Shown here: piece after piece, positions 1-64,000 of the stretch
Numbering within the stretch: the first letter of the stretch is position 1
How the letters are laid out: every line of letters starts with the position of its first letter
Source of the DNA: Oculina patagonica
Lineage: Eukaryota
Length of the DNA: 64,000 nt
Reading direction: 5' to 3'
Assembly (NCBI RefSeq): GCF_052425735.1
Contig: NC_135761.1
Coordinates: 63,364,001-63,428,000 of the forward strand
The notes under the pieces: model-generated
Database searches by the model: none
What the model was told of the DNA's origin: nothing
The model's input: the letters and a program-made list of their open reading frames with translations, nothing else
Program-made: the position numbers and the translations under genes

Positions 1-511
1 GACCAGAATTAGAATTGTGGCGTCAAGGCGTCTAAGGATTCTAAATATATATCAAATCTATGGCTTTGGGCTTTTAAAAAGAAAATTAAACGAACTAACA
101 GTGAATATTTTTTTATGTGAAAGCGGAGAATTAGAATTCCTTTGCGCGCGCCCCTTGCGTGATGATATTGATTTGTTCGGTGGCATGGCAGATAATAACA
201 AACAGAGGCTTTATTATGGATTACTGCTCGGACTTCTTCTACTTCATGTTTCAATTCTGGAAAGTTGAACATGCGCTGCGAAGTTCATGTTAGTATAAAT
301 CGATGCAGCCGAGTTATTGACGGTTTTTGTTTTTCATTGTTAGTTTGTCTTCTTGCTTGTCAAAAACCAACAAACAAGCCCAGGTAACTCAAAATAATAC
401 ACGATTCGAGTATTTAGACATTGCAGTTAGCCGTCATTCAGTGATCCATTTACCCATGGATCGTAAAAGGTCTTTTTACTATATCCATGATATACCCAAC
501 ATGGCTCACAT

Positions 512-525
512 ATCACCATGGTAAC
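512..525. promoter_or_regulatory. RFX X-box-like motif
   Basis: ATCACCATGGTAAC, one mismatch to GTNRCC-AT-RGYAAC. Forkhead-like GCAAACAAAC at 591-600. Lies ~650 bp upstream of the 1170 ORF. Confidence 0.45.
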
Positions 526-1169
526 AGCTTCTTTCAAACCGCGGAACAAGTAGTTCAAGCATGACCGGGGTTATCACGTATCGAGCGCGTGCAAACAAAC
601 ACGCCCGCTTACCCCACATATGGATTATTGCTATATCAACAGAAAACAAGGAATTTGAAGCCTAAGTGATAAGCTTTTTTTTTACAAAAGACGCCGATGG
701 GGTAATACTTGTAAAAATATAAGGTTTCACAAAAAAAGTCGCAAACCAGTCAGTGAGATATTTATGTGTGTTTTGATAGTCACGTTTCGTCTTTATTTTA
801 TCAAAGTTCACTTGGAATAGGACACGAAAAAAAAGAAAAGAATCAATCGACTGTAGCAGCAATTAAACCTTCATGGGCGCTGGAAGCAATTTCCTTTCTA
901 TTTTGAATTATTTAGCTTAACAATACTTGTTAACCGCCTTGTCAGTGATTCGTGCGCACGAGAAGGACCCACAAAGACTGTCTAAGTGAATGTCACAGAC
1001 CTTTTGTCAACACCCGCAGTAATTGTTCATATAATCAAACACCATGTCGTGACCGATGATGCATATAGACTGAAGTCCGATAAGACTTCGTTCAGTTCAC
1101 CTCTGTTTTCACGGAGAACACATTCGATAGTTCGGCGGTGAGCACAAAAGTACTAACTCGTCAATCACG

Positions 1170-1825
1170 ATGAGGACCTTTCGGACGGCGACTCCAATTC
1201 CTGAGCCTTCTCACTATGATGAAGAAGTTTGCCCTGAAATTTTGCCTTCAAGAAGGTTAAGTTTGATTTCGCAGACTCATCTGCCTACATTGCGTGAGGG
1301 TTCGTTAGATTGTAATGTGCTGTCAAGGATAATATCACCCGCCTTTTCACCATCTGAACTAGGAAGAACAGATATAATCGCGCTTGTAGGATCGCCTTCT
1401 CATCCCAGGAGAGGACAGGGATATTTAAGTCAGCTCTAGAGAGAAGAAGAAGATCTCAAGAGAACGGTCATCTTCCAGACTTGAGCAGTAGAGACAAAAC
1501 TAAAGAAAATTTGGGACCTGATACAGTGCAAGCTTCATCTGAATGGGTACAAAGACTTCAACGGCCACAACATTACGAACTAACAAGAGCAGTTTCGCAT
1601 CCAGTCATTTCAAAATCGAGAATTTCTCCTTTGGCCGCTAAATCTTCAAGCTGCTCGAACTCTAAAAGTTTGCCACGACTTGACAGCACTGATCCCTCAA
1701 GAACAATTACTGAAAACAGACATTCGGCTGAGCTGAGGAGGCATGTCCAACAGGAAAATCAGAACTATGATTTATTTTCCACAAAAGCCGTCATCTTAGA
1801 ACGCTTTCTTAACAGTCAGAGTTAA
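1170..1825 (+). CDS. Ser/Arg-rich disordered orphan protein (~218 aa) with one apparent 1-nt frameshift near 1355-1358
   Basis: ORF 1170-1439 overlaps an open frame running 1358-1825. Adding one A in TCTGAACTAGG gives ...SPAFSPSETRKNRYNRACRIAFSSQER...KAVILERFLNSQS*. This is either an assembly error or a young pseudogene. Confidence 0.55.
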
Positions 1826-4800
1826 ATATTTGTTGTATATAACTTTTCTTGTAGCTTTAAATTTCAGATAGTTATAATTTATTTGAGGTAGAAGAAAATT
1901 ATTGATTGCGCCGGTACGCAAACAAACTGAACAAAAGCCAAAAAGACAAACAAACGGGTATATATTTCTTTAAATTTTGTAATGTTTTGTAAACACAGAC
2001 GCAATTTGTTTTTTTTTTTGGGGTTTTTCAAATGACCTTGGTGGTTTTTTGTCTGCTGGCGTTTTGCCTAGCAAGAAAGAGGGTATTGTAAATTAGATTT
2101 TATCGGATGTATTATATCAATATTGATTATAAACGAGTGGAATTAATATAGAAAAAACATTGTACGTGTTCCAATAAAACGTTCAACCATTGAAAATGAG
2201 TTTTCTGTTGACTCATCTCTCCGTTGTGGTTCAGGTCGTGGTTTTCACTACTTATAACTACGTGAACTTGAAGTGCAAATTTTTCACAGTACTTCAGCAA
2301 AAGTGTTGACTGATTGTTCTTAGCAGTTTTTTTGTGCAGTAGAAAGGTTCTTCAATGGAGTCAGAGAGATCGACATTTTCAGTGACTACTACAAGAAGCA
2401 CTTGGTGTTCGATAAAAAAAATATCCAAAGGGATTGTTACTATGTCAGGGGAAAACGAGGAATTTAAGTGTTTTCCTGCTGAACTTATTAGACGCGCGCC
2501 AACTGAAACACACACTTAATGGGGTTTCCCGCAAAGCGCAATACAGTGAACCATTTTCACCGCAGTGGTTTTTTAATTCAGTGATGTGCCGCGTTTTGTG
2601 TCTAAACTTCAAACTGATGGCATTTTTTAAAACTAAAAGGACTCTTTATCAGTGCTCAGATAATATAAAATTTCGTACTTAATTCCTGACATGACAGTTT
2701 GTCCGAAAATTGACATCTAGTTCTTTGGCAAGTGTGATAAAGACGATATTGGACTCTCAAAGTTCAGTTGGGGACTTCAGAAACTCGTCCATTCCTCCAA
2801 CATACAAGAAAATATCTTTTGCGTATTTATTTATTAAAGAAAATATGTTGAACAAGATTAAAGGTGTCGAAATTCGCAGGACATGCACCCTTGCACGTGG
2901 GGTTTTACAATCGAGTACGTGCAGGCCTTGATTTTGAAAAAGGCAAAGGTCATCAAAAAAACAATGTAGCCACAACTTTCCATATCTCTGTTAACAGCTA
3001 TTCACTTTCATTTTATGTTTTCTTAATTAAAGAATTCTTTATAAAATAAACAATAAAGTAGATTCTAAACACAAGCCATCGTCTCGCACATTCCACTGAA
3101 CAAAGTTTTAAAATCTATTGTCAATGTTCCACCTCTGTGAAAGGTTTCAATTGCCCCCCTGGCTAAATCAGCAAAATTTATCTTATCTTATCTTATTCTC
3201 ACTTATATTTATTCTTTTAATTTCTTTTTAACAATGATTGAAATTTCCTGTGTTAAAATGCGTCCGGCAAAGTTTGGCTGGCGAAATTCTGAGGGTTTTC
3301 TTTACGCAATAAAATGAATGGCTGGAAGTTTTTTACTTCCCCCAAAAAAAATCAGTTGAGGGCTTTCAGACTTGACACGTAATTTACTGATAAAATTAAA
3401 ATGGCCAGTTAATCCCAAATCTCATGTAACAGAAGTCCAAACGACTTCCTTCCGATCTTAAGCTCTGAATCACGACCTTGGGCTGTTGGCGCAGGACCTT
3501 TGGTTGAGTCTAATCATAGCAGTTAAGTCTTGCAGACCTCAAAGAAACCAGACATGACTTTAAAAAAATAGACCAACTTGGATGTTTCAACCTTTATTCC
3601 TTAAATATGACCACTAGCAACATTAAAGCTAAGAGAAAACAAGATTAGTTCGCACATGAAAAACACTGTCATCCCGTGCCGTCTAAGTGATAAATAGGAG
3701 TGACGTCATGAAGAGTTGTTAAACAAATGTAAATATAGTAGAATCCTGATTCTTTGAACCCTTGTTTTCTCGAAACACCCGATTCCTGAAATTTTCGTGT
3801 TTTCTTGGATAAAACTTTCCTGTAATTTTACCCGCGATTTCTCGAGCCTCCCGATTTTTCGAAGCAATTTTCCTGTTTCCTCTGGAGGTTCGAGGAAAAT
3901 CTGTTCAGTTCAAGTCAGGTTGTTATGACTGGCACCGACGACGAAAAGCTTTAATAAATAGCCGTAAGGTAGCGGCAGTCGATAATTCAGCCTCGAAAGC
4001 ACTTTTTTGCGTGCAGGCTCTCACATAAAATCGAGACATTTCGTGACTTCTGTTTGTGGCAATTTTCTTTTTACAAAAAAAAACTTTAACCCCGTTACGT
4101 TTCAGTTGAAGAGCCCGCGAGTTGAGTTGTGATTGAAAAATTTGGAAGCTTTCATTCTGCCAGACAACTCATGATCTCTGCTCTTATGCTTTTTTCGCTT
4201 GAGCAAGACCAGAACTAAAAGCATCGTTATAATGTTTTTATCATGCTTTTAACAGAAATTGGATTCTCAGTTTTCTTTCATTGTTGAAGTGTTCCTTTTA
4301 AAGTGCTATTGAGCCATTCAGAAATATAAATACATATATTTAACTGAAAAAAGGTCTTATCTATGATACACCAAAAATCGGGAGACCATAAATTGGCGTA
4401 AATGAAATGTTTGTCTAGTTCGCTGAATCAGGGAGTAAAACCACACGTCCGCCACATAAGATTAAATTAAAAGCACAAACGCAAAGTAAACGGTGCGTTA
4501 TATCTGTTGAGTCATAGTTTATTTACTTGTGTAATCATGATAGCGTGATTAGTCGATTCTCGATTTAATTAACTAACTTGATTGTTTAGGCGTGTGTGCA
4601 TTTCACAATAAAGTCTTTTAATTATCGCCTTATTGCGTAACAGACGCCATGTTCTTGAGAGCGTGTAATAAATTCAATTTTCACGTGATTAGCACCGCAG
4701 CCATCTTGGTTTCAGTTGGGTGGCTCCTTCCCACTCGAATAGTGTTGATTTTATCATGTGCTTCACGTCAACATCATTCTGTTCCTCCACGCTTTCATAG

Positions 4801-7800
4801 AAGACTTTTCTTATATACAGTGGAAATACCAATTGAGTGTCACTCGCTCAGGTGGTAGCAGTAGACCCTGATTTGAAAACAGTATACAATGGCTAAAACT
4901 ACGTACCTCGTGCATGACCGTGACTCGTGTTTTATAAATTGGTAACTGATAATTGACCTTCATTATATATAAATAGATTGAAGTTCTACAGCAAAGATCT
5001 TTTATTATTTCACTCTATCTCCACGTTTACAGAGAGCATCAAAGCTATTAATTACCCATTTAATTCATGGAAAAATTCCTTGTCAAACAACGGCTTTGTC
5101 GCTGTCTGTAAAAAAATTATCTTATCCAGGCATGAAAAAAATTAACAATTCTGATCTAAAAATGTTTAACACTACAATCAGCCAACAGCTTTTCAAAACC
5201 AGGAGATATATGATCAGGATACAGGAAAATCCATCTGGAGTGCATGGCAATTCCAGTCCCAGGTCATCTTAATGGTCGCGCTCGTACTAGCCTTAGACTG
5301 TCGGTCAGTTCAGTCTTCAGACGGTCTTCAACAAACATATTCGAAATTTGTTCTCTTTTTCTCTGAGAGCAGTAATTTTTTTTTAAATTGTAGAAAAGAA
5401 AACTCCACAAAAAAAAAACAGCGTGCCACTATGTATTCTTCAAATTCTTCTCAATAAAAAATGTACCATTTGTATTTCATGTCATACCAGACGTTTCGCC
5501 GGCGAGTTTGTGCACGGGGCCGGGTATGGTTTACCAATACACATAGGTATTACTTACAATATCCTGTCTTAGTCGAGATTTTTTGAAAGACGTCAAGAGA
5601 GACTAAACCGTTGCATTAACTGGGACAGAACAAGGCAAAGGCCTGCGGAGCAAGCACAACTCACGAATTTTAAGAGTGATGGTAATCTTAATTACTTTTT
5701 TTGTATTTTCAAAGGGTGTTTCACCTTAAGATTTTTCGTGATCCTCACAAAAGTGCTGGCCAAATAATTTTGGGTTTCTTTTTCATTGTAAAGAATTGAA
5801 TCTCTTACACGCTCTAGGAAACAGTTTTCCGTTGTTAAAAAAAATGAAAAAATTAAAGGAAAAAACACCAGGCATCATGACATGGCAATTCTTGTACGTG
5901 GACCGGGAGATGTAAATTAAAGCTGAACACTTTTCGCAGTGACTTCAAGCATTACCTTTTTTGCTCAACCAAATAATCATAAACTGTTCCTGTGATTTAT
6001 AGCAGCTTATTGTGTGGATACAGAATTTTAATAATCTCAAGTATTTTCAAAACTCACGTGTCCTGATTGAAAAGCTTCAAAAGTGTATTCGTGACCAGGT
6101 TTAAAACCGACCGGAAATGTTTTTGCCCATGCAACGTAGTTCATTAACATTCGTCTGGTTAGAAACATGATGCAGTCCTCGTTTTAGCCCTTTGTTAGTT
6201 TAAATGTGCCATAGACGAACACTTGTTGGTTCTTGGCATTGTGTGATCATTTTCTATCTCGAGTACTTTAAGTACACATTTCCGTCAACGTCAATTTCTT
6301 AAAGACGCTGTTAAAAGATCCCTTTCTGACTGACTGGTCAGGAATTTACTAAACGATCAAAGAACAGCACGTACCACAAGGCTAGAAGGCAAGGACGAGG
6401 ATACAGAAAAAAAGGTAAACGAGTAAAATATTTAGTGCTCGATGAAAAAAAAGATGCCAATATTATATTGTTATTTGTTTTGCTTGAGATTTTGTAGCAT
6501 CAAACGTAATGTCCTCCATAGTTGGTAATCATTGGCCCACTGTATTAGTTTTAGAATCTAAGCTAATTCAATCCAATTGGCTCTGAAAAACTATTTTAAA
6601 ATGTTTTGTTTCCAACAAAATTATTGAGTTATACTGTTAGACATAGGGCATAATTAACTGAGTTCTACGGTTGACATTCGCCAAAAAAGTACTTGCTTCT
6701 CTTTCACTTTTGTTATCTAAGTTTGCCATTGGAAGACGTACGGTTTCGTTCTCTTCTCCTTTACTGTCAGTTCCAGTAAGCTGAAAGGACCCGAGCCAAA
6801 CAACATTAACATTTTCAAGAGATCAATCAACAAGGTTTTTTATTTTGGATACTTCAGTTCAGTTGAGAATTTTGTTACATTTTCTTTTGACGATTTTTAA
6901 GTGGAATTCCTTAGAGCATTTACATTCCCCTGAGTACTTATCAACCTGTGGAGATGTTCAGCTATCTCTTCCAGTGCAGATAAAGTGTCAGTTCTGAATG
7001 TTGATTTAGATGGTCTTGAGTAATCAAAGAAAATGTCTAATCTTTCATGGTTATCTATATTCATAATACACTTAATCAAAAGGAGACACTCATGCACATG
7101 AATCATGAATTTACAATCTGTAAAGCACGTAGCGAATGAATGAAACAACGAAAAGTAAAAGAATTTTTTTTGGACTTCTGCATTGCAAACTGGTTATGAA
7201 AGCCATCCAAAATACTAGATACCAACCTGACTCGAATGCCTTCAACATCCTTAAATTAACTGAATTCATTCCATAAGATACTTGATCAGGCTAAAAGTCC
7301 TTACATAGCATTGTCATCCATCACGGATAAATTCATTTGGTATTCTAATAAACTTAAACGTAAGCGTTTCATTCAACACCACAGACTGAAGCTCTTTGTT
7401 CAACGTTTCCTCTGGTTCTAGTTGCTCTTTCGTCACCATTTTATCTGTATTGTATCCGGTGTGAAGTGTGCAAGTGTGGGCACGACTTTGAAAATCAAGC
7501 TGGATTCTAGTAAATTAACTAAGCCCGGGTTTCTGACCACTTAAGACAGACAGAATACTGAAATGTTTGTGTAGTAGATTTCACATTGCTCAACCTTGTG
7601 CTTCACATTTGTTTTCCTTGTTTAATATTTTACGTATTAAATCTAAGCATTGTTTTTTATTGTTTAAAAAGTCTCAAATACTTTTCAGTATGTAAGGCAT
7701 TTTGAACTGACACCCTTGAGAGCATTGCAAATGCATCATTCGCTGTGGCACTAGTGGTAGCCCGAAAATATATTCTCTTTCATTAAAACAAGGCCTTCAT

Positions 7801-10800
7801 ATTTTGGTAGAGTGGAGAGGCACCCAGCTGTTGAATGTTCACAATAAACCGGAATCACTGAACTTCAGTCGTATGTATCGCCGTCAAAGACTAAACTAAC
7901 TGCATCGGTCAGGTAAATGTCACTCCTAGTATTCACAAGGACGTAACCTTCAGTTTTATGGTTTAGATGCTTTTTCCCCAGGACTGTAATTACTTAGTTT
8001 ATCATGTAAAGACTTTGAAGAATCGATTGGAACCTACAAACACTGAGCAGGGCCCTAACTGCGGTAAAAAGCTCTTTATTTAAGCCCTACGGTTTGTGAG
8101 GAACAGGGCAACGGTAATTGTTTGGAGCAGCCTCTTTTCAAATCATAATTCAAAACATTGAAATCCTACACAAATTTACACATTTCTACAAACATGCATT
8201 CACAGATTTACAGTATACCTATATACCGTAACTCTAATAACAATGGCCGAATTAAGTTATCTAAATAGCTTTAGATTTATAGACGTGCAACAGGACACGT
8301 TTTGGCTTAGAGTGATTAATGCCCTTTACAACATTTGCTTTGTTCTGTTTGTTATATAATATTTTTAAGAACAAAGAGTCTCGTGGTTCAATCGGATACA
8401 GCTGGGCTGGCTTATAAACCCCAAACTTAAAACACTACAATGTCAGTAATGCCTTATGATATTTACCTGTGAAGACAATGGTAATACATGACTAGAAAAT
8501 GTTAAAGAGATAAAAACATATTACCTTTAAACCCAACTAAATAGTATTTTTCTTAGATAGGATTTAATAATAAAATCCTTTGTTACAGCCCCCCTGGGCA
8601 GCGTTTTTCTTTTATGGAGTCCGCATAAATCCTGCCATTTACGCTGAATCAAGAAAAAAAAAGACGGGTGACGAGTGTGCTAAAACTTTGTCGTCCATAT
8701 TGTCAGTCAGTAGACGAAGCTTGGGTGGGCTGTGGACTGTTCAACAAAAACAGTAGCCAGATGCAAGCGGCTGAGAAACATTTAAGGCTAGTTAGCCTTT
8801 TTTATTTCTAAAAGTTTTAATGTAAAAAGAAATATTAAATGTTGCATACTAAATTGCAAATACAGCGACAGTTCAGTAAGAAAACTGTCGCTACAGGGGC
8901 ATTCATTCAATCTTCATAGACCGCTTGATTCAAAGATTTTTAATTCAAAGGAATCAATGGAATTCAATTACAAAGTATTAAAAAATTCTCAAGTAAGTGA
9001 CTATTTCAATAGATTTTAGATATAGCTGGCCATTAGAACAGCCTTGATATTTTTTATTTTTCTGTCGTTTTCTTTTTTCCGTTTTAAAAGGGTCCTTCAA
9101 AATTCATAGATCCGGAAAGCCTCTCGCCAAGTAAAAGCTGATTGAACTAACGTTTTCCGTGTTGCCGGTTTGAATCACGTTTTACGAAGATTAAACAAAA
9201 AATCTTGCTGTCCATAATTTGGGATTAAAATCTACATTAAAAGCATTTTATTATTTTAAAAGGATTAACGGATATTATCCTATGAACATTAAAATACAAG
9301 TTATAAAAGGAATGAAAAAAATTCCAGAAAGAAGGACAATTCACTTCCGATATTGTTTTAAAAAACTAAATCAAACAATGTTTGGCGACCTTGACGAAAT
9401 ATAAATACATTGTTCCAAAAGACGACAAGTTCAAGGTTAAAAAGACTGAAATCAAAAAGCAATTCATTGCCAAAGTAATCAAACAAAATGCTAAATATCC
9501 TAGCAACCGATGTTGGTGAATGACACGCGACCCAACAAAAAAATCTTTCTTCCATAGAGGCACGTTTGCCTAAGAGCTTTTTAAAACTGCGTCATTTAGA
9601 CTTAACTTTGTAAAATTTAAGAGCCCTGTCATTTACCAATGTAATTTCCGCGCATTTTTAAGTTGTTATTCAGTGTTCTGCCGATTTTTTCGTGTTATAC
9701 TGTTTTAAGCTATAGGCCTGTACGTGAAGGCGTTTATGATACCGGCGGTCACATCAAACGCCTTCTAGACGTGATATAATCCGAAAAGGTAAACGTTATA
9801 GCTGATCAATTTTTAATTGTCTCTTTTTTTATTTAGCTCAATTGTCACATCAATGCTTGTCAAAATATCCAATTGAATTCTCTGGCCTGTGACAAGAAAA
9901 AAAAACAAGCCTATGATCACGTTCACAACCTTAGCAGAATAAATTTTATCATTTAGTTCCAGATGATTCCTTTGTCTCGTCGTCTGTCTTTGTTTATTTA
10001 CTTTTTCACAGGAGTGTTACATCAATTTTTCGTGATTGGCAAACCCTAGTAAAAAAATTAAAAACCAAAAACCTTTAAAGACGTGAGCTGCGATAAAGGC
10101 ATGATCCGCTCTTAAGAAGTTAAGTGGCCATTACTTCGGTATCTCACAGAGTGTCGGCACAATAAGCTTTTTAAAATGATCTTGCTCAGTTATAACCCTA
10201 AGTGGCAGTGTAGAAAGTGTTGAAAGTGCAAGTCACTTATGGCATCGCAATCAGATGAAATTTCAGATAAGGAAAATGGAAATAATTCAGACATTGACCC
10301 CATTGAGGTTGACATAGACTCTACAGCAAGCAACTTTTCAAAATTTTGGTGGCAACTTTTTGATATTTGAGCAACTTTCGAGCAACTTTTGGGCATATTG
10401 TGAAGCAACTTTTCCTGAATTTACTAGCACAATCTATTCATGCCTAACTGGTATCATAAAAGCCAAAAATCGTCATCTTGTTGGAGCTATGCAGAATTAT
10501 AATTATCGTCCCTGCCCGCTTAATTGTTTTTTTTTTTTCTTGGGGGGGGGGGGGGGGGCGATTCTTTGTTATTGGAAAAGTTGGAATGAACAAGAAACAA
10601 CATGCGTTACTCCTCAATTAAGTACAAAGACGACATGGCTTTTGTCTGCGTTTTAATACGAAATCAGGTCAAAATTTTAAAGCATCAGCAAACTAGGTCC
10701 GTACTGGAGAGGTCAGGATATATTTTGCAAGTTCGCTTCTGGAGAATTTGATGATGGAGGAAATAACAAATAATAAAATAACAAAAAATTTTTTTTTTTA

Positions 10801-13800
10801 GAAATCCGGACGAGAAACATTTTTTTTCTTTTACTTGGCCTTAGAGCGTCTTTCTGGCTCGTGCTTAATATCAACGAAAAAAACTCGCCTGTTAGCCTGG
10901 GGGAAGTACTAATATTTACAAAACGTGTCTTTCAGAAAGTAAAAAAATCGGATTGTTTTCTAACAATATTTAACTCGCGTGTGTTGTACTTCCTTGATGA
11001 GGAATATTAAAGGAAGGAATCGAATTTCATACTTCTGTCATAACAACAGGAAGTTGTACCTGGTAACAAAATTTTCTTGTGTTGGCAAACCCACAGTAGT
11101 TACAACGGTCTCTCACAAGTTGTACTTATTACTGATATATTTGACTGCAAATTCCTGGCGGTTTGAGATTCAGCAAATTTTACTCTGGGACGGATCAGTT
11201 TTTCCCTGTCAGCTTTAGCGTTTATTGGCAAAAATACCGACCTCTTTGTCGACGATCACAGTACGTAAATAGTGGGCGTGATTGTTTTCTTCGAAAAACT
11301 AGAGACTATTCTGCGCACAGACAGGTATGATTGACCCTGAATATCATGCAATTAATTTAGTGTTAGTTTCTATTCCATGAGCCCATGGATATGGTCTAGA
11401 AAAATGTCAAAAGTCTAGAAATATATGTAAGTACAGTCTAGAAAAATGTCAAAAGCAAAATCCACTGTCACAATCAGGCCCGAACAAAATTTCGCGTATT
11501 CCTGTCGAAAAAATTCACCACTGATCTGAATTTAGTAAATTGGTATTCATATATTGTGGCGTCATCTTTGCGCTTGTCACGCGTTCGTGGGAAAGGCGAG
11601 ATCACGTGACGAGCGCAAAAGAGCGTAGGACGCTCGGGGTGGGGGACCGTGGGGGACAAGAGGACTAGAGCCCGGGGAGAAAGGCGGCAGGAAAAGGGAA
11701 AAGGGAGGGCTAGAGGGGGGTTGTAAGGTGGGGAAACAGGAAAAATTTTTTTGAAAAATATAAAAGGGGGGGGGGGAGGGGGGGGGGGGGGAGGGGGGGG
11801 GCCCCCCCCCCCCCCCCCTTTAAAAAAAAGGTCTTCCAGGCCAAGTTTGAAATAAAAGCCGGGAGGAAATACCGTAGATACTGTGGCTAATTACAAGGTC
11901 ACAATCATCTATGTTTAGTATGATTTCCGGGAAGCATTAAACGGAAATCTTTCTGGTCTAAATCACAGGGCAACCATACAACTCACCCTTGGGGGGAGGG
12001 CTTGTACAGCATTTGGCCCAGTAGCTATACTTAGAGTCGGGTCAGATTGGATAAATCCCAATTATTCTGACCGGTACTTTAAGTAGGCAATAAATTCTAA
12101 AATCTAAGATCCAAGACTAAGATGACACAGAAACCTTCCATGACGTCAGTCTTCTCATATTCCCGGCTCAACCCAGGCCCCTGGTGACCGCAGTGATTTC
12201 CCTGCACTGATATAATGTCTGGGCTTATCCGTATGTAAGTTCCCTGTTCTCACAAACTCATTTAATTTTCCATCAAAGATTGCGGGCCAAGCATAAAGCC
12301 ACAGAAACCGGCTGCGAGCCAAGAACACGGATAGGATCTCGTGCAAGGTAATATTTAGCAGTGTTAGCAAATTTCAAAATTTGTAACAATATGTTCGATC
12401 TGTTATAACGGCTGATCCAAACCGTTGTATTCATGAACTTTTGTCTCAACTGAATAATATAGCCGGCTGCCGGCTAATTAATATTACTTCTCTCTACTTG
12501 TTCGTTGCCTTACAATAATAGCCACTGGGTGACTGTCGCTTTTTAGTGTAAGGCTAGATATTTTCACACCGAATAAGACAATTTTCATTTGCTTTTATAG
12601 CTTGATTTGTTTCGTGCTTGCCTTAGCGCACTTCATTATTATCGGTTGACGATCTGCAAGGATAATACGCTGGTCATTGCTGAAAGGAAACCACCAGCAG
12701 TATGTATTAAAGCGCGCAGCTAATTTAGTGGGCTGGGCGCTAGAAGGCGAGGAACCATGTTTTCAGAAACATTCGTAGCGTGTGCATGTTTCCCAGTTTT
12801 GCCACACAGGAAGCATTCCATTGTTTTCAGCGTTATTTCTTTATCACCAAGAAGAAAAATTTCTTTCTGTTACACAGCAAAAACAATCCGTGTTTCCGCA
12901 CGGCATGAAACCATGGCAAAATGAGGAAACAATTATGGAAACATGTTTCCTCGTTTTGCCGGGCGCGGTTATATTTTCAACTTTGCGCTTAAAGTATAAA
13001 CGCTCATTTCACGTTGAAACTTCTTGTCGAATACAGTTCAGTTGAGAATTTTTTCGTTTTAAATCTGACTCGACTGTTGCTATTTTTAAACGAATAGTGA
13101 GTATATTAAAAATCGCTCACTTCGTCTACTGTTTCGGCTACTGTATCGATGAATGTGGAGAGTGTCTGGGCTGCTTTAGTAAGGTCCACCAAAGCAACGC
13201 CAAGAAAATCAATTTACTCCAGCCGGCCTGAACAAAACTTTAGGAGCTGAGCAGAATTTTAACATATCATGACCTTGCAATTCCTTTGTCAAACGCCGGT
13301 TCCCTTTTCAGGGGATCATTTCCGACTGGTTCATTTTTCGGGTCAACTCACCCAACTAATTTGGGTTAGATTTGCAGTTGTAAAGTTATGTAAAGCTATA
13401 AAATACAAGTTCATACCTACAAACGTAATAACAATTCTATTTTGATAAGTTTGTTAAAGAAAGTATTGACAACGAACTTTTCATATCCAGGTATTTAAAA
13501 TAGCCTGCGTGATTTCCAGGTGGACAGTATATTGCGCCGGTGTCGTTTTAAATAGCTTAGGTACTTGAAATTTGCTTTCTCTGGCATTGGTTTGTTATTT
13601 TACATAATTTTGAACATTGTTCCATCACAGTTTTGTTTATTTTTATAATTTAAGCCTCGCACTTTCCAGCGTTTTGACATTATTGTTTAAAATATTGATG
13701 CTGTTCATGCATAAGAAGGGCGTGAAACCGACACTCAAGCCATTTCTTGACAGCACAAAAATTCCGCAAAGAGCAATGAAAAATATGCCTTACAGTAATT

Positions 13801-16800
13801 CTTGTGTCATTGCAAACCCTCTGAACTAGCGTAAAATGTTTCAAAAGGTAAGCTTCTATTTTTTAATCAGGTATCCGCATCACTGACGTCATAAAACATG
13901 GTCCTTTTAATCTGCACCATCATTTGTCTTTCCGATCTTCTTATAATCAAAAAGCTGAGAAAATCAGTTATCTTTGTTACAATTCTTTAAACTGCTGAAA
14001 ACAAATTACATGCACACGACGATATAAAGTCGTGCACCATAACATGTTTTGGCTTAGGTCAAGCTTACAATGACTATCTTTTATCAGTTTTGTTTTGTCA
14101 GAAAGGAAACCCCCCCCCCCCCCCCCAGCTGGAGAATGAAGAAAAAGAAACCTTGGCCTCGAGCGCTTTCACCCGCTCTGGGATTGAGGGGAGGGGAATG
14201 GGAACCAATAGCGCGTTAATTCTCCGCCTAGTCCATATCTCCCTCCCTTATGTTATCCACGTTGAAAAGAAATCCTCAGCGAGTTGTATTCTTTTATTGC
14301 GAGTTCTATTCTCAGCTTTACTCAGGAGTTTATTCGACAAAAGAATAGCCAATCTCATTTACCAAGGTTACGGTTTGAAATGTTGATTTGTAAAGAAAAT
14401 AATCTAGTCTTTGAACAGGTTTAACAGGTCAAGTTGCTGAACATCAGTTCATTTACTAATTATTTGTTCTACTAATAAACTGGAAGTTTAAACATGTTTG
14501 AAGCAACAATTCGCTGCCAAGATATGCAAACTAGTAAGCCAAACAATAAACGGTGGCCTTGGTTCCCATGCATGTGAAGGGCATGGGAAAACACTTCTTA
14601 TTTTACCAAACAACAAGTTCAAGGTTATAGGATGCCCAGAATAGTCGTTCATTGCTAAGGTTTGCAAATTAATTGAGTATCCTAGCAACAGATACTTCTG
14701 AAGGACATGCAACCACCAAAAAATTTCATTTGTCATATTGAGTCCTAATTTCATACTTTGAGGGCCTTGTCGTTGCCTCAGCGTTGTCTTTACACTGAGA
14801 TCTTTCAGTTATAATTCAGAAGTGAACTCTAGTAAATTTATAGCGCGTTTTGGGACAGACATGGCTTGTACGTGTCGGTGATTTCTACCGCGCAGCTGGT
14901 TAACTGTGACCCACAAGAGAAAATGTAACAGCTGATCAATTTTTTATTGTTCTTTTTTTCATATTTTTGTCTGTTGGTTAATTGTCGTGTCAATGTTTGT
15001 CATAAAATCCAATTAAAAGTTTTCTGGTCGGTGACCGGGAAAAGACACGAACATATTGCCTCGATCACGTCCCGTAATACCGTACTGATTGATCTTTGAT
15101 CACTTGTTTGTGACCACTTTGTTCTCATCTAATTTTCTTGTACTGTTCTAGTCTCGTCTGTCTGTGTTTACCCGTCTGTTTGTTTATTGTTAATTTAGTT
15201 AGTTCCTACAAGGCAAGCCCAACTACAGTGCAAAAAATGAAAACATCTGAGACGTGACTTTTACACTCACTCAGAAAGTGACTGAAGTGGCCATAAATCG
15301 CGCATATTATATTCGGCGGGTCGTGGTCAATTAAACAGTGGTCGGTCCATTCCCGCGTGAATGGTGCATAAAATATTGAATACCGCATTTCTTCCATCAT
15401 GTGTTTCTGATATTAAAATAACCCTATAGATGTGCAAAAACAAATAAAAGTACACCGTAAGAAAAGGTAGAATAACTCCTAATTTCTTTACAAAGATAAA
15501 ATCGTACTATAAAATGATAAAGCTAGTTTAAGTGATTTACCAAGTGAATGGCATTTCCACGACAGTACATTGCATAGACTCGTTATTTTGTGTGAGTTAC
15601 TTCATGTGAAATGCTTGATATTCCCGCTTTCATTGTTTGTTTTTTAGCACGTAACATTGGCTTCATGAATGCAGAACGATAAATAACCTAAATTTTAGAA
15701 TTACGGGCGATTTCCTTATCTCGTTTTTGCTAATCTGTTTAAATGCAGAAGGGACGACACTGGTATTTACATCCTCTTACCTCAACAAATGGTGAGGGGA
15801 ATCCGCTGAGTGAAGTGCAGGCGCAAACGAAAAGTAAATCCACCCTCCCTTCCCTACCAAGTCTTTCGTCCCACACTCGCCCCAGCCCGCACGCGTGTTT
15901 CAATTTAGTAAATTTTGAACCGGATATTTAGCGGAGGCGTCTATCTACAGACGTCTCATGTGTACCGTCTCCCCGGGGGCAGAATGCGGAAGGAATGGGT
16001 CACTCGATTCTGTCATAACAAAGGAAGTTGTGGTTAAGAACCTCCACGAAGTGAACAAATATTTTAACATGTGACCAGAGAGCGGTTCAAAGTTTGTTTA
16101 CCAGCCGGCTGCCTGCATATGTCTGGGCTTTCTTAGTTAGTCCCGTGCGTTTACTTAAAATTAGACGGGTGATTTGAAGTCAGCTTGACAGCGAGTTATT
16201 GGCAGGAGGATACTGAGCTTAGGATCGCAGATTAGCAAAAAGTTATAGCAGTGAGCTGGTGAGTAGGGACTAATTTCGACTTAGTACACCTGTAGTGGTA
16301 GATGGCGAGAATCGGTCAGTGCATGCATGCATGCTAGATATGTCGTTTTGATCGATTTATCATACACGTTATACAGGGTTTACGTATTTTAGCCATATGC
16401 TAAGTCTCTCGGTTGCCGATTAAAATTGAGGATCGCAACTCAAGCAAAGCGTTTCAAGAGTTCTGAACAACAAGTCTGCATGATATACACCCTTCTCTCT
16501 AAACTCAAACAATGAATTAACTGTGTTTCATTTGGCATTACTACTAAACGAGTCTAGAACCCTAATGAAGGGACAGACAAACTGTCTTTTGGTTTTTTGA
16601 TTCCGTCACAATATTAGAGCACAATGTTATAATTGACTTGCTTAGTTTATGGCAGGGGCGGACGCATGATTTGCTCGAATGTATACAGATGTATCTATGC
16701 GCCTTTACGAGTGCTACATTTTGAAGTAAATTAATTTAACAAATTTTACACCTTGTCTTAATATAGTTTTAAATTTGATGTTCGTTATATTTTTATTCCA

Positions 16801-19800
16801 GTTACCCTTAGTAAGACATATATATTTTTCAGACACCTCCGTATCATATATATCCGGCCTTAATTAATTCATGAGATCGTTTCTATCGCTATGTTTTAGA
16901 CCCCGGTAAGTGTTTATCATTTTAGTGCCAGTTAGAACGTGAAATTGACATTTGCATTTGCGTCAAATGACAATTTCACGTTGATTTATTACACATTTGC
17001 GGAAAAAAAGCAAGTGCCTCGATTAAGCCTAAGGCTTGGTAAGCTTGTTCACTAGGCACGGAATCACAACAAAAAGAGGACCGAATCGGCCGAAACCTGG
17101 AATACTGGAAAATATTTTTAAAAAAATTCTCAATGTCAAAGACGAGAAAATGATTTGTTTGCATCTAAACAAACGTCCATACGCGTAAGCACTGCGAGCC
17201 GTTCTCGTAGCTTTTCCCGCCTCACCGATTGCATGTTTTCTTCTCCTGGTCTTTTGCCTTGTCAATCAAGTAAGATTTTGCAAAATTAAAGTTGCCAACT
17301 TCAACTTTATATCGCCCACCGTACCATTTCTGCGTTACCAAAAAAGAAAGCCCTAAGCTGCTTTGCGTGTAGTGTAGAAGAGTGACTCCAACTATACAAG
17401 ACTAATACTATGGAAGCACGCGTCCTGAACACCAAGGGTTTCTTCAGTCTTCTGAAAATTTCGCTCTTCTTCTCTAGCCCCTTATACAAAATACTTTTCA
17501 TCAAGAGCTCAAAATGTGTCCACAATGAATGATATGACTTGACACGAACACGAACAATTACAGTGGTTTAATGTTGTAGAACTGTACTCGACAATTAGTA
17601 ACTAATTACGATAAGAATGATCTAAGTGGATTAAAATGCCAGAGCATCATATATGTTCATATGGAAAAAGCAATACTGAACGTGATAATTTGACGAGAAT
17701 TCCTTTATTTGAGTACCCATAGAGCATGTCTATGTTCACAGGAACATGCATGTGTAAAGTTCGACAAACGATGAGAGAAATCTTCATTCCAGGCCAGCTT
17801 TACATTAACTAGCGACTTTGATGACACGCTTCTGCTTGTAGATATAAATTGTTTTTCCTCTATAGAACAGTTCATATGTTTCCTTTTCATGTCGTACCAT
17901 CTAAGAAGAGAATCTGAACGTTTAGAGAACGTACAAAATTGATTATATAGGAGTCATGTAACGATAATGAAGGCATTGTTGGCGTTGCAAAAGATGGCTT
18001 TCAGATCAAAGTATTAACCTATGATCAAAGTTAAACAATGATATACTGAGGCATAGGAAAATTATAAGCTGAAAAGGAAACAAGGATGATTGACATTCAA
18101 GAGGATTAGGATGGATTATGAACACTGGACTTGAAAAATTTAGGCTTCAGTTTTCAAGAGAGTGCCTGTCGTGACGTATCGTCCTCAAGCAGACGAGGAG
18201 AAGAGAAGAGTCGATAAGTGCATGAAACAAAATATGCTTACTTTTGTGTAGTTATTCAATTAATACGGTTGAATAGCTGGTGACAGAGTTCCATTGACGA
18301 CAAAGAACAAAGTAGGTTTGTGTTTTCCAATCTGTGGAGGTGCGGTTCATTAATCTGGTTAGCTCAAGAAGAGTAGAGATTCTTTGAGTTGCTTATACAA
18401 AGCAGGGCTACTTTTCTATCACAGTGTCTCCAAACGGCCAGCGGAGCTTCATCCGATATATTGGAGTAATACGGGTCATGTGTCTGCTAAAGGTAATGGT
18501 TTTTGAGCAGCTTTAGTTTGTTCGTGACTCGAATTTTTAATGCCTTTAGTGTGGAACAAGGCACCTCTTTTCAAGTATCTTATGGGTTTTTTTTTTTGCA
18601 TCCCGTGTCCATTGCATGCAAAAGGTTAACAAACTTAGGCATCTTTTGTTCAAGCACAGTATAGGTGTTTGGGAGAGCCTTGAGGGAGGGTTCTCAAATT
18701 TGTGAGCCAACGCCAAACCGACGAAACACAGCAGCAGCTAACGAGCAACCTGTAGTGAACTTTGCACTTGCCGGGAATTTGTAAGGGGAGTGGGGAGGGA
18801 GCGGGAAGGAATGCCTCACATCAGCTTTGTTGGTATGAGCTGCCCAAAAGGTCATATATTTTGCTTCTTTTGCCTGAAACAAGTTTAACAGTCAGTCTTT
18901 TACACTAGGTATAAGGCATCTAGTGAGCCGCTTGACTGCAACATTTAACTTCCAAATAAAACTGGGAAAGAAATTGAAAAGCGCTTTTGTCAGATCCAAT
19001 AAGTTTTCTTGGTTACTTCAATGGGCGAGTGTTTGAATTTGAGCCCATCCGGATTGTCATTACCACGAGCACTTTATAGACAACTTTTTTCCTGTTTTTC
19101 TTTCTGTGCGGCATACACTCTGCTGAAGAGANNNNNNNNNNNNNNNNNNNNNNNNNNNNNNNNNNNNNNNNNNNNNNNNNNNNNNNNNNNNNNNNNNNNN
19201 NNNNNNNNNNNNNNNNNNNNNNNNNNNNNNNNNNNNNNNNNNNNNNNNNNNNNNNNNNNNNNNNNNNNGGATCGAACGGGGGTAAAAACCAACTTCAGGC
19301 CTGAAATTAAATATTGTGGTCTCAGTTTGCTACATTCTTGGACAATTGAAATAAAAATTAAAACCACCCCCTCCCCCATTTTAATGACAGGAAATATTAC
19401 GCGTTTTGGTTTTAGCGCGAATTCATCAGTAAATCGGGGGAAGAGGAGAGGTTCATTTCTCTTTTTATTCGTCCAAGATTGAAGGATAAGGGTTTCAAGA
19501 ACAGGATCTAGGAAGGAGCACCCCTGCCACAATTTTAATTTGTACTCCTCCCCCCCGCCCCCTGGGAAAATTAGCATAATATGCCCTGACTCAAGGCACT
19601 CGTAAACGGACTTTGGAATTACTTCACTTTAGAACATACCACTTTTGGTGTTTTGTTACATAACACATGTTACATAACAACGCACGTGAAGACACTTGTT
19701 AGCCATGGTTATATTTGATTGACATGCCTAATAACCGTATAAAAACAAAACGAGTGTAGAACATTTGAAAATCAGCGTCTGAACATGTAAGCCTTAAACA

Positions 19801-19917
19801 AAGTGGAACACCTTGTTTTTCGAAGCAGCGTTTTGAAGGGATGAGCATCGCTCTTGTTTCGCCCGTGACATGCAAAACATGCACTCAACACGTGAAGCAG
19901 GCACGAGAAGGCAGTTT

Positions 19918-19931
19918 GTCACCATGGTAAC
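19918..19931. promoter_or_regulatory. RFX X-box motif
   Basis: GTCACCATGGTAAC matches the X-box consensus. A probable 5'UTR exon donor (AAG|GTAAGC at 20153) follows it, upstream of the 21099 ORF. Confidence 0.55.
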
Positions 19932-21098
19932 CATGATAAGCATGGATAACTTTGATTGACGGGCTAAGAGTATATCGCTCTTGCTTCCTGAGTGTTAATT
20001 GTATTTACTTAAAAAATCTTGCCCGAGGAATACAATCACGGCATCACGCCAACTTGTAAAGGTTTGAACCACAGGAGAGGTGACTTTCTGCGTCATCCAA
20101 GCTCTTTCTTTCTCATTAACACATACTTAAATAAGTTCTTTGAATTCTTAAGGTAAGCAGAACTTTATTTTAGAAATTTCGTAGGAATATTTGCTTTATT
20201 ATATTCATCCATAATTGATTTTTCTATCCAAAAGTTATTTTGTATTGCCAGTGGCAAGTATCCATTCCCTTGACCTCTTGAAATTGTTTAAAACAGTACT
20301 ATGCAACAAACGGTGGTGTTGGGCAGTCTGTCAGTGAGTCCACTCCAAAAAGGCTGTCTGCTTTAATTTTGTGGACAATTATTCGTCCGTATAAAATGCA
20401 CATATCGCTCGCAGGTCAATTAAGCTGATCATTGTCTTAATGGATTAAAAAAATTGCTCTTTTACCAACAAACCGTCATTAAATGGTTTCATGGCATGTA
20501 CTTCAATTAGAAGCTGTATTTGTTAGGGAAAGCTCTGTGTTCTCTCTATAATTTAATTGTGTAAACTTTTGTGTTAATAAATTTGCCGGCCGGTCAAGTT
20601 GAGTCAGTGAAACCACAGAGAACAAAAGGGCAATACAAGTATTTGTTTGCTATGCAGGAATTGTAAGAGCCACTCTGTTAATGAGGTGTCGCCCGCTACA
20701 AGGCACAAGATCACGCACGCACATTTAGTATCAAATATGCCTCTTACTTTCGAACTAAAAAAATCAAACGTCTCGTATCGCCCTTGAAAAAGACAAGAAG
20801 TTGATAATAAGCAGTATTGAGCTGGTTTGGTGCATTTAATAGGCTTAACTTTAGGTGAACCGGAACAGAATTATATTACTCGGATGACAATGTCATTTAT
20901 TTATGTATAGGTCGTAGTAATTTACGAGAGCAGTAATCGATACTCGACACATTCCTGAATGTTCTTGCTGTGTTGATTTTTGTCTCAGACAACAAACTGT
21001 ATTTTACCTCTTCTGATATCAGGTGATGAGCCTTGCCGGTCAGGGAAAAGGACTTATCAAAGCAAGGAAACCTTCCCGACCCTTATGATTGGTTCACA

Positions 21099-21941
21099 AT
21101 GAAGGAAATACCGATGAAGAAGTCTGACAATAGCCTACTTCCACTTCGCGGTAAAATATCGCCTCCCACGATTTTAAACTGCGAAAGTCATGCTACAGAG
21201 CAGAGAGATTACAATAGGGAAACCACAAACCCTGTGTTTGGAAGAGAACGTTTGTTTTCCGCGTCTTCAAAGAGCGCTTCTAGCTCTAAACACGATTCAA
21301 GTTTGTCCGAAAGATGCCTGACTCCGCCGTTTACTCCACCGGCAGACGGTGACCACGGTGTCCTGTTAAGAAGACCTTCTGAGCATTTTCTTGAAGTTTT
21401 AGAAGAACATAAACAGGGACCAACTTTACCTAAGGTATTATCAGCGTCGTGTTTGCCTCCACTGCGCCGAGCGTTTCAAGGAGAAGACTCGTCCAAAAGG
21501 ATTTTGAGAGGAACTAAAATTGCATTCAGTGGTAACATTCACGCTGAGACTACATTTTCGCGCCAAGTGGAATCTAATGGGGGTCCGTTGCTTCTTGTTT
21601 CTGGGGAGAGGAGAGAGCTGACAGCACCAAACCTCGTTAACAAAAGGATTCTACGCAAATCACAATCCCTACCTTTGATTAAGCCATGCTCTGCTCTAAC
21701 CGCAGGAATAGACTACCTAAACGTTTCCGGCTTTCAAAACCACACACAATCCGCGATCTTGAGTGAGGAACAAAAAATAGGCACCTGCAATCGAGCGAAT
21801 AATTCGCCTATCGACGAATATCTAGAGGAAATAAGCGATGAAGACGAGGAAATTGATGAAGATGACGAAGAAAACACCTTAGAGAAGTTTAGTATGATTT
21901 GTCACTGGTTAAAAGACTGCGAGAAAGCTAAGGTCTCGTAG
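21099..21941 (+). CDS. Uncharacterised disordered protein (~280 aa) with an acidic stretch and C-terminal KFSMICHWL motif
   Basis: Long ORF in AT-rich DNA. The first in-frame ATG is at 21099 (the ORF track starts at TTG 21033, after a TGA at 21027). Upstream acceptors lie at ~20910 and 21022. Confidence 0.7.
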   Translation: MKEIPMKKSDNSLLPLRGKISPPTILNCESHATEQRDYNRETTNPVFGRERLFSASSKSASSSKHDSSLSERCLTPPFTPPADGDHGVLLRRPSEHFLEVLEEHKQGPTLPKVLSASCLPPLRRAFQGEDSSKRILRGTKIAFSGNIHAETTFSRQVESNGGPLLLVSGERRELTAPNLVNKRILRKSQSLPLIKPCSALTAGIDYLNVSGFQNHTQSAILSEEQKIGTCNRANNSPIDEYLEEISDEDEEIDEDDEENTLEKFSMICHWLKDCEKAKVS

Positions 21942-24900
21942 CAGCAGGATTTCAAACAGTTATTCAGGAAATGTCTCTGTAAATATCGGTTTTTGTGGAC
22001 TTTGCGTGCATGCTGTGTCGAAAGATATCAGCACTCAGTTTCTCTTATTACAAATTTATCTAATTCTGTGTCCCTTGGAAGAAAAGACCCTTCCACATAT
22101 TTTTCAACAACTTGATAGTTACCTTGGGTAGAAAATTCCCTATCGACACTGCTGAATAGAACAATAGAACACCTCCGGTTTGAATTAGTAGGGTTCCCAT
22201 AGAAGTCTTAAATTTTACCTTTCGTGTAGCAGAAAAGATATAGCTTACACAACATCTGTGTTGGCTTGCAAAATTGTGCAATTTTCACCTCGATCGGCGA
22301 TATGGCGATATCATGGGTGGGGTATTTAGTTGATCTGTTCCCACTATAAAAATCATTCTGTGAACGTTTTACACTTTTACGTTTCATCTCAGTCGGGTCA
22401 AAACAAGGCAGAGATCACTCCAACTTGTGAAAGTTTTACTCATTTTAAAGTACTTTTGACAAAGTGTCGATAAGTTTTCTATCCAAGGGAAATATCAGGC
22501 AGTTATTTAAACAAACGAGATCAATACTTCAGGATTAAACTATATTGCTTAACTTAATCGCCTTTATGTGGAATCATAAATAAGGCAACACACCATCGAG
22601 CAAAAAAAAAATAATCTGGATAATTAATTTCAACTTTCTCTTTTTTGTTGGGAAATCAAAAAATGCGTGATGTAACTTTGACCCGACGTGTCCACCGCTA
22701 AATCGTGTCCACGTGTCCACCGCTAAATCCGGTGCTCATCACGGAATCAATCTTAACTTCTTCCCCGGCCGGTACGGGGTATAATTTCAGTGGCAGTTCA
22801 TTTGAAAATTTGTAAATAACTTATTGAAAAGATGTACATTGCTAGTTAACGAAGCGCTAAATTGATACAATTTGTTACAAATTTTGCAAAATCGCTATAT
22901 TTTCTTATCATAACAGCATCTGTTTCTTATTATAGTGTTATTTTTAATTTATATACTGCGTGGTTATACTATAATAAGACAAAGAAAAGGCGGCCGCCAT
23001 GAAAGATTTATTTACGTCTCGTCCGCTAGAAAAGTGGCGTGTATTTGTTTAGAGTTTATCCACAATGTGGCAGACCTGCATTTCTGCTTACTTTATTCCA
23101 CTGGGTGGTCTTATGGAATATTTACTTTTTTCAGTGGAGGCAAAAACTGCTTATCGCGACCCAAGATATATATGTCAAGTGCATTTATCTGCTGCAAACT
23201 TTGTACATAAAAGAGTGATATGTAAAAGATAATTTATTCTTATAATGTGTGTTCGGTGCACGGGATCGAGATTAAAAATAAATAAAAGTCGATGTTAATT
23301 ATTCAAAGTCAGTGTACTTGCATTGAATTGTTTGCCGGTTAATGTTCTTACTTGGAGAAGGCTGTAAAGATCTATGGCAATAAAAATCATAAAGTTGGGA
23401 ATATTGTCTTGATAAATTACCAAATTATCCGAACTAACATTGTAGAACGTTAAGTAATAAGTAAAGAGAATTTATCTTCTGAGCTTGGAATGATTTGTAA
23501 GGAATACAATGGAAAATTGCGGCATGTTGGAAAACGAAAATTGGACGGTCGAGATATCGGGAGTAAAATTGTAATATTGGACTCGACTTTTGGTTTGTGA
23601 GAAGGATCAAGAAATCAAGGGATCAAGTAATCTGGATTCCATTGTCCTTAAAAAGCCTCAGTGGTTTTCACTAACGATGCAACCATAAGCGCAAGCAAAA
23701 TAGTCTATACAAGCACTTAGCAACACAAACGCGAGCCTGAACAATCAAATGTTTAGTTGATCACTGTACTTGAGTGCGTTCGCATCTTGCTGCCATGTGC
23801 ATGTTAAGTCAGGCTTAAATGAGCAACCAAAATACTGCGAATATATTTGTGGCTTTCCTGGGCCCACTGAAGCGCGCGTGACTTGAAGATATATAGTTAT
23901 TGGGTGTGTGTCAAGTGTGTGGTGTCGCTAGAGGGGCTGCTGTAGTCAGGATTCCTAGTATTTTATCCAGAAAAACAATAGACTTGCAAACAAAGGGGCT
24001 CTATTTTAATTGTTTAAGCCTTAAAGCCATTCTGCTGAGACAATCAAATGAAACTTACTCCTTTATTTCTCGTTGAGAAATAATTTGGTGCAGTGAGCTA
24101 GCTAAACGCGAGCTGGCCTACACGCCGAACTACACCGGTTCGATAGTTCCGGGCTCGAGCCTGGCGTCTTTGTACTGTGCTCCTCCGCTGAACACTGTAT
24201 TCTCACAGTGCACCGGAGAGAATTTTCGAGTAAACTGATCAGATTTTTGACCGAAATATGGGTAACGCTAACCTGTGATAGACTAGTATCCCATCGAAGG
24301 CGGAGAAGTTTGACAGAAACCAGAGTCACCAGTGTGCCTGGGAACATGCCCCAAAACACACTAGCTTTATTCATTCAGTCTTAGATTTCGGTCAGAAATG
24401 ACTACCTGAATGATGATGAAGCCAACTAGCTACAGCTGAAAAAATGAAACGAGAAAAACCTTTCACCGACTAGTGCACGTTTCATTTTCGCGATTCTAGA
24501 CGAAAATTAATTCCTCGAGAAAATAGAGGGTATTAACAAAATACTTTGGGTGCGGTCAGCACCTGCTTAACATGTAGCTTGTTTGAAGTGTCTAGGGTAA
24601 CAGGATTAAAACAAGAGTATTTTTGCCACTGCAGGCAAAGAAAACGCTAGCGATTACGCTGGTACGAGATGCACTCCACGGCGGAAAGAAAAGAAGCAGG
24701 GACGACCAGAAAGGGCAAGTCAAAAATTTAAAACGCTTTCACTTCAAGCTGTTGATCATTAGGAAACTCAACGGCTGAAAGTTGTATAATCCAGTACGGA
24801 TGTTAGCTACCCAGGGGATCTGTTTCAAGAGTGAGCACCATACTTGTCTAAGTTCTGTAGTAGCTTAAATGACCTGCAGACATAATGTCCAATATCTTCT

Positions 24901-27900
24901 TGGAATTCTCCGTTAAGCTCCTTTCAGCAAGGACAGCTAGTTAAGGAGAGACAGACTTACTCAGTTGCATGGATGGTTTAAGTGAAGACAATGAAATTCC
25001 TTTATCTAATTTTAAACTGACAAAATAACTGCTGAGAAAAGTATGTTTAACAAACTCAGTCCCACACAGAGCGTCAATATTTACTGCCAACGAAATATGT
25101 CCAGCGTCGAAAGAATGTAAACCATGCATTCTCTCTTTACTCTCAAAACACTTGTAGCGGAAGGCGGAAGGAAGACAGAGCTATTGAAGTGTATACATAC
25201 TAGATCAGTGAGGGAAAGGTGATCAGTGAGGGAAAGGTGAACTGAAAAAATATTAAACTAAGCTTAAAAGCTTTGAGGCTACACAAACAACATATCGATA
25301 ACATTTGATTCCGTTCCCCTGTATGTGCACTTAAATGGCTGTTTACGATCATTTTCTAATATATTTGTTCTGGTGAAAGTATTTCATAAAAAAAATTCAT
25401 AGTCGAGTGTCTCTTTTGCTAATCCGGGCGCCATGTGTAAAGGCGCAAATTCTGTGATGATGGTGTACAATCGGATTATTGATTTTGAGGGCTCGGCTTT
25501 AGACCTTCATGTACGACAGAGAAGTTGAGGTACTTCTCTTGAAAAAGACACTGTCAAGGACACTCGTGTCCCCTCAAAGAACTAGTCTCCCGGCTACACC
25601 AGTTCTGATTGCGTGGGGGAGGGGAGGGCAGGGGGTGGACGTGGATAAGTATAGAGTAAATAAGTACTTCTAATTTTTAGATCTAGAGGGATCTTTTATG
25701 CATGCATCATTTATGATCTTTTATGTTTTTCATATATCATGTCCAGCTGCTAAAAGAACTCCAGAAATATGAAAATGTTCTTTTGCTTATATCTTCGTTA
25801 AAGTTTTCTTCAGTCTGTGCTTCCTCTATTTCATTACCCCTGCGTCTACGAATACCCCCCCCCCCCCATATTAGAAGAGGATACCTTCCCAAACGGACCA
25901 ACAGAGTCCACATAATTACGCTTAATCACGTCTCTTCAACTAAGAAATAAAACTCGGTAAATGTATGTTTTATACTGTCTGAAAAACGTTTTTCCTCATA
26001 ACTTAATCGAGGTATAAAATTATCTCTCCTTTTTTGGAACTTTTCTCAAAGAAAGATCTGGATCATGGTTATGGTCTTTTAAAAAGTGGAAAAATGTAAA
26101 ACGTGCTGTATTGGCCCATTTGGGAATAATGATAGTTATATAATCCTAGCACGAGTGACGTCCATGACTTATCTGCATGGTAGGTCGAGAAATTGTAGCT
26201 TTCTTAAGCTTTTGGAAGTAAAAATATCCGACCGGAAGGATATTAGCAGTTGACCCTTAACATTTCTCACCGATGGAACGTGCAGAGCAATCAAAAGATG
26301 GAATTTTAACAGTTAACAGTCTAAAAATACTGTTAAATTGCCTGACTAAAAGCTGATGTCCATATGATGCCCAGACTCGCTGATGGTTCACGGTGATTTG
26401 AATATTTTACTTGAGTGCGAGTTATATCTTTCAAGGTCGGCTAGGGTGTTTAGATATACAGCATACAGGGGGAATTTAAATTGGGTAGACAGTATTTTAA
26501 GCTAAAATTGGGCCTTCAATGAGTATAAAGTAAACTGTTTTTTTTCCAGGTTTTTTCTATGTTTTTGGTATTTTGCATGATTTTGAGCGAAAATTTTGGG
26601 TATACCGGTAACATGTTTTTCAGGAACATTGGTATACTATTTACCTTCCGGCCGACCTTGATCTTTCTCAGTGAGTCGCTTTTCAACTCTCAGGAGTTGG
26701 GAGGGGGGTATGGTACACCTGAACGACGGGGTAGTGCCGATAAATTTTGTGGTTTGTTTGCATTCTGTTTTTTGTTTTGTTTTTTTGCTTGGAGGGGAGG
26801 GGAGGGGTGTACAATTTTGCCGAATTCGTATTCTTCAGAGAGAAAAAATTCCGTTACTAGTTATTCCGTGTGTCTATTCCTGCCAGAAAAAGTACCCCCT
26901 GTCCGGGGGGACTCCTCATTGATGTTTAACAAAAAAGCGTGCAAAGCAGAACGTTTTCCGAAGCTCGGCAATTAAATAAATTTAGATAAAGAGGTCGGAG
27001 AAAATTCTAGTCAGACATTTATATCCAATCTCAAAGGATTAGTAGACCTCAGATTTTTAATTAGATGTCTCGTTAAAAGGGTCAGGAAAGAGAACTAGAT
27101 AAATTTTGACAAGTCGGCACAGATTCTCCGTGTCTTTTTATTACATATACCTGAAGTTGTTAAGATTACTAGGCACGTGTACACGAAACATACGGGGTAT
27201 GCCAACTTCGTTATATCTACTTTGTACTTTGTACTTTAAACAAACATACATCCACTGACTAAAAGAGCGTTTTCGTTCTGTAAAGAGCTAAAAGAAACAA
27301 GTTAGTAAAAAAAGATTAAAGCGAGTCGGATACACTCCAGTGTCACCAATGTATCTCCAAGGCTAATCTTGACAAGGATTCGTTTGTTTTCCACTAATCG
27401 TAAATCACCCAGCTTAGTATTNNNNNNNNNNNNNNNNNNNNNNNNNNNNNNNNNNNNNNNNNNNNNNNNNNNNNNNNNNNNNNNNNNNNNNNNNNNNNNN
27501 NNNNNNNNNNNNNNNNNNNNNNNNNNNNNNNNNNNNNNNNNNNNNNNNNNNNNNNNNNNNNNNNNNNNNNNNNNNNNNNNNNNNNNNNNNNNNNNNNNNN
27601 NNNNNNNNNNNNNNNNNNNNNNNNNNNNNNNNNNNNNNNNNNNNNNNNNNNNNNNNNNNNNNNNNNNNNNNNNNNNNNNNNNNNNNNNNNNNNNNNNNNN
27701 NNNNNNNNNNNNNNNNNNNNNNNNNNNNNNNNNNNNNNNNNNNNNNNNNNNNNNNNNNNNNNNNNNNNNNNNNNNNNNNNNNNNNNNNNNNNNNNNNNNN
27801 NNNNNNNNNNNNNNNNNNNNNNNNNNNNNNNNNNNNNNNNNNNNNNNNNNNNNNNNNNNNNNNNNNNNNNNNNNNNNNNNNNNNNNNNNNNNNNNNNNNN

Positions 27901-27987
27901 NNNNNNNNNNNNNNNNNNNNNCAAAGAATGTCAAGAATGTTTGATGATAGCGCTGTTTCGGGTCAAGGGGTCATTGCAGACTTTGAT

Positions 27988-28699
27988 ATTTAATTTTCAT
28001 TTCATGCACACATGCCATATACACGTTGTAGAATTTACTGCAACAAGAGCAAGTAAAACATTTTCTAGCGAAATTAGAATTGCTCATTCGAATTTCACGT
28101 GGCTGGTAATTGATGCATTGCAACTCAAGACAACCAGAGACAACTTAATCGATAACACTAGATTTTAAAACACATAATAATATATTTTAAGCATACCTTT
28201 TTCATACGCTGTTTGCTTTGGAGAAGAGCGGCGAGAACTGTTTATGTTGATGGTGTACCATATTAATCGATGGGTTAATGTGTCGTCTTCATAGGTCCAC
28301 AAAACGCAAAAGTAGATTTCGCGCCATGGCTTGATATTTGGCGGGGAGTTAACTTGCCGCATTTCCCGCGCGTAAACATTATCCTTGGCTGCTGATTTTT
28401 TGTGGTTGTTTGGAGATTATCTTCCTTTAATGTTTGCAGTGAGAATACTTGCTTTCATCCTTGTTTCCATTATTCTTTCATTGAAGTAAATTATACTCCC
28501 TGCCCCGCCACAGACTGCACTGCATGTTAATTTTGACCAAATGATCTTGCACATCACCTCGTGATCTTTATTTGCACGGTTTCGCAATACACTGCTATTA
28601 ATTTGTAACAGAATGAAACGTGTACGGGCAAACGAGGAAATTAGATACAGAAAAAGCCAATGAAAACAAATTGGTGTATCGTCACCACCAATCAACGAT
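27988..28699 (+). repeat. Left long terminal inverted repeat (at least 712 bp; probably extends outward through 27922 into the gap)
   Basis: Reverse complement of 49227-49938 with about 5 mismatches seen by eye. The same spurious ORFs appear on opposite strands (28165-28362 vs 49564-49761). Degenerate similarity continues inward to about 28750. Confidence 0.95.
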
Positions 28700-28734
28700 A
28701 GACACATGTTACAAGCAGATTCACGGCATCTTTC

Positions 28735-29574
28735 ATGATTGCAGAACACGTAATCACGTTACTTTTGTTATCGTTTTTAAGCAAAGTTTATTTCTTTGCG
28801 ACTAGAAAAGAAAAACTGGGTATTATGTATTCAACTGAATCTTTTAAAGAAGAATCATCAGAGACTGGTAGCAATCACCTTTTCGATGAAATAGTGTTTG
28901 AGAGCGACAATGAAGAGTCACAACCGCATACCATGTTGCCACTGTTACATTCATCGACACTGCCTAAAGCGTATGACAATGTTGAGGTTGTGTTTGAAAG
29001 CGACGAAGAAGATTTCGAAGCAGATAACGTATTGCCTTTTTTGGAAACTGCAACACTTCTCAATGCTGTGTATAATGATGCAGCAGCAGCTACGGTTGTC
29101 AGTCCAAAACTTCCGCCTATCACCCTGGAAACTATCATTCCACCAGTGAGCCGCCAAGATATGAAGCGCATCTTCGTGGTAGAAACAATCAAGCAAGGCT
29201 CGCACAATTTCATCGAATTAAATGTTGGGTGCGGTTATTCCTCTTGCAAGGTTACTACCATAATTAACACTTCTGACAGTTATGGAATTTACTGGTGTCC
29301 TTTTCCAAAATGTAACATGAAGTCTAGGAAGCGATGGCTTTTAAGTGATCATTTGAGGAAAACCCATCACGGTCCATTTTACTGTGGGCAATGTGGCACT
29401 TTCTACTGTCACTTGTCTTCATTAGATCGCCATTTACGGCAAAGTGGGCATTTGCGTTTTACTCATTGTTTGAAAAATGAGGAACCTGGCTGTCATACTA
29501 CTGCAGCGATAAAACGGTTCTCTGCCGATATGTGTAAAGTTTTTTCAACTGCCCCAGGCTACATTATCCTATAG
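28735..29574 (+). CDS. C2H2 zinc-finger protein with duplicated acidic SIM-like segments (transposon cargo)
   Basis: 279-aa ORF (alternative start M31 at 28825). Fingers: CPFPKC-x12-HLRKTH and CGQC-x12-HLRQSGH. A 32-aa tandem repeat carries EIVFESDNEE / VEVVFESDEED. Confidence 0.75.
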   Translation: MIAEHVITLLLLSFLSKVYFFATRKEKLGIMYSTESFKEESSETGSNHLFDEIVFESDNEESQPHTMLPLLHSSTLPKAYDNVEVVFESDEEDFEADNVLPFLETATLLNAVYNDAAAATVVSPKLPPITLETIIPPVSRQDMKRIFVVETIKQGSHNFIELNVGCGYSSCKVTTIINTSDSYGIYWCPFPKCNMKSRKRWLLSDHLRKTHHGPFYCGQCGTFYCHLSSLDRHLRQSGHLRFTHCLKNEEPGCHTTAAIKRFSADMCKVFSTAPGYIIL

Positions 29575-30878
29575 GTTGAACTTAACGAAGTTTCTTTTTA
29601 TCAAAACTGTTGAACAGGCGAACTAACTATATCAATGATAAGATGTCAAAATTCTCATGCCGCAAATAACGACATTCCGTATATTTTAGTACCTTAGAAA
29701 TCATCTTGTATTTGACACACTGTTACATTGTTCCTAGTACTTAATTATACTAGACAACTTACACAAGGTACTGATAACATTTTTTTTGGTTAAAAAGTCT
29801 AAAAAGTTACTAAATTAAAAAAAAAAAAAACGTTTTTGACGTACAACATGAGATTAGCAAAGACGTACATGAAAAATAAACCACTGATTATGATCGTTAT
29901 GTCGAAAACGTTTTGGTTTTAAAATTTTAGTAGATTTCTAGCCTTTTTATAAACATCTTATTAAGCAAACATCTTAATAAGCAACGGACATTCTAAGATA
30001 CCTTGAACCTTATTTTCTTAAATATAAAAATATTGGACATAATTTTATTTGAACTAAATTACTTATTTTCTGATGGTTCTCTTTATGTAACCACACGTAA
30101 ACATCCTAGCAATTACCATATACATTTAATGATTTTCTAGAAAACAGTTGTCAACATGAAGAGGTCAGCAAATACGTCCGTGAAATGTAACAGATCAAAT
30201 TAGGAAACACTTTCAAAAATACAATTTAAATGCAATTGCTTTACACAAAAATAAAGACAACTTATTTGTTATTTTTTAATATGCATTGAGCCAATGAGAT
30301 CATATTATTAGCCGTTTAGTTTCGTCAACTGGAAAATGTAACTGTAATTAGACTTTCCCAAAAAAAAACGTACATGAAAAAACAGTAAGAATAATTGGGT
30401 TATAAATATGTGCATTTCCCGTTAACAAAATATTTGAAATAGATATCCTTTAGCTCCCATTATTTCTTGAAATAATAATTTAAATATACGTTAGTGAAAT
30501 TCATGAAGTATGGTCTGAGTGGGAGCAGGCCTGAAAAGGTTGTTTTTAGAAGTCTGCGTTTCTACTATCTTAAGGAAGCCAAATAGTTCATAAACTCAAG
30601 TTTAAATTTCTGCATGGCAATTGGATGAATCGAAGACCAAATGTTTCGGGCTTAGCTCTTCATCAGTCTTCTTTTGTCGAAACTTCAGACAATATGTGGG
30701 AACAACACTTAGTTTTCAGATCTACCCCAATTATACGAACTACCACAACACTCCTTAGTTTACAATTTTCAGAACATTGTTTGATTATTTGAATTGTATT
30801 GAAAAAGAGTGCCGTGTATAATCATCACTCCATGGATAGGAAGGGTTTTTGTTAAAATTGCCAACACTTCCTGGTCTA

Positions 30879-33800
30879 TCACTCCTTGTACTCCAAAATT
30901 TCATGTGCGATTTCGTACCGCAGGTGGTCCACATTTTCCTGGAAAAGGCAAAAAAAATATTTTGTATGCGATTTACTACTGTTATGCACTTAGTGAGAAG
31001 TACATACCTCTTATTAATCGCGTTTGAGGGTTTGTATTTTAAAATACGGACCGAGTTTTTTTCTGTCTATTTATAGCGCAAGCGCGAAGCACATGTTCTC
31101 AAAAAGCCAATTTGGGTACTATGCTTATTACTAATGCGTTTCGTTTTTCTGGCAATGTATTTCCGTAAAAAAAAAATTAAGAAACCTCAAAATGGGGAAA
31201 CTTGTGCTAATCCATTCAAATAACTCACTGACCTGAGTAAAGTTTGGCTGTACTCCCTCCGCTAAGCATTTTGCTGTCTGTGAAAAAAATGTTGTAGAGA
31301 ACCGAATCTGAGAACACTGATATAAAAGATAAAACTTAAAAGTTTCATTTTAGCTACGTGCAAAGGCGGTTACTAGTGAAATACACTATATATAGCTTTT
31401 GGGACAGTGAAGAAGTGATTTAATGAAGTTTTTGGGCCATCATTGCTAGCGTTTTGATTGTTTCTTCAATTCAGTCAGGTTTCTATTTTTTTAAAAAAGT
31501 GTTTCATCCATATTCTTGAATGCGTTTTGCCATTCCATGTATTGCATTAGCATATAGTCTACTGAAACGCAAAATCTTTTTTCCATATTTTTTTTAAAAA
31601 AGATAATAATTATTATCAAACCTCTATCACAAACACTCCACAACTGGTATCGTCGAGTTGTTCCGGTCCTTTCATAACGGTGTCTTCCCAACGATCTAAT
31701 TGGGAAAATCCCTGAGCAGTCAAAAATTTCCTACAGAAAAAAAAAATGACGATTTTTCTGGAAAACAATATTTGCACTTTACATTCATATTTAGAAAGCA
31801 GAAAAACACATAATCCAGAGATTAATTCCGTATATCGATACTGATGTGAGTTCTAGAAATATTAATGCATGAGACAAACCTAATATTTTTGAAAACTGAC
31901 TGCTTTGGACCGCTCTGCTTACTGTCGTAAAACACAATCGCTTGTTTGATTCTGTCGGCAACCTATAGGAATTAAAAAATTTCAGGCTCTTAGTTCACAG
32001 TTAACCCAAAAGTAACTTGAAAAATCTGGCTAGATAAAAGACGGATCATATAATAACTAATGACCATGGATTCTAAGTACGTTGTCGGTTAACAGTCATC
32101 TGTATGCACTACCATAGTTTACAGATTAGTTTGCACCTACCGCAAGCACCCAATGAACTCCTTGTATATTGATTGGGAAGAGCAAAATCTGACTTGTGTT
32201 TAGACGGTCCTGTTGATCGAATTTGTTGTTAATACTGTTTCGTTAGATTACAGGAATGAGAGGTAAGGTGGGAAATAGTTTTCCATTGTGGCAACTCTAT
32301 GAGTAATTAGCAAATTTTAACATAACAGATTTGCGGTGCTCTTCTTGGATGAACTGTTGCTGTATTTGTTCATTAGGCAAGCATTTTTAGTTTTCATACA
32401 GTTGAGCGAAAGCGAACTACAGTGTAGGCGTAAAAGTGACACGCATCTTTTGGGATTTTTTTCCCGCTTTCACTCAGTAAGAGACCAGATGTGAACTAAA
32501 CTAACGCTTGATGCACTATTCGTCAGAAGGACGCTGGGCCAAGAGGTAAAACGTGAAAAGATATTAAATGAGGCGTGGCTGAAAGTAACATTTACCTGGT
32601 CAAACCATTTATCTAATTTAAGGGTACGGACGTCGCTTTTCAAACTGTTCAGTTTTGCGTAGAAGAAACTGGTGAACGACATCAGCCTTTTTCCCTGAAA
32701 TGAAATTCGCATAAATAATACACGGTCAAGCTGGATTCCTTGCATGAAATAAGTTTTAACGCAAAAAAAGACTTAATTGTCACCTTTCTGTTGCCCCGTT
32801 CCTCAATGATTTTGAAGGAAGCGTCTATTATCTAAGGAAATAATAACGGATTGTCAGTAGTTATGTTTAAGATCCGCAAATTTACTGTAATATATTTACC
32901 TCCATTTTTACTTATAAAAGCCCACAGTGTGATAAGTACAATGAAACTGCCTTCTTGTCTGTGCCAGGTGGGGGGGGGGGGGGGGTGGGGGTGGGGTAAG
33001 GGTTAGTTTTGTGAAAGAGTGACATAGCGGTGCCAGGCAACTAACCTTAAATTGGCAATGTTCTTTGTTAATCGACATGTTTTGACCTTGACCGTACGCA
33101 ACTAACACATTAGAAACGTCTATGTTTGGTAATTCATAGATAGCGATTTTTAATGCAGAACAAAAGATTAAACCACGCTAAAGAGAAAGGAAAAAGCGGT
33201 AATAACGGCCACCAGTGTGAATTGTACTTATTAAAAGAATCCCGATGATTCCCCAAAAATCAAAATTTTTCTGTTATTGAATGTAAACACGGAAGTATTT
33301 TTATTCCACGTCACTGAGATATTTGTCAATTACGTGATAAACTGAGTGAGAAATCCGCCTGAAATTACAAAAAGATTTCGGCCACCTAAAACATGTAAAA
33401 TCCGCCCATGTTGGCATGCATTAATATCGAATAATTTCCGAGAAACACTTAGTTTTATGTTTTCAGCAGCAACTTGATTCACAAATGATTTTCACCCGGC
33501 CTGTGCCTGGCACCACTATGTCTTCAAAGAAAAAAAAAAAAAGTGCAGACTTTCTTCCACGCCCTTGTGAGTTCTGCTAGTTTACTCCCATGTTTATAAC
33601 GGGGCGTGGTTCCGTGTACATCTTTCCCTTTTGTTCTCTTTATCGTACCTGATCGTTTAGCCATCCATCAATAAATGGCTTGGACATTTCGCGATTTAAT
33701 AGCAATTTGTCCTCATCTGTCACGGATGGCTGCACTGTCTTCAAATCTTTCAGAGTTATCGTAATATCTCTGATTTTCCTGATTTTTGTAGACAGACACT

Positions 33801-36800
33801 TGTTGTGAATTTCCCATGCTGATTCAACCTAAAGTTTTGTAAGAACAATGATCAGGAAAAATTAATTCCCATTGTTAGTGCTGTATATGCAGAATTTTAA
33901 GGAAATCTATCTGCATGAACTCACCTTTCTTCGCTTTCTATATGTTTTAAGGACCTCCCCATAATGGGCCCTTATGAGAGGAAGATTGTTTACGCGGTAG
34001 CCGGTCTTTCCTTGAAGGCTTACTTCAATTTTTCGCCTGAAGATGTCGTTGGCGGTTACCGTTTCGTCCGACCTCTTTTTAAAATCGAAGACCTCGCCAG
34101 GTTTTTGTTCGAGGTAGGCGACACGAACATTGTCTCCTTCTACACCCATTACTTTGGCAATGTAGAATTTGACAATGTGGAATATTGCCACCCACTCGTT
34201 TACTTCAGGTATGGAATGTTTCTGCAACAATAAAGAAATCACCTTTGGTTTTCAAATTAATTTGGATGCAAATAGAGACGTTGCATTTCACATGATGGTA
34301 TTGCTGATTGTTTGTCATAAAGACAACCAGGTAAATGTTGAACAGCATATAAAGCATATAATCTTGGTATTGTTGGTATTACCTTCTTAGTTTCAGTCTT
34401 TTTGGCATCCTGTATCGGAGGATCCACTACATTTGATTCCCCTGTCGGAAAACCCTCTACATATGAATCCTCTGCCAGAGGATCCATTGCATTTGATTCC
34501 CCTGTCGGAAAATCGTCTACATATGAATTCTCTGTCAGAGAATCCTCTGAATGTGGTTCCTCTTTGGAAGAATCTAGGTGCAGTGGATCCTCTTCCACAA
34601 TTTCTATCTTCTCCTCTCCTATTTCAGGTTCGTCTTTTTCTTCATTTGTTGGAATTGCCTACAGAATGTCGAGAATATGTAAATTTTTAATCGAGAAGAG
34701 TTAAATTCATTTTTAAGATGGCAAAAAAAATTTAATTTTTAATTTTTAACGGCAAAATTATGTTGTCATAAGTACCATTCTACGTCGTTTTTTCTTGGGC
34801 CCTACTGTAACATTATCAGGGCCGGCTTCCTTAATTTCATTGTTATCCTGTAAGAGCAATTGCAAAAATTGTCAAATAAGTTTTAAGTTTACAAATAACT
34901 GCTTCAGGTCATTTATATATTGCAAAAGTATTGTTGCCAACAAACATTGCTCAAAGGATCTATAACGCTCTCCACCGGATAAATCGCTGTGTAGATGTAA
35001 ACAAAGCCAACTACTCTTTTAACTATGGAATGCTTTTGCGTGTTATACAATGGCATATTGTAGGTCACAAATTACAATTCCTCCTTAATTTTCTGAAATT
35101 TGGTGTACTTACTTCGGGCATGTAATCCACTAGTGATGAAACATCCTCTAACAGGAGGTTAAACTTTGGTTTTACCTGTATGGATAAGAAACGAAATGGT
35201 GTTTTTTGAGGCTTTCAAGGTTATATGATTGTCAACTGGTTATTTGCAATTTGCCAAACACAAAATCTTGTCTGCTGTCCAGACTTCCTAGCCAGTTTTC
35301 CTTTTCGAAAAATAAAGAAAAAATGCTTCCTTCGTGGAAACTGTTTCTTGGCTAGTGGCTACTTATAATTTTCGTGCGTGTTTACTGATAAAAAATTTCT
35401 TATTGGACTTGGACAGTATCACGACCTCTTGCTAACATACGTTTAAGCAACAGCTATGTCGTAATAATCAATAGAGGCTATGATATTAATTACTTCGATA
35501 TTAGTTGCATCCGCCACAATCTGTCCCTCCTTCCTTCTTTGGGTTGTTTTCACCTGTACAAAATAAACAAACCGCAACATCGATACTGACTCAGAGAGAC
35601 CCTTGAGAGTTACGACCAATTTTGAAACGCGTACAGGTTCGTCCTCGTTCTGACTCGAATCTGAACGGAAGACATGAATTAGACTTCACAAGTTTGTATC
35701 GCATAATTTCTGAATGTCTTTAGCTAGGGCTGTAGCCAGGCTTTGATATATACGAGGCAAACGTTGCGAGCGCCGAATGCGCGAGCCGCAGGTGGGGTTA
35801 TGGGAAATTCTGAAATCGTGAAGCACTGAAACGCTATGAGGTATTTCTATAGAAAGAAATCATGAGGAATTTCTACAGAAAAAACGATCTCATTTATCTG
35901 GGAATTATTTTTGGCCTCTTGCAAGTTACGGCCCTGATTTAACAAATGCTAAGTCTGATAGATTGCATCCTGGTAGAGTGTTATTTGTATTTAATTTTCT
36001 AACTGATTACTGGTGCCGGGAAGCAAAACGCAAATGAAATTATTCCCTAATTTTGCGAGTATACCATTTGGTTACCTTTTATAATCGTTGCATGTATGTA
36101 ATTGAATACGCTCTTACCGGACGTACCTTTACTTTTTCTTTGCCCGTGATGCTTCCCTGACCGTGTTTGCTGCTTGCTTCCTTAGCCTTGATGGAACATT
36201 ACAAGAAGCACAGTAAATATATCACATGTTTGCGCTGCAGTACATTTACTCAGCAGATACAACTGACAAGGAAGCAAACTGGAACACTCGCTATTCTTTG
36301 TCTGATCAATCTACATTCATGATTGTACCCTAAACATAACAAATGTTAAAACAATAAAGCAAACTAGAGGCTTTTGCATGGCTACTTTATGCGTTAGTCG
36401 TAAGTTATCGGAAAGGAAGATTTTTTTAAAAAAATGGCAGCACCCGTCTTGGGCAACTACAATCGCTTGGTTACCTCATCAAGCGTACAGCTTTCCTCCA
36501 ATAACGGTTCTTTTAGTGACGCAATGGTTGTTTGGAGTTTTTCAATTCTCTATGACATAAAAAGACAACATTTTCCGAATTATGATTCGTCATCGAAAAT
36601 TTACACTACCGTAATTATTCGATTTAGCGCCCTCCTTCCAATAAGCGCCCCCTTCCGAATAAGCGCCCCCCTTCGAATGTGTTTTTGTAAATAAGCGCCC
36701 CTATTCCAATAAGCGCCCCCATTCTAATTAGCTCCCCCATTCTTATAAGCACCCCTATTCTAATAAGCGCCCCTATTGCAGATAACTGCCCCTACTGAAG

Positions 36801-39471
36801 TCATTGACGTCAACTAGATAAGCTCCTGACCGTTCACCATACAGTTCATGTATATATATTTCTACTAAAATGAACAACTATTTTAAAAGTAACAAAACTT
36901 TTAACAATTTCTTACTGTTACAGTTCCTTTTATTGTTAGATACATTTGGTTGTTTCTCAAAAAATTGAATAAGCGCCCTGTCCCGAATAAGCGCCCTGTC
37001 TCGAATAAGCGCCATCCCTTGAGGTACCAAAAGGAAATAAGCGCCCCGGGCGCTAAATAACTTAGTTGTGATTAGAAAATTTCGTGTATTAAATAGATTA
37101 AATAGTTCGCAAGTTATTTAACTTCACTGAGCCTTTAAACAGTTGCTGTGGTAAAAAGAGAAACTGGGAGTCTTTCGATATGGTCAATAAGTCATTTGCA
37201 GAACATGATTACGCGCTTGGTTAACACCTAGCTTTGGGTCGCTTGGTAGCAAACCATCCACGTGTGACGTCAGATAACAGCAGTTTGAGTGAGAGCGAGC
37301 GTGGCCATTCAAACGTTTTACAAGTTTTCTAGACCAGCCACTCCGAAAAATCTCCAACAACGTATCAATCATAAACATCATCGGGGCCCAACTGAAGTGA
37401 GCGTTCGTTTGATTGTGATATCGATGCAACTTGGTTCGAAAGTGAGGGGAGTCAAAGTAAAAAAAAAAACGTAACTAAAGCATTGGAGTAAGGAAACGAA
37501 ATGCATAACAACCCTCTTTGGGAGTACAGTGGTTCGACGTAGAAAAAGGTCTGTCCGTTACCTTGTCATAAAATTCTCGTAGGTCTTTCTCTCTGGAACG
37601 AAGCTCCTCCACAAAGTCTTGAATGCCTCGATTCTCCTGCAATAACTTAGACAAAAGGCAACACGGAATTAGCAACTGTTCTTTAGTACAAAATTGTATT
37701 TTGGTTTAAATCACTTTCGCTGCTGGGGTCGTAAAACTCAACCTTCTCAATATTTCAATATCGATTACATAATTGAGAAAAAACAAAGGTGTTACAGATA
37801 TAACTGTTAGCAAAAAATTAAAATTTAAACACATCTAAAAAGTACTGAGTGAATTTATACTGCTTTTATGTTGTTGGAAGGTTCTTTACAATCAGGCGCG
37901 CATTGGTCTGATGCACAATTTAAGGGCCACCTACAATTCTTTGATTCCTTTAAATTTGAAACCAAATCAAGGTCCTTTACATTTATCAATAAAGATAAAG
38001 AAATTGCTTTACTGCCTCCGAGTTGCCCAATTTTACAGTTAGAGCTGCATGATAAAACTCACTTACAGTTTGAATTCTTGTTCGAAGTCCAGCACTTGTT
38101 CTTTTTTCGTCTTCCAACTGCCCTTTGAGCTCGTTGATTTCCGTTCGCTGATTTGAAATCGAGTAAGAAATTATTTCACTTAATTTTACCTGGCCAGAAC
38201 TGGTAAGGACAATTCCGGGACATCAAACATGAATATTATAAATAATAATAACTTAATTCTTCATAATTTTATTCAAATGATAATAATGCAATGTACAGTA
38301 GATTTTGTCACATACCAATACTGCTACATCCTCTTCTTGGAGGTCAGCTTCATCTTGAGATGATTCGAGCGCTTCCTCAAGTTGTTCATTCTGATCTTTC
38401 TTCGCCTTGCCCTTAAAAGCAAACAGAAGCGCATGTCAGCAATGACTGATAGCCCCGCTCCATAAAACCGTAACATATGTACACTCTTTTTTATATAAGA
38501 ACGTCTAATTTTCGGGCAGACTCTGAGCGTCTCTTTTTTTTCGATTTGAGGATGAAAATGTTTTTAAGACATTCTTAAGTTACCTTATTTTGGTCTACGA
38601 ACGGAGATTTTCTACACATTGTATCATGCAAGAAGCAAAAAAAACATTGTTAAAGTATTTCCTAGTTTTCAGCATTGAGTAGCTGTGCCGTTAAACCACA
38701 GTTTTGCATTTATTTATACTGCTCATTTTGATAAATTAAAACAAATGGGCAAATTAAAATTTGGGTAAGTCTCAACCTCAACATTCTTATAAAAAAATGG
38801 TTCTTGTAAAAAAAAAATAGTGTTTATGAAGCTATTTTAACAGAGGTTTAGCATGGTTTCTGTTGGACAACAACTGTGAAATGAATAAAATGAGAAAAAT
38901 AGCTCACCGTCTTTGCCGTGTTAAGTTCTGTCAACTTCTTTTCGCCTCCTTCAATCACTTTTTGTAGAAGGTCATAAGCTTCCTCTTCAGGACACGACTG
39001 TTTCAGGAACTTAAATGTGTAGCTCGAGATTTTATGGCTTCTGCAATACTTAGCAGGATTGTTTGCTATTTGTGTCACCAAGGCAAAACATCGCCGACTA
39101 AGCCTAGCTATTTGCTGAATCTTCTTTAAGTCCTAAGTTAAAGTCAAAATTACACTGTAATTTCATGCAGAAATAAACAAATTAATCAATCAAGACAAAA
39201 ACTAATATTAAAAGGCAGAGGCGGTTTTAAAACTCACTTTTGGACCCAAGTGTCTCTCTATAAAAGCTGCCAAACGCTTGTCCAGATCTCTGTTTACACC
39301 ACGTCGAGGTAAATCGTACCTTTCAGGTGTCAGTGATAGGAAGCGGTACATCGTTTCTCGTAGAATATTTACCGTCGGCCAAAAATCTGGTGGTTGATAT
39401 GGTGTGCTTTCGGCAACTACTCTTCCAGCGGTACTGGTTGATGGAGCGATTGGAATAAAAAACTTGTTCAT
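30879..39471 (-). CDS. Ulp1/SENP-family (peptidase C48, clan CE) cysteine protease with coiled-coil, NLS and Tudor-like region, ~743 aa
   Basis: Minus-strand GT-AG exons: 39471-39238, 39132-38908, 38411-38316, 38147-38067, 37636-37562, 36186-36127, 35553-35494, 35175-35113, 34847-34776, 34658-34383, 34221-33925, 33828-33649, 32831-32784, 32694-32596, 32209-32141, 31962-31880, 31730-31622, 31277-31233, 30938-30879. The catalytic domain reads ITLKDLKTV...GWLNDQIIDA...SFTSFFYAKL...KWF...LLFPINIQGVHWVLA...IVFYDS...PEQLDDTSCGVFVIE...FTQENVDHLRYEIAHEIL. The N-terminal exon set is less certain (an acceptor also lies at 39493-39494, and extra small exons are possible). Confidence 0.85.
36607..37060. 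mobile_element. MITE fragment with AATAAGCGCCC subterminal arrays, in a protease intron
   Basis: Starts TACCGTAATTATTCGATTTAGCGCCC and contains many AATAAGCGCCC copies. Inverted GGGCGCTAAAT at 37048-37058. Confidence 0.7.
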
Positions 39472-39879
39472 TTTTCGTTTTTCGCTGCTGTTCTGTCACA
39501 CAGAAATACTGATCACCCTTCGTAATATTTAATCGATTGAAATGGAGGTAAAGTTATCTTATCTATTACGAAATTAAATCAGGAAATGCGACGTTTATCC
39601 TTCAAAGGTTGGGTAACTTGAAAGACTCCACTCGAGCCATGGATAGAATTTGGTAGAATGAACCGAAAGAGACTTTTCTGACCATAAACCCGGGTGCGGG
39701 AAATTGTTTTACCTTTATTTTTCTTCTTACAACAATCTGAATTTTCGTGTTTCTTTTCAATAAAATTTGAAAATGTGACATGGTAGCATTGGGCAACAAC
39801 ATATTCATCCAAACGTATGACGTGAAAGGTTGACTGCGTTACACAACCTAGTATGTATTTCATGCAATTTGTCTCGCCC

Positions 39880-41760
39880 TTTACGATTCACATCAATAGT
39901 CCGTGAAGTATTTTCTATTATTAGACGATTTGATTGCTTTGATTGCTTTTATTTTTATATTGCAAATGTGAAATAGTAACCCTCGTCTATTTCCCAATGC
40001 CATGACGAGTTCTACTTATGCCGAACATTAGTGATACTGCACTTGGTATGAAAGACAAAGGAATTGTTTCTCTTTGCCTTTTGTCTTAAGTTTCAGTTTC
40101 TGTTCTTTTCGAATAAATGATTAACTGGAAAGCTTCCAAAGAAGCTTCGTGCAAATATATCGCAATTTCTTTATTTCAAGATATTTTTGTTACCTTAAGA
40201 ATAATCTGCCCACAGAAATGGAATTACGTTTACTAAGGGATGCTGGAAAGACACAGCTCATTGAACCAAATTAGCAAACATTCTGTAATGAAGCCCACTG
40301 AGCAAATAGTCCAGGCGTGCTGGTGACTGACTCGTGCTCGTTCATATTACCCAACAGTATGTCACGCACACACAAGACACCCACGTACGGGTTGTAAGTA
40401 TTGCGGTTTCTTAGCAATCGCTCCGCAATCGCTTTCTTTAAAGAAACTCCAATAAATTTAATGCTTGATAGCATACGCCATGACTGAGTCGTTACCAATG
40501 AGAAAAATACCGCAAGCACCTTTGCAGTCCAAAATAATTCTCTCGCGCGTGCACCGTATTCATTTTGTTGAGCCTGATCCAGATGTAATGAAGCTTCGAG
40601 CTGATATTTCTCAATTTAATCAGCGGGGAATGAAATGCTCGTTGTTAAACAAATCATCTTTTGGTTAAGGTTGGTATAGTCTTTTTTTATTCGTGGTCAG
40701 ATCGTTTAAAGATCAGCCAAAAGATCAACATTGTCGATTGTGAACGATGCATATTTATAAACTTACTAGTGTTGCGCAAATTCACATTAAACAGTCCGAA
40801 TTACGGAATCATGTTTTTTTTGATTTTGTCCCAATCACTTGCTTTTATATATTGTAGGGATCTATTATTCCGGATGATTAGTGTGTTCACTTTCTTTTAC
40901 TTGTACTGGTGAAATTTCACGTTGTACGAAAATTCACTCGATGTTTCAATCATGCTTTTTTGATATACTAGTAACGTACACCAATTGCAATTGTTAAAGA
41001 TTAACTGGAAAGCTTTAAACAACGCTTCTCGAAAATATATCAAAATTTGTATCACGGAAAACACTTTGATTACCCTTATAGTGTTCTTCCCCAAAAAACA
41101 GTTTTACGTTTGTTTAGTGCTTAAGGAAGTGGACAGTCAAAACCGATTGCAACAATAACGAAAGCGTGCTGTACTGAGCAGAAACTGTGCTCATTTCGAG
41201 ACAGGCTGACTTAGAAGAAATGCCACACACACGTATAGGTGTCACACAGGAACCGAACCGAGAATCCGTAAAAGTGTGCGAAGCTTTGACCAGATTACTG
41301 TAAAAGCAATTCGTAAAACACAGACAAGTTGTCTTTTGTTCTGTTGCAAAACATGTTATGACAACATACCGGTACAGTTGCTTTTGAAAATCATAAACAC
41401 AGTGCAAACGCACCCCTCTGCGTATAAAACCTGGCAGCGAGAACTGCCGCTAAAATTCTTACGCTAAAATTCTTACAGGATAGTCCTAAAGTCTACATTA
41501 GATTACCAGATAACCTCGCAATGAAAATCACACTGTTTTTTCGTACCGATCACTTATACCAGTATTCTGTCGAGCTATTTTATTTAACAATACGCGTGTT
41601 TATGCGCCTGTTGCAGTTACAGATTAACTGCAAAGCTTGCCGTAAGCTTCCTGAAGATATTTCGCAATTTCTAGCGCCGAAGGCAGTTTTGTTACCTTTG
41701 GAATAATCTTTCCAAGAAATGGAATTTTCGGCCAGGTTTGCAAACGCGATCATGCCTACG
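39880..41760. repeat. Three degenerate tandem units (~0.6-0.9 kb spacing) upstream of the protease ATG
   Basis: A shared core GATTAACTG(G/C)AAAGCTT...GCTTC...ATAT...AATTT...TTACC occurs at about 40119, 40999 and 41622. Confidence 0.7.
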
Positions 41761-41924
41761 GGAGTTAAACGAAAAAACTATGGGCACGTTAATATACGTG
41801 TCTCTGTCTATGGCCTTGTGTTTAATTGCGTATTGTATTTCTTTGCCTAACGCCCCGAGACGACTAATAGCGGTCCGTTCAAAGCGATATAGGTTATTTC
41901 ACACTTGACCTTTGCGTTACTCAA

Positions 41925-42230
41925 TAACTTCCGGAAAATTGTGATTGGACGAGTCAAGATCTTATTTACTGTTGTAGCCCCAAGTATTTAGACACGCGTC
42001 ACACGATTTTGGCGGGAACGTCACGAAATACAGATAAGCACAAACAACACTCTGGGAAAACAATAGTTATTATCTAGCTAGGGTACCATTGGCGGAATCA
42101 GGAACTAATGTACTTCACTTTCCATTAACACAAAGAGGATACGAAATGGCGGGAAAGTCAACTTTATACGACCCTTTGTAAGTGACAGCATGGTCACTTT
42201 GTAGCAGACATCGACGCTCTCGCTTCGAAC
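41925..42230. promoter_or_regulatory. Putative bidirectional promoter between the protease and transposase genes, with E2F-like sites
   Basis: TTTGGCGGGAA at 42008-42018, TGGCGGGAAA at 42147-42156, TTGGCGGAA at 42089-42097, plus ACTTCCGGAA (ETS-like) and GATTGG (CCAAT) near 41927-41948. It lies between divergently oriented genes. Confidence 0.45.
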
Positions 42231-45200
42231 ATGGCGATCAACAAACTCTGGAAGATAGATATACTCTTGGGCTGTTTTGTATTGTTGATTGTACTTATAG
42301 CACTTCGCTTCACTTCAAAACTGGCAATCGATAACCCGCCAGAAAACAATTCTTACAATAGAAGTGAGGAGACCCGACAAACCTTTTCCGGAGACGATCT
42401 TCGCACACGTAGTGAACACGGTAAACAAGATGGTCCAGGAGGCGACGATTTCCGCCCGAGATTTCCATTTTTTTACTGGGAAACCTGGGATTTTCCTGTG
42501 CTTACAACACTGGACATTCTGGGAGAGGAACTGCGAGCTATTGCTCGTCAAGCTGCCAAATCGCCATCGATTGCAAGTAAACAAGACCTGGAGGAAAACG
42601 ATATCGTTCTTTCGTCTGCAGCCGGGACAGTTGTAGGCGACCAGGTACATAGTTAAATTTCAATTTTTCTACAGTAGTAGTAGTAGTGGTAGTGGTAGTG
42701 GTAGTGGTAGTAGAAAGTAGTAAACTTTATTTAAGTGTCAATCGTTCTAGCGTTTTACACACTAATTGGTGACACTAATTACAAACTAAGATAAACATTA
42801 AAATTTTGAGAAAATTGAAACCCTTATTCTAAATAAAACTCTAGTTAAAAACATGTTTAAAAAACATACACTTATTCTAAATAAAACTCTAGTTACAAAC
42901 GTACTTAAAAAAACATACACTAATTACATAATTACGATCACTTTCTAAATTAACTATTGCATAAATAACAGTTCTTGCATCTCCCGTCTTCAATAAAGTG
43001 CGTTGAACACGATTTGACTTTGTTGTTCTGGTTACAGCCACAAGTGTTACGACTACGTGGAGGAGCAAGAGGTAGCAAGAACGTAAGTTATTTTTATCAC
43101 CTGCTCCCTTTGTAGTACATTTGTCTTCTTGTACCCAAAATTAAAAGTTTCCCTCGTAAAAACCTTTTACATTTCTACAAGTCTTCACTAACATTTCTGG
43201 GGACATCCGTGAAAAGCAATTCAATCATTGTATAACATTTCATAGCAACGATAGACTGCGATAAAGAAAGAGGAAAAGATGCTCCTGAGGAGCATGGTTA
43301 CTAACGATCTTTTTTCTTACCAGAGTGAAACGTCTGACGTAAAATGTGGTTGCGGTGGGGCATGCAATCATGGCATTGATGATGATTATGATGTAGAAAT
43401 TGAGGTCAGTCAGTGTATTGTAATCATTTAGTACAATTTAAACAGTTACGATGTTTAAGGTGTATATTCATGACCTGATGGGGTTGAAATGACACAACAA
43501 CAATAAATTATTGAACGTATGTGATACAAAGGGTCTCTATACAAAAGACAGCTCCGTGGTTTGGTCTATTGACCCTTTCTAAGAATGCTTATCATAACCT
43601 TACATTGACTTAAAAATTAAAGTTAGAAATAACGCGTGCGTAGCATTGCAGAAAAAAAAAAAAGGAAAAAGCCTGATGATTGTCTTTTGAATTATCTAAA
43701 TGTGCCTGTTTTTCGTTTTTTCAGGAAGATTGGAGAGATGATATAAAGGAACCTGCTTGCTTTGGATTGGATGGAAGTTTCGATGAAGATCGAAGGGTGA
43801 GTCTTTTCATAGTCACTTTAAGGGTGCTCTATTTCATTGATACTCAAATAATATTTGATCTATTTCTCCCTTCATATATTCTTAATTATACACTAAAATA
43901 TGCAGGCCGCTTCGCGGCATTGGTTCAATTGGAATTAATCTTACTGACTGACAACAATCAAGTTGGCAGACAACAGTTACTTTTGGGTCAAGCATGTCTT
44001 GGGCTTCCCGGGGGCACACTTTGAGGAGGCTTCGCCGGTGGTCAGAAGCTAATAGCCAGATTAGGACACCACAACGCACTATCAAAGTTTCACCGATTTA
44101 ACGAGATGCACAAGAATGCAGTCCATTTCGAATGTAGTGTCAGACTGAACGTTCTCCTTCTTAACATATTCAACATATCATGCTATGTCAAACTAAGGCT
44201 AAAAGATTTTTATGCTTCTTGTTTTTTCTCAGGATATAGTGAATGATTTTCCTTCTCCTGAATGCGATGTAGACAACACGATGGGCAAAGCAAAGCAAAC
44301 AGAAAAGCACCCTGTTGCGAAGAAGCAACCTGAAATAGCCAAGAGGCACAAGACAAAAGAAAATATGAAGAAAAGCAAAGTCAATTACGCCAAAGTGGAA
44401 AAAGAAGTGAAATTGGGTAACTGCTGCCACAAAAAATGTATACGAAGAAAACTTTCAATATCAGACGTTTATGAAACAAGACAAATGTTCTTCGACAAGT
44501 CACAGGAACAGCAAAGAGCCTATCTAATTAACTTCTTTCAGATTAGTCAGAGATCGAAAAACGGAAGAACGGTGTACGCCCACTATGTAAACGGCAAAGA
44601 AGTATGTCAGAAGGCCTGGATATTTAGCCATGGAATGGCATATGGGAGGTACGCTATATTTTTTTCTTTAGAATACAAACGTAACATAAGGAGGAGACAG
44701 GCTAGCAGGCTTACTTGCGCTAATGATAACTAACATTAATTTTTCTAACGTAGCTCTGTCCTCAGGGATAACTTTCCTTTTAACATCATTTTATATATAC
44801 TATGGTTGCTTGCTATGTTGTGTTTTAACAGATACCATAATTGGAAGCGCGAGGTTGAGAAAAAAGGCACAACACAAAGCTATCACTGTCGCGAAGGAAT
44901 GGTCTACAAATCCAAACGCACACTGGAAGCGGAACTTTGGTTTGACGAATTCGTGTCTACTTTTGCCAACATAATGCCTGACGTCAATAGGAGGGAACTA
45001 CCTTCGTGTATGACTATTTGCCAAATTCACAAAATGTATCGTGAGGCAATTAAACGTGCACCCTTAAGCTTAGCGCAGTTCAGACGAATGTGGAAACAGA
45101 ACTTCAAGGATGTAATTATACCTAAGGTAAGATGATGTAATGATAAAATAGAAATTGATTTTTTTAGTCGACGTTGTCGTCAGCGTCGCTGCATGTAAAG

Positions 45201-48200
45201 GTCCCTAATAGGAAGCCCAGGCAAGCTAAGCCGAGAACGGCCACGAGAACGTCGCCAAAGAAAACGTTTAATGAGCTTGAAATCTTGAAATCCTAGCCGT
45301 TCTCATTGAGACAACTACGTGAAATGACCCAATTCTGCGTATTTTGGAGAACGTGCGCCACGGCGGCTTTTTTACTTTTTCGATATGGGGTTGAACGCTC
45401 TCCCAAAATATCCAGCTGCAACTAGTCCGTGAACCAAAAGATACGCTAAATATGTCTAGATAAATCCTCTGCTTCGCCTTTATCATCGCTTGAGCTCCTT
45501 ATAATTTGACTGTCGCGACGTAATGAAAACGCTAGATTGCAAAAAAAGTTGTTATCTTTATTTCTTGCAGACAAACAGATTTTCTAAGTGTGGTGTTTGC
45601 TTGTTGATAACTGAACACATTCGCGGTACTGGAAATAAAAAGGCGAGATTAACATGGACAGAAAGAAAACAATGGCACATGAATCAACAGGCGTAAGTGT
45701 TACATAAAAAGAGTTTTCTGGCGAACAGGGTACCTGAAGAGATCTATTGAGCATAGGCTTGAGTTTTACTACCTCCAGATACTTTAATTAACCTATAGTA
45801 ACCAAACATTAACAACCAAGTGGACGATGGCTTAGATATAGTCCTTTACAAGAGTTATTCATTATAATATATGTCTTTATACAGAAATGAAAGGAAGAAG
45901 TATTATAAACATCAGAAGAAAGCCGAGAAGGATCCAGGAAAATATATGTCCATAATCATTGACGGAATGGATCAAGCGAAGACCTATTTGCCACACTGGA
46001 TACAAAGTTCAAAGGTTTTTTTTAATACTAATAAATTTCGTTTTTGTTATAATAACATATATTTTGAGTCTAAGACTGGTTAAAAAACAGAACACTTCTA
46101 TTGTACAGCCTTGGTACAGGGTTATTTGCACGTCCTCTGCATCTCACAATTTTATGTAACTTCGACTGCTTTGTTATTAATTATGCAGTTGGAGGGTGAC
46201 AATGCTCATTTCTTAAAGACACACGTGACTGGCACCTTGTCCCATGGGCACGGTTTAGCACTTTGTTTCCTTGACCTGATGCGGTGGCCACAAGATGCAA
46301 ATCCTACAACAAACGCGTTGATATCCACATTTCGGCATGTTATTAAAAAGGTAAACAGTTTTACACATTAAAGAAAATCGCTGTTTCTTATAAACTACGT
46401 TGACCTATTTCTTATATTTATTTGTCCACGCAATTAACACTTATAAATAAAATTATTATTATTATTAATGATGGAGCTTGTTGCAGCTAAGTTACCCTAC
46501 TTTTCCATGCACCTATTTTAGCAGTTAAATTGCAATTTATTAAATTGCATAGAATGAAGCCTGAAGAGATATCAGAGCTTCAAGCGGAGCGGACAGAAGT
46601 TTATGTTGAAACACTCGTAGTCAACGTCATTCAAAATGATCGCAGTTTATCTATGAGACTTCTAATGACTTCAGTTTTGCATAGCTCTATTGCCATGTGT
46701 TGCTAAACATTTTTTTTTAAATAATCATTTTATAGCGGGGAAGCTTGCCTCCAGTGTTGTACCTACAGCTCGATAACTGTTACCGTGACTGCAAAAATAT
46801 TCATATTCTTGGGTTCTGCGCCCTTCTGGTAAAGGCTGGAGTGTTTCGAAAGGTGAATAAAAGTACTTTTTCATCTTATATTGGTGACGAGATGAAATGA
46901 CACTCAAAATCGTCTTATATCTATATTTATAGGTTCGGCTGTCATATTTGGTAGTGGGGCACACTCATGAGGACATCGATCAGGTACCATTGAACAGAAC
47001 TGCAAATACACTCCAACCCCGGCCTACAAAACGGCCAGTACCGAAACGTTCATCAAAACACCATTGTAAAAAAAATTCTTTGTGGCGGCCTCGCATAAGG
47101 CGGCCGCGGCCACCTTTCTGCCGTCCCAATTATGCGGCAAACGCGAGCTAACTTTTCATTTTGATGCCTTCTAATCGAATTCTTAAATAAATCTCTACGG
47201 AAAATAGGGGGAAAATCAAACTTTTACGACAAACAGGCTGATTACCGCGTACAAACGCCAAACGCGGCAGACGGAAGAAGTGGAATTTTTGCCGTTCGCG
47301 GAAAAAAAACAAACGTAATGCTTGATCTTTCTATTGCCTCAATTTAGCGGCCAACAAGAAGGTAACAACAAGCTCGAGAAAACAAGTATCTAAAATGTAA
47401 GGGGGCGACTGATAAAATCATTAAATATGACGTGAAGTTTCTGAAAGCAAGTAGTCGATTAAATTTTTTTTTTCTTTTGTTTTACACGGAAACACTGACA
47501 TATAAATGAAATGTTGTTTTCTGTCCTGCAGATGTTCAGCAGAATTGCCGAAGCCCTAAGAAAGGTAGATGCTGTCACCATAGACCAGCTTAGGAAAGTC
47601 ATTCACACTTCCTATACGCCATCTCCGGATGTTTTTTATCGGGAAAACATTTACGACATAAAGTCATGGTTGCGACCATATACAGCAACATTTAAACACC
47701 ACAGCAACCCGCACGCTTTTCGTTTCAACCTGAATGAAGATGGCGAAGTGGAGATGTCGTATAGGAATTGGGCAAAGGCCGAAAAGAAGGAATGGCTTCC
47801 GAAAGAAGGTCCTTTCATCATTCTTCGCGAACTTCCACCTGGTACCCCGTCCATCCTAAAACCAGATAACGTAAAGTGCCCCACGGAGGAAGCGATGGAA
47901 AATAGTGTACGTCAAGTTCAAAAGCGTATGACTCCACAGGACCTAGCTTGGTGGAAAGAGTTCATCACCGGTGAAAAACAACGAAGAGAACAGTGGCAAG
48001 CAATGAAACCAGAAGATTATAAGGAAGCAGGAAGGAATTTCGACTTGTTGAAAATGAAATACGTAAGCCCCCCTTCCGGAGATGAGGAAGCAGATGAAGC
48101 ACATAAAAAGAGGGAGAAGGACCTACAAGACCTGATGCAAAAGAAAAACAGCTTCCCACCGGTAAGGAAAGATGTACTGCCGATATTGAACTTTGAATTA

Positions 48201-48663
48201 CCGTACATCCAATTCACAAATTTCTTTCGTCTTGTAAGGCTCACACCTAATAAAATCACGCTGGCAACGACACCCCCTCCCCCCCCCCCCCCACACACAC
48301 ACACACACCTCCCTGCACATCGGTAGAAAAACGTGAAAGATGAATTCTTCATTAGCAACCACACCTGACTGACCTAACTCAGTTGTTAAGTTATACCCAG
48401 GATAGATAAACAGATGAACCAAGTTATATGCTTTTGTGTAACTCCTTTCAGTTTTTGTAAAAAGTCTCATAAGGTAAATGAATTGTGATGCACAGGTGCA
48501 GATGACAAAGAAAGCGGTTGGCGGCAAGGACAAGGACCGAGGAACAAAGAGGAAACGTGCAGAAAAAACGTGTGAGAAGAAAACAAAAGGAAAAGGAGAA
48601 AACATTGAGAAAAAACGTGTGAAAAGAAAACAAAAGGAAAAGGCACCAAAAAATAAACAGTAA
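42231..48663 (+). CDS. Spliced DDD-type DNA transposase (Sola1-like/DUF7869-type), ~900 aa, with an N-terminal hydrophobic anchor and LRLRGG motif
   Basis: GT-AG exons 42231-42644, 43038-43082, 43324-43404, 43725-43796, 44233-44648, 44832-45126, 45571-45692, 45885-46014, 46189-46350, 46736-46852, 46933-46983, 47532-48161 and 48496-48663 total 2703 nt in one frame. Motifs: CCHKKC...VCQKAW, FSKCGVC, KYMSIIIDGMDQAK, HVTGTLSHGHG, LYLQLDNCYRDCKN, SYLVVGHTHEDIDQMFS, and a basic tail. AATAAA at 48669-48674. The core (exons 5-12) is secure; joining exons 1-4 to it is a prediction. Confidence 0.85.
42673..42722 (+). repeat. (GTA/GTG)n microsatellite in transposase intron 1
   Basis: gtagtagtagtagtggtagtggtagtggtagtggtagtag. 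Confidence 0.85.
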
Positions 48664-49226
48664 ATTGTAATAAAGTAAAAAAAAAATGCAATCATTTAAC
48701 AAGACGAAAATACCTATATTTGACTTATAAAATACCACGTTAAGAGCACTGACAGCACCAGAGGCTCTTTTCTTTTCGCGACGATTTGAAGGGGAAGGAG
48801 GGGGTGGGCTTCATGTAAAGGGGCAAAAATAATGCCGCACAAAGCAATACATCTGACACCTAGTGAGGTCGAGGAATATGAAAAAAATATTAGGATACAT
48901 CAATTATTATACTAACTACTATATTCTTTGACTGTTAAACAAGTCTTCGAATATTTGTAGGCATTAACATTCAAAATCGCGAAGTTAGACCAGCAACATT
49001 TACACCTTTCAAACGGTTTTCCTGTTACTTTTTCAAGTACCGCGAAAGATGTACAAACCATTTTCACGATATCCTAGTTGCGATACGACAATCTCAAATA
49101 TGGGGTAATTAAGAATACATTATCATAAAATAATCCCTCATGAAAAAAAGCAGGTGCGGCGAATATCCTCGCCTTCGCGTACTGCAATGTCATGAACAGT
49201 GAGACATTTCAATGTAATATGTATCG

Positions 49227-49938
49227 ATCGTTGATTGGTGGTGACGATACACCAATTTGTTTTCATTGGCTTTTTCTGTATCTAATTTCCTCGTTTGCCC
49301 GTACACGTTTCATTCTGTTACAAATTAATAGCAGTGTATTGCGAAACCGTGCAAATAAAGATCACGAGGTGATGTGCAAGATCATTTGGTCAAAATTAAC
49401 ATGCAGTGCAGTCTGTGGCGGGGCAGGGAGTATTATTTACTTCAATGAAAGAATAATGGAAACAAGGATGAAAGCAAGTATTCTCACTGCAAACATTAAA
49501 GGAAGATAATCTCCAAACAACCACAAAAAATCAGCAGCCAAGGATAATGTTTACGCGCGGGAAATGCGGCAAGTTAACTCCCCGCCAAATATCAAGCCAT
49601 GGCGCGAAATCTACTTTTGCGTTTTGTGGACCTATGAAGACGACACATTAACCCATCGATTAATATGGTACACCATCAACATAAACAGTTCTCGCCGCTC
49701 TCCTCCAAAGCAAACAACGTATGAAAAAGGTATGCTTAAAATATATTATTATGTGTTTTAAAATCTAGTGTTATCGATTATGTTGTCTCTGGTTGTCTTG
49801 AGTTGCAATGCATCAATTACCAGCCACGTGAAATTCGAATGAGCAATGCTAATTTCGCTAGAAAATGTTTTACTTGCTCTTGTTGCAGTAAATTCTACAA
49901 CGTGTATATGGCATGTGTGCATGAAATGAAAATTAAAT
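49227..49938 (-). repeat. Right long terminal inverted repeat
   Basis: Reverse complement of 27988-28699; ends at the gap that begins at 49939. Confidence 0.95.
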
Positions 49939-50445
49939 NNNNNNNNNNNNNNNNNNNNNNNNNNNNNNNNNNNNNNNNNNNNNNNNNNNNNNNNNNNNNN
50001 NNNNNNNNNNNNNNNNNNNNNNNNNNNNNNNNNNNNNNNNNNNNNNNNNNNNNNNNNNNNNNNNNNNNNNNNNNNNNNNNNNNNNNNNNNNNNNNNNNNN
50101 NNNNNNNNNNNNNNNNNNNNNNNNNNNNNNNNNNNNNNNNNNNNNNNNNNNNNNNNNNNNNNNNNNNNNNNNNNNNNNNNNNNNNNNNNNNNNNNNNNNN
50201 NNNNNNNNNNNNNNNNNNNNNNNNNNNNNNNNNNNNNNNNNNNNNNNNNNNNNNNNNNNNNNNNNNNNNNNNNNNNNNNNNNNNNNNNNNNNNNNNNNNN
50301 NNNNNNNNNNNNNNNNNNNNNNNNNNNNNNNNNNNNNNNNNNNNNNNNNNNNNNNNNNNNNNNNNNNNNNNNNNNNNNNNNNNNNNNNNNNNNNNNNNNN
50401 NNNNNNNNNNNNNNNNNNNNNNNNNNNNNNNNNNNNNNCTTAGTA

Positions 50446-50523
50446 TTGGGAGAACACAAGAAAAGCTTGTAAATCACGAGCCGTCAGGCGAGTGATTTAC
50501 AAGCTTTTCCAGTGTTCTCCCAA
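50446..50523. repeat. Hairpin core of a palindromic dispersed repeat
   Basis: TTGGGAGAACAC..GAAAAGCTTGTAAATCAC ... GTGATTTACAAGCTTTTC..GTGTTCTCCCAA inverted arms. Confidence 0.8.
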
Positions 50524-50888
50524 CATCCCAAGTGGTTTTATTACGCCAGTAAAGCCCTAGAAAGTGCGGTTTATTGCTTTTTATGAGCAATATATTGAAA
50601 ACGTTCGTCAAAGAAAAAGGAATCATTTTATTTTTCGCGATCAAATGTCTTATTCTCTACAAGTTCATCAGATGACGCGGTAAACCAATCACAGCGGCTG
50701 AAAGAATAAAACACAGGTTCAGCTCCACACACAATGACAAAAATCCACTGATCGCGGGGGGGGGGGGACTCCCTATATTGGCCTATACGGGGAGGCTCCA
50801 CCCAAAAGGGGAACCTTTTTCATGATTTAGGTATGTAAAAGGGTAGCGATTTCACAAGTTTAAGTATATGAAAGTGTAAGGAAATCTG

Positions 50889-51139
50889 TAGCATGCGTAG
50901 CTGGCGGTTTTGTTGGGTTTGAAGCGCACACAATCAAGCGGCGAACCTGCGAATGGCTTGGGGAGGAGGAGACATTCTGAACCAATCGGAACAGTCTGTA
51001 CGCCAGCATACGGACTTCCCAAAGATGCAGCCCATCCGGGCAGGCGGTCTTACGCCTCCTCCTCCCCACGCCACTCGCGGCTTCGCCGTTTGCTTGTGTG
51101 CGCTTTAAACCCCAACAAAACCGCCATCTACGCAGGCGA
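50889..51139. mobile_element. Palindromic MITE with a 9-bp TSD (GGAAATCTG)
   Basis: Long imperfect inverted arms (TAGCATGCGTAGCTGGCGGTTTTGTTGGG ... CCCAACAAAACCGCCATCTACGCAGGCGA). GGAAATCTG at 50880-50888 and 51140-51148. Confidence 0.8.
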
Positions 51140-52086
51140 GGAAATCTGTCATTAAGATATTGAAAAGGCCTTCAAACTAACAGACGCAACTTATGGCTAT
51201 ATCGTCTAAATTTCTGAAGCGCTACATAAAATGACAAGAAAACTTTCTGTTTTTAGTATGTCATGCCGCGTGTAGGTATATGAAAGAGGTAACGTATATT
51301 CTCAATTAAACGCCCCCGGCGTTTATTTCAAACTTGGCCTGGTGGACCCGGCGTTGGTTTGAAGCCGGTGTTTAAGCGGGGCCCGGCGCTCATTAACGAA
51401 GTGAAATTTTCTGTCATTTTTTCCAGTTGAATTATTGTTACCCATCCTCCGATATCTAGGGTCAGTTTGTTAAGGCGGTTCCCCCGGGGGGACGCGACCA
51501 TTGTATTTGAACAGTCCTAATAATACATGGGATATGATACATTTTGTTGTAGGTTTAAGGCTATTGTTCAAACGGTGTGTCAGAAGGGAGACGCAAATAA
51601 CCCGACCGATCTCTAGTTCTACATCGTTTGTTCCTTCGTTTATTGCCACTCGCCCATTCGTTCGTTCATGTCCGTTCATTTAGAAATATCAGTCACAAAT
51701 ACGGGAGTATTGTTTATTTGTCTTCAATTTCCATTTTTTTCATCAATACAATAGGCCAATTTCCACATAACAAAAGTTTTACAAGGCGCCTAGGCTTAGA
51801 GGACCAAAACAAAAGAAAGTAATTTATTCATCCCTCAACTCTGATGCGATTTTCTTGTCTTTATGGTCCTCTGAGCCTCAACGCCATGTTAAAATTTACA
51901 TATATCAAAATTTACCTAGCTGAATCCAATAATAATACACAACGATAATTATAACAATAATTACGATTTAAATTCGTTAGTGGAGAAAGCGCCTGTCCAA
52001 GTTTGATAATGAAGACTAAACTACTTGCATGTTGTTTAAAGTTAAGTTGTGCTATTATCTGCAGCCCTTGTCGGGACTTACGATGA

Positions 52087-53202
52087 TTATCTTACTTTAG
52101 AAACGTCAATAAGCCAGTTATTTATCATTACTTCCTTTGCTGTATCAAAATCTTTGCACATCTTAGACGCAAAGCTTTCATTGAGTTCCAAATTTTCGCG
52201 ACAAAATTCTACGTTACACCCCAGCTGCCTTCGAGCGAATGTATCAAGGGGACTGGGACTAAGTTCCTGTTTTTCATTGTTAAGTTTACAATAATTAATA
52301 ACTTTACAGACGTGGCGTGGCATTTTGGAGTCAAGATCTGCGAAAGGCTTCACTTGCTTCCTGTCTGTCAACCTTTCTGTCCTAGCAAATGTTGCCCCCT
52401 TGCTAACTTCTAACATACAATCGGAGAATTTTTCGTTACTTCTTTCTTGATTTCCGTTGTTGTCTTCTTCGTAATACTCTTTCATCAGTTGGGTTTTCAG
52501 AGTATCGTCGCTGCATTCTCCCTCGCGGTCAGTTGGCCACTTCAATTTAGTGCCAGGAAAGTCAACTGTAAAATTGTCAATAGTGATTGTTATGGGTTTC
52601 GAACGATTTTCTGTGCATCCTTCGCGTTTACCTGCATTAGTCCTTTCACTGCTTGAAGACCCATGCCACTCACCTCTGAACTTGCGTCGTCGAAATGCAA
52701 GCACTGTATGGTGGCCTTTGTCCCTGGAGGTCGAAGGTGGACAAGGTTGCTTTCTTACTGGCGATACTTCCTCCTGTTCTCCCAATACGTCTCTTCTCTG
52801 CATGCCATTTGCTGTTAGCATCGTCTGTGATTCTAACGTAAGCGTTCTGCGAGAAGAATTTTCTTTGAAGGCCGAAGTTTCATCCAACATATGCAATCTT
52901 TTCAAAGCATCTGGCTTTAGACTGGTTTCGGCAGTTTTGCCTGATGTAGCAGCAACTCGACTCGTTTGGAGGGGAGAGCGTGGATTTGCACTTGCTACGT
53001 GTGATGCCACCAATTTCTCACCTTGCAGCTTTTCAGTAAACCTTGAACAACTTGGCAATTTGAGGTCAAAATCTCCCACAACTGGGAGAGGCAACTGCTT
53101 TCTTTTCTTCGAGACGGGACGTGGCTTCCCCATTGTCTTGTTGCTGGATAAAACACACTTCCAAGTTCGAGGTAACGCCAACCAGATTGTTACCCAACGC
53201 AT
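52087..53202 (-). CDS. Uncharacterised basic/disordered protein (371 aa) with C-terminal KEVMINNWL motif
   Basis: Longest gap-free ORF in the window; ATG at 53200-53202; no domain that I recognise. Confidence 0.7.
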   Translation of the reverse strand: MRWVTIWLALPRTWKCVLSSNKTMGKPRPVSKKRKQLPLPVVGDFDLKLPSCSRFTEKLQGEKLVASHVASANPRSPLQTSRVAATSGKTAETSLKPDALKRLHMLDETSAFKENSSRRTLTLESQTMLTANGMQRRDVLGEQEEVSPVRKQPCPPSTSRDKGHHTVLAFRRRKFRGEWHGSSSSERTNAGKREGCTENRSKPITITIDNFTVDFPGTKLKWPTDREGECSDDTLKTQLMKEYYEEDNNGNQERSNEKFSDCMLEVSKGATFARTERLTDRKQVKPFADLDSKMPRHVCKVINYCKLNNEKQELSPSPLDTFARRQLGCNVEFCRENLELNESFASKMCKDFDTAKEVMINNWLIDVSKVR

Positions 53203-54387
53203 TAGTTTTGGGGCATTTTAAACAGTGACATGATAGAGGATTGTGACACAGTGCTTCATCCAGGTGGCCTGTCATTTTAGTGACAATGACGTAATTCAGT
53301 GCTTTGCATTCAAGATCGTTTCAGATTTTTGCAAACAAAACTTGTTCAACTAAGCAAACAACTTACAGAAAAAGTAAACTTTAATTTCAATGTGCACTGT
53401 TCGCGTGTTTAAGCACACCACAGTAATACACAACACAAAAGCTTTTAAATTTTTAACAAATCGTTAGCGTTTTTTGGAGTTAGAAATTCATCTTTGTAAA
53501 TCCAGGAATCAGATTGTTGTCAATAATTCACCGGTCCTAGCCAGCCTAGCGTGTTTCATTACAGTGAAATTCGGTTGCTGCTGTATAAAGTGTCAGTATG
53601 TTTAAACACTCTTAGTATGCAATGATGGATTGTGTGTAAAGTGACAATCGTTATTAGTATTTTTACTTGCGAACTTCCGTTGAAGCGAAAGACAAATGCT
53701 TCAAAGAGCGATTCAGCGCCGCATTTCATCCAAGTGTCAAATGCAGTGCGCGCGGCATTGAACATGTCATGTGATTTTTCCATTCAGTTACCGCAGTTAA
53801 AAACAATTCACTCCACGCACTGTAGCAAGAACATGAAGTCATAAAAAATAAAAGTTGAAATTGAAGTTATACCGCTACGAAATATTAACTGTACATTCAA
53901 ATCAGTCAGGATTTTTTTGTTTTTGTATGTAGATAGGATTGATTTATTAGCTATAAAGCTGAATGGCTATGTTTTATTAGATGTGACTTGGTTGTAATTA
54001 TAAAGCATGGTTGATGCACAATTGCGCAAGATCGTTTATTCTTCGAGTTAAAGTGTCCACATTTTTAACATTTCAACGAAAGAATTATCATTTGGACTAA
54101 AAGGACAAACATCTTAACCACCTTTCCCAAGTTGGATATTTAAATTCTTTAGGAATACTGATTGCCACAAATTTCTCTTCCTGTTTGTTTGAAAAAAATT
54201 GTTCGGCTCGGCATAAAACAATCAGCCCTATCATTTATGTATACGAAAGGGGTACCTTTTCTGTCAAAATGGCATTTTAAAGGGTAACGGGATGGACCTC
54301 GGTGCAAAGACTCCCCGTATAAAACTTCTTTGCGCAGCTACCCCGTCGGGTTTCGTCAATTGAAACGGATGACAAAAACGATCATAA

Positions 54388-54928
54388 GGGCCTGTTTACA
54401 AGCAGGTAGGGTAACCCTAGGTGCTAGGGTTACCCTAGCAAGAGGGTTAGAAGATAGCCCGGGTTTACAAGCAAAATTCGCAGGTAGGGTAACCCCACTT
54501 ACCCGGGTCAACTTACACCGGTTACGCTTCAGTTAACCTTGTAAAATTTTGTCGTTAGAAACTGTTATTCGAAAATAATTCCGTTCCAGTGCAAAAATAC
54601 GACAAATTGTGAATGAACACGATGTTTCTTGGTCACAATTCGCTGTTTTTGTCGGTATTTTTAAACATATTTAGCTTTTTGGAGCCAAAATAAAGTTGTC
54701 CCGGGGTAGGCGAGTTATCCCTAGCAGAGCGTTTACAAGGCGCTAGGGTTACCCTAGCAGCTAGGGTAACCCTAGCACTCAGCTAGGGTTACCCTAGCTG
54801 CTAGGGTAACCCTAGCGCCTTGTAAACACGTCGATGAAAAAAAGAAGAAATGTGGGAGCGCTAAGGTAACCCTAGGTGCTAGGGTAACCCTATGTGCTAG
54901 GGTTACCCGCCTCCTTGTAAACAGGCCC
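54388..54928. mobile_element. PIF/Harbinger (Tourist-like) MITE
   Basis: TIR GGGCCTGTTTACAAG ... CTTGTAAACAGGCCC; TAA TSD at 54385-54387 and 54929-54931; internal CTAGGGT(A/T)ACCCTAG palindromes. Confidence 0.9.
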
Positions 54929-55157
54929 TAAGAGAAGGAAGTCGGAATATCGTGATGAAATGGGGGTGCTAATGACGAATAAAAACCACTTACAACCAGT
55001 TTGTTCCCGCTTTTTTTAATGTACTGAACTTATTTCCATGCCATTACATTTATCAGATTCATCACATTAAATGAAACTTGCCGAAGCTCTACTAATCGAA
55101 GAGGACGTAGACATCACAGCAAACTCTCCCGCCGTTGTCAGATTCTGGGCCATTGAC

Positions 55158-58092
55158 CAGTTCGGATGTATTCCAATTCTGGAAGAAAGCGTGACGTCAC
55201 TTTTCTATTGTTCTTGCGAAAATATACAAAAATCGACCAAAATAATAGAGAGAAATTGGTGCCTTATACATAAAGTTGTCTACCAGTCTCTACGCGCAAT
55301 ATCCGGGAACTTTGAGCAGCAATTCCAGTGAAACAAAGATGGATGCCAATTCGGTCGCATTTGGGCGAGAATAGAAGGTTTGGAAACGGCAATTTAAGCA
55401 ACGAAAAGATCGCGGATCGTGGAGACCGCCGCCATGATGGCGGACTTGAAATGTAAGTACCTAGATTTATGTTCTGTTTTCCCTTTGATGGAGAATTTTG
55501 TAGTCAAAGTGAACAATTTTCCTCGAATGTGTCGTTGTTCATTGTTGTTTTTCTAAAGTTTCGTCGCTGGTAACCACCTAGGAAAAATGGTAACACTTTT
55601 TAAAGTTGATCGCTTGGATGCATTCCTTAGTGCGTCGCTTTGATGATGAGCAGAGACCTAAAGTTCGCTCCGATAATAGCGAACGGGGCAAATGTTTTGG
55701 CATTTTTACGGCATTAGTTCGAAATGAAGATTCGTTTAAGCACATCTGAAGGTGTGAAAAAATCATTCAGAGTACAGGGACTTGGTTTTTACTTTTTCTA
55801 CTTCGAAATGAACTTGAAAGTGTTTTTCAAATCGCTGGTTTAAAGTTTACTGATGAGTATATTTCATGCTCCTTGTTAAATGTTGTTACGTTTGTGTTGA
55901 TTCTCTCCACTGAAATGGAATGGAGAATCATTCTCAAATTGTAGAGAACTACATGTAGAACTCTTGGCGCATATAACATGCAGACTCTTCCAACAGCAAA
56001 TATCCCTACTGTGGCAACAAAATGTGGCTAATAAAGGGCTGAAAATGTTAAAGAAGGAGGGGAGATGTATGTGCAGATTGGCTTGCAAAAAAATTTAAAA
56101 AAAAATGTGCAAGAGGGGTAGCAACAAGATGAATTGCCATTTTAATTTTTATCATTTTTTCCAGTGCTCTCTGATAAGTTATTGCAGGCCATTATATGCA
56201 TGTTAGGGACAGGGCAGTAAAATTTCTTGTTTAGTGAATATAGTCTCTGGGTTGTGTGCCACTTATTGTTTGAGAGGTTGCCTATTTACCGAGTTAGGAT
56301 TTTGAGTTGGATTTTGAGTTAGGATTTCCAGTTGGATTTTCGAGTTGCTTACCGTACTCAACACTAAGGTTAGCCGACTACGCACGCCAGTTAGCCTACT
56401 ATGCACTCCGGTTAGCCTACTATACACTCCGGTTAGCCTACAATACACGCCGGTTAGCCTACTATACACTCCGGTTAGCCTACTATACACTCCGGTTAGC
56501 CTACTATGCACTCCGGTTAGCCTACTATACACGCCGGTCCGCCTACTATGCACTCCTGTTAGCCTTCTACACACTAGTACTCCTGTCAGCCTACTATTCA
56601 CTTTGGTTAGCCTACTTTGCACTCCGGTAAGCCAATTTAAGTTTGGCTTTCATTAATTGTAATGGGTTTTGCTTTGTCAAAAAAAAAATCCTGACTCGAA
56701 AATCCTAACTCGAAAATCCAACTTGAAAATCCAACTCGAAATTCTTACTCGAAAATCCAACTCGAAAATCCAACTCGAAATCCTAACTCGGTTGTTAGTC
56801 TGTCTCAAGTCTTTTCACAAAGCTTTTTTCTAACTTTGTATCAATGTATAACAATTCATTGTTGTTTTTATATTACTATTTTTGTTTATAAAGTTGAGTG
56901 TTTTTAAAAGTCCATTCATTCCTTCAGAACTAAAAATGAGGTCAATATATGCTCAGTTATGAGTGCAAGTTAAAGTTAAAACTGTTTTTGTGATTTGTTT
57001 GTAGGTGGATGGAGGAACAAAGAGGAAAAAGGAATTGTAAACTATTGTTGTTGAATAAAACACCAGTGTCCTGACACATTCAAAACGAAAATACTTTCTT
57101 CTCTCACGTGTGCAGTTTAATGTAGACAACAAGAGCAAATTTGCTATTCCCAGACTTAAATGAACTGAATTACAACCAAGGATTTTTCAATTTGTAGTCG
57201 AAAAAGACCCTCTTGGACACTCTGGAATCTGTGAAAGAATTTTCAAGAAATATTTTGGTATGGAAAATGTTCTGCTGGCATGAACATAAAGATTTTTTCA
57301 TGTTCTTTACCCTTTGGTAATAACTTGTATATTAGCACAGAATCGAATTCTTTCGGTTAAGAGGGGAATAATTCGTAGCTGCAAAACAATTTCAATGACC
57401 AACATTTATTGTACCACCATGACATTTTATTATTGATTAAAGCATCGGTAAATAAGACTCCAACACTGGAAGTAAACTGCATTTTTAATATCAAGCTCTT
57501 TTGCTCCTTTTCTGGCCGGGCAATACAATGTACAAGATATAAACCCTAACACAATAATATACATAAAAACTACGAACGGGATAAAAGTTTATAATAGTCA
57601 ACTCAACATGGGCCAAACGAGGTCGGTCAAGAGCGACGCGTTCGCGTTTTAAAAGTCAATCGAATCTCTCGGCAAGATTTGAGCACGTTCAACGTCGAGA
57701 AAAGCGCAAGAGTTTCGAGAGAGAGCGGGATTTTAGGCAAAACGCGAGCAAAAGTCTGTTGACAAAATTAATTTTCCTCGATATGTTCGCGCTTACATGA
57801 TTAAAGATTAAATAAAACGGAGGACTTACGAGAAGAGACAGCGAACTACCGTCAATTTTATGGAGGTAAGAAGCTTGTTTATATCGTCAAAGCCTCGACC
57901 ACGATGAAGAAGAAGTCTGCGGCATGAAATTTATAAAAAAATCGATATATACTTTCCTTGTGGTTGTCCGCCATCTTGAATTTGCTACCGCGAAACATGT
58001 TATGAAATGCGATCCACTGTTTTGATCAGTGGCGTTTCGTGACGTAAAACAATTGTTTTCGTTTCTTCCAGAAATGGAATCCAACCGAGCTG
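55158..58092. mobile_element. Non-autonomous DNA transposon, 2935 bp, with CAG...CTG termini and a 5-bp TSD
   Basis: 31-bp TIR: CAGTTCGGATGTATTCCAATTCTGGAAGAAA vs the right-end reverse complement CAGCTCGGTTGGATTCCATTTCTGGAAGAAA (4 mismatches). TTGAC at 55153-55157 and 58093-58097. Removing the element restores the host reading frame. Confidence 0.88.
56288..56792. repeat. 21-bp minisatellite (~12-13 copies) flanked by inverted 12/13-bp repeat arrays (nested MITE-like)
   Basis: CCGGTTAGCCTACTATACACT units at ~56368-56633. ACCGAGTTAGGATTT... at 56288 is mirrored by ...AAATCCTAACTCGGT ending at 56792. Confidence 0.85.
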
Positions 58093-58820
58093 TTGACCAA
58101 ATCCTGGCTGTACCACAGGCGCAACTCCTGGTCAGCGGTCACCGCAATAGGATCATCGGAAAACCTTGTCAGGACCAATTCAGGGTACTCGGAGTTATAC
58201 CCGGCGACGTAAGACCACCCATTGTCGAAGGCTAACTCTTTTGGCGGCAGCAGGATGGTATTAGCTACGGTTGTTATGGTAATGCCGACATAATTTCTCG
58301 TGACACTTTCAAGACCGCATCCACAGGGAGACCAGTAATTGGTTCGGCCGGCAAGACAGGAGACGTAGCCGTACAAGTGGACAAGCTTCATCTTCCTGAT
58401 GTTTCCACCAGATATAACTTTACTGAGTGCCAAACTGGCTGTCCTTTGCGCCAAAACACACCGGAGCAGTATTTATCTTGCGAAATGGATCTGAAGAATA
58501 ATCAAAAGCCCTCTGGGCTTAGTGTCTCGTGTCACTTTTTAGAGCTTATTTAAAAAATCGGTCCGCGATGCGTACGTGTGGGGGCTTGATAATTTCAAAT
58601 TTGATTCTTCTTTTTTGTGAATTCATTTAGTACATTCAATTACCTTAAGGCTGCTATTTATTGCGGCCAATAATCTTTGTGATTTTTTGCAAATTCATTC
58701 CTTGAAAATTTATGAGCAGCAGGTGATTCAAACATTTCTTTGATGCACATGATAACAGATAAACAGCGGAATGTCTATTACATTGATATACAATATTTTC
58801 GCCCTTACGTCATTAAGAAT

Positions 58821-58945
58821 GTAAGCGTAGCGCAGTTGGGTAGGTTGGGTAGGCATCTGACTGGGGAACGAGAGGTCGCCAGAGGCCCGAGTTCGAATCC
58901 CAGAGAGGACAATTTTTTTCTTTTTTCCTTTTTTTTTTCTTTTTT
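58821..58945 (+). mobile_element. tRNA-derived SINE head or pseudo-tRNA
   Basis: A-box TAGCGCAGTTGG (58828-58839), B-box GAGTTCGAATCC (58889-58900) and downstream T-runs. No acceptor stem, and a 9-nt internal duplication. Confidence 0.6.
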
Positions 58946-61489
58946 AACCAGTAGCACTAAAATGGTTTGTTTATTATATCGCTCCGTAGGTATGCATTGC
59001 AGAATAATTTACATATATCAGAACATATAGCCATATAGACTGATTCAAGTACAAATGTATTAAATAGTGCTGTTTCTGCGGCTTTCAATATTGGCTTGCG
59101 TAAGCGTAAAAGCTCCTCTTGAATTGATGTGCAACCTGCACAGACTTCCAGTCAAACGAAATGTTGGCTAGTATGACTTCGTGAGCTGCTGTAATGACGA
59201 GCAACTAAAAGGACAGCTCAGTGAAATCAAAGAAACCACACGAAACGTACAACACGCCAAAATCCAATATGGCCTACTCGACACGCACCGCCGACTCATC
59301 CCCAGGCTCTCTCGCAGAAGACCACGTGACACAAGCAAACCCACACACAAATAAATAAATCCCGCAGTCGATAACAATGTGGCGGCTTTGCCCCCACAAA
59401 AAGAGATCGCTTTTCACGTCTATTTATTGCTTGTAAAGTTGATCAGTTATATAACTCCAATAACAGCAGAAAAAGATGACAGACATTGCACTGTATTGCA
59501 CTTTGGTTCACTAAGCATACATTCTACTGTATACTTATACTATGACTTCCATGTGCTTTCTTCACGCTATATTAGATATCGCTTTGGGTGTTTATTCGTG
59601 AACGCTTAGCCTGTTAAGTGATAATGACATGCGAGTGGTGATGATTTTGTTAATTCGTATAACCTCTTCTCCTGATTTTATAGTATTGATATTGTGAGGA
59701 GAAATTTGGTTTTGGTCACTCTTGAGCCGGTCTTAATGTTTTTGTAACGCCAAAGCTACAACGCAGCGGCTGAAGAACGTGTAAATTACAGTCATTTTCT
59801 TCGCTATTTAAATCTACTGAATGAAATATTCTGCTAGGTTCTGCTTAATAGAAAACATTCGATCTTGCTTGACATGTGATTCCGCGCGAACGTACGCAAT
59901 AAACTATGTAGAATATGTAGTAGTGTTTAACTCGCACAAATCTCACTTTTAAAGAGAGACTTTAACTTCTACACAGAGCTTACTATGCTGTACCATAACT
60001 GGTCATAACTTTAAAATGGTTGGGTATTCAATCGAGTAACGATTCAAACGATTCAAACCTTTTGTTCAAACGACATGTGTTATATGTGCAAGATTAACTT
60101 TGACATTCAATCCCGACCAACTAATTGCTTAGATTACAATCCCTCTTTAACCCCGATACAATCTGTTGCCGCGGCTAAATTTAAAAAAAGTTGTCTACAC
60201 AAAGATAAGAACAATGCTTACCGATCGAACAACTGATATTTACATCGTCCTCTCTTTCAGCAACATTTTTACCATATCTGCTATATTCCACGACTGTAAT
60301 CTCTATAAATACAGTTGTTACAGTAAATATCCTGTTGAAACATCCACCATTTTCCTACGCTTGGTAAACAGAAATGATTTTCAACTACTTTCCAAAACTC
60401 TCAAGATAAAATAATAGATATCAAATGAAAGCACGCTATTCTTTAAATTGGCAACGTGAAGCTGTTATTCTGATACATCTCACAATTGCACAAATTAAAA
60501 CTTTACAAGCGACCACAAGACAAGACACTCCAAAGAGATTTTAGAGCTTCATGTTAAAAACTGCTTTTCTCGCTCAATTTAAGTTGCGGTATACTAGCGT
60601 TATATGCACAACAACGACAACGAAAAATTTACAGGCAGGTCCATCTAATGACATCTTGTTGATTATTAGACACTTCTGCTTTTCAGATCCGTTCTAAAAC
60701 TCGTCAATATAATTTCTCTCTTTCGGTTAGTACATTGTATTATGCGTTTGTAATTGGTGTATTTCATTCTTCTTCTACGCGTTTTCTGCTTGAGTTACAA
60801 TTAATTTCATTGATTTTCAGTACAATCTTGTCGGCAAAGGTTAGAATGTTATTTTAAGAACGTAAAACTTGTCTGTATTTTTCTTGATAACTGCTGGCTG
60901 CAGCTCAAATATATCCAAAATTGAAAAGCGTACAGCTAATTTAAAGAAAAAAATGCGTCACATCTACGTGTATTCCTCTTAAGAGCTTCATTCATGCACT
61001 GAAAAGGCTGTTGTCGTCTGTAAAAGTTGTCCATTGTAGCGTGGAATTCACAGCAGGATATATGAAGCTACATGTAGTGCCTCTTGACTCAGGTCAATCT
61101 TCGGGTCAAAAAAATAAAAAACAATGTATGTTTTGCGCTTTAGATTGACATTTCTGCTCTTCAATCCTAAGAAAACTCATCACTGAATAGAATTTCCCTC
61201 TTTCGGTCATACATTGAGTTCTACCTTTACCTCAGAGCCGAGTGTAAACGAGGCTTTGCAAATCGAAAGTGTAAATGTTTCTCTCGATGAATCAGAACCG
61301 CCTGAAAAAAGAAAGGCAAAAAAGTACGACTCCAGACTGGCAGAGTTCTTTTATTGAAATGTGGGAAAAAGTATGGAACAGCACAACGCTAGATTTGAAC
61401 AAACAAACGCCACAGTTGACATTTTTAAAGATTTGGCATCAAAATAATTGTCTTTATCTAATCGTTTATCTTCTGTTATTAAATTGTTG

Positions 61490-61850
61490 TTATTCATGCC
61501 ACAAAGGTCACCCCTTTCAATACAAAGTTGTGCAAAAGTCACGTAGCAATCATAGTCTTTTTTAAGATGCTCGTTTTTTGTTCAACCTTTTTCAACGCAA
61601 TTCTCCAACGAACTTTCAACATGCCAAATGCTCGTTCCACTACAGATCGAAGCGCACCGAACTTTAGGTTTTAAACTTTCGCTGCTCCTGTTTCAGGCGT
61701 CCTCTGTCCGGGTAGGGTTTCACTAGCCAGTTCGTTAGCGGATAGGCACTGTTGCCAGCTAAAAGGGGCCTTATTTCTGTCCCATTTTTATTGCCTGTTA
61801 GACCACTTAAAATTTGCTCGTTTGCTGCAAGTTCAGAAAAAAACGTCATC
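61490..61850 (-). pseudogene. Degenerate PIF/Harbinger (HARBI1-like, DDE_Tnp_4) transposase C-terminal fragment
   Basis: LLAGNSAYPLTNWLVKPYPD...QRKF[fs]NLKFGALRSVVERAFGMLKVRWRI...IAT*LLHNF, with a stop and frameshifts. A possible convergent second-ORF remnant lies on + at ~61300-61400. Confidence 0.85.
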
Positions 61851-63301
61851 TCTTTTTTATAGCGTGCCTGTATTTTTACATAATAAGCCCTTTACAATAA
61901 ATACTCCTAACTTACTGTTTGATAAACCAGCGCTTTAGTTGCGACCTTTGTAAAGAAACAATTATTCTTTGATAACATTTGTTTTGTGATCGGATGCCGC
62001 CGGAATTTCATAACATGGCGGGAAAATTCCGCGGCCTCACAAAGCAAATGTTGACATGGCGGGAAAAATATTGACATGGCGGGAAAATATCCCCCTGTAC
62101 AATTATCTCGTGTCGTCATGACAACGTCGTCATGACGACACGAGACAAAAATGAATTGAACAACGCCATTACTTTAGCTTATCAATGGTGTGATGTCATC
62201 CCAAATTACCTAATTTCGTTAAATTTCTCCGAGACATTCTGTGAAATTCGATATTCTTAATTGACAAATACCGTGCAACTGCGGTAATAAGGTCCTATTT
62301 CGAATATAACAACTAAAAAACTTACAGTAAGGGCACTCGAACCATGAACGCCATGGCTTTATTTTCGCTTTATTTGTACTTTATTTTCACTTATTTTGTA
62401 GTAAATTTTTACATTTTTCCAGAACTAGCCAATCACAGCTGCAAGTCGAAGAAACAGCCGAGACATTTTTTCAACATTATTTTCAAACTGGCGCGTGTTT
62501 TTACACAACGGCGGTACATTAATCCAGAATTTTCCGCGGTCTGCTTCTTACAATATACAGCGGGATATTCAACCAGTGAAACTATCATAATGGCGGTTTC
62601 TGACGGAAATATTTCTTCCTTATTCAATAAAGGACAAGAAACAAATGAAACGCAAGCTATTTAATATTTATTTCGACGGTAAACGTCAAACAACATTTCG
62701 TACACAACGTAACCGTACGATTAGATTTATACTGTTTAAATCTGCTTTGTAATGGAAATCATCAGAGAGATGAGTTATACAAATCACTCAGTACAGTTTA
62801 GTACTTAAAGTATGAGTCTGGCAAATCATATGCCGGCTTCCAATATAATACTCACGCGTTTTTGGCTTACAGTCTGTAGACGGAAAGAAGGCTTCGATGT
62901 CTTTGGATTTCACCCGGGGATTTCACATAGGCTACAGCGAACATGGCCTAAGCCGGCCTCTAGTATTTCCGAATTATGTCGAGAGACGTTCCAGTTTAAG
63001 ACCTAAAGATCGATACTTAAACCATAAGTAAACCTCTAAAGGTTTCAGTTCGGAAGAGTCTCGATGTAGCCATCTTCATTTAACAGCAACAGTCGTGTTT
63101 TCCCACGATGGGGCTATAAATAGCTTGCGTGCAAGAGATTCATGTGGAGATACTACCGAAATCACTAAACTGTTAGCACCCCGGAAAAAACGATCGATCG
63201 CATTTGAATTTTGGGCTTGCTCACGTGACCATTTCGAGCGACCGGATTAGTCACGTGACATTTTCGCGGGTTGGGTTTTGCCTTTCACTCCCGTACGTGT
63301 C

Positions 63302-64000
63302 ATGGCTGTGTATCAAGTGAAGGTTTATTATGGAAATGATTTTCAAAAGTGTGGAACATTTTTCACCTCTTCGATTGAAGATCTCGATTTTTACGGATTT
63401 GTTAATAGAGTGAAAGATATCACCAAAACATTTCAGGATATAAGCTGCGATCAAATTCGTCTTCGTTATCTTGACGATGAGAACTGTTATGTAAACTTTG
63501 AGGAAGGCCTCATGGGCGAACTGTTCAGGTGTGCGCGAGATGTTCCGGGAACAAACTGGAAAAGGATAAATGTTCAAGCCGAGGTTTGGTATTCCCCCGC
63601 ACCACCGAAGAAGCGAAAGAAAGAACTTGAAACTAGCTCGCAGGCTACTTGTTCTGAAAGTGAACGCCACCTTGATGTCACCCACACCGGTGAACGAAGT
63701 ATAAAACGCTATACATCACCCGTTGAAAATCTTATTCGTTCAAAAGAACAGCAAATTCAAAAGCAGGAAGCAGAAATATCCTCCAAAATGAACGAAATAG
63801 CTGCACTCGAGCAGGCCTATTCTCAAATTCCTTTCGACTCGACGAGACCAGCGTGCACGAAGTGTCATTTACGGGCAGGCCATACGCGCGCAAATTGTGT
63901 GAATGAACGCTGTACTTCGGCGCGCCTTTGTGGAGATATAAAACGGCATCCAGAGGAGAAACGACAAATTAAAGATTTGAAAACGGATCTTCAGCTTCTA
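63302..64000 (+). CDS. PB1-like domain + NLS + coiled-coil + Cys/His zinc-binding protein (3'-incomplete)
   Basis: 233 open codons to the window end; absent from the ORF track because there is no stop. MAVYQVKVYY...IRLRYLDDENCYVNF (OPCA-like), PPKKRKK, a coiled coil, then CTKCHLRAGHTRANCVNERCTSARLCGDIKRH. Confidence 0.75.
   Translation, partial: MAVYQVKVYYGNDFQKCGTFFTSSIEDLDFYGFVNRVKDITKTFQDISCDQIRLRYLDDENCYVNFEEGLMGELFRCARDVPGTNWKRINVQAEVWYSPAPPKKRKKELETSSQATCSESERHLDVTHTGERSIKRYTSPVENLIRSKEQQIQKQEAEISSKMNEIAALEQAYSQIPFDSTRPACTKCHLRAGHTRANCVNERCTSARLCGDIKRHPEEKRQIKDLKTDLQLL

Follow-up and report, generated by a model that had tools for sequence, protein, structure and literature searches.

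The block that lies between two 500-nt gaps in the window, a stretch of 64,000 nt of the Oculina patagonica genome (NC_135761.1, positions 63,364,001 to 63,428,000), is one copy of a large cut-and-paste transposable element with terminal inverted repeats (TIRs), nominally 23 kb long, and it is flanked by two copies of a 9-bp direct repeat, CTTAGTATT, that is real and not a product of chance. Target site duplication (TSD) length is among the main characters in the classification of DNA transposons and reflects the geometry of the transpososome. The explanation preferred here, to which about an even chance is given, is a Sola-type element with a norm of 4 bp, the 9-mer having come from a second, hidden insertion or from the placement of a scaffold piece at a heterozygous boundary. 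A new superfamily is not supported, and the 9-mer argues only weakly for a new class of transposon.

Three N runs, at 19132-19268 (137 N), 27422-27921 (500 N), and 49939-50438 (500 N), divide the window into four contig pieces. At its 3' side the left flank piece closes with ...CACCCAG-CTTAGTATT, so that the left 9-mer (27413-27421) forms the final bases of that contig and abuts the N run over the left junction and the outer left TIR, while the right flank piece starts at its 5' side with CTTAGTATT-GGGAGAAC, the right 9-mer (50439-50447) forming its opening bases directly after the N run over the right junction and the outer right TIR. These are the only two occurrences of CTTAGTATT on either strand of the 64 kb, where base composition predicts approximately 1.2 per window. 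The probability that the last 9 nt of one piece equal the first 9 nt of another is approximately 6e-6, or approximately 7e-5 over all 12 pairings; when the four pieces are compared end to start, one of the 12 pairings (the CTTAGTATT pair) shares bases and the other 11 share none. No comparable repeat was found at the 137-N gap (19132-19268), and the repeat is therefore no general habit of the assembly. The length of 9 nt is a minimum, the inner side of each copy being N. The direct repeat outside both gaps that was reported in the initial annotation was thus read again at both places, with a chance expectation far too low for accident.

The inner contig (27922-49938) is bounded by inverted repeats at 27988-28713 and 49213-49938, which pair over 726 nt with eight mismatches (99% identity). 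This length is a minimum; the pairing stops sharply on its inner side at 28713 and is cut on its outer side by the right gap. The visible part of the left arm (27922-28713, plus strand) contains the 27988-28713 portion that pairs with the right arm and, at 27922-27987, extends 66 nt further outward than the visible part of the right arm (49213-49938, minus strand), which ends at the gap. These repeats bear out the earlier reading of the block as a TIR element. Further copies of the TIR, the flanks, or the transposase gene were not found within the 64-kb window.

Besides its transposase, the element carries two or three further genes, conserved by comparison with related elements (M1, M4, M5, and M12, described below). 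Gene A (28702-29571, plus strand) is a single open frame of approximately 280-290 amino acids just inside the left TIR; it gives a weak C2H2 zinc-finger signal and is found at the same position in M1 and M4, 37%-38% conserved. Gene B (31619-39495, minus strand) is multi-exon, with conserved pieces in the relatives; its exon pieces lie at 31619-31852, 33643-33828, 33910-34251, 37478-37705, 38851-39132, and 39211-39495, all on the minus strand, and it has no Pfam match. A conserved frame of 156 amino acids (42186-42653, plus strand) lies upstream of the transposase gene, with 31%-33% identity to M1, M5, and M12. Across approximately 27 frames of the element scanned with Pfam on both strands, DUF7869 was the only family detected, the remainder being sub-threshold noise.

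The DUF7869 gene, which encodes the Sola-like DDD transposase, spans 44431-48323 on the plus strand. Plus-strand frames at 45.8-48.3 kb match DUF7869 profile positions 4-53, 93-110, and 109-191, and because separate frames match successive parts of one profile, the gene is read as spliced. It was searched exon by exon, and the approximate exon blocks (44431-45126, 45574-45693, 45868-46038, 46186-46341, 46745-46855, 46933-46986, and 47529-48161, the last possibly reaching 48323; all plus strand) are collinear with residues 1-574 of a Porites homologue (P0026). Three of the blocks hold the catalytic motifs: the first aspartate (D1) in 'IIIDGMDQ' at 45868-46038, the second (D2) in 'LQLDNC' at 46745-46855, and 'GHTHEDID' at 46933-46986. 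The cleanly bounded exon blocks contain no stops, and for this reason the multi-exon gene is apparently intact.

DUF7869 was not found mentioned in the literature searched, and no solved structure was found to match the protein by sequence. Work on the fold used P0020, a natural Montipora homologue of 410 amino acids whose single chain contains the complete core and which confirms the order in which the window exons follow one another. A word search with P0020 returned 286 clusters from corals, anemones, hydrozoans, a sponge, bivalves, echinoderms, and amphioxus, all of them annotated as 'uncharacterized' and none named Sola; such a universal annotation is typical of a gene carried by transposons. 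Among 35 aligned homologues (P0020 numbering), D157 does not vary, and D31 and D115 show conservation of at least 90%, within the motifs D31 (IIDGMDQ), D115-N116 (LQxDNC...KN), and G150-H151-T152-H153-E154-D155-x-D157; these conserved aspartates coincide with the motifs read in the window exons. The AlphaFold2 model of P0020, built on the same 35-homologue alignment (pLDDT 84, pTM 0.82), has the RNase H-like topology beta1-beta2-beta3-alpha-beta4-alpha-beta5-alpha, with D31 at the end of beta1, D115 at the end of beta4, and the acidic cluster opening the next helix. A Foldseek search of this model against the PDB gave no strong match (best E approximately 4e-3); the consistent matches, with E only approximately 7e-3, were retroviral integrase catalytic cores (probability 0.96-0.99 over approximately 171 columns) and, behind these, the transposases IstA and TnsB. 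As judged from the predicted fold, the DUF7869 protein is a DDE/DDD-type transposase without a close solved relative.

Sola elements are defined by DDD transposases together with 4-bp TSDs. The superfamily was described by Bao et al. (2009), according to the passages that cite that work in PMC3845634, PMC4455052, and PMC5751038. A 4-bp TSD of the form AWWT is given as a hallmark of Sola1 (PMC3845634), and 4-bp TSDs are given as consistent with Sola2 (PMC3627910), which agrees with the value for described Sola elements in the initial annotation. The reference cores Sola1-1_AP, Sola2-1_HM, and Sola3-1_HM, which Majorek et al. 2014 give in their supplement (PMC3985635), were compared with the window protein motif by motif, on the order and spacing of the motifs. 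Sola1 was the best fit of the three in both respects. The first Asp strand reads AVFDLEKVLTTP in Sola1-1_AP and IIIDGMDQAKTYLP in the window protein, the second Asp stands in FYSDNCGGQNRN and LQLDNCYRDCKN, respectively, and the motif after it is ERGHTQS in the former and VVGHTHEDID in the latter; D1 and D2 are approximately 77 residues apart in Sola1-1_AP and 84 in the window protein, and D2 and GHT approximately 34 and 35. The two share a first strand of the form 'DxxxxxxxP', a 'DNC....[KR]N' some 77-84 residues on, and a 'GHT' some 34-35 residues further, along with an RNase H-like core with three conserved acidic residues, TIRs, and, in the relative M4, a 4-bp TSD. Sola2 and Sola3 resemble the window protein in the overall layout of the core and have 4-bp TSDs, and their motifs fit in part ('DGCAGQYKN' in Sola2, with TDGCAGQYKN and SHG; 'DxxQKxxP' and 'SDN' in Sola3), but both lack the combination of 'DNC' and 'GHT' that the window protein has in common with Sola1.

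The likeness to Sola1 has its limits in the architecture of the elements. Those of the present lineage are 17-23 kb long, compared with approximately 5 kb in Sola1; in bivalves Sola1 averages 5.4 kb (PMC10294476), and the window element is approximately four times as long as is usual for that group. They have TIRs of approximately 1.9-2 kb and two or three extra conserved genes, their tip begins with AACA... where that of insect Sola1 begins with GGACCG..., and their targets are mostly not AWWT; the window copy is flanked by a 9-mer. The analysis supports the element as Sola-like and closest to Sola1, with a putative membership that holds at the level of motif and fold only. In the initial annotation the transposase had been called Sola-like, and the order and spacing of the Sola1 motifs, the D/D/D residues, and the predicted RNase H-like fold agree with this at the same level.

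The relatives of the element are loci from coral-type assemblies that were fetched and merged, with at most 73% identity; a homologue at 95% identity (P0001), possibly from the same genome, was left out of the comparison. A word search with the last transposase exon first reached them as unnamed fragments. M1 (merged from L008 and L001) measures 22.7 kb, its TIRs match at 98.4% over at least 1,646 nt, and its contig begins approximately 63 nt inside the left tip. L002, a second copy at 99.6% on a contig that starts mid-element, fixes the right end exactly, as its homology to L001 stops at ...GGGGATCTGTT. M4 (merged from L004 and L010) is complete: it spans 16.8 kb, its 1.9-kb TIR arms are 98.5% identical, and it is read as a deletion derivative because most transposase exons are missing. 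M5 is without its left end, a nested Gypsy insertion and a foreign TIR element break up M12, and no tip was seen in L003; nested insertions are common among the relatives.

These elements are collinear with that of the window, 17-23 kb long with TIRs of 1.65-1.9 kb, and share the gene order, from left to right, of a frame of approximately 280-290 amino acids with a weak C2H2 signal, a minus-strand multi-exon gene, the 156-amino-acid frame, and the transposase. At nine right ends, drawn from at least eight families, the terminal approximately 27 nt are conserved as AACA[G/C]A..CCAT.TAAAAATGTAC. Searches of viral contigs with the tip motif and the protein gave no match, and neither did the tip motif in metagenome contigs, where the protein profile found 19 loci and four more right tips, all on contigs too short for a left end. 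One match to the tip motif in a 'Bacteroidetes' MAG among prokaryote genomes was judged to be due to chance (approximately 0.1 expected, with no homology to the elements), and blast with the terminal 300-nt segments found no extra element ends. A limited literature search found no descriptions of such large multi-gene Sola-like elements. The element belongs to an apparently undescribed coral and cnidarian clade of transposons, made up of three- to four-gene Sola-like elements of 17-23 kb with TIRs of approximately 2 kb and a conserved tip.

M4 is the sole complete relative in which both junctions are readable, so that a 4-bp norm for the lineage stands on n=1 and the literature. An identical tip ends both of its arms, and its flanks read ...TCC-CTGT / element / CTGT-ATAC..., with exactly 4 nt repeated; the chance of a 4-nt match at the junction in this sequence is 0.0057. 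Within 60 nt of its ends there is no shared 7-10-mer, nor a 9-mer when one mismatch is allowed. The two arms agree at every one of their first 200 nt and differ by 1.5% overall, so little that decay since insertion cannot have erased a 9-bp TSD in M4. The target CTGT and the other right-flank 4-mers are mostly outside the AWWT preference of Sola1. Empty sites for M4 and for all flanks were not found among the collected loci. From a 9-bp TSD the initial annotation had proposed a distinct lineage or superfamily, naming 4-bp TSDs in other copies as the observation that would count against it; such a TSD was found once, as CTGT in M4, a complete relative of the same lineage, and the proposal is not supported, on this single case.

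Two known kinds of element were considered for the window copy and rejected on domain content. Mutator and MULE elements have TSDs of 9-11 bp directly flanking their TIRs. Long TIRs with a 9-bp flanking repeat would fit them, but the window transposase is DUF7869 and the TSD of M4 is 4 bp; with Pfam, no MULE or Mutator transposase domain was found in the approximately 27 element frames on both strands or in the called genes of the relatives, and the element was not accepted as Mutator because it lacks a MULE-type DDE transposase. That the catalytic motifs are not Mutator-like had been remarked earlier, and DUF7869 as the only Pfam family accords with it. Polinton/Maverick elements are likewise large (15-20 kb), have long TIRs, and are present in marine invertebrates, but their described 6-bp TSD matches neither 4 nor 9; polymerase B, rve integrase, capsid, and protease families were all missing from the approximately 27 frames scanned with Pfam, and the absence of polymerase B and rve integrase from these frames decided against this reading.

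When a site heterozygous for an insertion is assembled by de Bruijn graph, the two flank unitigs extend as far as the alleles agree, the left one up to their last common base and the right one from their first. A heterozygous insertion would account for contigs that stop exactly at the repeat, since both flank contigs would run through the duplicated target, that is, the TSD and whatever microhomology the tips happen to add. By the same logic, the duplicated target at the window site would be approximately 9 nt long. CTTAGTATT probably marks a polymorphic (heterozygous) insertion site, and the suggestion of a heterozygous insertion in the initial annotation is in keeping with contigs that break off exactly at a short repeat which they share.

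In the preferred explanation, the TSD of the lineage itself would be 4 bp, as in Sola, and the 9-mer would not be the canonical product of the DUF7869 transposase. It may have come from nesting, with a second inserted sequence that makes a 9-bp TSD and whose ends are hidden in the gaps, or the 22-kb contig may have been scaffolded into the break from another polymorphic insertion. Counted outward from one fixed residue of the last exon, the right tips of nine relatives are reached after 2990-5456 nt, whereas the window contig already ends at 2142 nt; a gap of literally 500 nt would put the right 9-mer at 2643 nt. From this difference, the gaps have room for more than the TIR, and they probably hide more than the nominal 500 nt. 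We infer the heterozygosity and the contents of the gaps alike. Against this explanation, the 4-bp norm comes from one complete relative and published Sola elements, the simplest reading of the order flank-gap-TIR...TIR-gap-flank is that the 9-mers abut the tips of the element itself, no second element or scaffolding error is visible, and each alternative source of the 9-mer is improbable alone, at an estimated few percent a priori. A simpler composition of the repeat, in which 9 would be a 4-bp TSD plus 5 nt of chance microhomology, was rejected at approximately 0.3% (hand calculation), and if the hidden tips resemble the AACA...TGTT of the relatives it is impossible.

A possible but clearly less probable account is that the 9-mers do abut the tips and record an atypical integration of the window copy, the norm of the family still being 4 bp. 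The target could have been broken with a 9-nt stagger, or the element, once excised, could have been captured at a staggered double-strand break that was then filled in. This account takes the most parsimonious view of the scaffold geometry, leaves a 9-mer that is far beyond chance with a cause, and reconciles the window with M4, but transpososome geometry normally sets TSD length, which is thus normally fixed and constant within superfamilies, and no example of such an integration was found in the DUF7869 element lineage.

It is improbable that the lineage makes 9-bp TSDs regularly and forms a distinct lineage or superfamily, with the CTGT of M4 a coincidence, for example in a recombinant copy. 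The 9-mer itself, long TIRs and a size unlike those of described Sola1, and 4-mers (CTGT and others at right flanks) that mostly misfit AWWT are in its favor, but M4, of the same collinear lineage and with the same tip, has 4 nt repeated (p approximately 0.006) and no 9-mer in spite of arms at 98.5% identity, and the catalytic core matches the Sola motifs and the DDD triad. That the identity is accidental, or that assembly or scaffolding produced it as an artefact at base level with no insertion involved, is very improbable: although composition alone predicts about one CTTAGTATT per window and the edges of scaffold gaps can carry artefactual duplications, the position-specific chance is minute even over the 12 pairings, the 137-N gap shows nothing similar, and an overlap between de Bruijn contigs would be k-1 long and not 9.

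Taken as a whole, it is rather unlikely that the 9-bp repeat is the true product of the integration of the window copy, such that a Sola-type DDD transposase gives both 9-bp and 4-bp duplications. If true, a Sola-type enzyme that makes 9-bp duplications would be a real anomaly, and the present evidence falls short of establishing it. At the level of motif and fold, DUF7869, a large family in marine invertebrates whose members are labelled 'uncharacterized', is identified here as a Sola-like DDD transposase, which corals carry in unusually large multi-gene elements with kilobase TIRs. The Sola kind is already known; what is notable is the size of the elements, their kilobase TIRs, and their conserved accessory genes. 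These large DUF7869 elements break assemblies and are probably still polymorphic, and they are of relevance to the annotation of coral genomes, to the reading of contig breaks, and to the role of the conserved accessory genes.

The transposase gene is accompanied within the element by two or three others whose position and sequence are kept across families (31–59% at the amino acid level). The first is a plus-strand frame of approximately 285 amino acids (window 28702–29571) that adjoins the left TIR and gives a weak C2H2 zinc-finger signal, followed by a minus-strand multi-exon gene without a family match (window 31619–39495) and a plus-strand frame of 156 amino acids that is conserved in relatives (window 42186–42653). 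Corresponding loci in related elements are L008:17551–18393 and L010:12751–13614.

The element also contains a tandem array of approximately 10 copies of 18-nt units of the AATAAGCGCCCC type in two blocks, and a second array of 30/60-nt units in an acidic, proline-rich, minus-strand open frame; the arrays occupy window 36626–37013 and 34415–34545. Long tracts rich in G and C homopolymers lie within the element, 15 kb apart in inverted orientation (window 32968–32993 and 48270–48307), which is probably a low-complexity coincidence.

One relative is interrupted by a nested Gypsy-type LTR retrotransposon (L013:3567–9843) with a gag of 496 amino acids, a pol of 1,292 amino acids, and 309-nt LTRs that are 99.7% identical. 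Its host is another foreign element, with inverted ends (L013:1322–2521 and 11289–13279) bearing tandem repeats. In a further relative, M5, the left end is missing, and the transposase half and right tip are flanked by a 3.6-kb inverted repeat pair of 88–92% (L009:11349–14918 and L005:16991–20540), which points either to a rearrangement or to some other element being present twice.

The insertion site is adjoined by small foldback or MITE-like sequences. A near-perfect 78-nt hairpin (window 50446–50523; 37-nt arms, 89% complementary, 4-nt loop) starts 2 nt inside the right 9-mer, and more inverted repeats occur in the right flank at 50891–50971 and 51056–51137.

The degenerate tip pattern had a single match (L035:2169–2193), in a freshwater ‘Bacteroidetes’ MAG, on a contig of 98 kb. 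It was judged a chance match, no similarity to the elements being found elsewhere in that contig.

Contig breaks likewise fall at such elements in HiFi metagenome assemblies: one contig (L008, end of locus) begins approximately 63 nt inside a left tip and another (L002:1) within an internal tandem array (L001:3211–4332). The copies L001 and L002 are 99.6% identical, indicating that their family has been active recently.

DUF7869 proteins (P0020–P0139) belong to a large family with many copies, represented in corals, anemones, hydrozoans, one sponge, bivalves, echinoderms, and amphioxus. All are labeled ‘uncharacterized’ or ‘DUF7869 domain-containing’, and P0107 from Mya arenaria ‘OGG1-like protein’; this family looks like a Sola-like transposase that has gone unannotated.

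What the first reader, a model, noticed from the sequence alone, without database searches (positions are those of the whole stretch)
30879..33828. Intact C48/Ulp1 catalytic domain hidden in eight small exons and nearly invisible in the ORF track
Seen: WLNDQ|IID, FTSFFYAKL, FPINIQGVHW (His ~32153-32155), FYDS (Asp ~31924-31926) and PEQLDDTSCGVF (Gln; Cys ~31640-31642) join in frame with canonical splice sites. Known: this is the His-Asp-Cys order of clan CE SUMO/NEDD8/ubiquitin proteases, and SUMOylation takes part in transposon silencing. Inference: an active enzyme serving as a maturation protease and/or anti-silencing deSUMOylase. The divergent oxyanion loop (QLDDTSC rather than QxNxxDC) may indicate altered specificity.
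Basis: partly seen in the sequence, partly recalled or inferred. Interest (0 to 1): 0.8.

Follow-up and report, generated by a model that had tools for sequence, protein, structure and literature searches.

The report
Transposon-carried SUMO-type protease gene
A large jumping gene in a coral-like animal carries a spliced, expressed gene for a SUMO/ubiquitin-type protease, a common kind of transposon cargo, but here the transposase beside it seems to start with a membrane-type leader ending in ubiquitin's own cutting motif, so the protease may switch the transposase on.

Summary
Observation confirmed. RNA contigs from two studies show 6 of 7 junctions. The domain is not a gene of its own: it ends a 20-exon, 771-aa protein (unknown helical domain, coiled coil, Tudor/chromo-like barrel, C48). 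That gene lies head-to-head with an intact DUF7869 transposase in a single-copy, about 23-kb inverted-repeat transposon. A Stylophora relative has the same layout, passes Pfam C48 (E 2e-19), folds like SENP/Ulp1 and keeps the Q-x-D-x-x-S-C loop, so the loop is a family trait; published CE-clan specificity maps elsewhere. Ulp1 cargo is known from several transposon groups and is common in this genome. A recently mobile sister family lacks the C48, so it is not needed for transposition. The unusual part: the transposase model opens with a hydrophobic leader and a 45-nt exon encoding VLRLRGG|A, the host ubiquitin-S27a junction; the C48-less sister family lacks both. Best reading: a nuclear SUMO-type isopeptidase serving the element (0.5). 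Maturation of the transposase is the bold rival (0.25). No activity was tested.

The parts
27422..50438 (.). DNA transposon, about 23,017 bp, single intact copy in the genome; both outer 500-bp ends read N in this window
   Evidence: Inverted arms 27988-28713 / 49213-49938, 99% complementary, running on into the N stretches; arm and internal DNA found whole only here
27413..27421 (+). 9-bp direct repeat, left copy (probable target-site duplication; right copy 50439-50447)
   Evidence: Of lengths 3-13 only 9 matches on both sides. Related families have 4-bp duplications, so the length is unexplained
30879..33828 (-). C48/Ulp1-type catalytic domain, 8 exons, 230 aa (aa 542-771 of the cargo protein); His 32155-32153, Asp 31926-31924, Gln 31660-31658, Cys 31642-31640
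33649..33828 (-). Phase-0 exon carrying the VR-1-equivalent region, a family insertion and the WLND motif; skipped in the main X2 contig
   Evidence: Contig arithmetic, 453 versus 633 nt; homologous in Stylophora
33925..34221 (-). Tudor/chromo-barrel-like beta domain, 99 aa, directly before the C48
   Evidence: Exon in RNA contigs; 38% identical to Stylophora; model region matches chromo, PWWP, BAH and Tudor chains at Z up to 6.9, a weak level
34383..38411 (-). Middle exons of the cargo gene: coiled coil, PKKKRRR NLS-like stretch (exon 34847-34776), acidic 30-bp repeats (34415-34545)
   Evidence: joints 36185/36474, 36549/37562, 37645/38067, 38145/38316
38908..39471 (-). First two exons of the cargo gene: conserved helical domain of no known family (aa 1-153)
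   Evidence: 58% identical to Stylophora, more than the C48 at 39%; no family from the Atlas search; the intron between them was unspliced in one X2 contig
29836..30878 (-). 3' untranslated region of the cargo transcript
   Evidence: X2 contig covers 29836-30937 in one piece
28702..29574 (+). Intronless C2H2 zinc-finger ORF next to the left arm
   Evidence: zf-C2H2 E 0.0082, below cut-off; no RNA depth in 28720-29386; remnant beside the arm of a related element
42231..42644 (+). Modelled first exon of the transposase precursor: 138-aa leader with an N-terminal hydrophobic stretch
   Evidence: ATG and GT donor, 19-residue hydropathy 2.67 at aa 9; partly covered by an X2 contig; single copy; its joint to the next exon was not seen directly
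43038..43082 (+). 45-nt phase-0 mini-exon encoding VLRLRGG|A, the P7-P1' of the host ubiquitin-S27a junction
   Evidence: AG/GT sites; the 926-nt X1 contig equals 282+416+72+81+45 nt plus 30 nt of an upstream exon; host junction read in L100
43324..48662 (+). DUF7869 DDE-type transposase, 11 further exons, open throughout (898 aa with the leader); acidic motifs DGMDQ, LDNC, GHTHEDIDQ
   Evidence: (PF25273 E 1.9e-22); 54-63% identical to Porites and Montipora proteins, 41% to Nematostella; X1 contigs over 44232-45113 and 47529-48160

Best explanation
The eight exons are the catalytic end of a transposon cargo protein. The element has two head-to-head genes: a DUF7869 transposase on the + strand and a 771-aa accessory protein on the - strand (helical domain, coiled coil, NLS-like stretch, Tudor/chromo-like barrel, C48). 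Shown: gene structure, splicing, transcription, an intact His-Asp-Cys/Gln/Trp set, a SENP-like fold in the closest relative, location inside the element. Inferred: the protein enters the nucleus, is held on chromatin or on the element by its barrel and helical domains, and cuts after di-Gly motifs, most likely removing SUMO from silencing or repair proteins near the element, which eases its expression or transposition. The protease is an optional module: the ancestral cargo gene (helical domain to barrel) also exists without it. Skipping the WLND exon would give a form that keeps the targeting domains but lacks part of the substrate site, probably inactive.
For: Splicing and expression in two studies. 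Open frame across 20 exons. Stylophora relative with the same layout, 36% identical over 337 aa, Pfam C48 E 2.2e-19. Its best solved relatives by sequence are SENP1, SENP2, SENP5, Ulp1 and SENP3 (14 of 14 hits). By fold: SENP5, SENP3, SENP1 and Ulp1 at Z 19.1-19.8, NEDP1 18.4, bacterial and viral CE proteases 15.0 or less. WLND, F-x-x-FF and K/R-W motifs match a host SENP1/2. The sister family has the same cargo gene ending at the barrel. Ulp1 cargo is reported for Ginger1, Mutator and CACTA elements (PMC2836005; PMC2528002; passages).
Against: No assay. The fold and Pfam tests were run on the Stylophora relative, not on this protein. NEDP1 lies within about 1 Z unit of the SUMO proteases, so fold does not fix the substrate. 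The domain is only 26-29% identical to a host SENP1/2, has an insertion before WLND, and has acidic FDQ where SENPs have TKK. The barrel match is weak (Z under 7) and the helical domain has no assigned function. One of two RNA sets mostly skips the WLND exon. The anti-silencing role rests on general knowledge of SUMO-dependent silencing; I saw only a search listing on that (PMC7676866).
Confidence: 0.5

Rival explanations
1. Maturation protease with ubiquitin-tail specificity. The transposase is made as a membrane-tethered precursor (hydrophobic leader, then VLRLRGG|A, then transposase) and the element's own C48 cuts after the di-Gly to release it, so transposition needs both genes to be expressed.
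For: In-frame mini-exon with canonical sites. The X1 contig length fits its inclusion to the base, leaving 30 nt for an upstream exon. Exact LRLRGG expected 1e-4 times in the element's 1,947 coding residues. Identical to the host Ub-S27a junction. The C48-less sister family has no such motif and its transposase appears to start without a leader. The Nematostella transposase has a hydrophobic N-terminus and LLRLRGSGG. Viral CE proteases cut polyproteins after Gly motifs (recalled).
Against: The leader-to-mini-exon and mini-exon joints were not among the joints shown. Co-occurrence rests on 2 families. The Nematostella motif is not LRLRGG, does not align with it, and I could not check that element for a C48. 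The Porites lutea protein is annotated without a leader. The leader is not ubiquitin-like (860 of 1000 shuffles score as well). A host deubiquitinase could cut the site instead. If the hydrophobic stretch is a signal peptide, the site would face the ER lumen. Genome-wide the degenerate pattern is near background (13 matches against 9 for the control), and another VLRLRGGA sits in an unrelated single-copy ORF. The fold is closer to SUMO proteases than to CE deubiquitinases.
Confidence: 0.25
2. The domain is a deubiquitinase or deNEDDylase acting on host proteins (for example protecting the transposase from degradation or tuning repair at the cut site), unrelated to the LRLRGG exon.
For: NEDP1 at Z 18.4. 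The VR-1-adjacent insertion and acidic substitutions could suit a basic ubiquitin tail (inference). Bacterial CE proteases often act as deubiquitinases (PMC7465683, PMC4961225, passages).
Against: All 14 sequence hits among solved structures are SUMO proteases. VR-3 before the His is short, unlike NEDP1's insertion described in PMC4961225.
Confidence: 0.13
3. Passenger or domesticated gene: a captured SENP domain that is inactive, or that now serves the host rather than the element.
For: The element is single copy; most relatives in the genome are broken; the sister family moves without C48; exon skipping in X2; Stylophora's copy is annotated as 'Sentrin-specific protease 1' and I could not see its surroundings.
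Against: Arms 99% complementary and an open transposase point to a young element. All catalytic residues are kept at about 39% identity to Stylophora. Of 3 coding differences in RNA contigs that I checked, 2 are silent (too few to weigh).
Confidence: 0.12

Closest known systems
Ulp1-carrying DNA transposons: Mutator/MULE (plants, hydra, lancelet), Ginger1, plant CACTA (PMC2836005, PMC2528002; passages read); Zisupton (recalled)
   Same: A C48 domain carried by a cut-and-paste transposon and proposed to act on SUMO in transposition or silencing; in grape MULEs the ULP1 region can face away from the transposase.
   Different: Here the transposase is DUF7869-type, the C48 ends a separate 20-exon gene behind a Tudor/chromo-like barrel, and the transposase model carries a ubiquitin-tail motif. 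In Ginger1 the domain is fused to the transposase.
Stylophora pistillata PFX11608.1 / XP_022777969.1, annotated 'Sentrin-specific protease 1' / uncharacterized
   Same: Same domain order, 58% identity in the helical domain, 39% in the C48, same loop type; sister rows in a 7-row tree, support 99/99.
   Different: Shorter acidic middle; genomic context not seen. The SENP1 label probably names transposon cargo (inference).
Host SUMO proteases SENP1/2/3/5 and yeast Ulp1 (PDB 2xph, 1tgz, 9gnn, 1euv)
   Same: Fold, His-Asp-Cys order, Q-x5-C spacing, WLND and HW tryptophans.
   Different: 26-29% identity; insertion before WLND; D-x-x-S in place of N-G-x-D; unrelated N-terminal domains.
Polinton/adenovirus/ASFV clan-CE maturation proteases (C5, C57, C63; family numbers recalled)
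   Same: Clan CE fold; a mobile element encoding both a protease and a possible Gly-Gly site.
   Different: Lower fold scores (ASFV pS273R Z 12.7, adenain 10.7). No polymerase, ATPase or capsid ORF was seen in the element (ORF list).
Sola DNA transposons, Sola1-like (features recalled; the founding paper is not held)
   Same: DDD-type motifs of similar layout; 4-bp target duplications in the related families of this genome.
   Different: This copy is flanked by a 9-bp repeat; no direct comparison with curated Sola transposases was possible.

Membership tests
Peptidase C48 (clan CE) | His-Asp-Cys triad in that order, oxyanion Gln six residues before Cys | tested here: met
   His128, Asp145, Gln184, Cys190 of the 230-aa domain
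Peptidase C48 (clan CE) | Profile match over the domain | tested here: met
   65.2 bits against a profile of 4 Pfam-verified C48 domains; PF02902 E 2.2e-19 for the 39%-identical relative. Pfam itself was run on single exons only
Peptidase C48 (clan CE) | CE fold | tested here: met
   Model of the Stylophora relative, Z 19.8 to SENP5, rmsd 2.2 over 162 residues; this protein itself was not folded
Peptidase C48 (clan CE) | Hydrolysis after a di-Gly motif | not testable with these tools
   Needs an assay
SENP/Ulp1 SUMO-specific proteases | SENP-like substrate site (WLND, VR-1 hairpin, VR-2 aromatic patch, basic R-W-x-K-K) | tested here: inconclusive
   WLND, F-x-x-FF and K-W kept; TKK replaced by FDQ; insertion before WLND; NEDP1 within about 1 Z unit
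Host SENP1/2 orthologue | High identity to SENP1/2 and a host-type locus | tested here: not met
   26-29% to a SENP1/2; lies inside an inverted-repeat element. The host orthologue itself was not located in the genome
Polinton/Maverick | Protein-primed polymerase, retroviral-type integrase, ATPase, capsid genes (PMC5718144, passages) | tested here: not met
   Transposase is DUF7869; the other stop-free stretches of 90 aa or more inside the element belong to the named genes or are short and unassigned (spliced genes could hide)
Mutator/MULE with Ulp1 | MULE transposase; 9-bp target duplication and long inverted repeats (recalled) | tested here: not met
   9-bp repeat and long arms fit, but no MULE match in the 3 transposase stretches scanned; DUF7869 instead
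Sola superfamily | Sola-type DDD transposase | tested here: inconclusive
   Only a weak hit to a Sola1-like remnant, E 0.034, named from memory; no reference set at hand
Sola superfamily | 4-bp target duplication (recalled) | tested here: inconclusive
   Met in relatives: 3 copies of the sister family with both ends intact and one related non-autonomous element. This copy shows a 9-bp repeat and its ends read N

The most novel reading that the evidence does not exclude
A eukaryotic cut-and-paste transposon that makes its transposase as a membrane-tethered precursor ending its leader in a mimic of the ubiquitin tail (VLRLRGG|A), and encodes on the opposite strand a SENP-derived protease retuned to cut that site: a two-gene proteolytic switch for transposition, itself adjustable by skipping the exon that holds the substrate site.
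Probability: 0.22. Interest if true: 0.85.

Novelty: new variant of a known kind. Interest (0 to 1): 0.5.

Why it matters
Ulp1-type domains recur in many transposon groups, and the passages I read offer only proposals for what they do (PMC2836005). This element gives an intact, transcribed example with a natural control, a recently mobile sister family whose cargo gene lacks the protease, and a named candidate substrate in its own transposase. Three probes and one co-expression test would separate anti-silencing deSUMOylation from precursor maturation. It also suggests that some coral genes labelled 'SENP1' are transposon cargo.

Tried and rejected
Word-indexed search with the barrel exon found nothing; the full HMMER scan found 12 proteins, of which 2 repeat-type hits (P0006, P0015) were set aside as unrelated. 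Alignments of small exon pieces with distant C48s were misaligned and not used as profiles. The second fold (better N-terminal alignment) was poor, mean pLDDT 44.9, and was not searched. Atlas searches for the barrel and the helical domain gave only unnamed clusters. The helical domain's one listed match of note (DAXX bundle, Z 6.2) is not significant; the domain was not folded alone. No solved relative of the transposase and none in viral contigs. The metagenome scan gave 14 distant C48 loci, none from this family. No run was on record as RNA; X1 and X2 count as RNA only because their contigs lack the introns. Raw-read runs X6 and X3 laid 43 and 6 reads, mostly on repeats, and say nothing on expression or small RNAs. 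The flanks did not give an empty site: the right flank is a common 289-bp repeat, the left is unique. Broken relatives elsewhere on the chromosome showed no leader or motif but are too decayed to count. An I-E-G-G site in the cargo protein is not kept in Stylophora and was rejected as a cleavage site. dN/dS was not possible: no intact second copy and no DNA for the Stylophora gene. The tree has 7 rows, long branches and only one host SENP, so it does not show the donor. No complex was predicted (enzyme with substrate, cross-species). The bacterial promoter scan is not informative here. Not in print, by these searches only: 'DUF7869' 0 papers; 'LRLRGG' with 'transposase' 1 unrelated paper; Sola/Ulp1 searches listed no matching title. 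Repbase Reports and most subscription papers are not held; no supplements were read, and such tables could list this family.
Full report
1. Observation. Eight minus-strand exons from 33828 to 30879 have AG acceptors and GT donors and give 230 codons and a stop, with Trp56, His128, Asp145, Gln184 and Cys190. A profile from four other C48 domains of this genome, each above the Pfam cut-off, scores the joined domain 65.2 bits, against 4.6 for the best of 200 shuffles. Of five C48 exons scanned alone, two touch Pfam C48 weakly, and the genome-wide six-frame search misses the locus.

2. Splicing. Contigs of runs X1 and X2 (two studies; RNA status a guess by the tool) skip six of the seven introns at the predicted places. 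The tool showed 15 joints and hid 25, and the WLNDQ|IID joint was not shown. In X1, two contigs carry about 128 and 42 extra bases that fit the two ends of exon 33828-33649, and the bin depth expected from that (3.12) equals the depth seen. In X2 the 2,324-nt contig leaves about 453 nt between the barrel exon and the last exon, which is the sum without that exon; with it 633 are needed. The remaining depth in that bin fits a minor including form, but a deletion allele is not excluded.

3. The whole gene. Upstream exons extend the frame to an ATG at 39471: 20 exons, 771 aa, no internal stop, 18 of 19 introns in phase 0. Four upstream joints appear and contig lengths fit the rest of the middle exons. 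The first intron was unspliced in one X2 contig, but homology supports that splice. A full HMMER scan with the barrel exon found a Stylophora pistillata protein of the same layout: 58% identical in aa 1-153, 38% in the barrel, 39% in the C48. It passes Pfam C48 at E 2.2e-19. Its 14 sequence hits among solved structures are all SUMO proteases, SENP1 first. In its model the C48 scores Z 19.1-19.8 with SENP5, SENP3, SENP1 and Ulp1, 18.4 with NEDP1 and 15.0 or less with bacterial and viral CE proteases; the barrel matches chromo, PWWP, BAH and Tudor chains at Z up to 6.9, which is weak.

4. The element. Inverted arms of 99% complementarity (27988-28713, 49213-49938) run into N stretches, outside which stands a 9-bp direct repeat, giving about 23 kb. 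Inside are a zinc-finger ORF, the cargo gene and, head-to-head with it, an open DUF7869 transposase. Closest named transposases are from Porites, Montipora and Nematostella, so the host is probably a stony coral (inference). The element is single copy; a 96%-identical piece of the cargo 5' end and a short piece of the WLND exon lie elsewhere on the chromosome. Its superfamily is not settled: the motifs recall Sola1 (from memory), related families have 4-bp duplications and AACA ends, this copy has a 9-bp repeat.

5. A natural control. A sister family has five transposase copies at 37% identity to this one; two compared copies are 99.5% alike, so it moved recently. It has the same opposite-strand cargo gene, with the helical domain and the barrel, but a stop follows the barrel, and a C48 profile finds nothing above 8.5 bits in the two copies scanned, while it finds a C48 remnant at 14 bits in another related element (the profile contains this window's domain, and tiny distant exons could be missed). 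The protease is therefore an optional module. C48 domains are common on this genome's transposons: among the top Pfam hits, ORFs fuse C48 to a Mutator-type or a Sola2-type transposase (type names from memory). Ulp1 cargo is reported for Ginger1 and Mutator (PMC2836005, passages) and for grape CACTA and MULE families (PMC2528002, passages). Unchecked notes of this scan list 52 findings with both words in at least 19 genomes.

6. The loop. Q-x5-C spacing is as in SENPs. The Q-x-D-x-x-S-C form is shared by the Stylophora protein and the remnant and by 3 of 14 distant metagenome loci, so it is conserved rather than decayed, and not rare. Pruneda and colleagues place Ub/Ubl choice in variable regions VR-1 to VR-3 (PMC4961225, passages). 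By alignment with a host SENP1/2 this domain keeps WLND, F-x-x-FF and K-W, loses the basic TKK, and inserts about 19 residues (10 in Stylophora) before WLND. That region and the Trp lie in the exon skipped in X2.

7. The ubiquitin-tail exon. A scan for di-Gly sites found LRLRGG at 43047 on the + strand. It lies in a 45-nt AG/GT exon between a 138-codon exon with a hydrophobic start and the transposase exons; the joined model is 898 aa without a stop, motif at aa 142-147. The 926-nt X1 contig over the transposase 5' end is accounted for by 282+416+72+81+45 nt plus 30 nt of an upstream exon; this is arithmetic, not a displayed joint. VLRLRGG|A equals the host ubiquitin-S27a junction. Chance in the element's coding residues is about 1e-4. 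The C48-less family has no such motif. Against: the Nematostella motif LLRLRGSGG does not align with it, Porites is annotated without a leader, the leader is not ubiquitin-like, the pattern is near background genome-wide (13 against 9), topology is unknown, and host enzymes could cut it.

8. Verdict. Real, intact, transcribed transposon cargo (about 0.93). Most likely a nuclear SUMO-type isopeptidase serving the element (0.5); maturation of the transposase precursor 0.25; deubiquitinase or deNEDDylase 0.13; passenger or domesticated 0.12. As a C48 on a transposon it is ordinary. The separate multi-domain gene on a DUF7869 element, the protease-less sister family and the ubiquitin-tail exon make it a new variant worth a simple assay. 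I found no description of it in the searches named under Tried and rejected. Interest 0.5.

Noticed in passing
window 39471-30879 and 42231-48662: 18 of 19 cargo introns and most transposase introns are in phase 0, so single exons can be skipped without a frameshift; the two Stylophora models also differ by in-frame blocks.
   Followed up: partly
window 38908-39471 (-): The N-terminal 153 aa are the most conserved part of the cargo family, occur also in the protease-less family and have no known family.
   Followed up: partly
L013-L015 (G000:C4:35484976-35499181): Non-autonomous relative with 1,839-bp arms (99.8%), a 4-bp duplication, zinc-finger and C48 remnants, and a nested LINE-type retrotransposon.
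   Followed up: partly
L027:3580-5076 (-): A 499-aa ORF joins a domain resembling herpesvirus tegument-type deubiquitinases (recalled) to a C48 domain.
   Followed up: no
L028:4528-9000 (+), L029: Mutator-type ORF with a USP-like stretch, a C48 domain, a transposase and a SWIM-like finger in one frame.
   Followed up: no
L030, L031, L032: Sola2-like transposases fused to C48 followed by a Tudor-like barrel, the reverse order of the cargo protein here.
   Followed up: partly
L023:1385-2144 (+): Single-copy, frameshifted zinc-finger ORF with another VLRLRGGA, about 10 kb or more upstream of a sister-family copy.
   Followed up: partly
G000:C4, about 33-47 Mb: Most broken DUF7869 elements and cargo fragments found cluster in this part of one chromosome, including tandem transposase pieces near 46.0 Mb.
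   Followed up: no
window 36607-37058 and 50446-50734: Two common short repeats: one nested in a cargo intron with very high RNA depth, one with a hairpin directly beside the element's right end.
   Followed up: partly
window 21030-21941 (+), 52087-53217 (-), 1358-1825 (+): Long low-complexity ORFs outside the element, probably host exons; no Pfam family above cut-off.
   Followed up: no
window 56288-56792 and 54402-54912: Tandem 21-bp and 13-bp arrays with inverted ends, and an 18-bp palindromic array; likely small non-autonomous repeats.
   Followed up: no

Follow-up and report, generated by a model that had tools for sequence, protein, structure and literature searches.

A membrane-anchor-like leader ending in the C-terminal motif of ubiquitin precedes a DUF7869 transposase-like protein in Oculina patagonica

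Why should a gene for a transposase-like protein begin with a hydrophobic helix, followed on a separate small exon by the exact C-terminus of ubiquitin? The question is raised by a stretch of 64,000 nucleotides from Oculina patagonica (RefSeq assembly GCF_052425735.1, contig NC_135761.1, positions 63,364,001 to 63,428,000; here called the window). The initial annotation of this window had proposed that the transposase is made as a membrane-anchored precursor and is freed by cleavage after LRLRGG, either by an element-encoded protease or by a host deubiquitinase (DUB). The front-end architecture of membrane-anchor helix, ubiquitin tail and DUF7869 enzyme is very probably genuine, conserved and previously undescribed. 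The features of the locus are given in Table 1.

Table 1. Features of the leader-DUF7869 locus and its neighbours (positions in the window).
Feature	Position	Strand	Basis or remarks
Inverted repeat, left arm	27988..28713	.	Abuts N gap 27422-27921
C48/Ulp1-like cysteine protease gene	31494..34658	-	PF02902, motifs, GT-AG flanks
Protease, last exon, ends at stop	31559-31494	-	
Protease, Gln/Cys motif GPEQLDDTSCGVFVIE	31669-31622	-	
Protease, Asp motif IVFYDS	31962-31909	-	
Protease, His motif ILLFPINIQGVHWVLA	32188-32141	-	
Protease, FTSFFYAKL	32694-32632	-	
Protease, PFIDGWLNDQ	33678-33649	-	
Protease, N-terminal EWVAIF domain exon	34197-34150	-	
Partner gene	37556..39468	-	Exons 39468-39238, 39159-38947, 38150-38058, 37657-37556
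5' flank / 5'UTR, conserved	41898..42230	+	73% alignment to L001 together with exon 1; introns unaligned
Exon 1, leader, aa 1-138	42231-42644	+	ATG 42231, 138 codons, then gt
Sequons in exon 1	NNS 42345-42353, NRS 42357-42365	+	
Exon 2, mini-exon, 45 nt, phase 0-0	43038-43082	+	ttacag/.../gtaagt; encodes PQVLRLRGGARGSKN
Exon 3, phase 0-0	43324..43404	+	C-x-C-G-G-A-C-N-H motif, acidic run
Exon 4, phase 0-0, acidic linker	43725..43796	+	Alignment to L001
Exon 5	44233..44648	+	DIVNDFPSP start (conserved), basic stretch, CCxxxC motif
Exons 6-12, DUF7869 core	44832-45126, 45571-45692, 45885-46014, 46189-46350, 46736-46852, 46933-46983, 47532-48161	+	
Exon 13, Lys-rich NLS-like C-terminal tail and stop	48496..48663	+	Less certain junction
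Inverted repeat, right arm	49213..49938	.	Abuts N gap 49939-50438

The spliced model joins 13 exons into an intact reading frame of 900 aa, of which 753 remain after G147. A stop codon lies in frame just 5' of the first ATG, every junction of the model is GT-AG, and the front ones (43324-43404, 43725-43796 and 44233 onward) are in phase 0. LRLRGG occupies 43047-43064 (aa 142-147) in exon 2. Four phase-0 candidates with good splice sites were found in the 1.6-kb interval between exons 1 and 5, namely the three proposed exons and an extended variant of the mini-exon. Exon 3 is kept in six related loci (L001, L002, L005, L011, L014 and L017). The core motifs DGMDQ, DNCYRDCKN and GHTHEDIDQ fall in exons 8, 10 and 11, respectively. 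At the 3' end, a donor at 48161 (ccaccg/gtaagg) and an acceptor at 48495 (cag/) give the 900-aa frame, and 48476-48568 is conserved in L001. What the initial annotation had read directly from the letters (exon 1, the coordinates and splice flanks of the mini-exon, the junctions and the roughly 753 aa after G147) was correct throughout.

Exons 1-4 might instead form a separate small membrane-protein gene, or a chance match, with the transposase-like protein starting at ATG 44281, a start that the initial annotation had itself raised. The gene callers behind database records give exon 1 only as separate ORFs of 132-164 aa, and the annotation of Porites evermanni omits the leader. The stand-alone calls are, however, ORF-style predictions that end just 3' of the conserved donor; all eight exon-1 homologues among 1.84e9 representative sequences are of this kind. 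ATG 44281 (aa 221) is not conserved, there being no Met at this position in L001 or the other lineages, and the exon-5 start that precedes it, D[IAV]V[ND][DE]FPSP, is conserved (tblastn against L002, L005, L011 and L014). Leader and DUF7869 share a strand wherever a locus is long enough to include both, and in two Nematostella models, isoform X2 and that of JGI, splicing joins an exon for the TM segment to a mini-exon with LRLRG and to DUF7869. Conservation confined to exons, the conserved phase-0 junctions and these spliced Nematostella models place exons 1-4 in the transposase-like mRNA, and we regard a separate gene as exceedingly improbable.

VLRLRGG in the mini-exon is identical to the last seven residues of ubiquitin (70-76), exactly so in the window, L014, L016 and L017. 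With V or C in first place, the heptapeptide is found at the corresponding position of the window, L016, L002-4, L005-6, L011-13, L014 and L017, and the motif recurs in all related loci that extend to this point. Chance is excluded by this recurrence together with the expectation of about 0.01 occurrences of LRLRGG per window in six frames, against one seen. Compared with L001, the mini-exon is a conserved island (43026-43089) within an unalignable intron; a homologous symmetric mini-exon of 45-66 nt, with acceptor and donor, is found in every lineage. In six intact coral lineages that are deeply diverged, each of the six motif codons shows synonymous variation and none a non-synonymous change; neither glycine changes, nor does the hydrophobic residue that precedes the motif. 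At P1', directly after the Gly-Gly, every lineage has A, G or S, and Pro never occurs. Exon 1 as a whole is 29-58% identical between lineages with saturated synonymous sites; where dS is unsaturated, its dN/dS lies at about 0.26-0.48. The TM helix and LRLRGG are conserved under purifying selection, and the joint conservation of TM and LRGG that the initial annotation had named as a check holds in the six intact coral lineages, where (V/C)LRLRGG is invariant. It does not extend unchanged to Nematostella, where the RefSeq and JGI models keep this layout with LRLRGSGG in place of the motif. The decayed copy L001 reads LRLRG-RA-GG, so that, with Nematostella, the invariant core may be LRLRG and not the di-glycine.

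These two interrupted sequences, which keep LRLRG and break the Gly-Gly, would suit a motif that is never cut. LRLR(G) could be a sorting or binding motif, acting in ER retention or as an RGG-type contact, that holds the full-length protein at the membrane; the nuclear enzyme would then be a leaderless isoform, translated from the Met at aa 249 or produced by skipping symmetric exons. Arginine-based ER-retention signals have the consensus Phi-R-x-R, which LRLR fits on inspection. The Met codon in question (44365-44367) is conserved in four of five lineages, and exons 2-4 are all of phase 0-0. An R-x-R signal would nevertheless need neither an invariant Gly-Gly nor the invariant hydrophobic residue before the motif seen in the six intact coral lineages; coding sequence is conserved 5' of Met 249 as well, and the linked protease of di-Gly class described below would be left without a role. 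We consider a motif of this kind unlikely.

The hydrophobic helix of the leader has 21 residues (aa 9-29, 42255-42317), with IDILLGCFVLLIVLIALRF covering aa 9-27. An uncharged segment of 19-25 residues with a mean Kyte-Doolittle value of 2.3-2.9 is present in all ten scored leaders. In the AlphaFold2 (AF2) model of exon 1 a confident helix spans residues 3-34 (block pLDDT 65-88; 78-88 over residues 11-30) and there are no strands; on these predictions the helix would be a signal-anchor-like N-terminal segment. Exon 1 also holds an aromatic patch (DD..PRFPFF) and two low-confidence helices. Of 68 other long DUF7869 proteins, that of Nematostella alone begins with a hydrophobic segment, which marks the leader as an added module; a search for further annotated proteins with the Nematostella leader yielded nothing but the query.

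As the initial annotation had cautioned, the leader does not have a ubiquitin fold. The ubiquitin profile PF00240 gave no match in Pfam at E<=1, a PDB search with the exon-1 profile returned no ubiquitin and the AF2 model contained helices only (pLDDT 54) and no beta-grasp, all three tests covering the leader as far as the mini-exon. These results bear on a further reading, in which the motif ends a ubiquitin-like domain that has diverged far yet still folds, or is what remains of a captured ubiquitin, and is cut by ordinary host DUBs. The seven-residue identity in the window, L014, L016 and L017 speaks for such an origin, as does the distance of about 72 residues from the PFF patch to the Gly-Gly, which is near the length of ubiquitin. 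Given the negative fold searches (low in confidence in the case of AF2), it is very improbable.

The flanks of the helix bear on its orientation. The N-flank has a net charge of +2 to +3 in eight of ten leaders; in the remaining two it is 0 and +1. Its charge equals or exceeds that of the C-flank in nine of the ten and exceeds it in seven. An N-x-S/T sequon follows the helix after 10-16 residues in ten of 11 leaders, Nematostella included, and is absent from L017. Both features favour a type II anchor, the topology named as a caveat in the initial annotation; LRLRGG and the enzyme would then lie in the ER lumen, where cytosolic proteases could not reach them. The two features would also fit a route like that of NRF1/SKN-1A, with a type II anchor, lumenal N-glycosylation, retrotranslocation and a cytosolic cut at or near LRLRGG before entry into the nucleus, and the precedent has its parts in the same order (TM, lumenal glycodomain, p97, NGLY1, DDI2; PMC7279161). 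Such a route would tie activity to ER stress or proteasome stress. We nevertheless think it distinctly unlikely: its topology is itself a guess from sequence, the L017 leader has no sequon, the protein has no homology to CNC-bZIP proteins, and moving an 870-aa Cys-rich enzyme into the lumen and out again would be expensive.

The cargo behind the leader belongs to a family that is multi-copy in many invertebrates. PF25273 was matched by Pfam on four exon pieces with scores of 27.9-80.2 bits (cutoff 26). An alignment of 80 sequences shows conserved D31, D115 and a block at H151-D157; little or no variation is seen in the HTHEDID block, in the D of DGMDQ or in that of DN. The AF2 model of the relative P0020 (pLDDT 88.5) has the RNase-H-like order beta-beta-beta-alpha-beta-alpha-beta. 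Foldseek matches were limited to integrase, IstA, TnsB, EndoV and PIWI cores and were weak (E about 1e-2), with probabilities for foamy-virus integrase cores reaching 0.98. A PDB sequence search with the DUF7869 core gave nothing useful. From the fold and the acidic triad we infer an RNase-H-fold, DDE-type transposase-like enzyme. The 'transposase' of the initial annotation is supported to that extent by the RNase-H-like fold and acidic triad; as a label it remains inferred. The literature searched made no mention of DUF7869/PF25273, of its motifs or of LRLRGG in connection with a transposase.

The element-encoded protease of the initial annotation has a counterpart on the minus strand, a C48/Ulp1-like gene found by way of an annotated neighbour gene in Porites evermanni and then confirmed in the window. 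Its motifs, read by eye, follow the C48 order His...Asp...Gln...Cys (GVHWVLA, FYDS and PEQLDDTSCGVF) on consecutive GT-AG exons. PF02902 matches the 38-aa His exon with E 0.0013 and 19.0 bits, below the whole-domain cutoff of 20.7, and the Cys exon has a weak match to SENP5. The homologue in L017 carries PF02902 on record, and the exons are collinear with L011 and L012. A PDB sequence search with the protease exons gave nothing useful, and the start codon was not located. From one sub-threshold Pfam match, the motifs and an annotated homologue, the gene is called as a protease gene and is apparently intact. Several searches had returned no protease: Pfam on both strands of 28.7-42.2 kb with ORF pieces from 45 aa upwards, Pfam on pieces of at least 36 aa from 1-20.8 kb on the plus strand, and Pfam on large ORFs and partner-gene exons with a scan for 'DCG'. 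The ORF-piece and 'DCG' searches missed the gene because its exons encode 38-46 aa and its catalytic motif is SCG. A SENP3_5_N match at 1358-1822 was rejected as the protease, being 40 kb away and below threshold, with no catalytic domain nearby. The co-occurrence of leader and protease that the initial annotation had asked about is seen in all three lineages with enough upstream DNA (the window, L011/L012 and L017); the remaining loci end before the expected position of the protease.

Adjoining the protease gene, and head-to-head with the leader-DUF7869 gene, is a partner gene without a Pfam match. Its tblastx identity to L002 and L005 is 38-58% (mostly 44-58%), it is 37% identical to a Nematostella gene (L015; 451 aa, no Pfam on record), and homologous ORFs occur in L017. 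The layout of protease, partner and leader-DUF7869 gene recurs in three lineages. All three genes are bracketed in the window by an inverted repeat of 726 nt (99%), both arms of which end in gaps; it is a candidate terminal inverted repeat. No terminal inverted repeat was found in L002, L005 or L011. Decayed copies exist, L001 with a frameshift and stops and L016 with a frameshifted exon 1. L011 and L012 are 98-99% collinear up to about 2 kb past the gene, and since this collinearity ends on one side only, haplotigs and copies are not separable. The three-gene unit is at present a putative mobile element.

How, then, might the parts work together? We propose that the transposase-like protein is made as a membrane-tethered precursor, with an N-terminal module comprising a signal-anchor-like helix, about 110 poorly ordered residues and a bare ubiquitin tail on its own exon. 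The scissile bond would follow the Gly-Gly (between G147 and A148), and the released 753-aa enzyme would have the acidic/Cys-rich start typical of leaderless DUF7869 relatives and a Lys-rich tail resembling a nuclear-import signal. The cutter would most likely be the unit's own clan CE enzyme, as adenain and the African swine fever virus (ASFV) and poxvirus proteases act on LxGG↓x and GG↓x sites. Cleavage after the Gly-Gly is made plausible by the linked C48/Ulp1-like gene, since clan CE proteases cut precursors at LxGG↓x. It would conflict with the charge and sequon features, which suggest that the bulk of the protein lies in the ER lumen; the leader also lacks the body of ubiquitin on which C48 enzymes and most DUBs normally depend, which counts against a cut. 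A cysteine protease core can cut a bare RLRGG peptide very efficiently, and most DUBs need folded ubiquitin (PMC8776766). A host DUB is therefore less likely as the cutter than the initial annotation had assumed, unless it is a ZUFSP/ZUP1-type enzyme that accepts the bare peptide. On present evidence the balance tips slightly towards a cut at the motif by some protease; the linked C48 enzyme may be the one responsible, a tentative assignment that could well be wrong. To the reading as a whole, a tethered precursor freed at LRLRGG, we give not quite an even chance. A bolder version, in which the element licenses its own transposase by keeping it ER-tethered or lumenal until its Ulp1-like protease cuts the ubiquitin-tail mimic, possibly after NRF1-like stress-dependent retrotranslocation, is speculative and rather unlikely.

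If the proposed release were confirmed, it would add a layer of transposon self-regulation, precursor tethering with licensed release, and would be a natural case in which cells use bare RLRGG for processing. For DUF7869, a large uncharacterized family in marine invertebrates, it would provide the first functional handle. Self-licensing, if true, would give the Ulp1/OTU proteases of eukaryotic DNA transposons a first substrate and function, and would tie coral transposition to ER or proteotoxic stress. With an Ulp1-like gene beside a motif-bearing transposase-like gene, the question of substrate becomes a simple co-expression experiment.

Among known systems, UBA52, RPS27A, polyubiquitin and the ubiquitin insertions of cytopathic pestiviruses are cut after LRLRGG by DUBs. 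The coral protein has the identical VLRLRGG directly before its cargo, and its P1' residue is likewise never Pro; unlike these fusions, its leader has no ubiquitin fold, and the motif lies 140 residues in, behind a hydrophobic helix. The di-Gly sites of clan CE proteases include (M/L/I)xGG↓x for adenovirus adenain, GG↓x for ASFV pS273R and AG↓x for poxvirus I7, and Polinton/Maverick elements encode an adenain-like protease. As in those systems, the coral unit would encode a clan CE protease and a protein with L-x-G-G followed by a small residue, and there is no ubiquitin fold before the site. The coral protease differs from the viral enzymes in being of C48/Ulp1 type and not C5, C63 or C57, and its candidate substrate is a putative membrane-anchored DDE-type enzyme instead of a capsid or core polyprotein. 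Ulp1 and OTU protease domains are widespread on DNA transposons (Ginger1, MULE/KI-MULE and Helitron), with no known substrate and only speculative published ideas (PMC2836005). The coral locus likewise combines a transposase-like gene with an Ulp1 (PF02902) protease, here in a cnidarian; in contrast to those elements, the protease is a separate gene and not a C-terminal transposase domain, the transposase-like protein is DUF7869 and not integrase-like or MuDR, and the protease's partner carries a candidate cleavage motif, which is not reported for them in the literature searched. The cysteine protease core of ZUFSP/ZUP1 cuts bare RLRGG faster than folded ubiquitin and grips R-x-R by two salt bridges (PMC8776766); it is a candidate host enzyme, without a link to the coral locus and of another clan than the linked C48 gene. 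NRF1 (NFE2L1) has an N-terminal TM segment and a lumenal glycodomain, and is extracted by p97 and processed by NGLY1 before DDI2 cuts it at residue 104 (PMC7279161). Where DDI2, an aspartic protease, cuts NRF1 at W↓L, the coral candidate site is a di-glycine, and the coral protein has no sequence homology to NRF1/SKN-1A and carries a nuclease-fold enzyme as cargo. The two would nevertheless share a TM anchor, a juxtamembrane N-glycosylation sequon, a cut about 100 residues downstream and a nuclear product, all four of them predicted in the coral protein.

The leader-DUF7869 gene was modelled in the window, which is eukaryotic (GT-AG introns, G+C ~38%), as 13 exons on the plus strand. Joined at canonical splice sites, they yield an intact reading frame of 900 aa, 753 of which lie C-terminal of Gly147. 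A simple scan of the interval from exon 1 to the exon at 44233, for segments that stay open in phase 0 between a pyrimidine-rich acceptor and a donor of good quality, gave the three proposed small exons and one extended variant, and nothing else. Exon 1, the mini-exon, the hydrophobic segment and the position of LRLRGG (43047-43064 in the mini-exon, residues 142-147 of the protein) are all present in the sequence as the initial annotation had them. The chance expectation for LRLRGG is ~0.01 per window in six frames. Exons 2, 3 and 4 (43038-43796; 45, 81 and 72 nt) are symmetric (phase 0-0) and any one of them can be skipped in frame; an isoform without LRLRGG, through skipping of exon 2, is therefore possible. 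Intron 1 carries a (GTA/GTG)n microsatellite at 42676-42712, and the surrounding 42675-43002 is missing from the 90-95% identical locus L016.

Features of the unit in window positions, and sequence contexts of the motif at related loci
Feature	Position	Strand	Description
Partner gene	37556-39468	-	Between protease and leader gene, head-to-head with the leader-DUF7869 gene
Exon 1	ATG 42231 to 42644, then gt	+	138 codons; encodes IDILLGCFVLLIVLIALRF
Leader sequons	42345-42353 and 42357-42365
Exon 2 (mini-exon)	43038-43082	+	45 nt; ttacag before and gtaagt after; encodes PQVLRLRGGARGSKN
Motif, L016 (90-95% relative of the window)			PKVLRLRGGAQGSQN
Motif, L002/3/4			GCLRLRGGGSK
Motif, L005/6			GCLRLRGGGRK
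Motif, L011/12/13			GCLRLRGGGKK
Motif, L014			QVLRLRGGSKVQKK
Motif, L017 (Porites evermanni)			SVLRLRGGSRK; public annotation begins too late to include the motif

Among 1.84 billion representative proteins, eight are homologous to exon 1, each an ORF-style call of 132-164 aa that extends a few codons beyond the conserved donor (...Q, then gt). A same-strand DUF7869 ORF lies downstream of the leader on every contig of sufficient length. In the comparison with L001, a relative with 58% identity, nucleotides align only over the 5' flank and the exons, and the mini-exon forms an isolated conserved island (43026-43089) within an intron that does not align. Exon 3 (43324-43404) encodes an invariant C-x-C-G-G-A-C-N-H/C, then an acidic run, in all coral lineages; this Cys motif, which is not present in the Nematostella gene, may be a small metal-binding knuckle. 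The opening part of exon 5, D[IAV]V[ND][DE]FPSP, is kept in all lineages, whereas ATG 44281, the alternative start named in the initial annotation, is not conserved, which speaks against translation from that codon. In Nematostella vectensis, both isoform X2 of LOC5513564 and an older JGI model join a hydrophobic exon of 38 aa with a mini-exon of 25 aa that ends ...LLRLRGSGGL before gt and then joins the CCxxxC-DUF7869 body, so that independent annotation backs the exon joining; isoform X1 keeps the intron between the hydrophobic exon and the mini-exon. At L017 8017-9133 (CALNXI010000451.1), the public DUF7869 model (P0034, 'partial') omits the upstream leader, VLRLRGG and CxCGGAC exons, though they are present in the DNA. 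Exon-only conservation, the conserved exon 5 start and the spliced Nematostella models support the joining of the leader exons to the transposase-like core, and we consider it highly probable that the exons are real and form one gene of this architecture.

(V/C)LRLRGG follows exon 1 in the window and at L016, L002/3/4, L005/6, L011/12/13, L014 and L017. Every copy has a phase-0 acceptor ahead and a donor immediately after, and the residue directly after GG is A, G or S. In the intact lineages all six motif codons vary synonymously and none non-synonymously (e.g. TTA CGA CTA CGT GGA GGA, CTG AGA CTG AGA GGA GGT and CTC AGG TTA CGA GGT GGA); exon 1 identity is just 29-58%, with saturated synonymous sites and dN/dS ~0.26-0.48 where measurable. 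Judged from the aligned sequences, the motif is under selection. Its conservation among homologues thus held for the listed coral lineages but not for L001, the sole coral exception (LRLRGRAGG; decayed, carrying a frameshift and stops inside exons), nor for the Nematostella counterpart, which reads LRLRGSGG.

A ubiquitin identity of the leader (residues 1-138) was ruled out, in keeping with the initial remark on its fold: a Pfam search of the leader gave no ubiquitin match, a PDB search with the exon-1 profile had no ubiquitin among its matches, and AF2 predicted helices only, one of them N-terminal and confident (residues 3-34) and two of low confidence, together with a disordered stretch. 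Each of the ten scored leaders has a run of 19-25 uncharged residues; in eight of them the N-flank net charge is +2 to +3. Ten of 11 leaders, Nematostella included, carry an N-x-S/T sequon 10-16 residues past the hydrophobic helix, within poorly conserved local sequence (leader alignment A1); the L017 leader has the hydrophobic segment and no sequon. The recurrent juxtamembrane sequon suggests lumenal exposure; taken with the flanking charges, it predicts type II anchoring, which would place the enzyme in the lumen. Among 68 other long DUF7869 proteins retrieved, only that of Nematostella has a hydrophobic N-terminus; the others start with an acidic region resembling the stretch after LRLRGG in the window, which suggests that the leader is an add-on module.

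Four exon pieces match PF25273 (DUF7869) above the Pfam threshold, and the window protein is a DUF7869 member. The family is large and, among the matches seen, restricted to marine invertebrates; named matches are nearly all labelled 'uncharacterized' or 'hypothetical', and no mention of the family or its motifs was found in the literature searched. In an 80-sequence alignment D (DGMDQ), D (DN) and H-T-H-E-D-I-D are invariant or near-invariant. A relative with 51% identity was modelled confidently by AF2 (pLDDT 88.5), with RNase-H-like strand/helix order, and Foldseek returned RNase-H-fold enzymes only (retroviral integrase cores, IstA, TnsB, EndoV, PIWI), all as weak matches. From the acidic residues, the predicted order and these matches, the label 'transposase' can reasonably be inferred. 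In the Nematostella DUF7869 gene (L015; P0040/P0148/P0149), 22 aa are duplicated in tandem and in frame (MFSRISGGLKRKNAETIDALRR, twice) directly after HTHEDVDQ; as its RefSeq isoforms terminate early, the gene may be undergoing decay or have been domesticated.

In Porites evermanni, an opposite-strand gene ~10 kb upstream of the DUF7869 gene has a 307-aa product with PF02902 (Peptidase_C48) on record, and the window contains a homologue of its first exon at 33910-34251 (-). Downstream of that exon, consecutive GT-AG exons in the window encode PFIDGWLNDQ, FTSFFYAKL, ILLFPINIQGVHWVLA (PF02902 match, E 0.0013), IVFYDS and GPEQLDDTSCGVFVIE (weak SENP5 match), and the last of these exons contains a stop codon. 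As the His, Asp, Gln and Cys motifs follow the canonical order, the gene appears to be intact. Directly upstream of the EWVAIF exon, an acidic exon-like ORF at 34260-34658 (-) with 30-nt tandem repeats (34407-34556) is probably its N-terminal part; no in-frame start codon was found within it. Protease exons are collinear in L011 and L012. The element-linked protease postulated at the outset was recovered by a sub-threshold domain match, ordered motifs, the L017 homologue and collinear exons, and the three-gene unit contains a C48-family gene. Leader and protease co-occur, in the layout protease (-), partner (-), leader-DUF7869 (+), in three of three lineages with enough upstream DNA. The partner gene includes coiled-coil-like exons, has no Pfam domain or protease signature, and is conserved in L002, L005, L017 and Nematostella (L015 1134-4405, 451 aa). 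Elsewhere, an ORF at 1358-1822 (+) gave a weak, sub-threshold SENP3_5_N match (E 0.015); the search for C48 catalytic exons near it on that strand was negative.

All three genes are enclosed by a 726-nt, 99% inverted repeat (27988-28713 and 49213-49938), each arm of which abuts a 500-N gap, so that the arm length seen and the outer ends are bounded by gaps. They might represent TIRs bounding an element of ~22 kb, a different repeat present twice, or an artefact of assembly. That the family is multi-copy and includes decayed members (L001, L016) favours the unit as a candidate mobile or recently mobile element; a TIR search in other loci (L002, L005, L011) found none. Just inside the left arm, a 279-aa ORF (28735-29574, +) is acidic in its N-terminal half and gives a weak, below-cutoff match to C2H2 zinc fingers (E 0.008); the unit may include it as a fourth gene. 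Tandem and inverted repeats are densely packed at 56288-56792 (21-nt and 13-nt periods) and at 54402-54912 (palindromic GCTAGGGTTACCCTAGC units); they are not related to the precursor.

The best-supported reading is a sharpened form of the cleavage initially proposed (membrane anchor, VLRLRGG↓A, transposase): a ubiquitin-tail mimic would separate the hydrophobic anchor from the enzyme, and the precursor would be cut after the GG of LRLRGG. We lean slightly towards cleavage at the motif; that the linked protease performs it is a more tentative proposition. Viral clan CE proteases cleave short (M/L/I)xGG↓x or GG↓x motifs within precursors, and the linked protease gene is clan CE. Most DUBs require a folded S1 ubiquitin; ZUFSP-type cores cut bare RLRGG efficiently (PMC8776766). 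Ordinary DUBs are poor candidates for this precursor because the leader has no ubiquitin body. TE-borne Ulp1/OTU domains are common, without a known substrate (PMC2836005). Counting against precursor cleavage are the type II charge and sequon pattern, with the enzyme lumenal, and LRLRGSGG in Nematostella. The topology problem could be answered by lumenal glycosylation, p97 extraction and cytosolic cleavage, as in NRF1 (PMC7279161), or by a leaderless isoform arising through symmetric-exon skipping or from an in-frame Met at 44365-44367 (aa 249, ...ENMKKSKVNY...). This Met, ~18 residues ahead of CCxxxC, is kept in four of five lineages and could serve as such a start.

The literature searched contained no account of a transposase bearing a membrane anchor or LRLRGG site. 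The leader-DUF7869 unit opens the function of Ulp1 proteases carried by transposons to direct test. As the fold test failed, the putative precursor falls outside the ubiquitin-fusion class, and it resembles NRF1 in layout, without homology; closest in working are clan CE precursor processing and ubiquitin-fusion processing.
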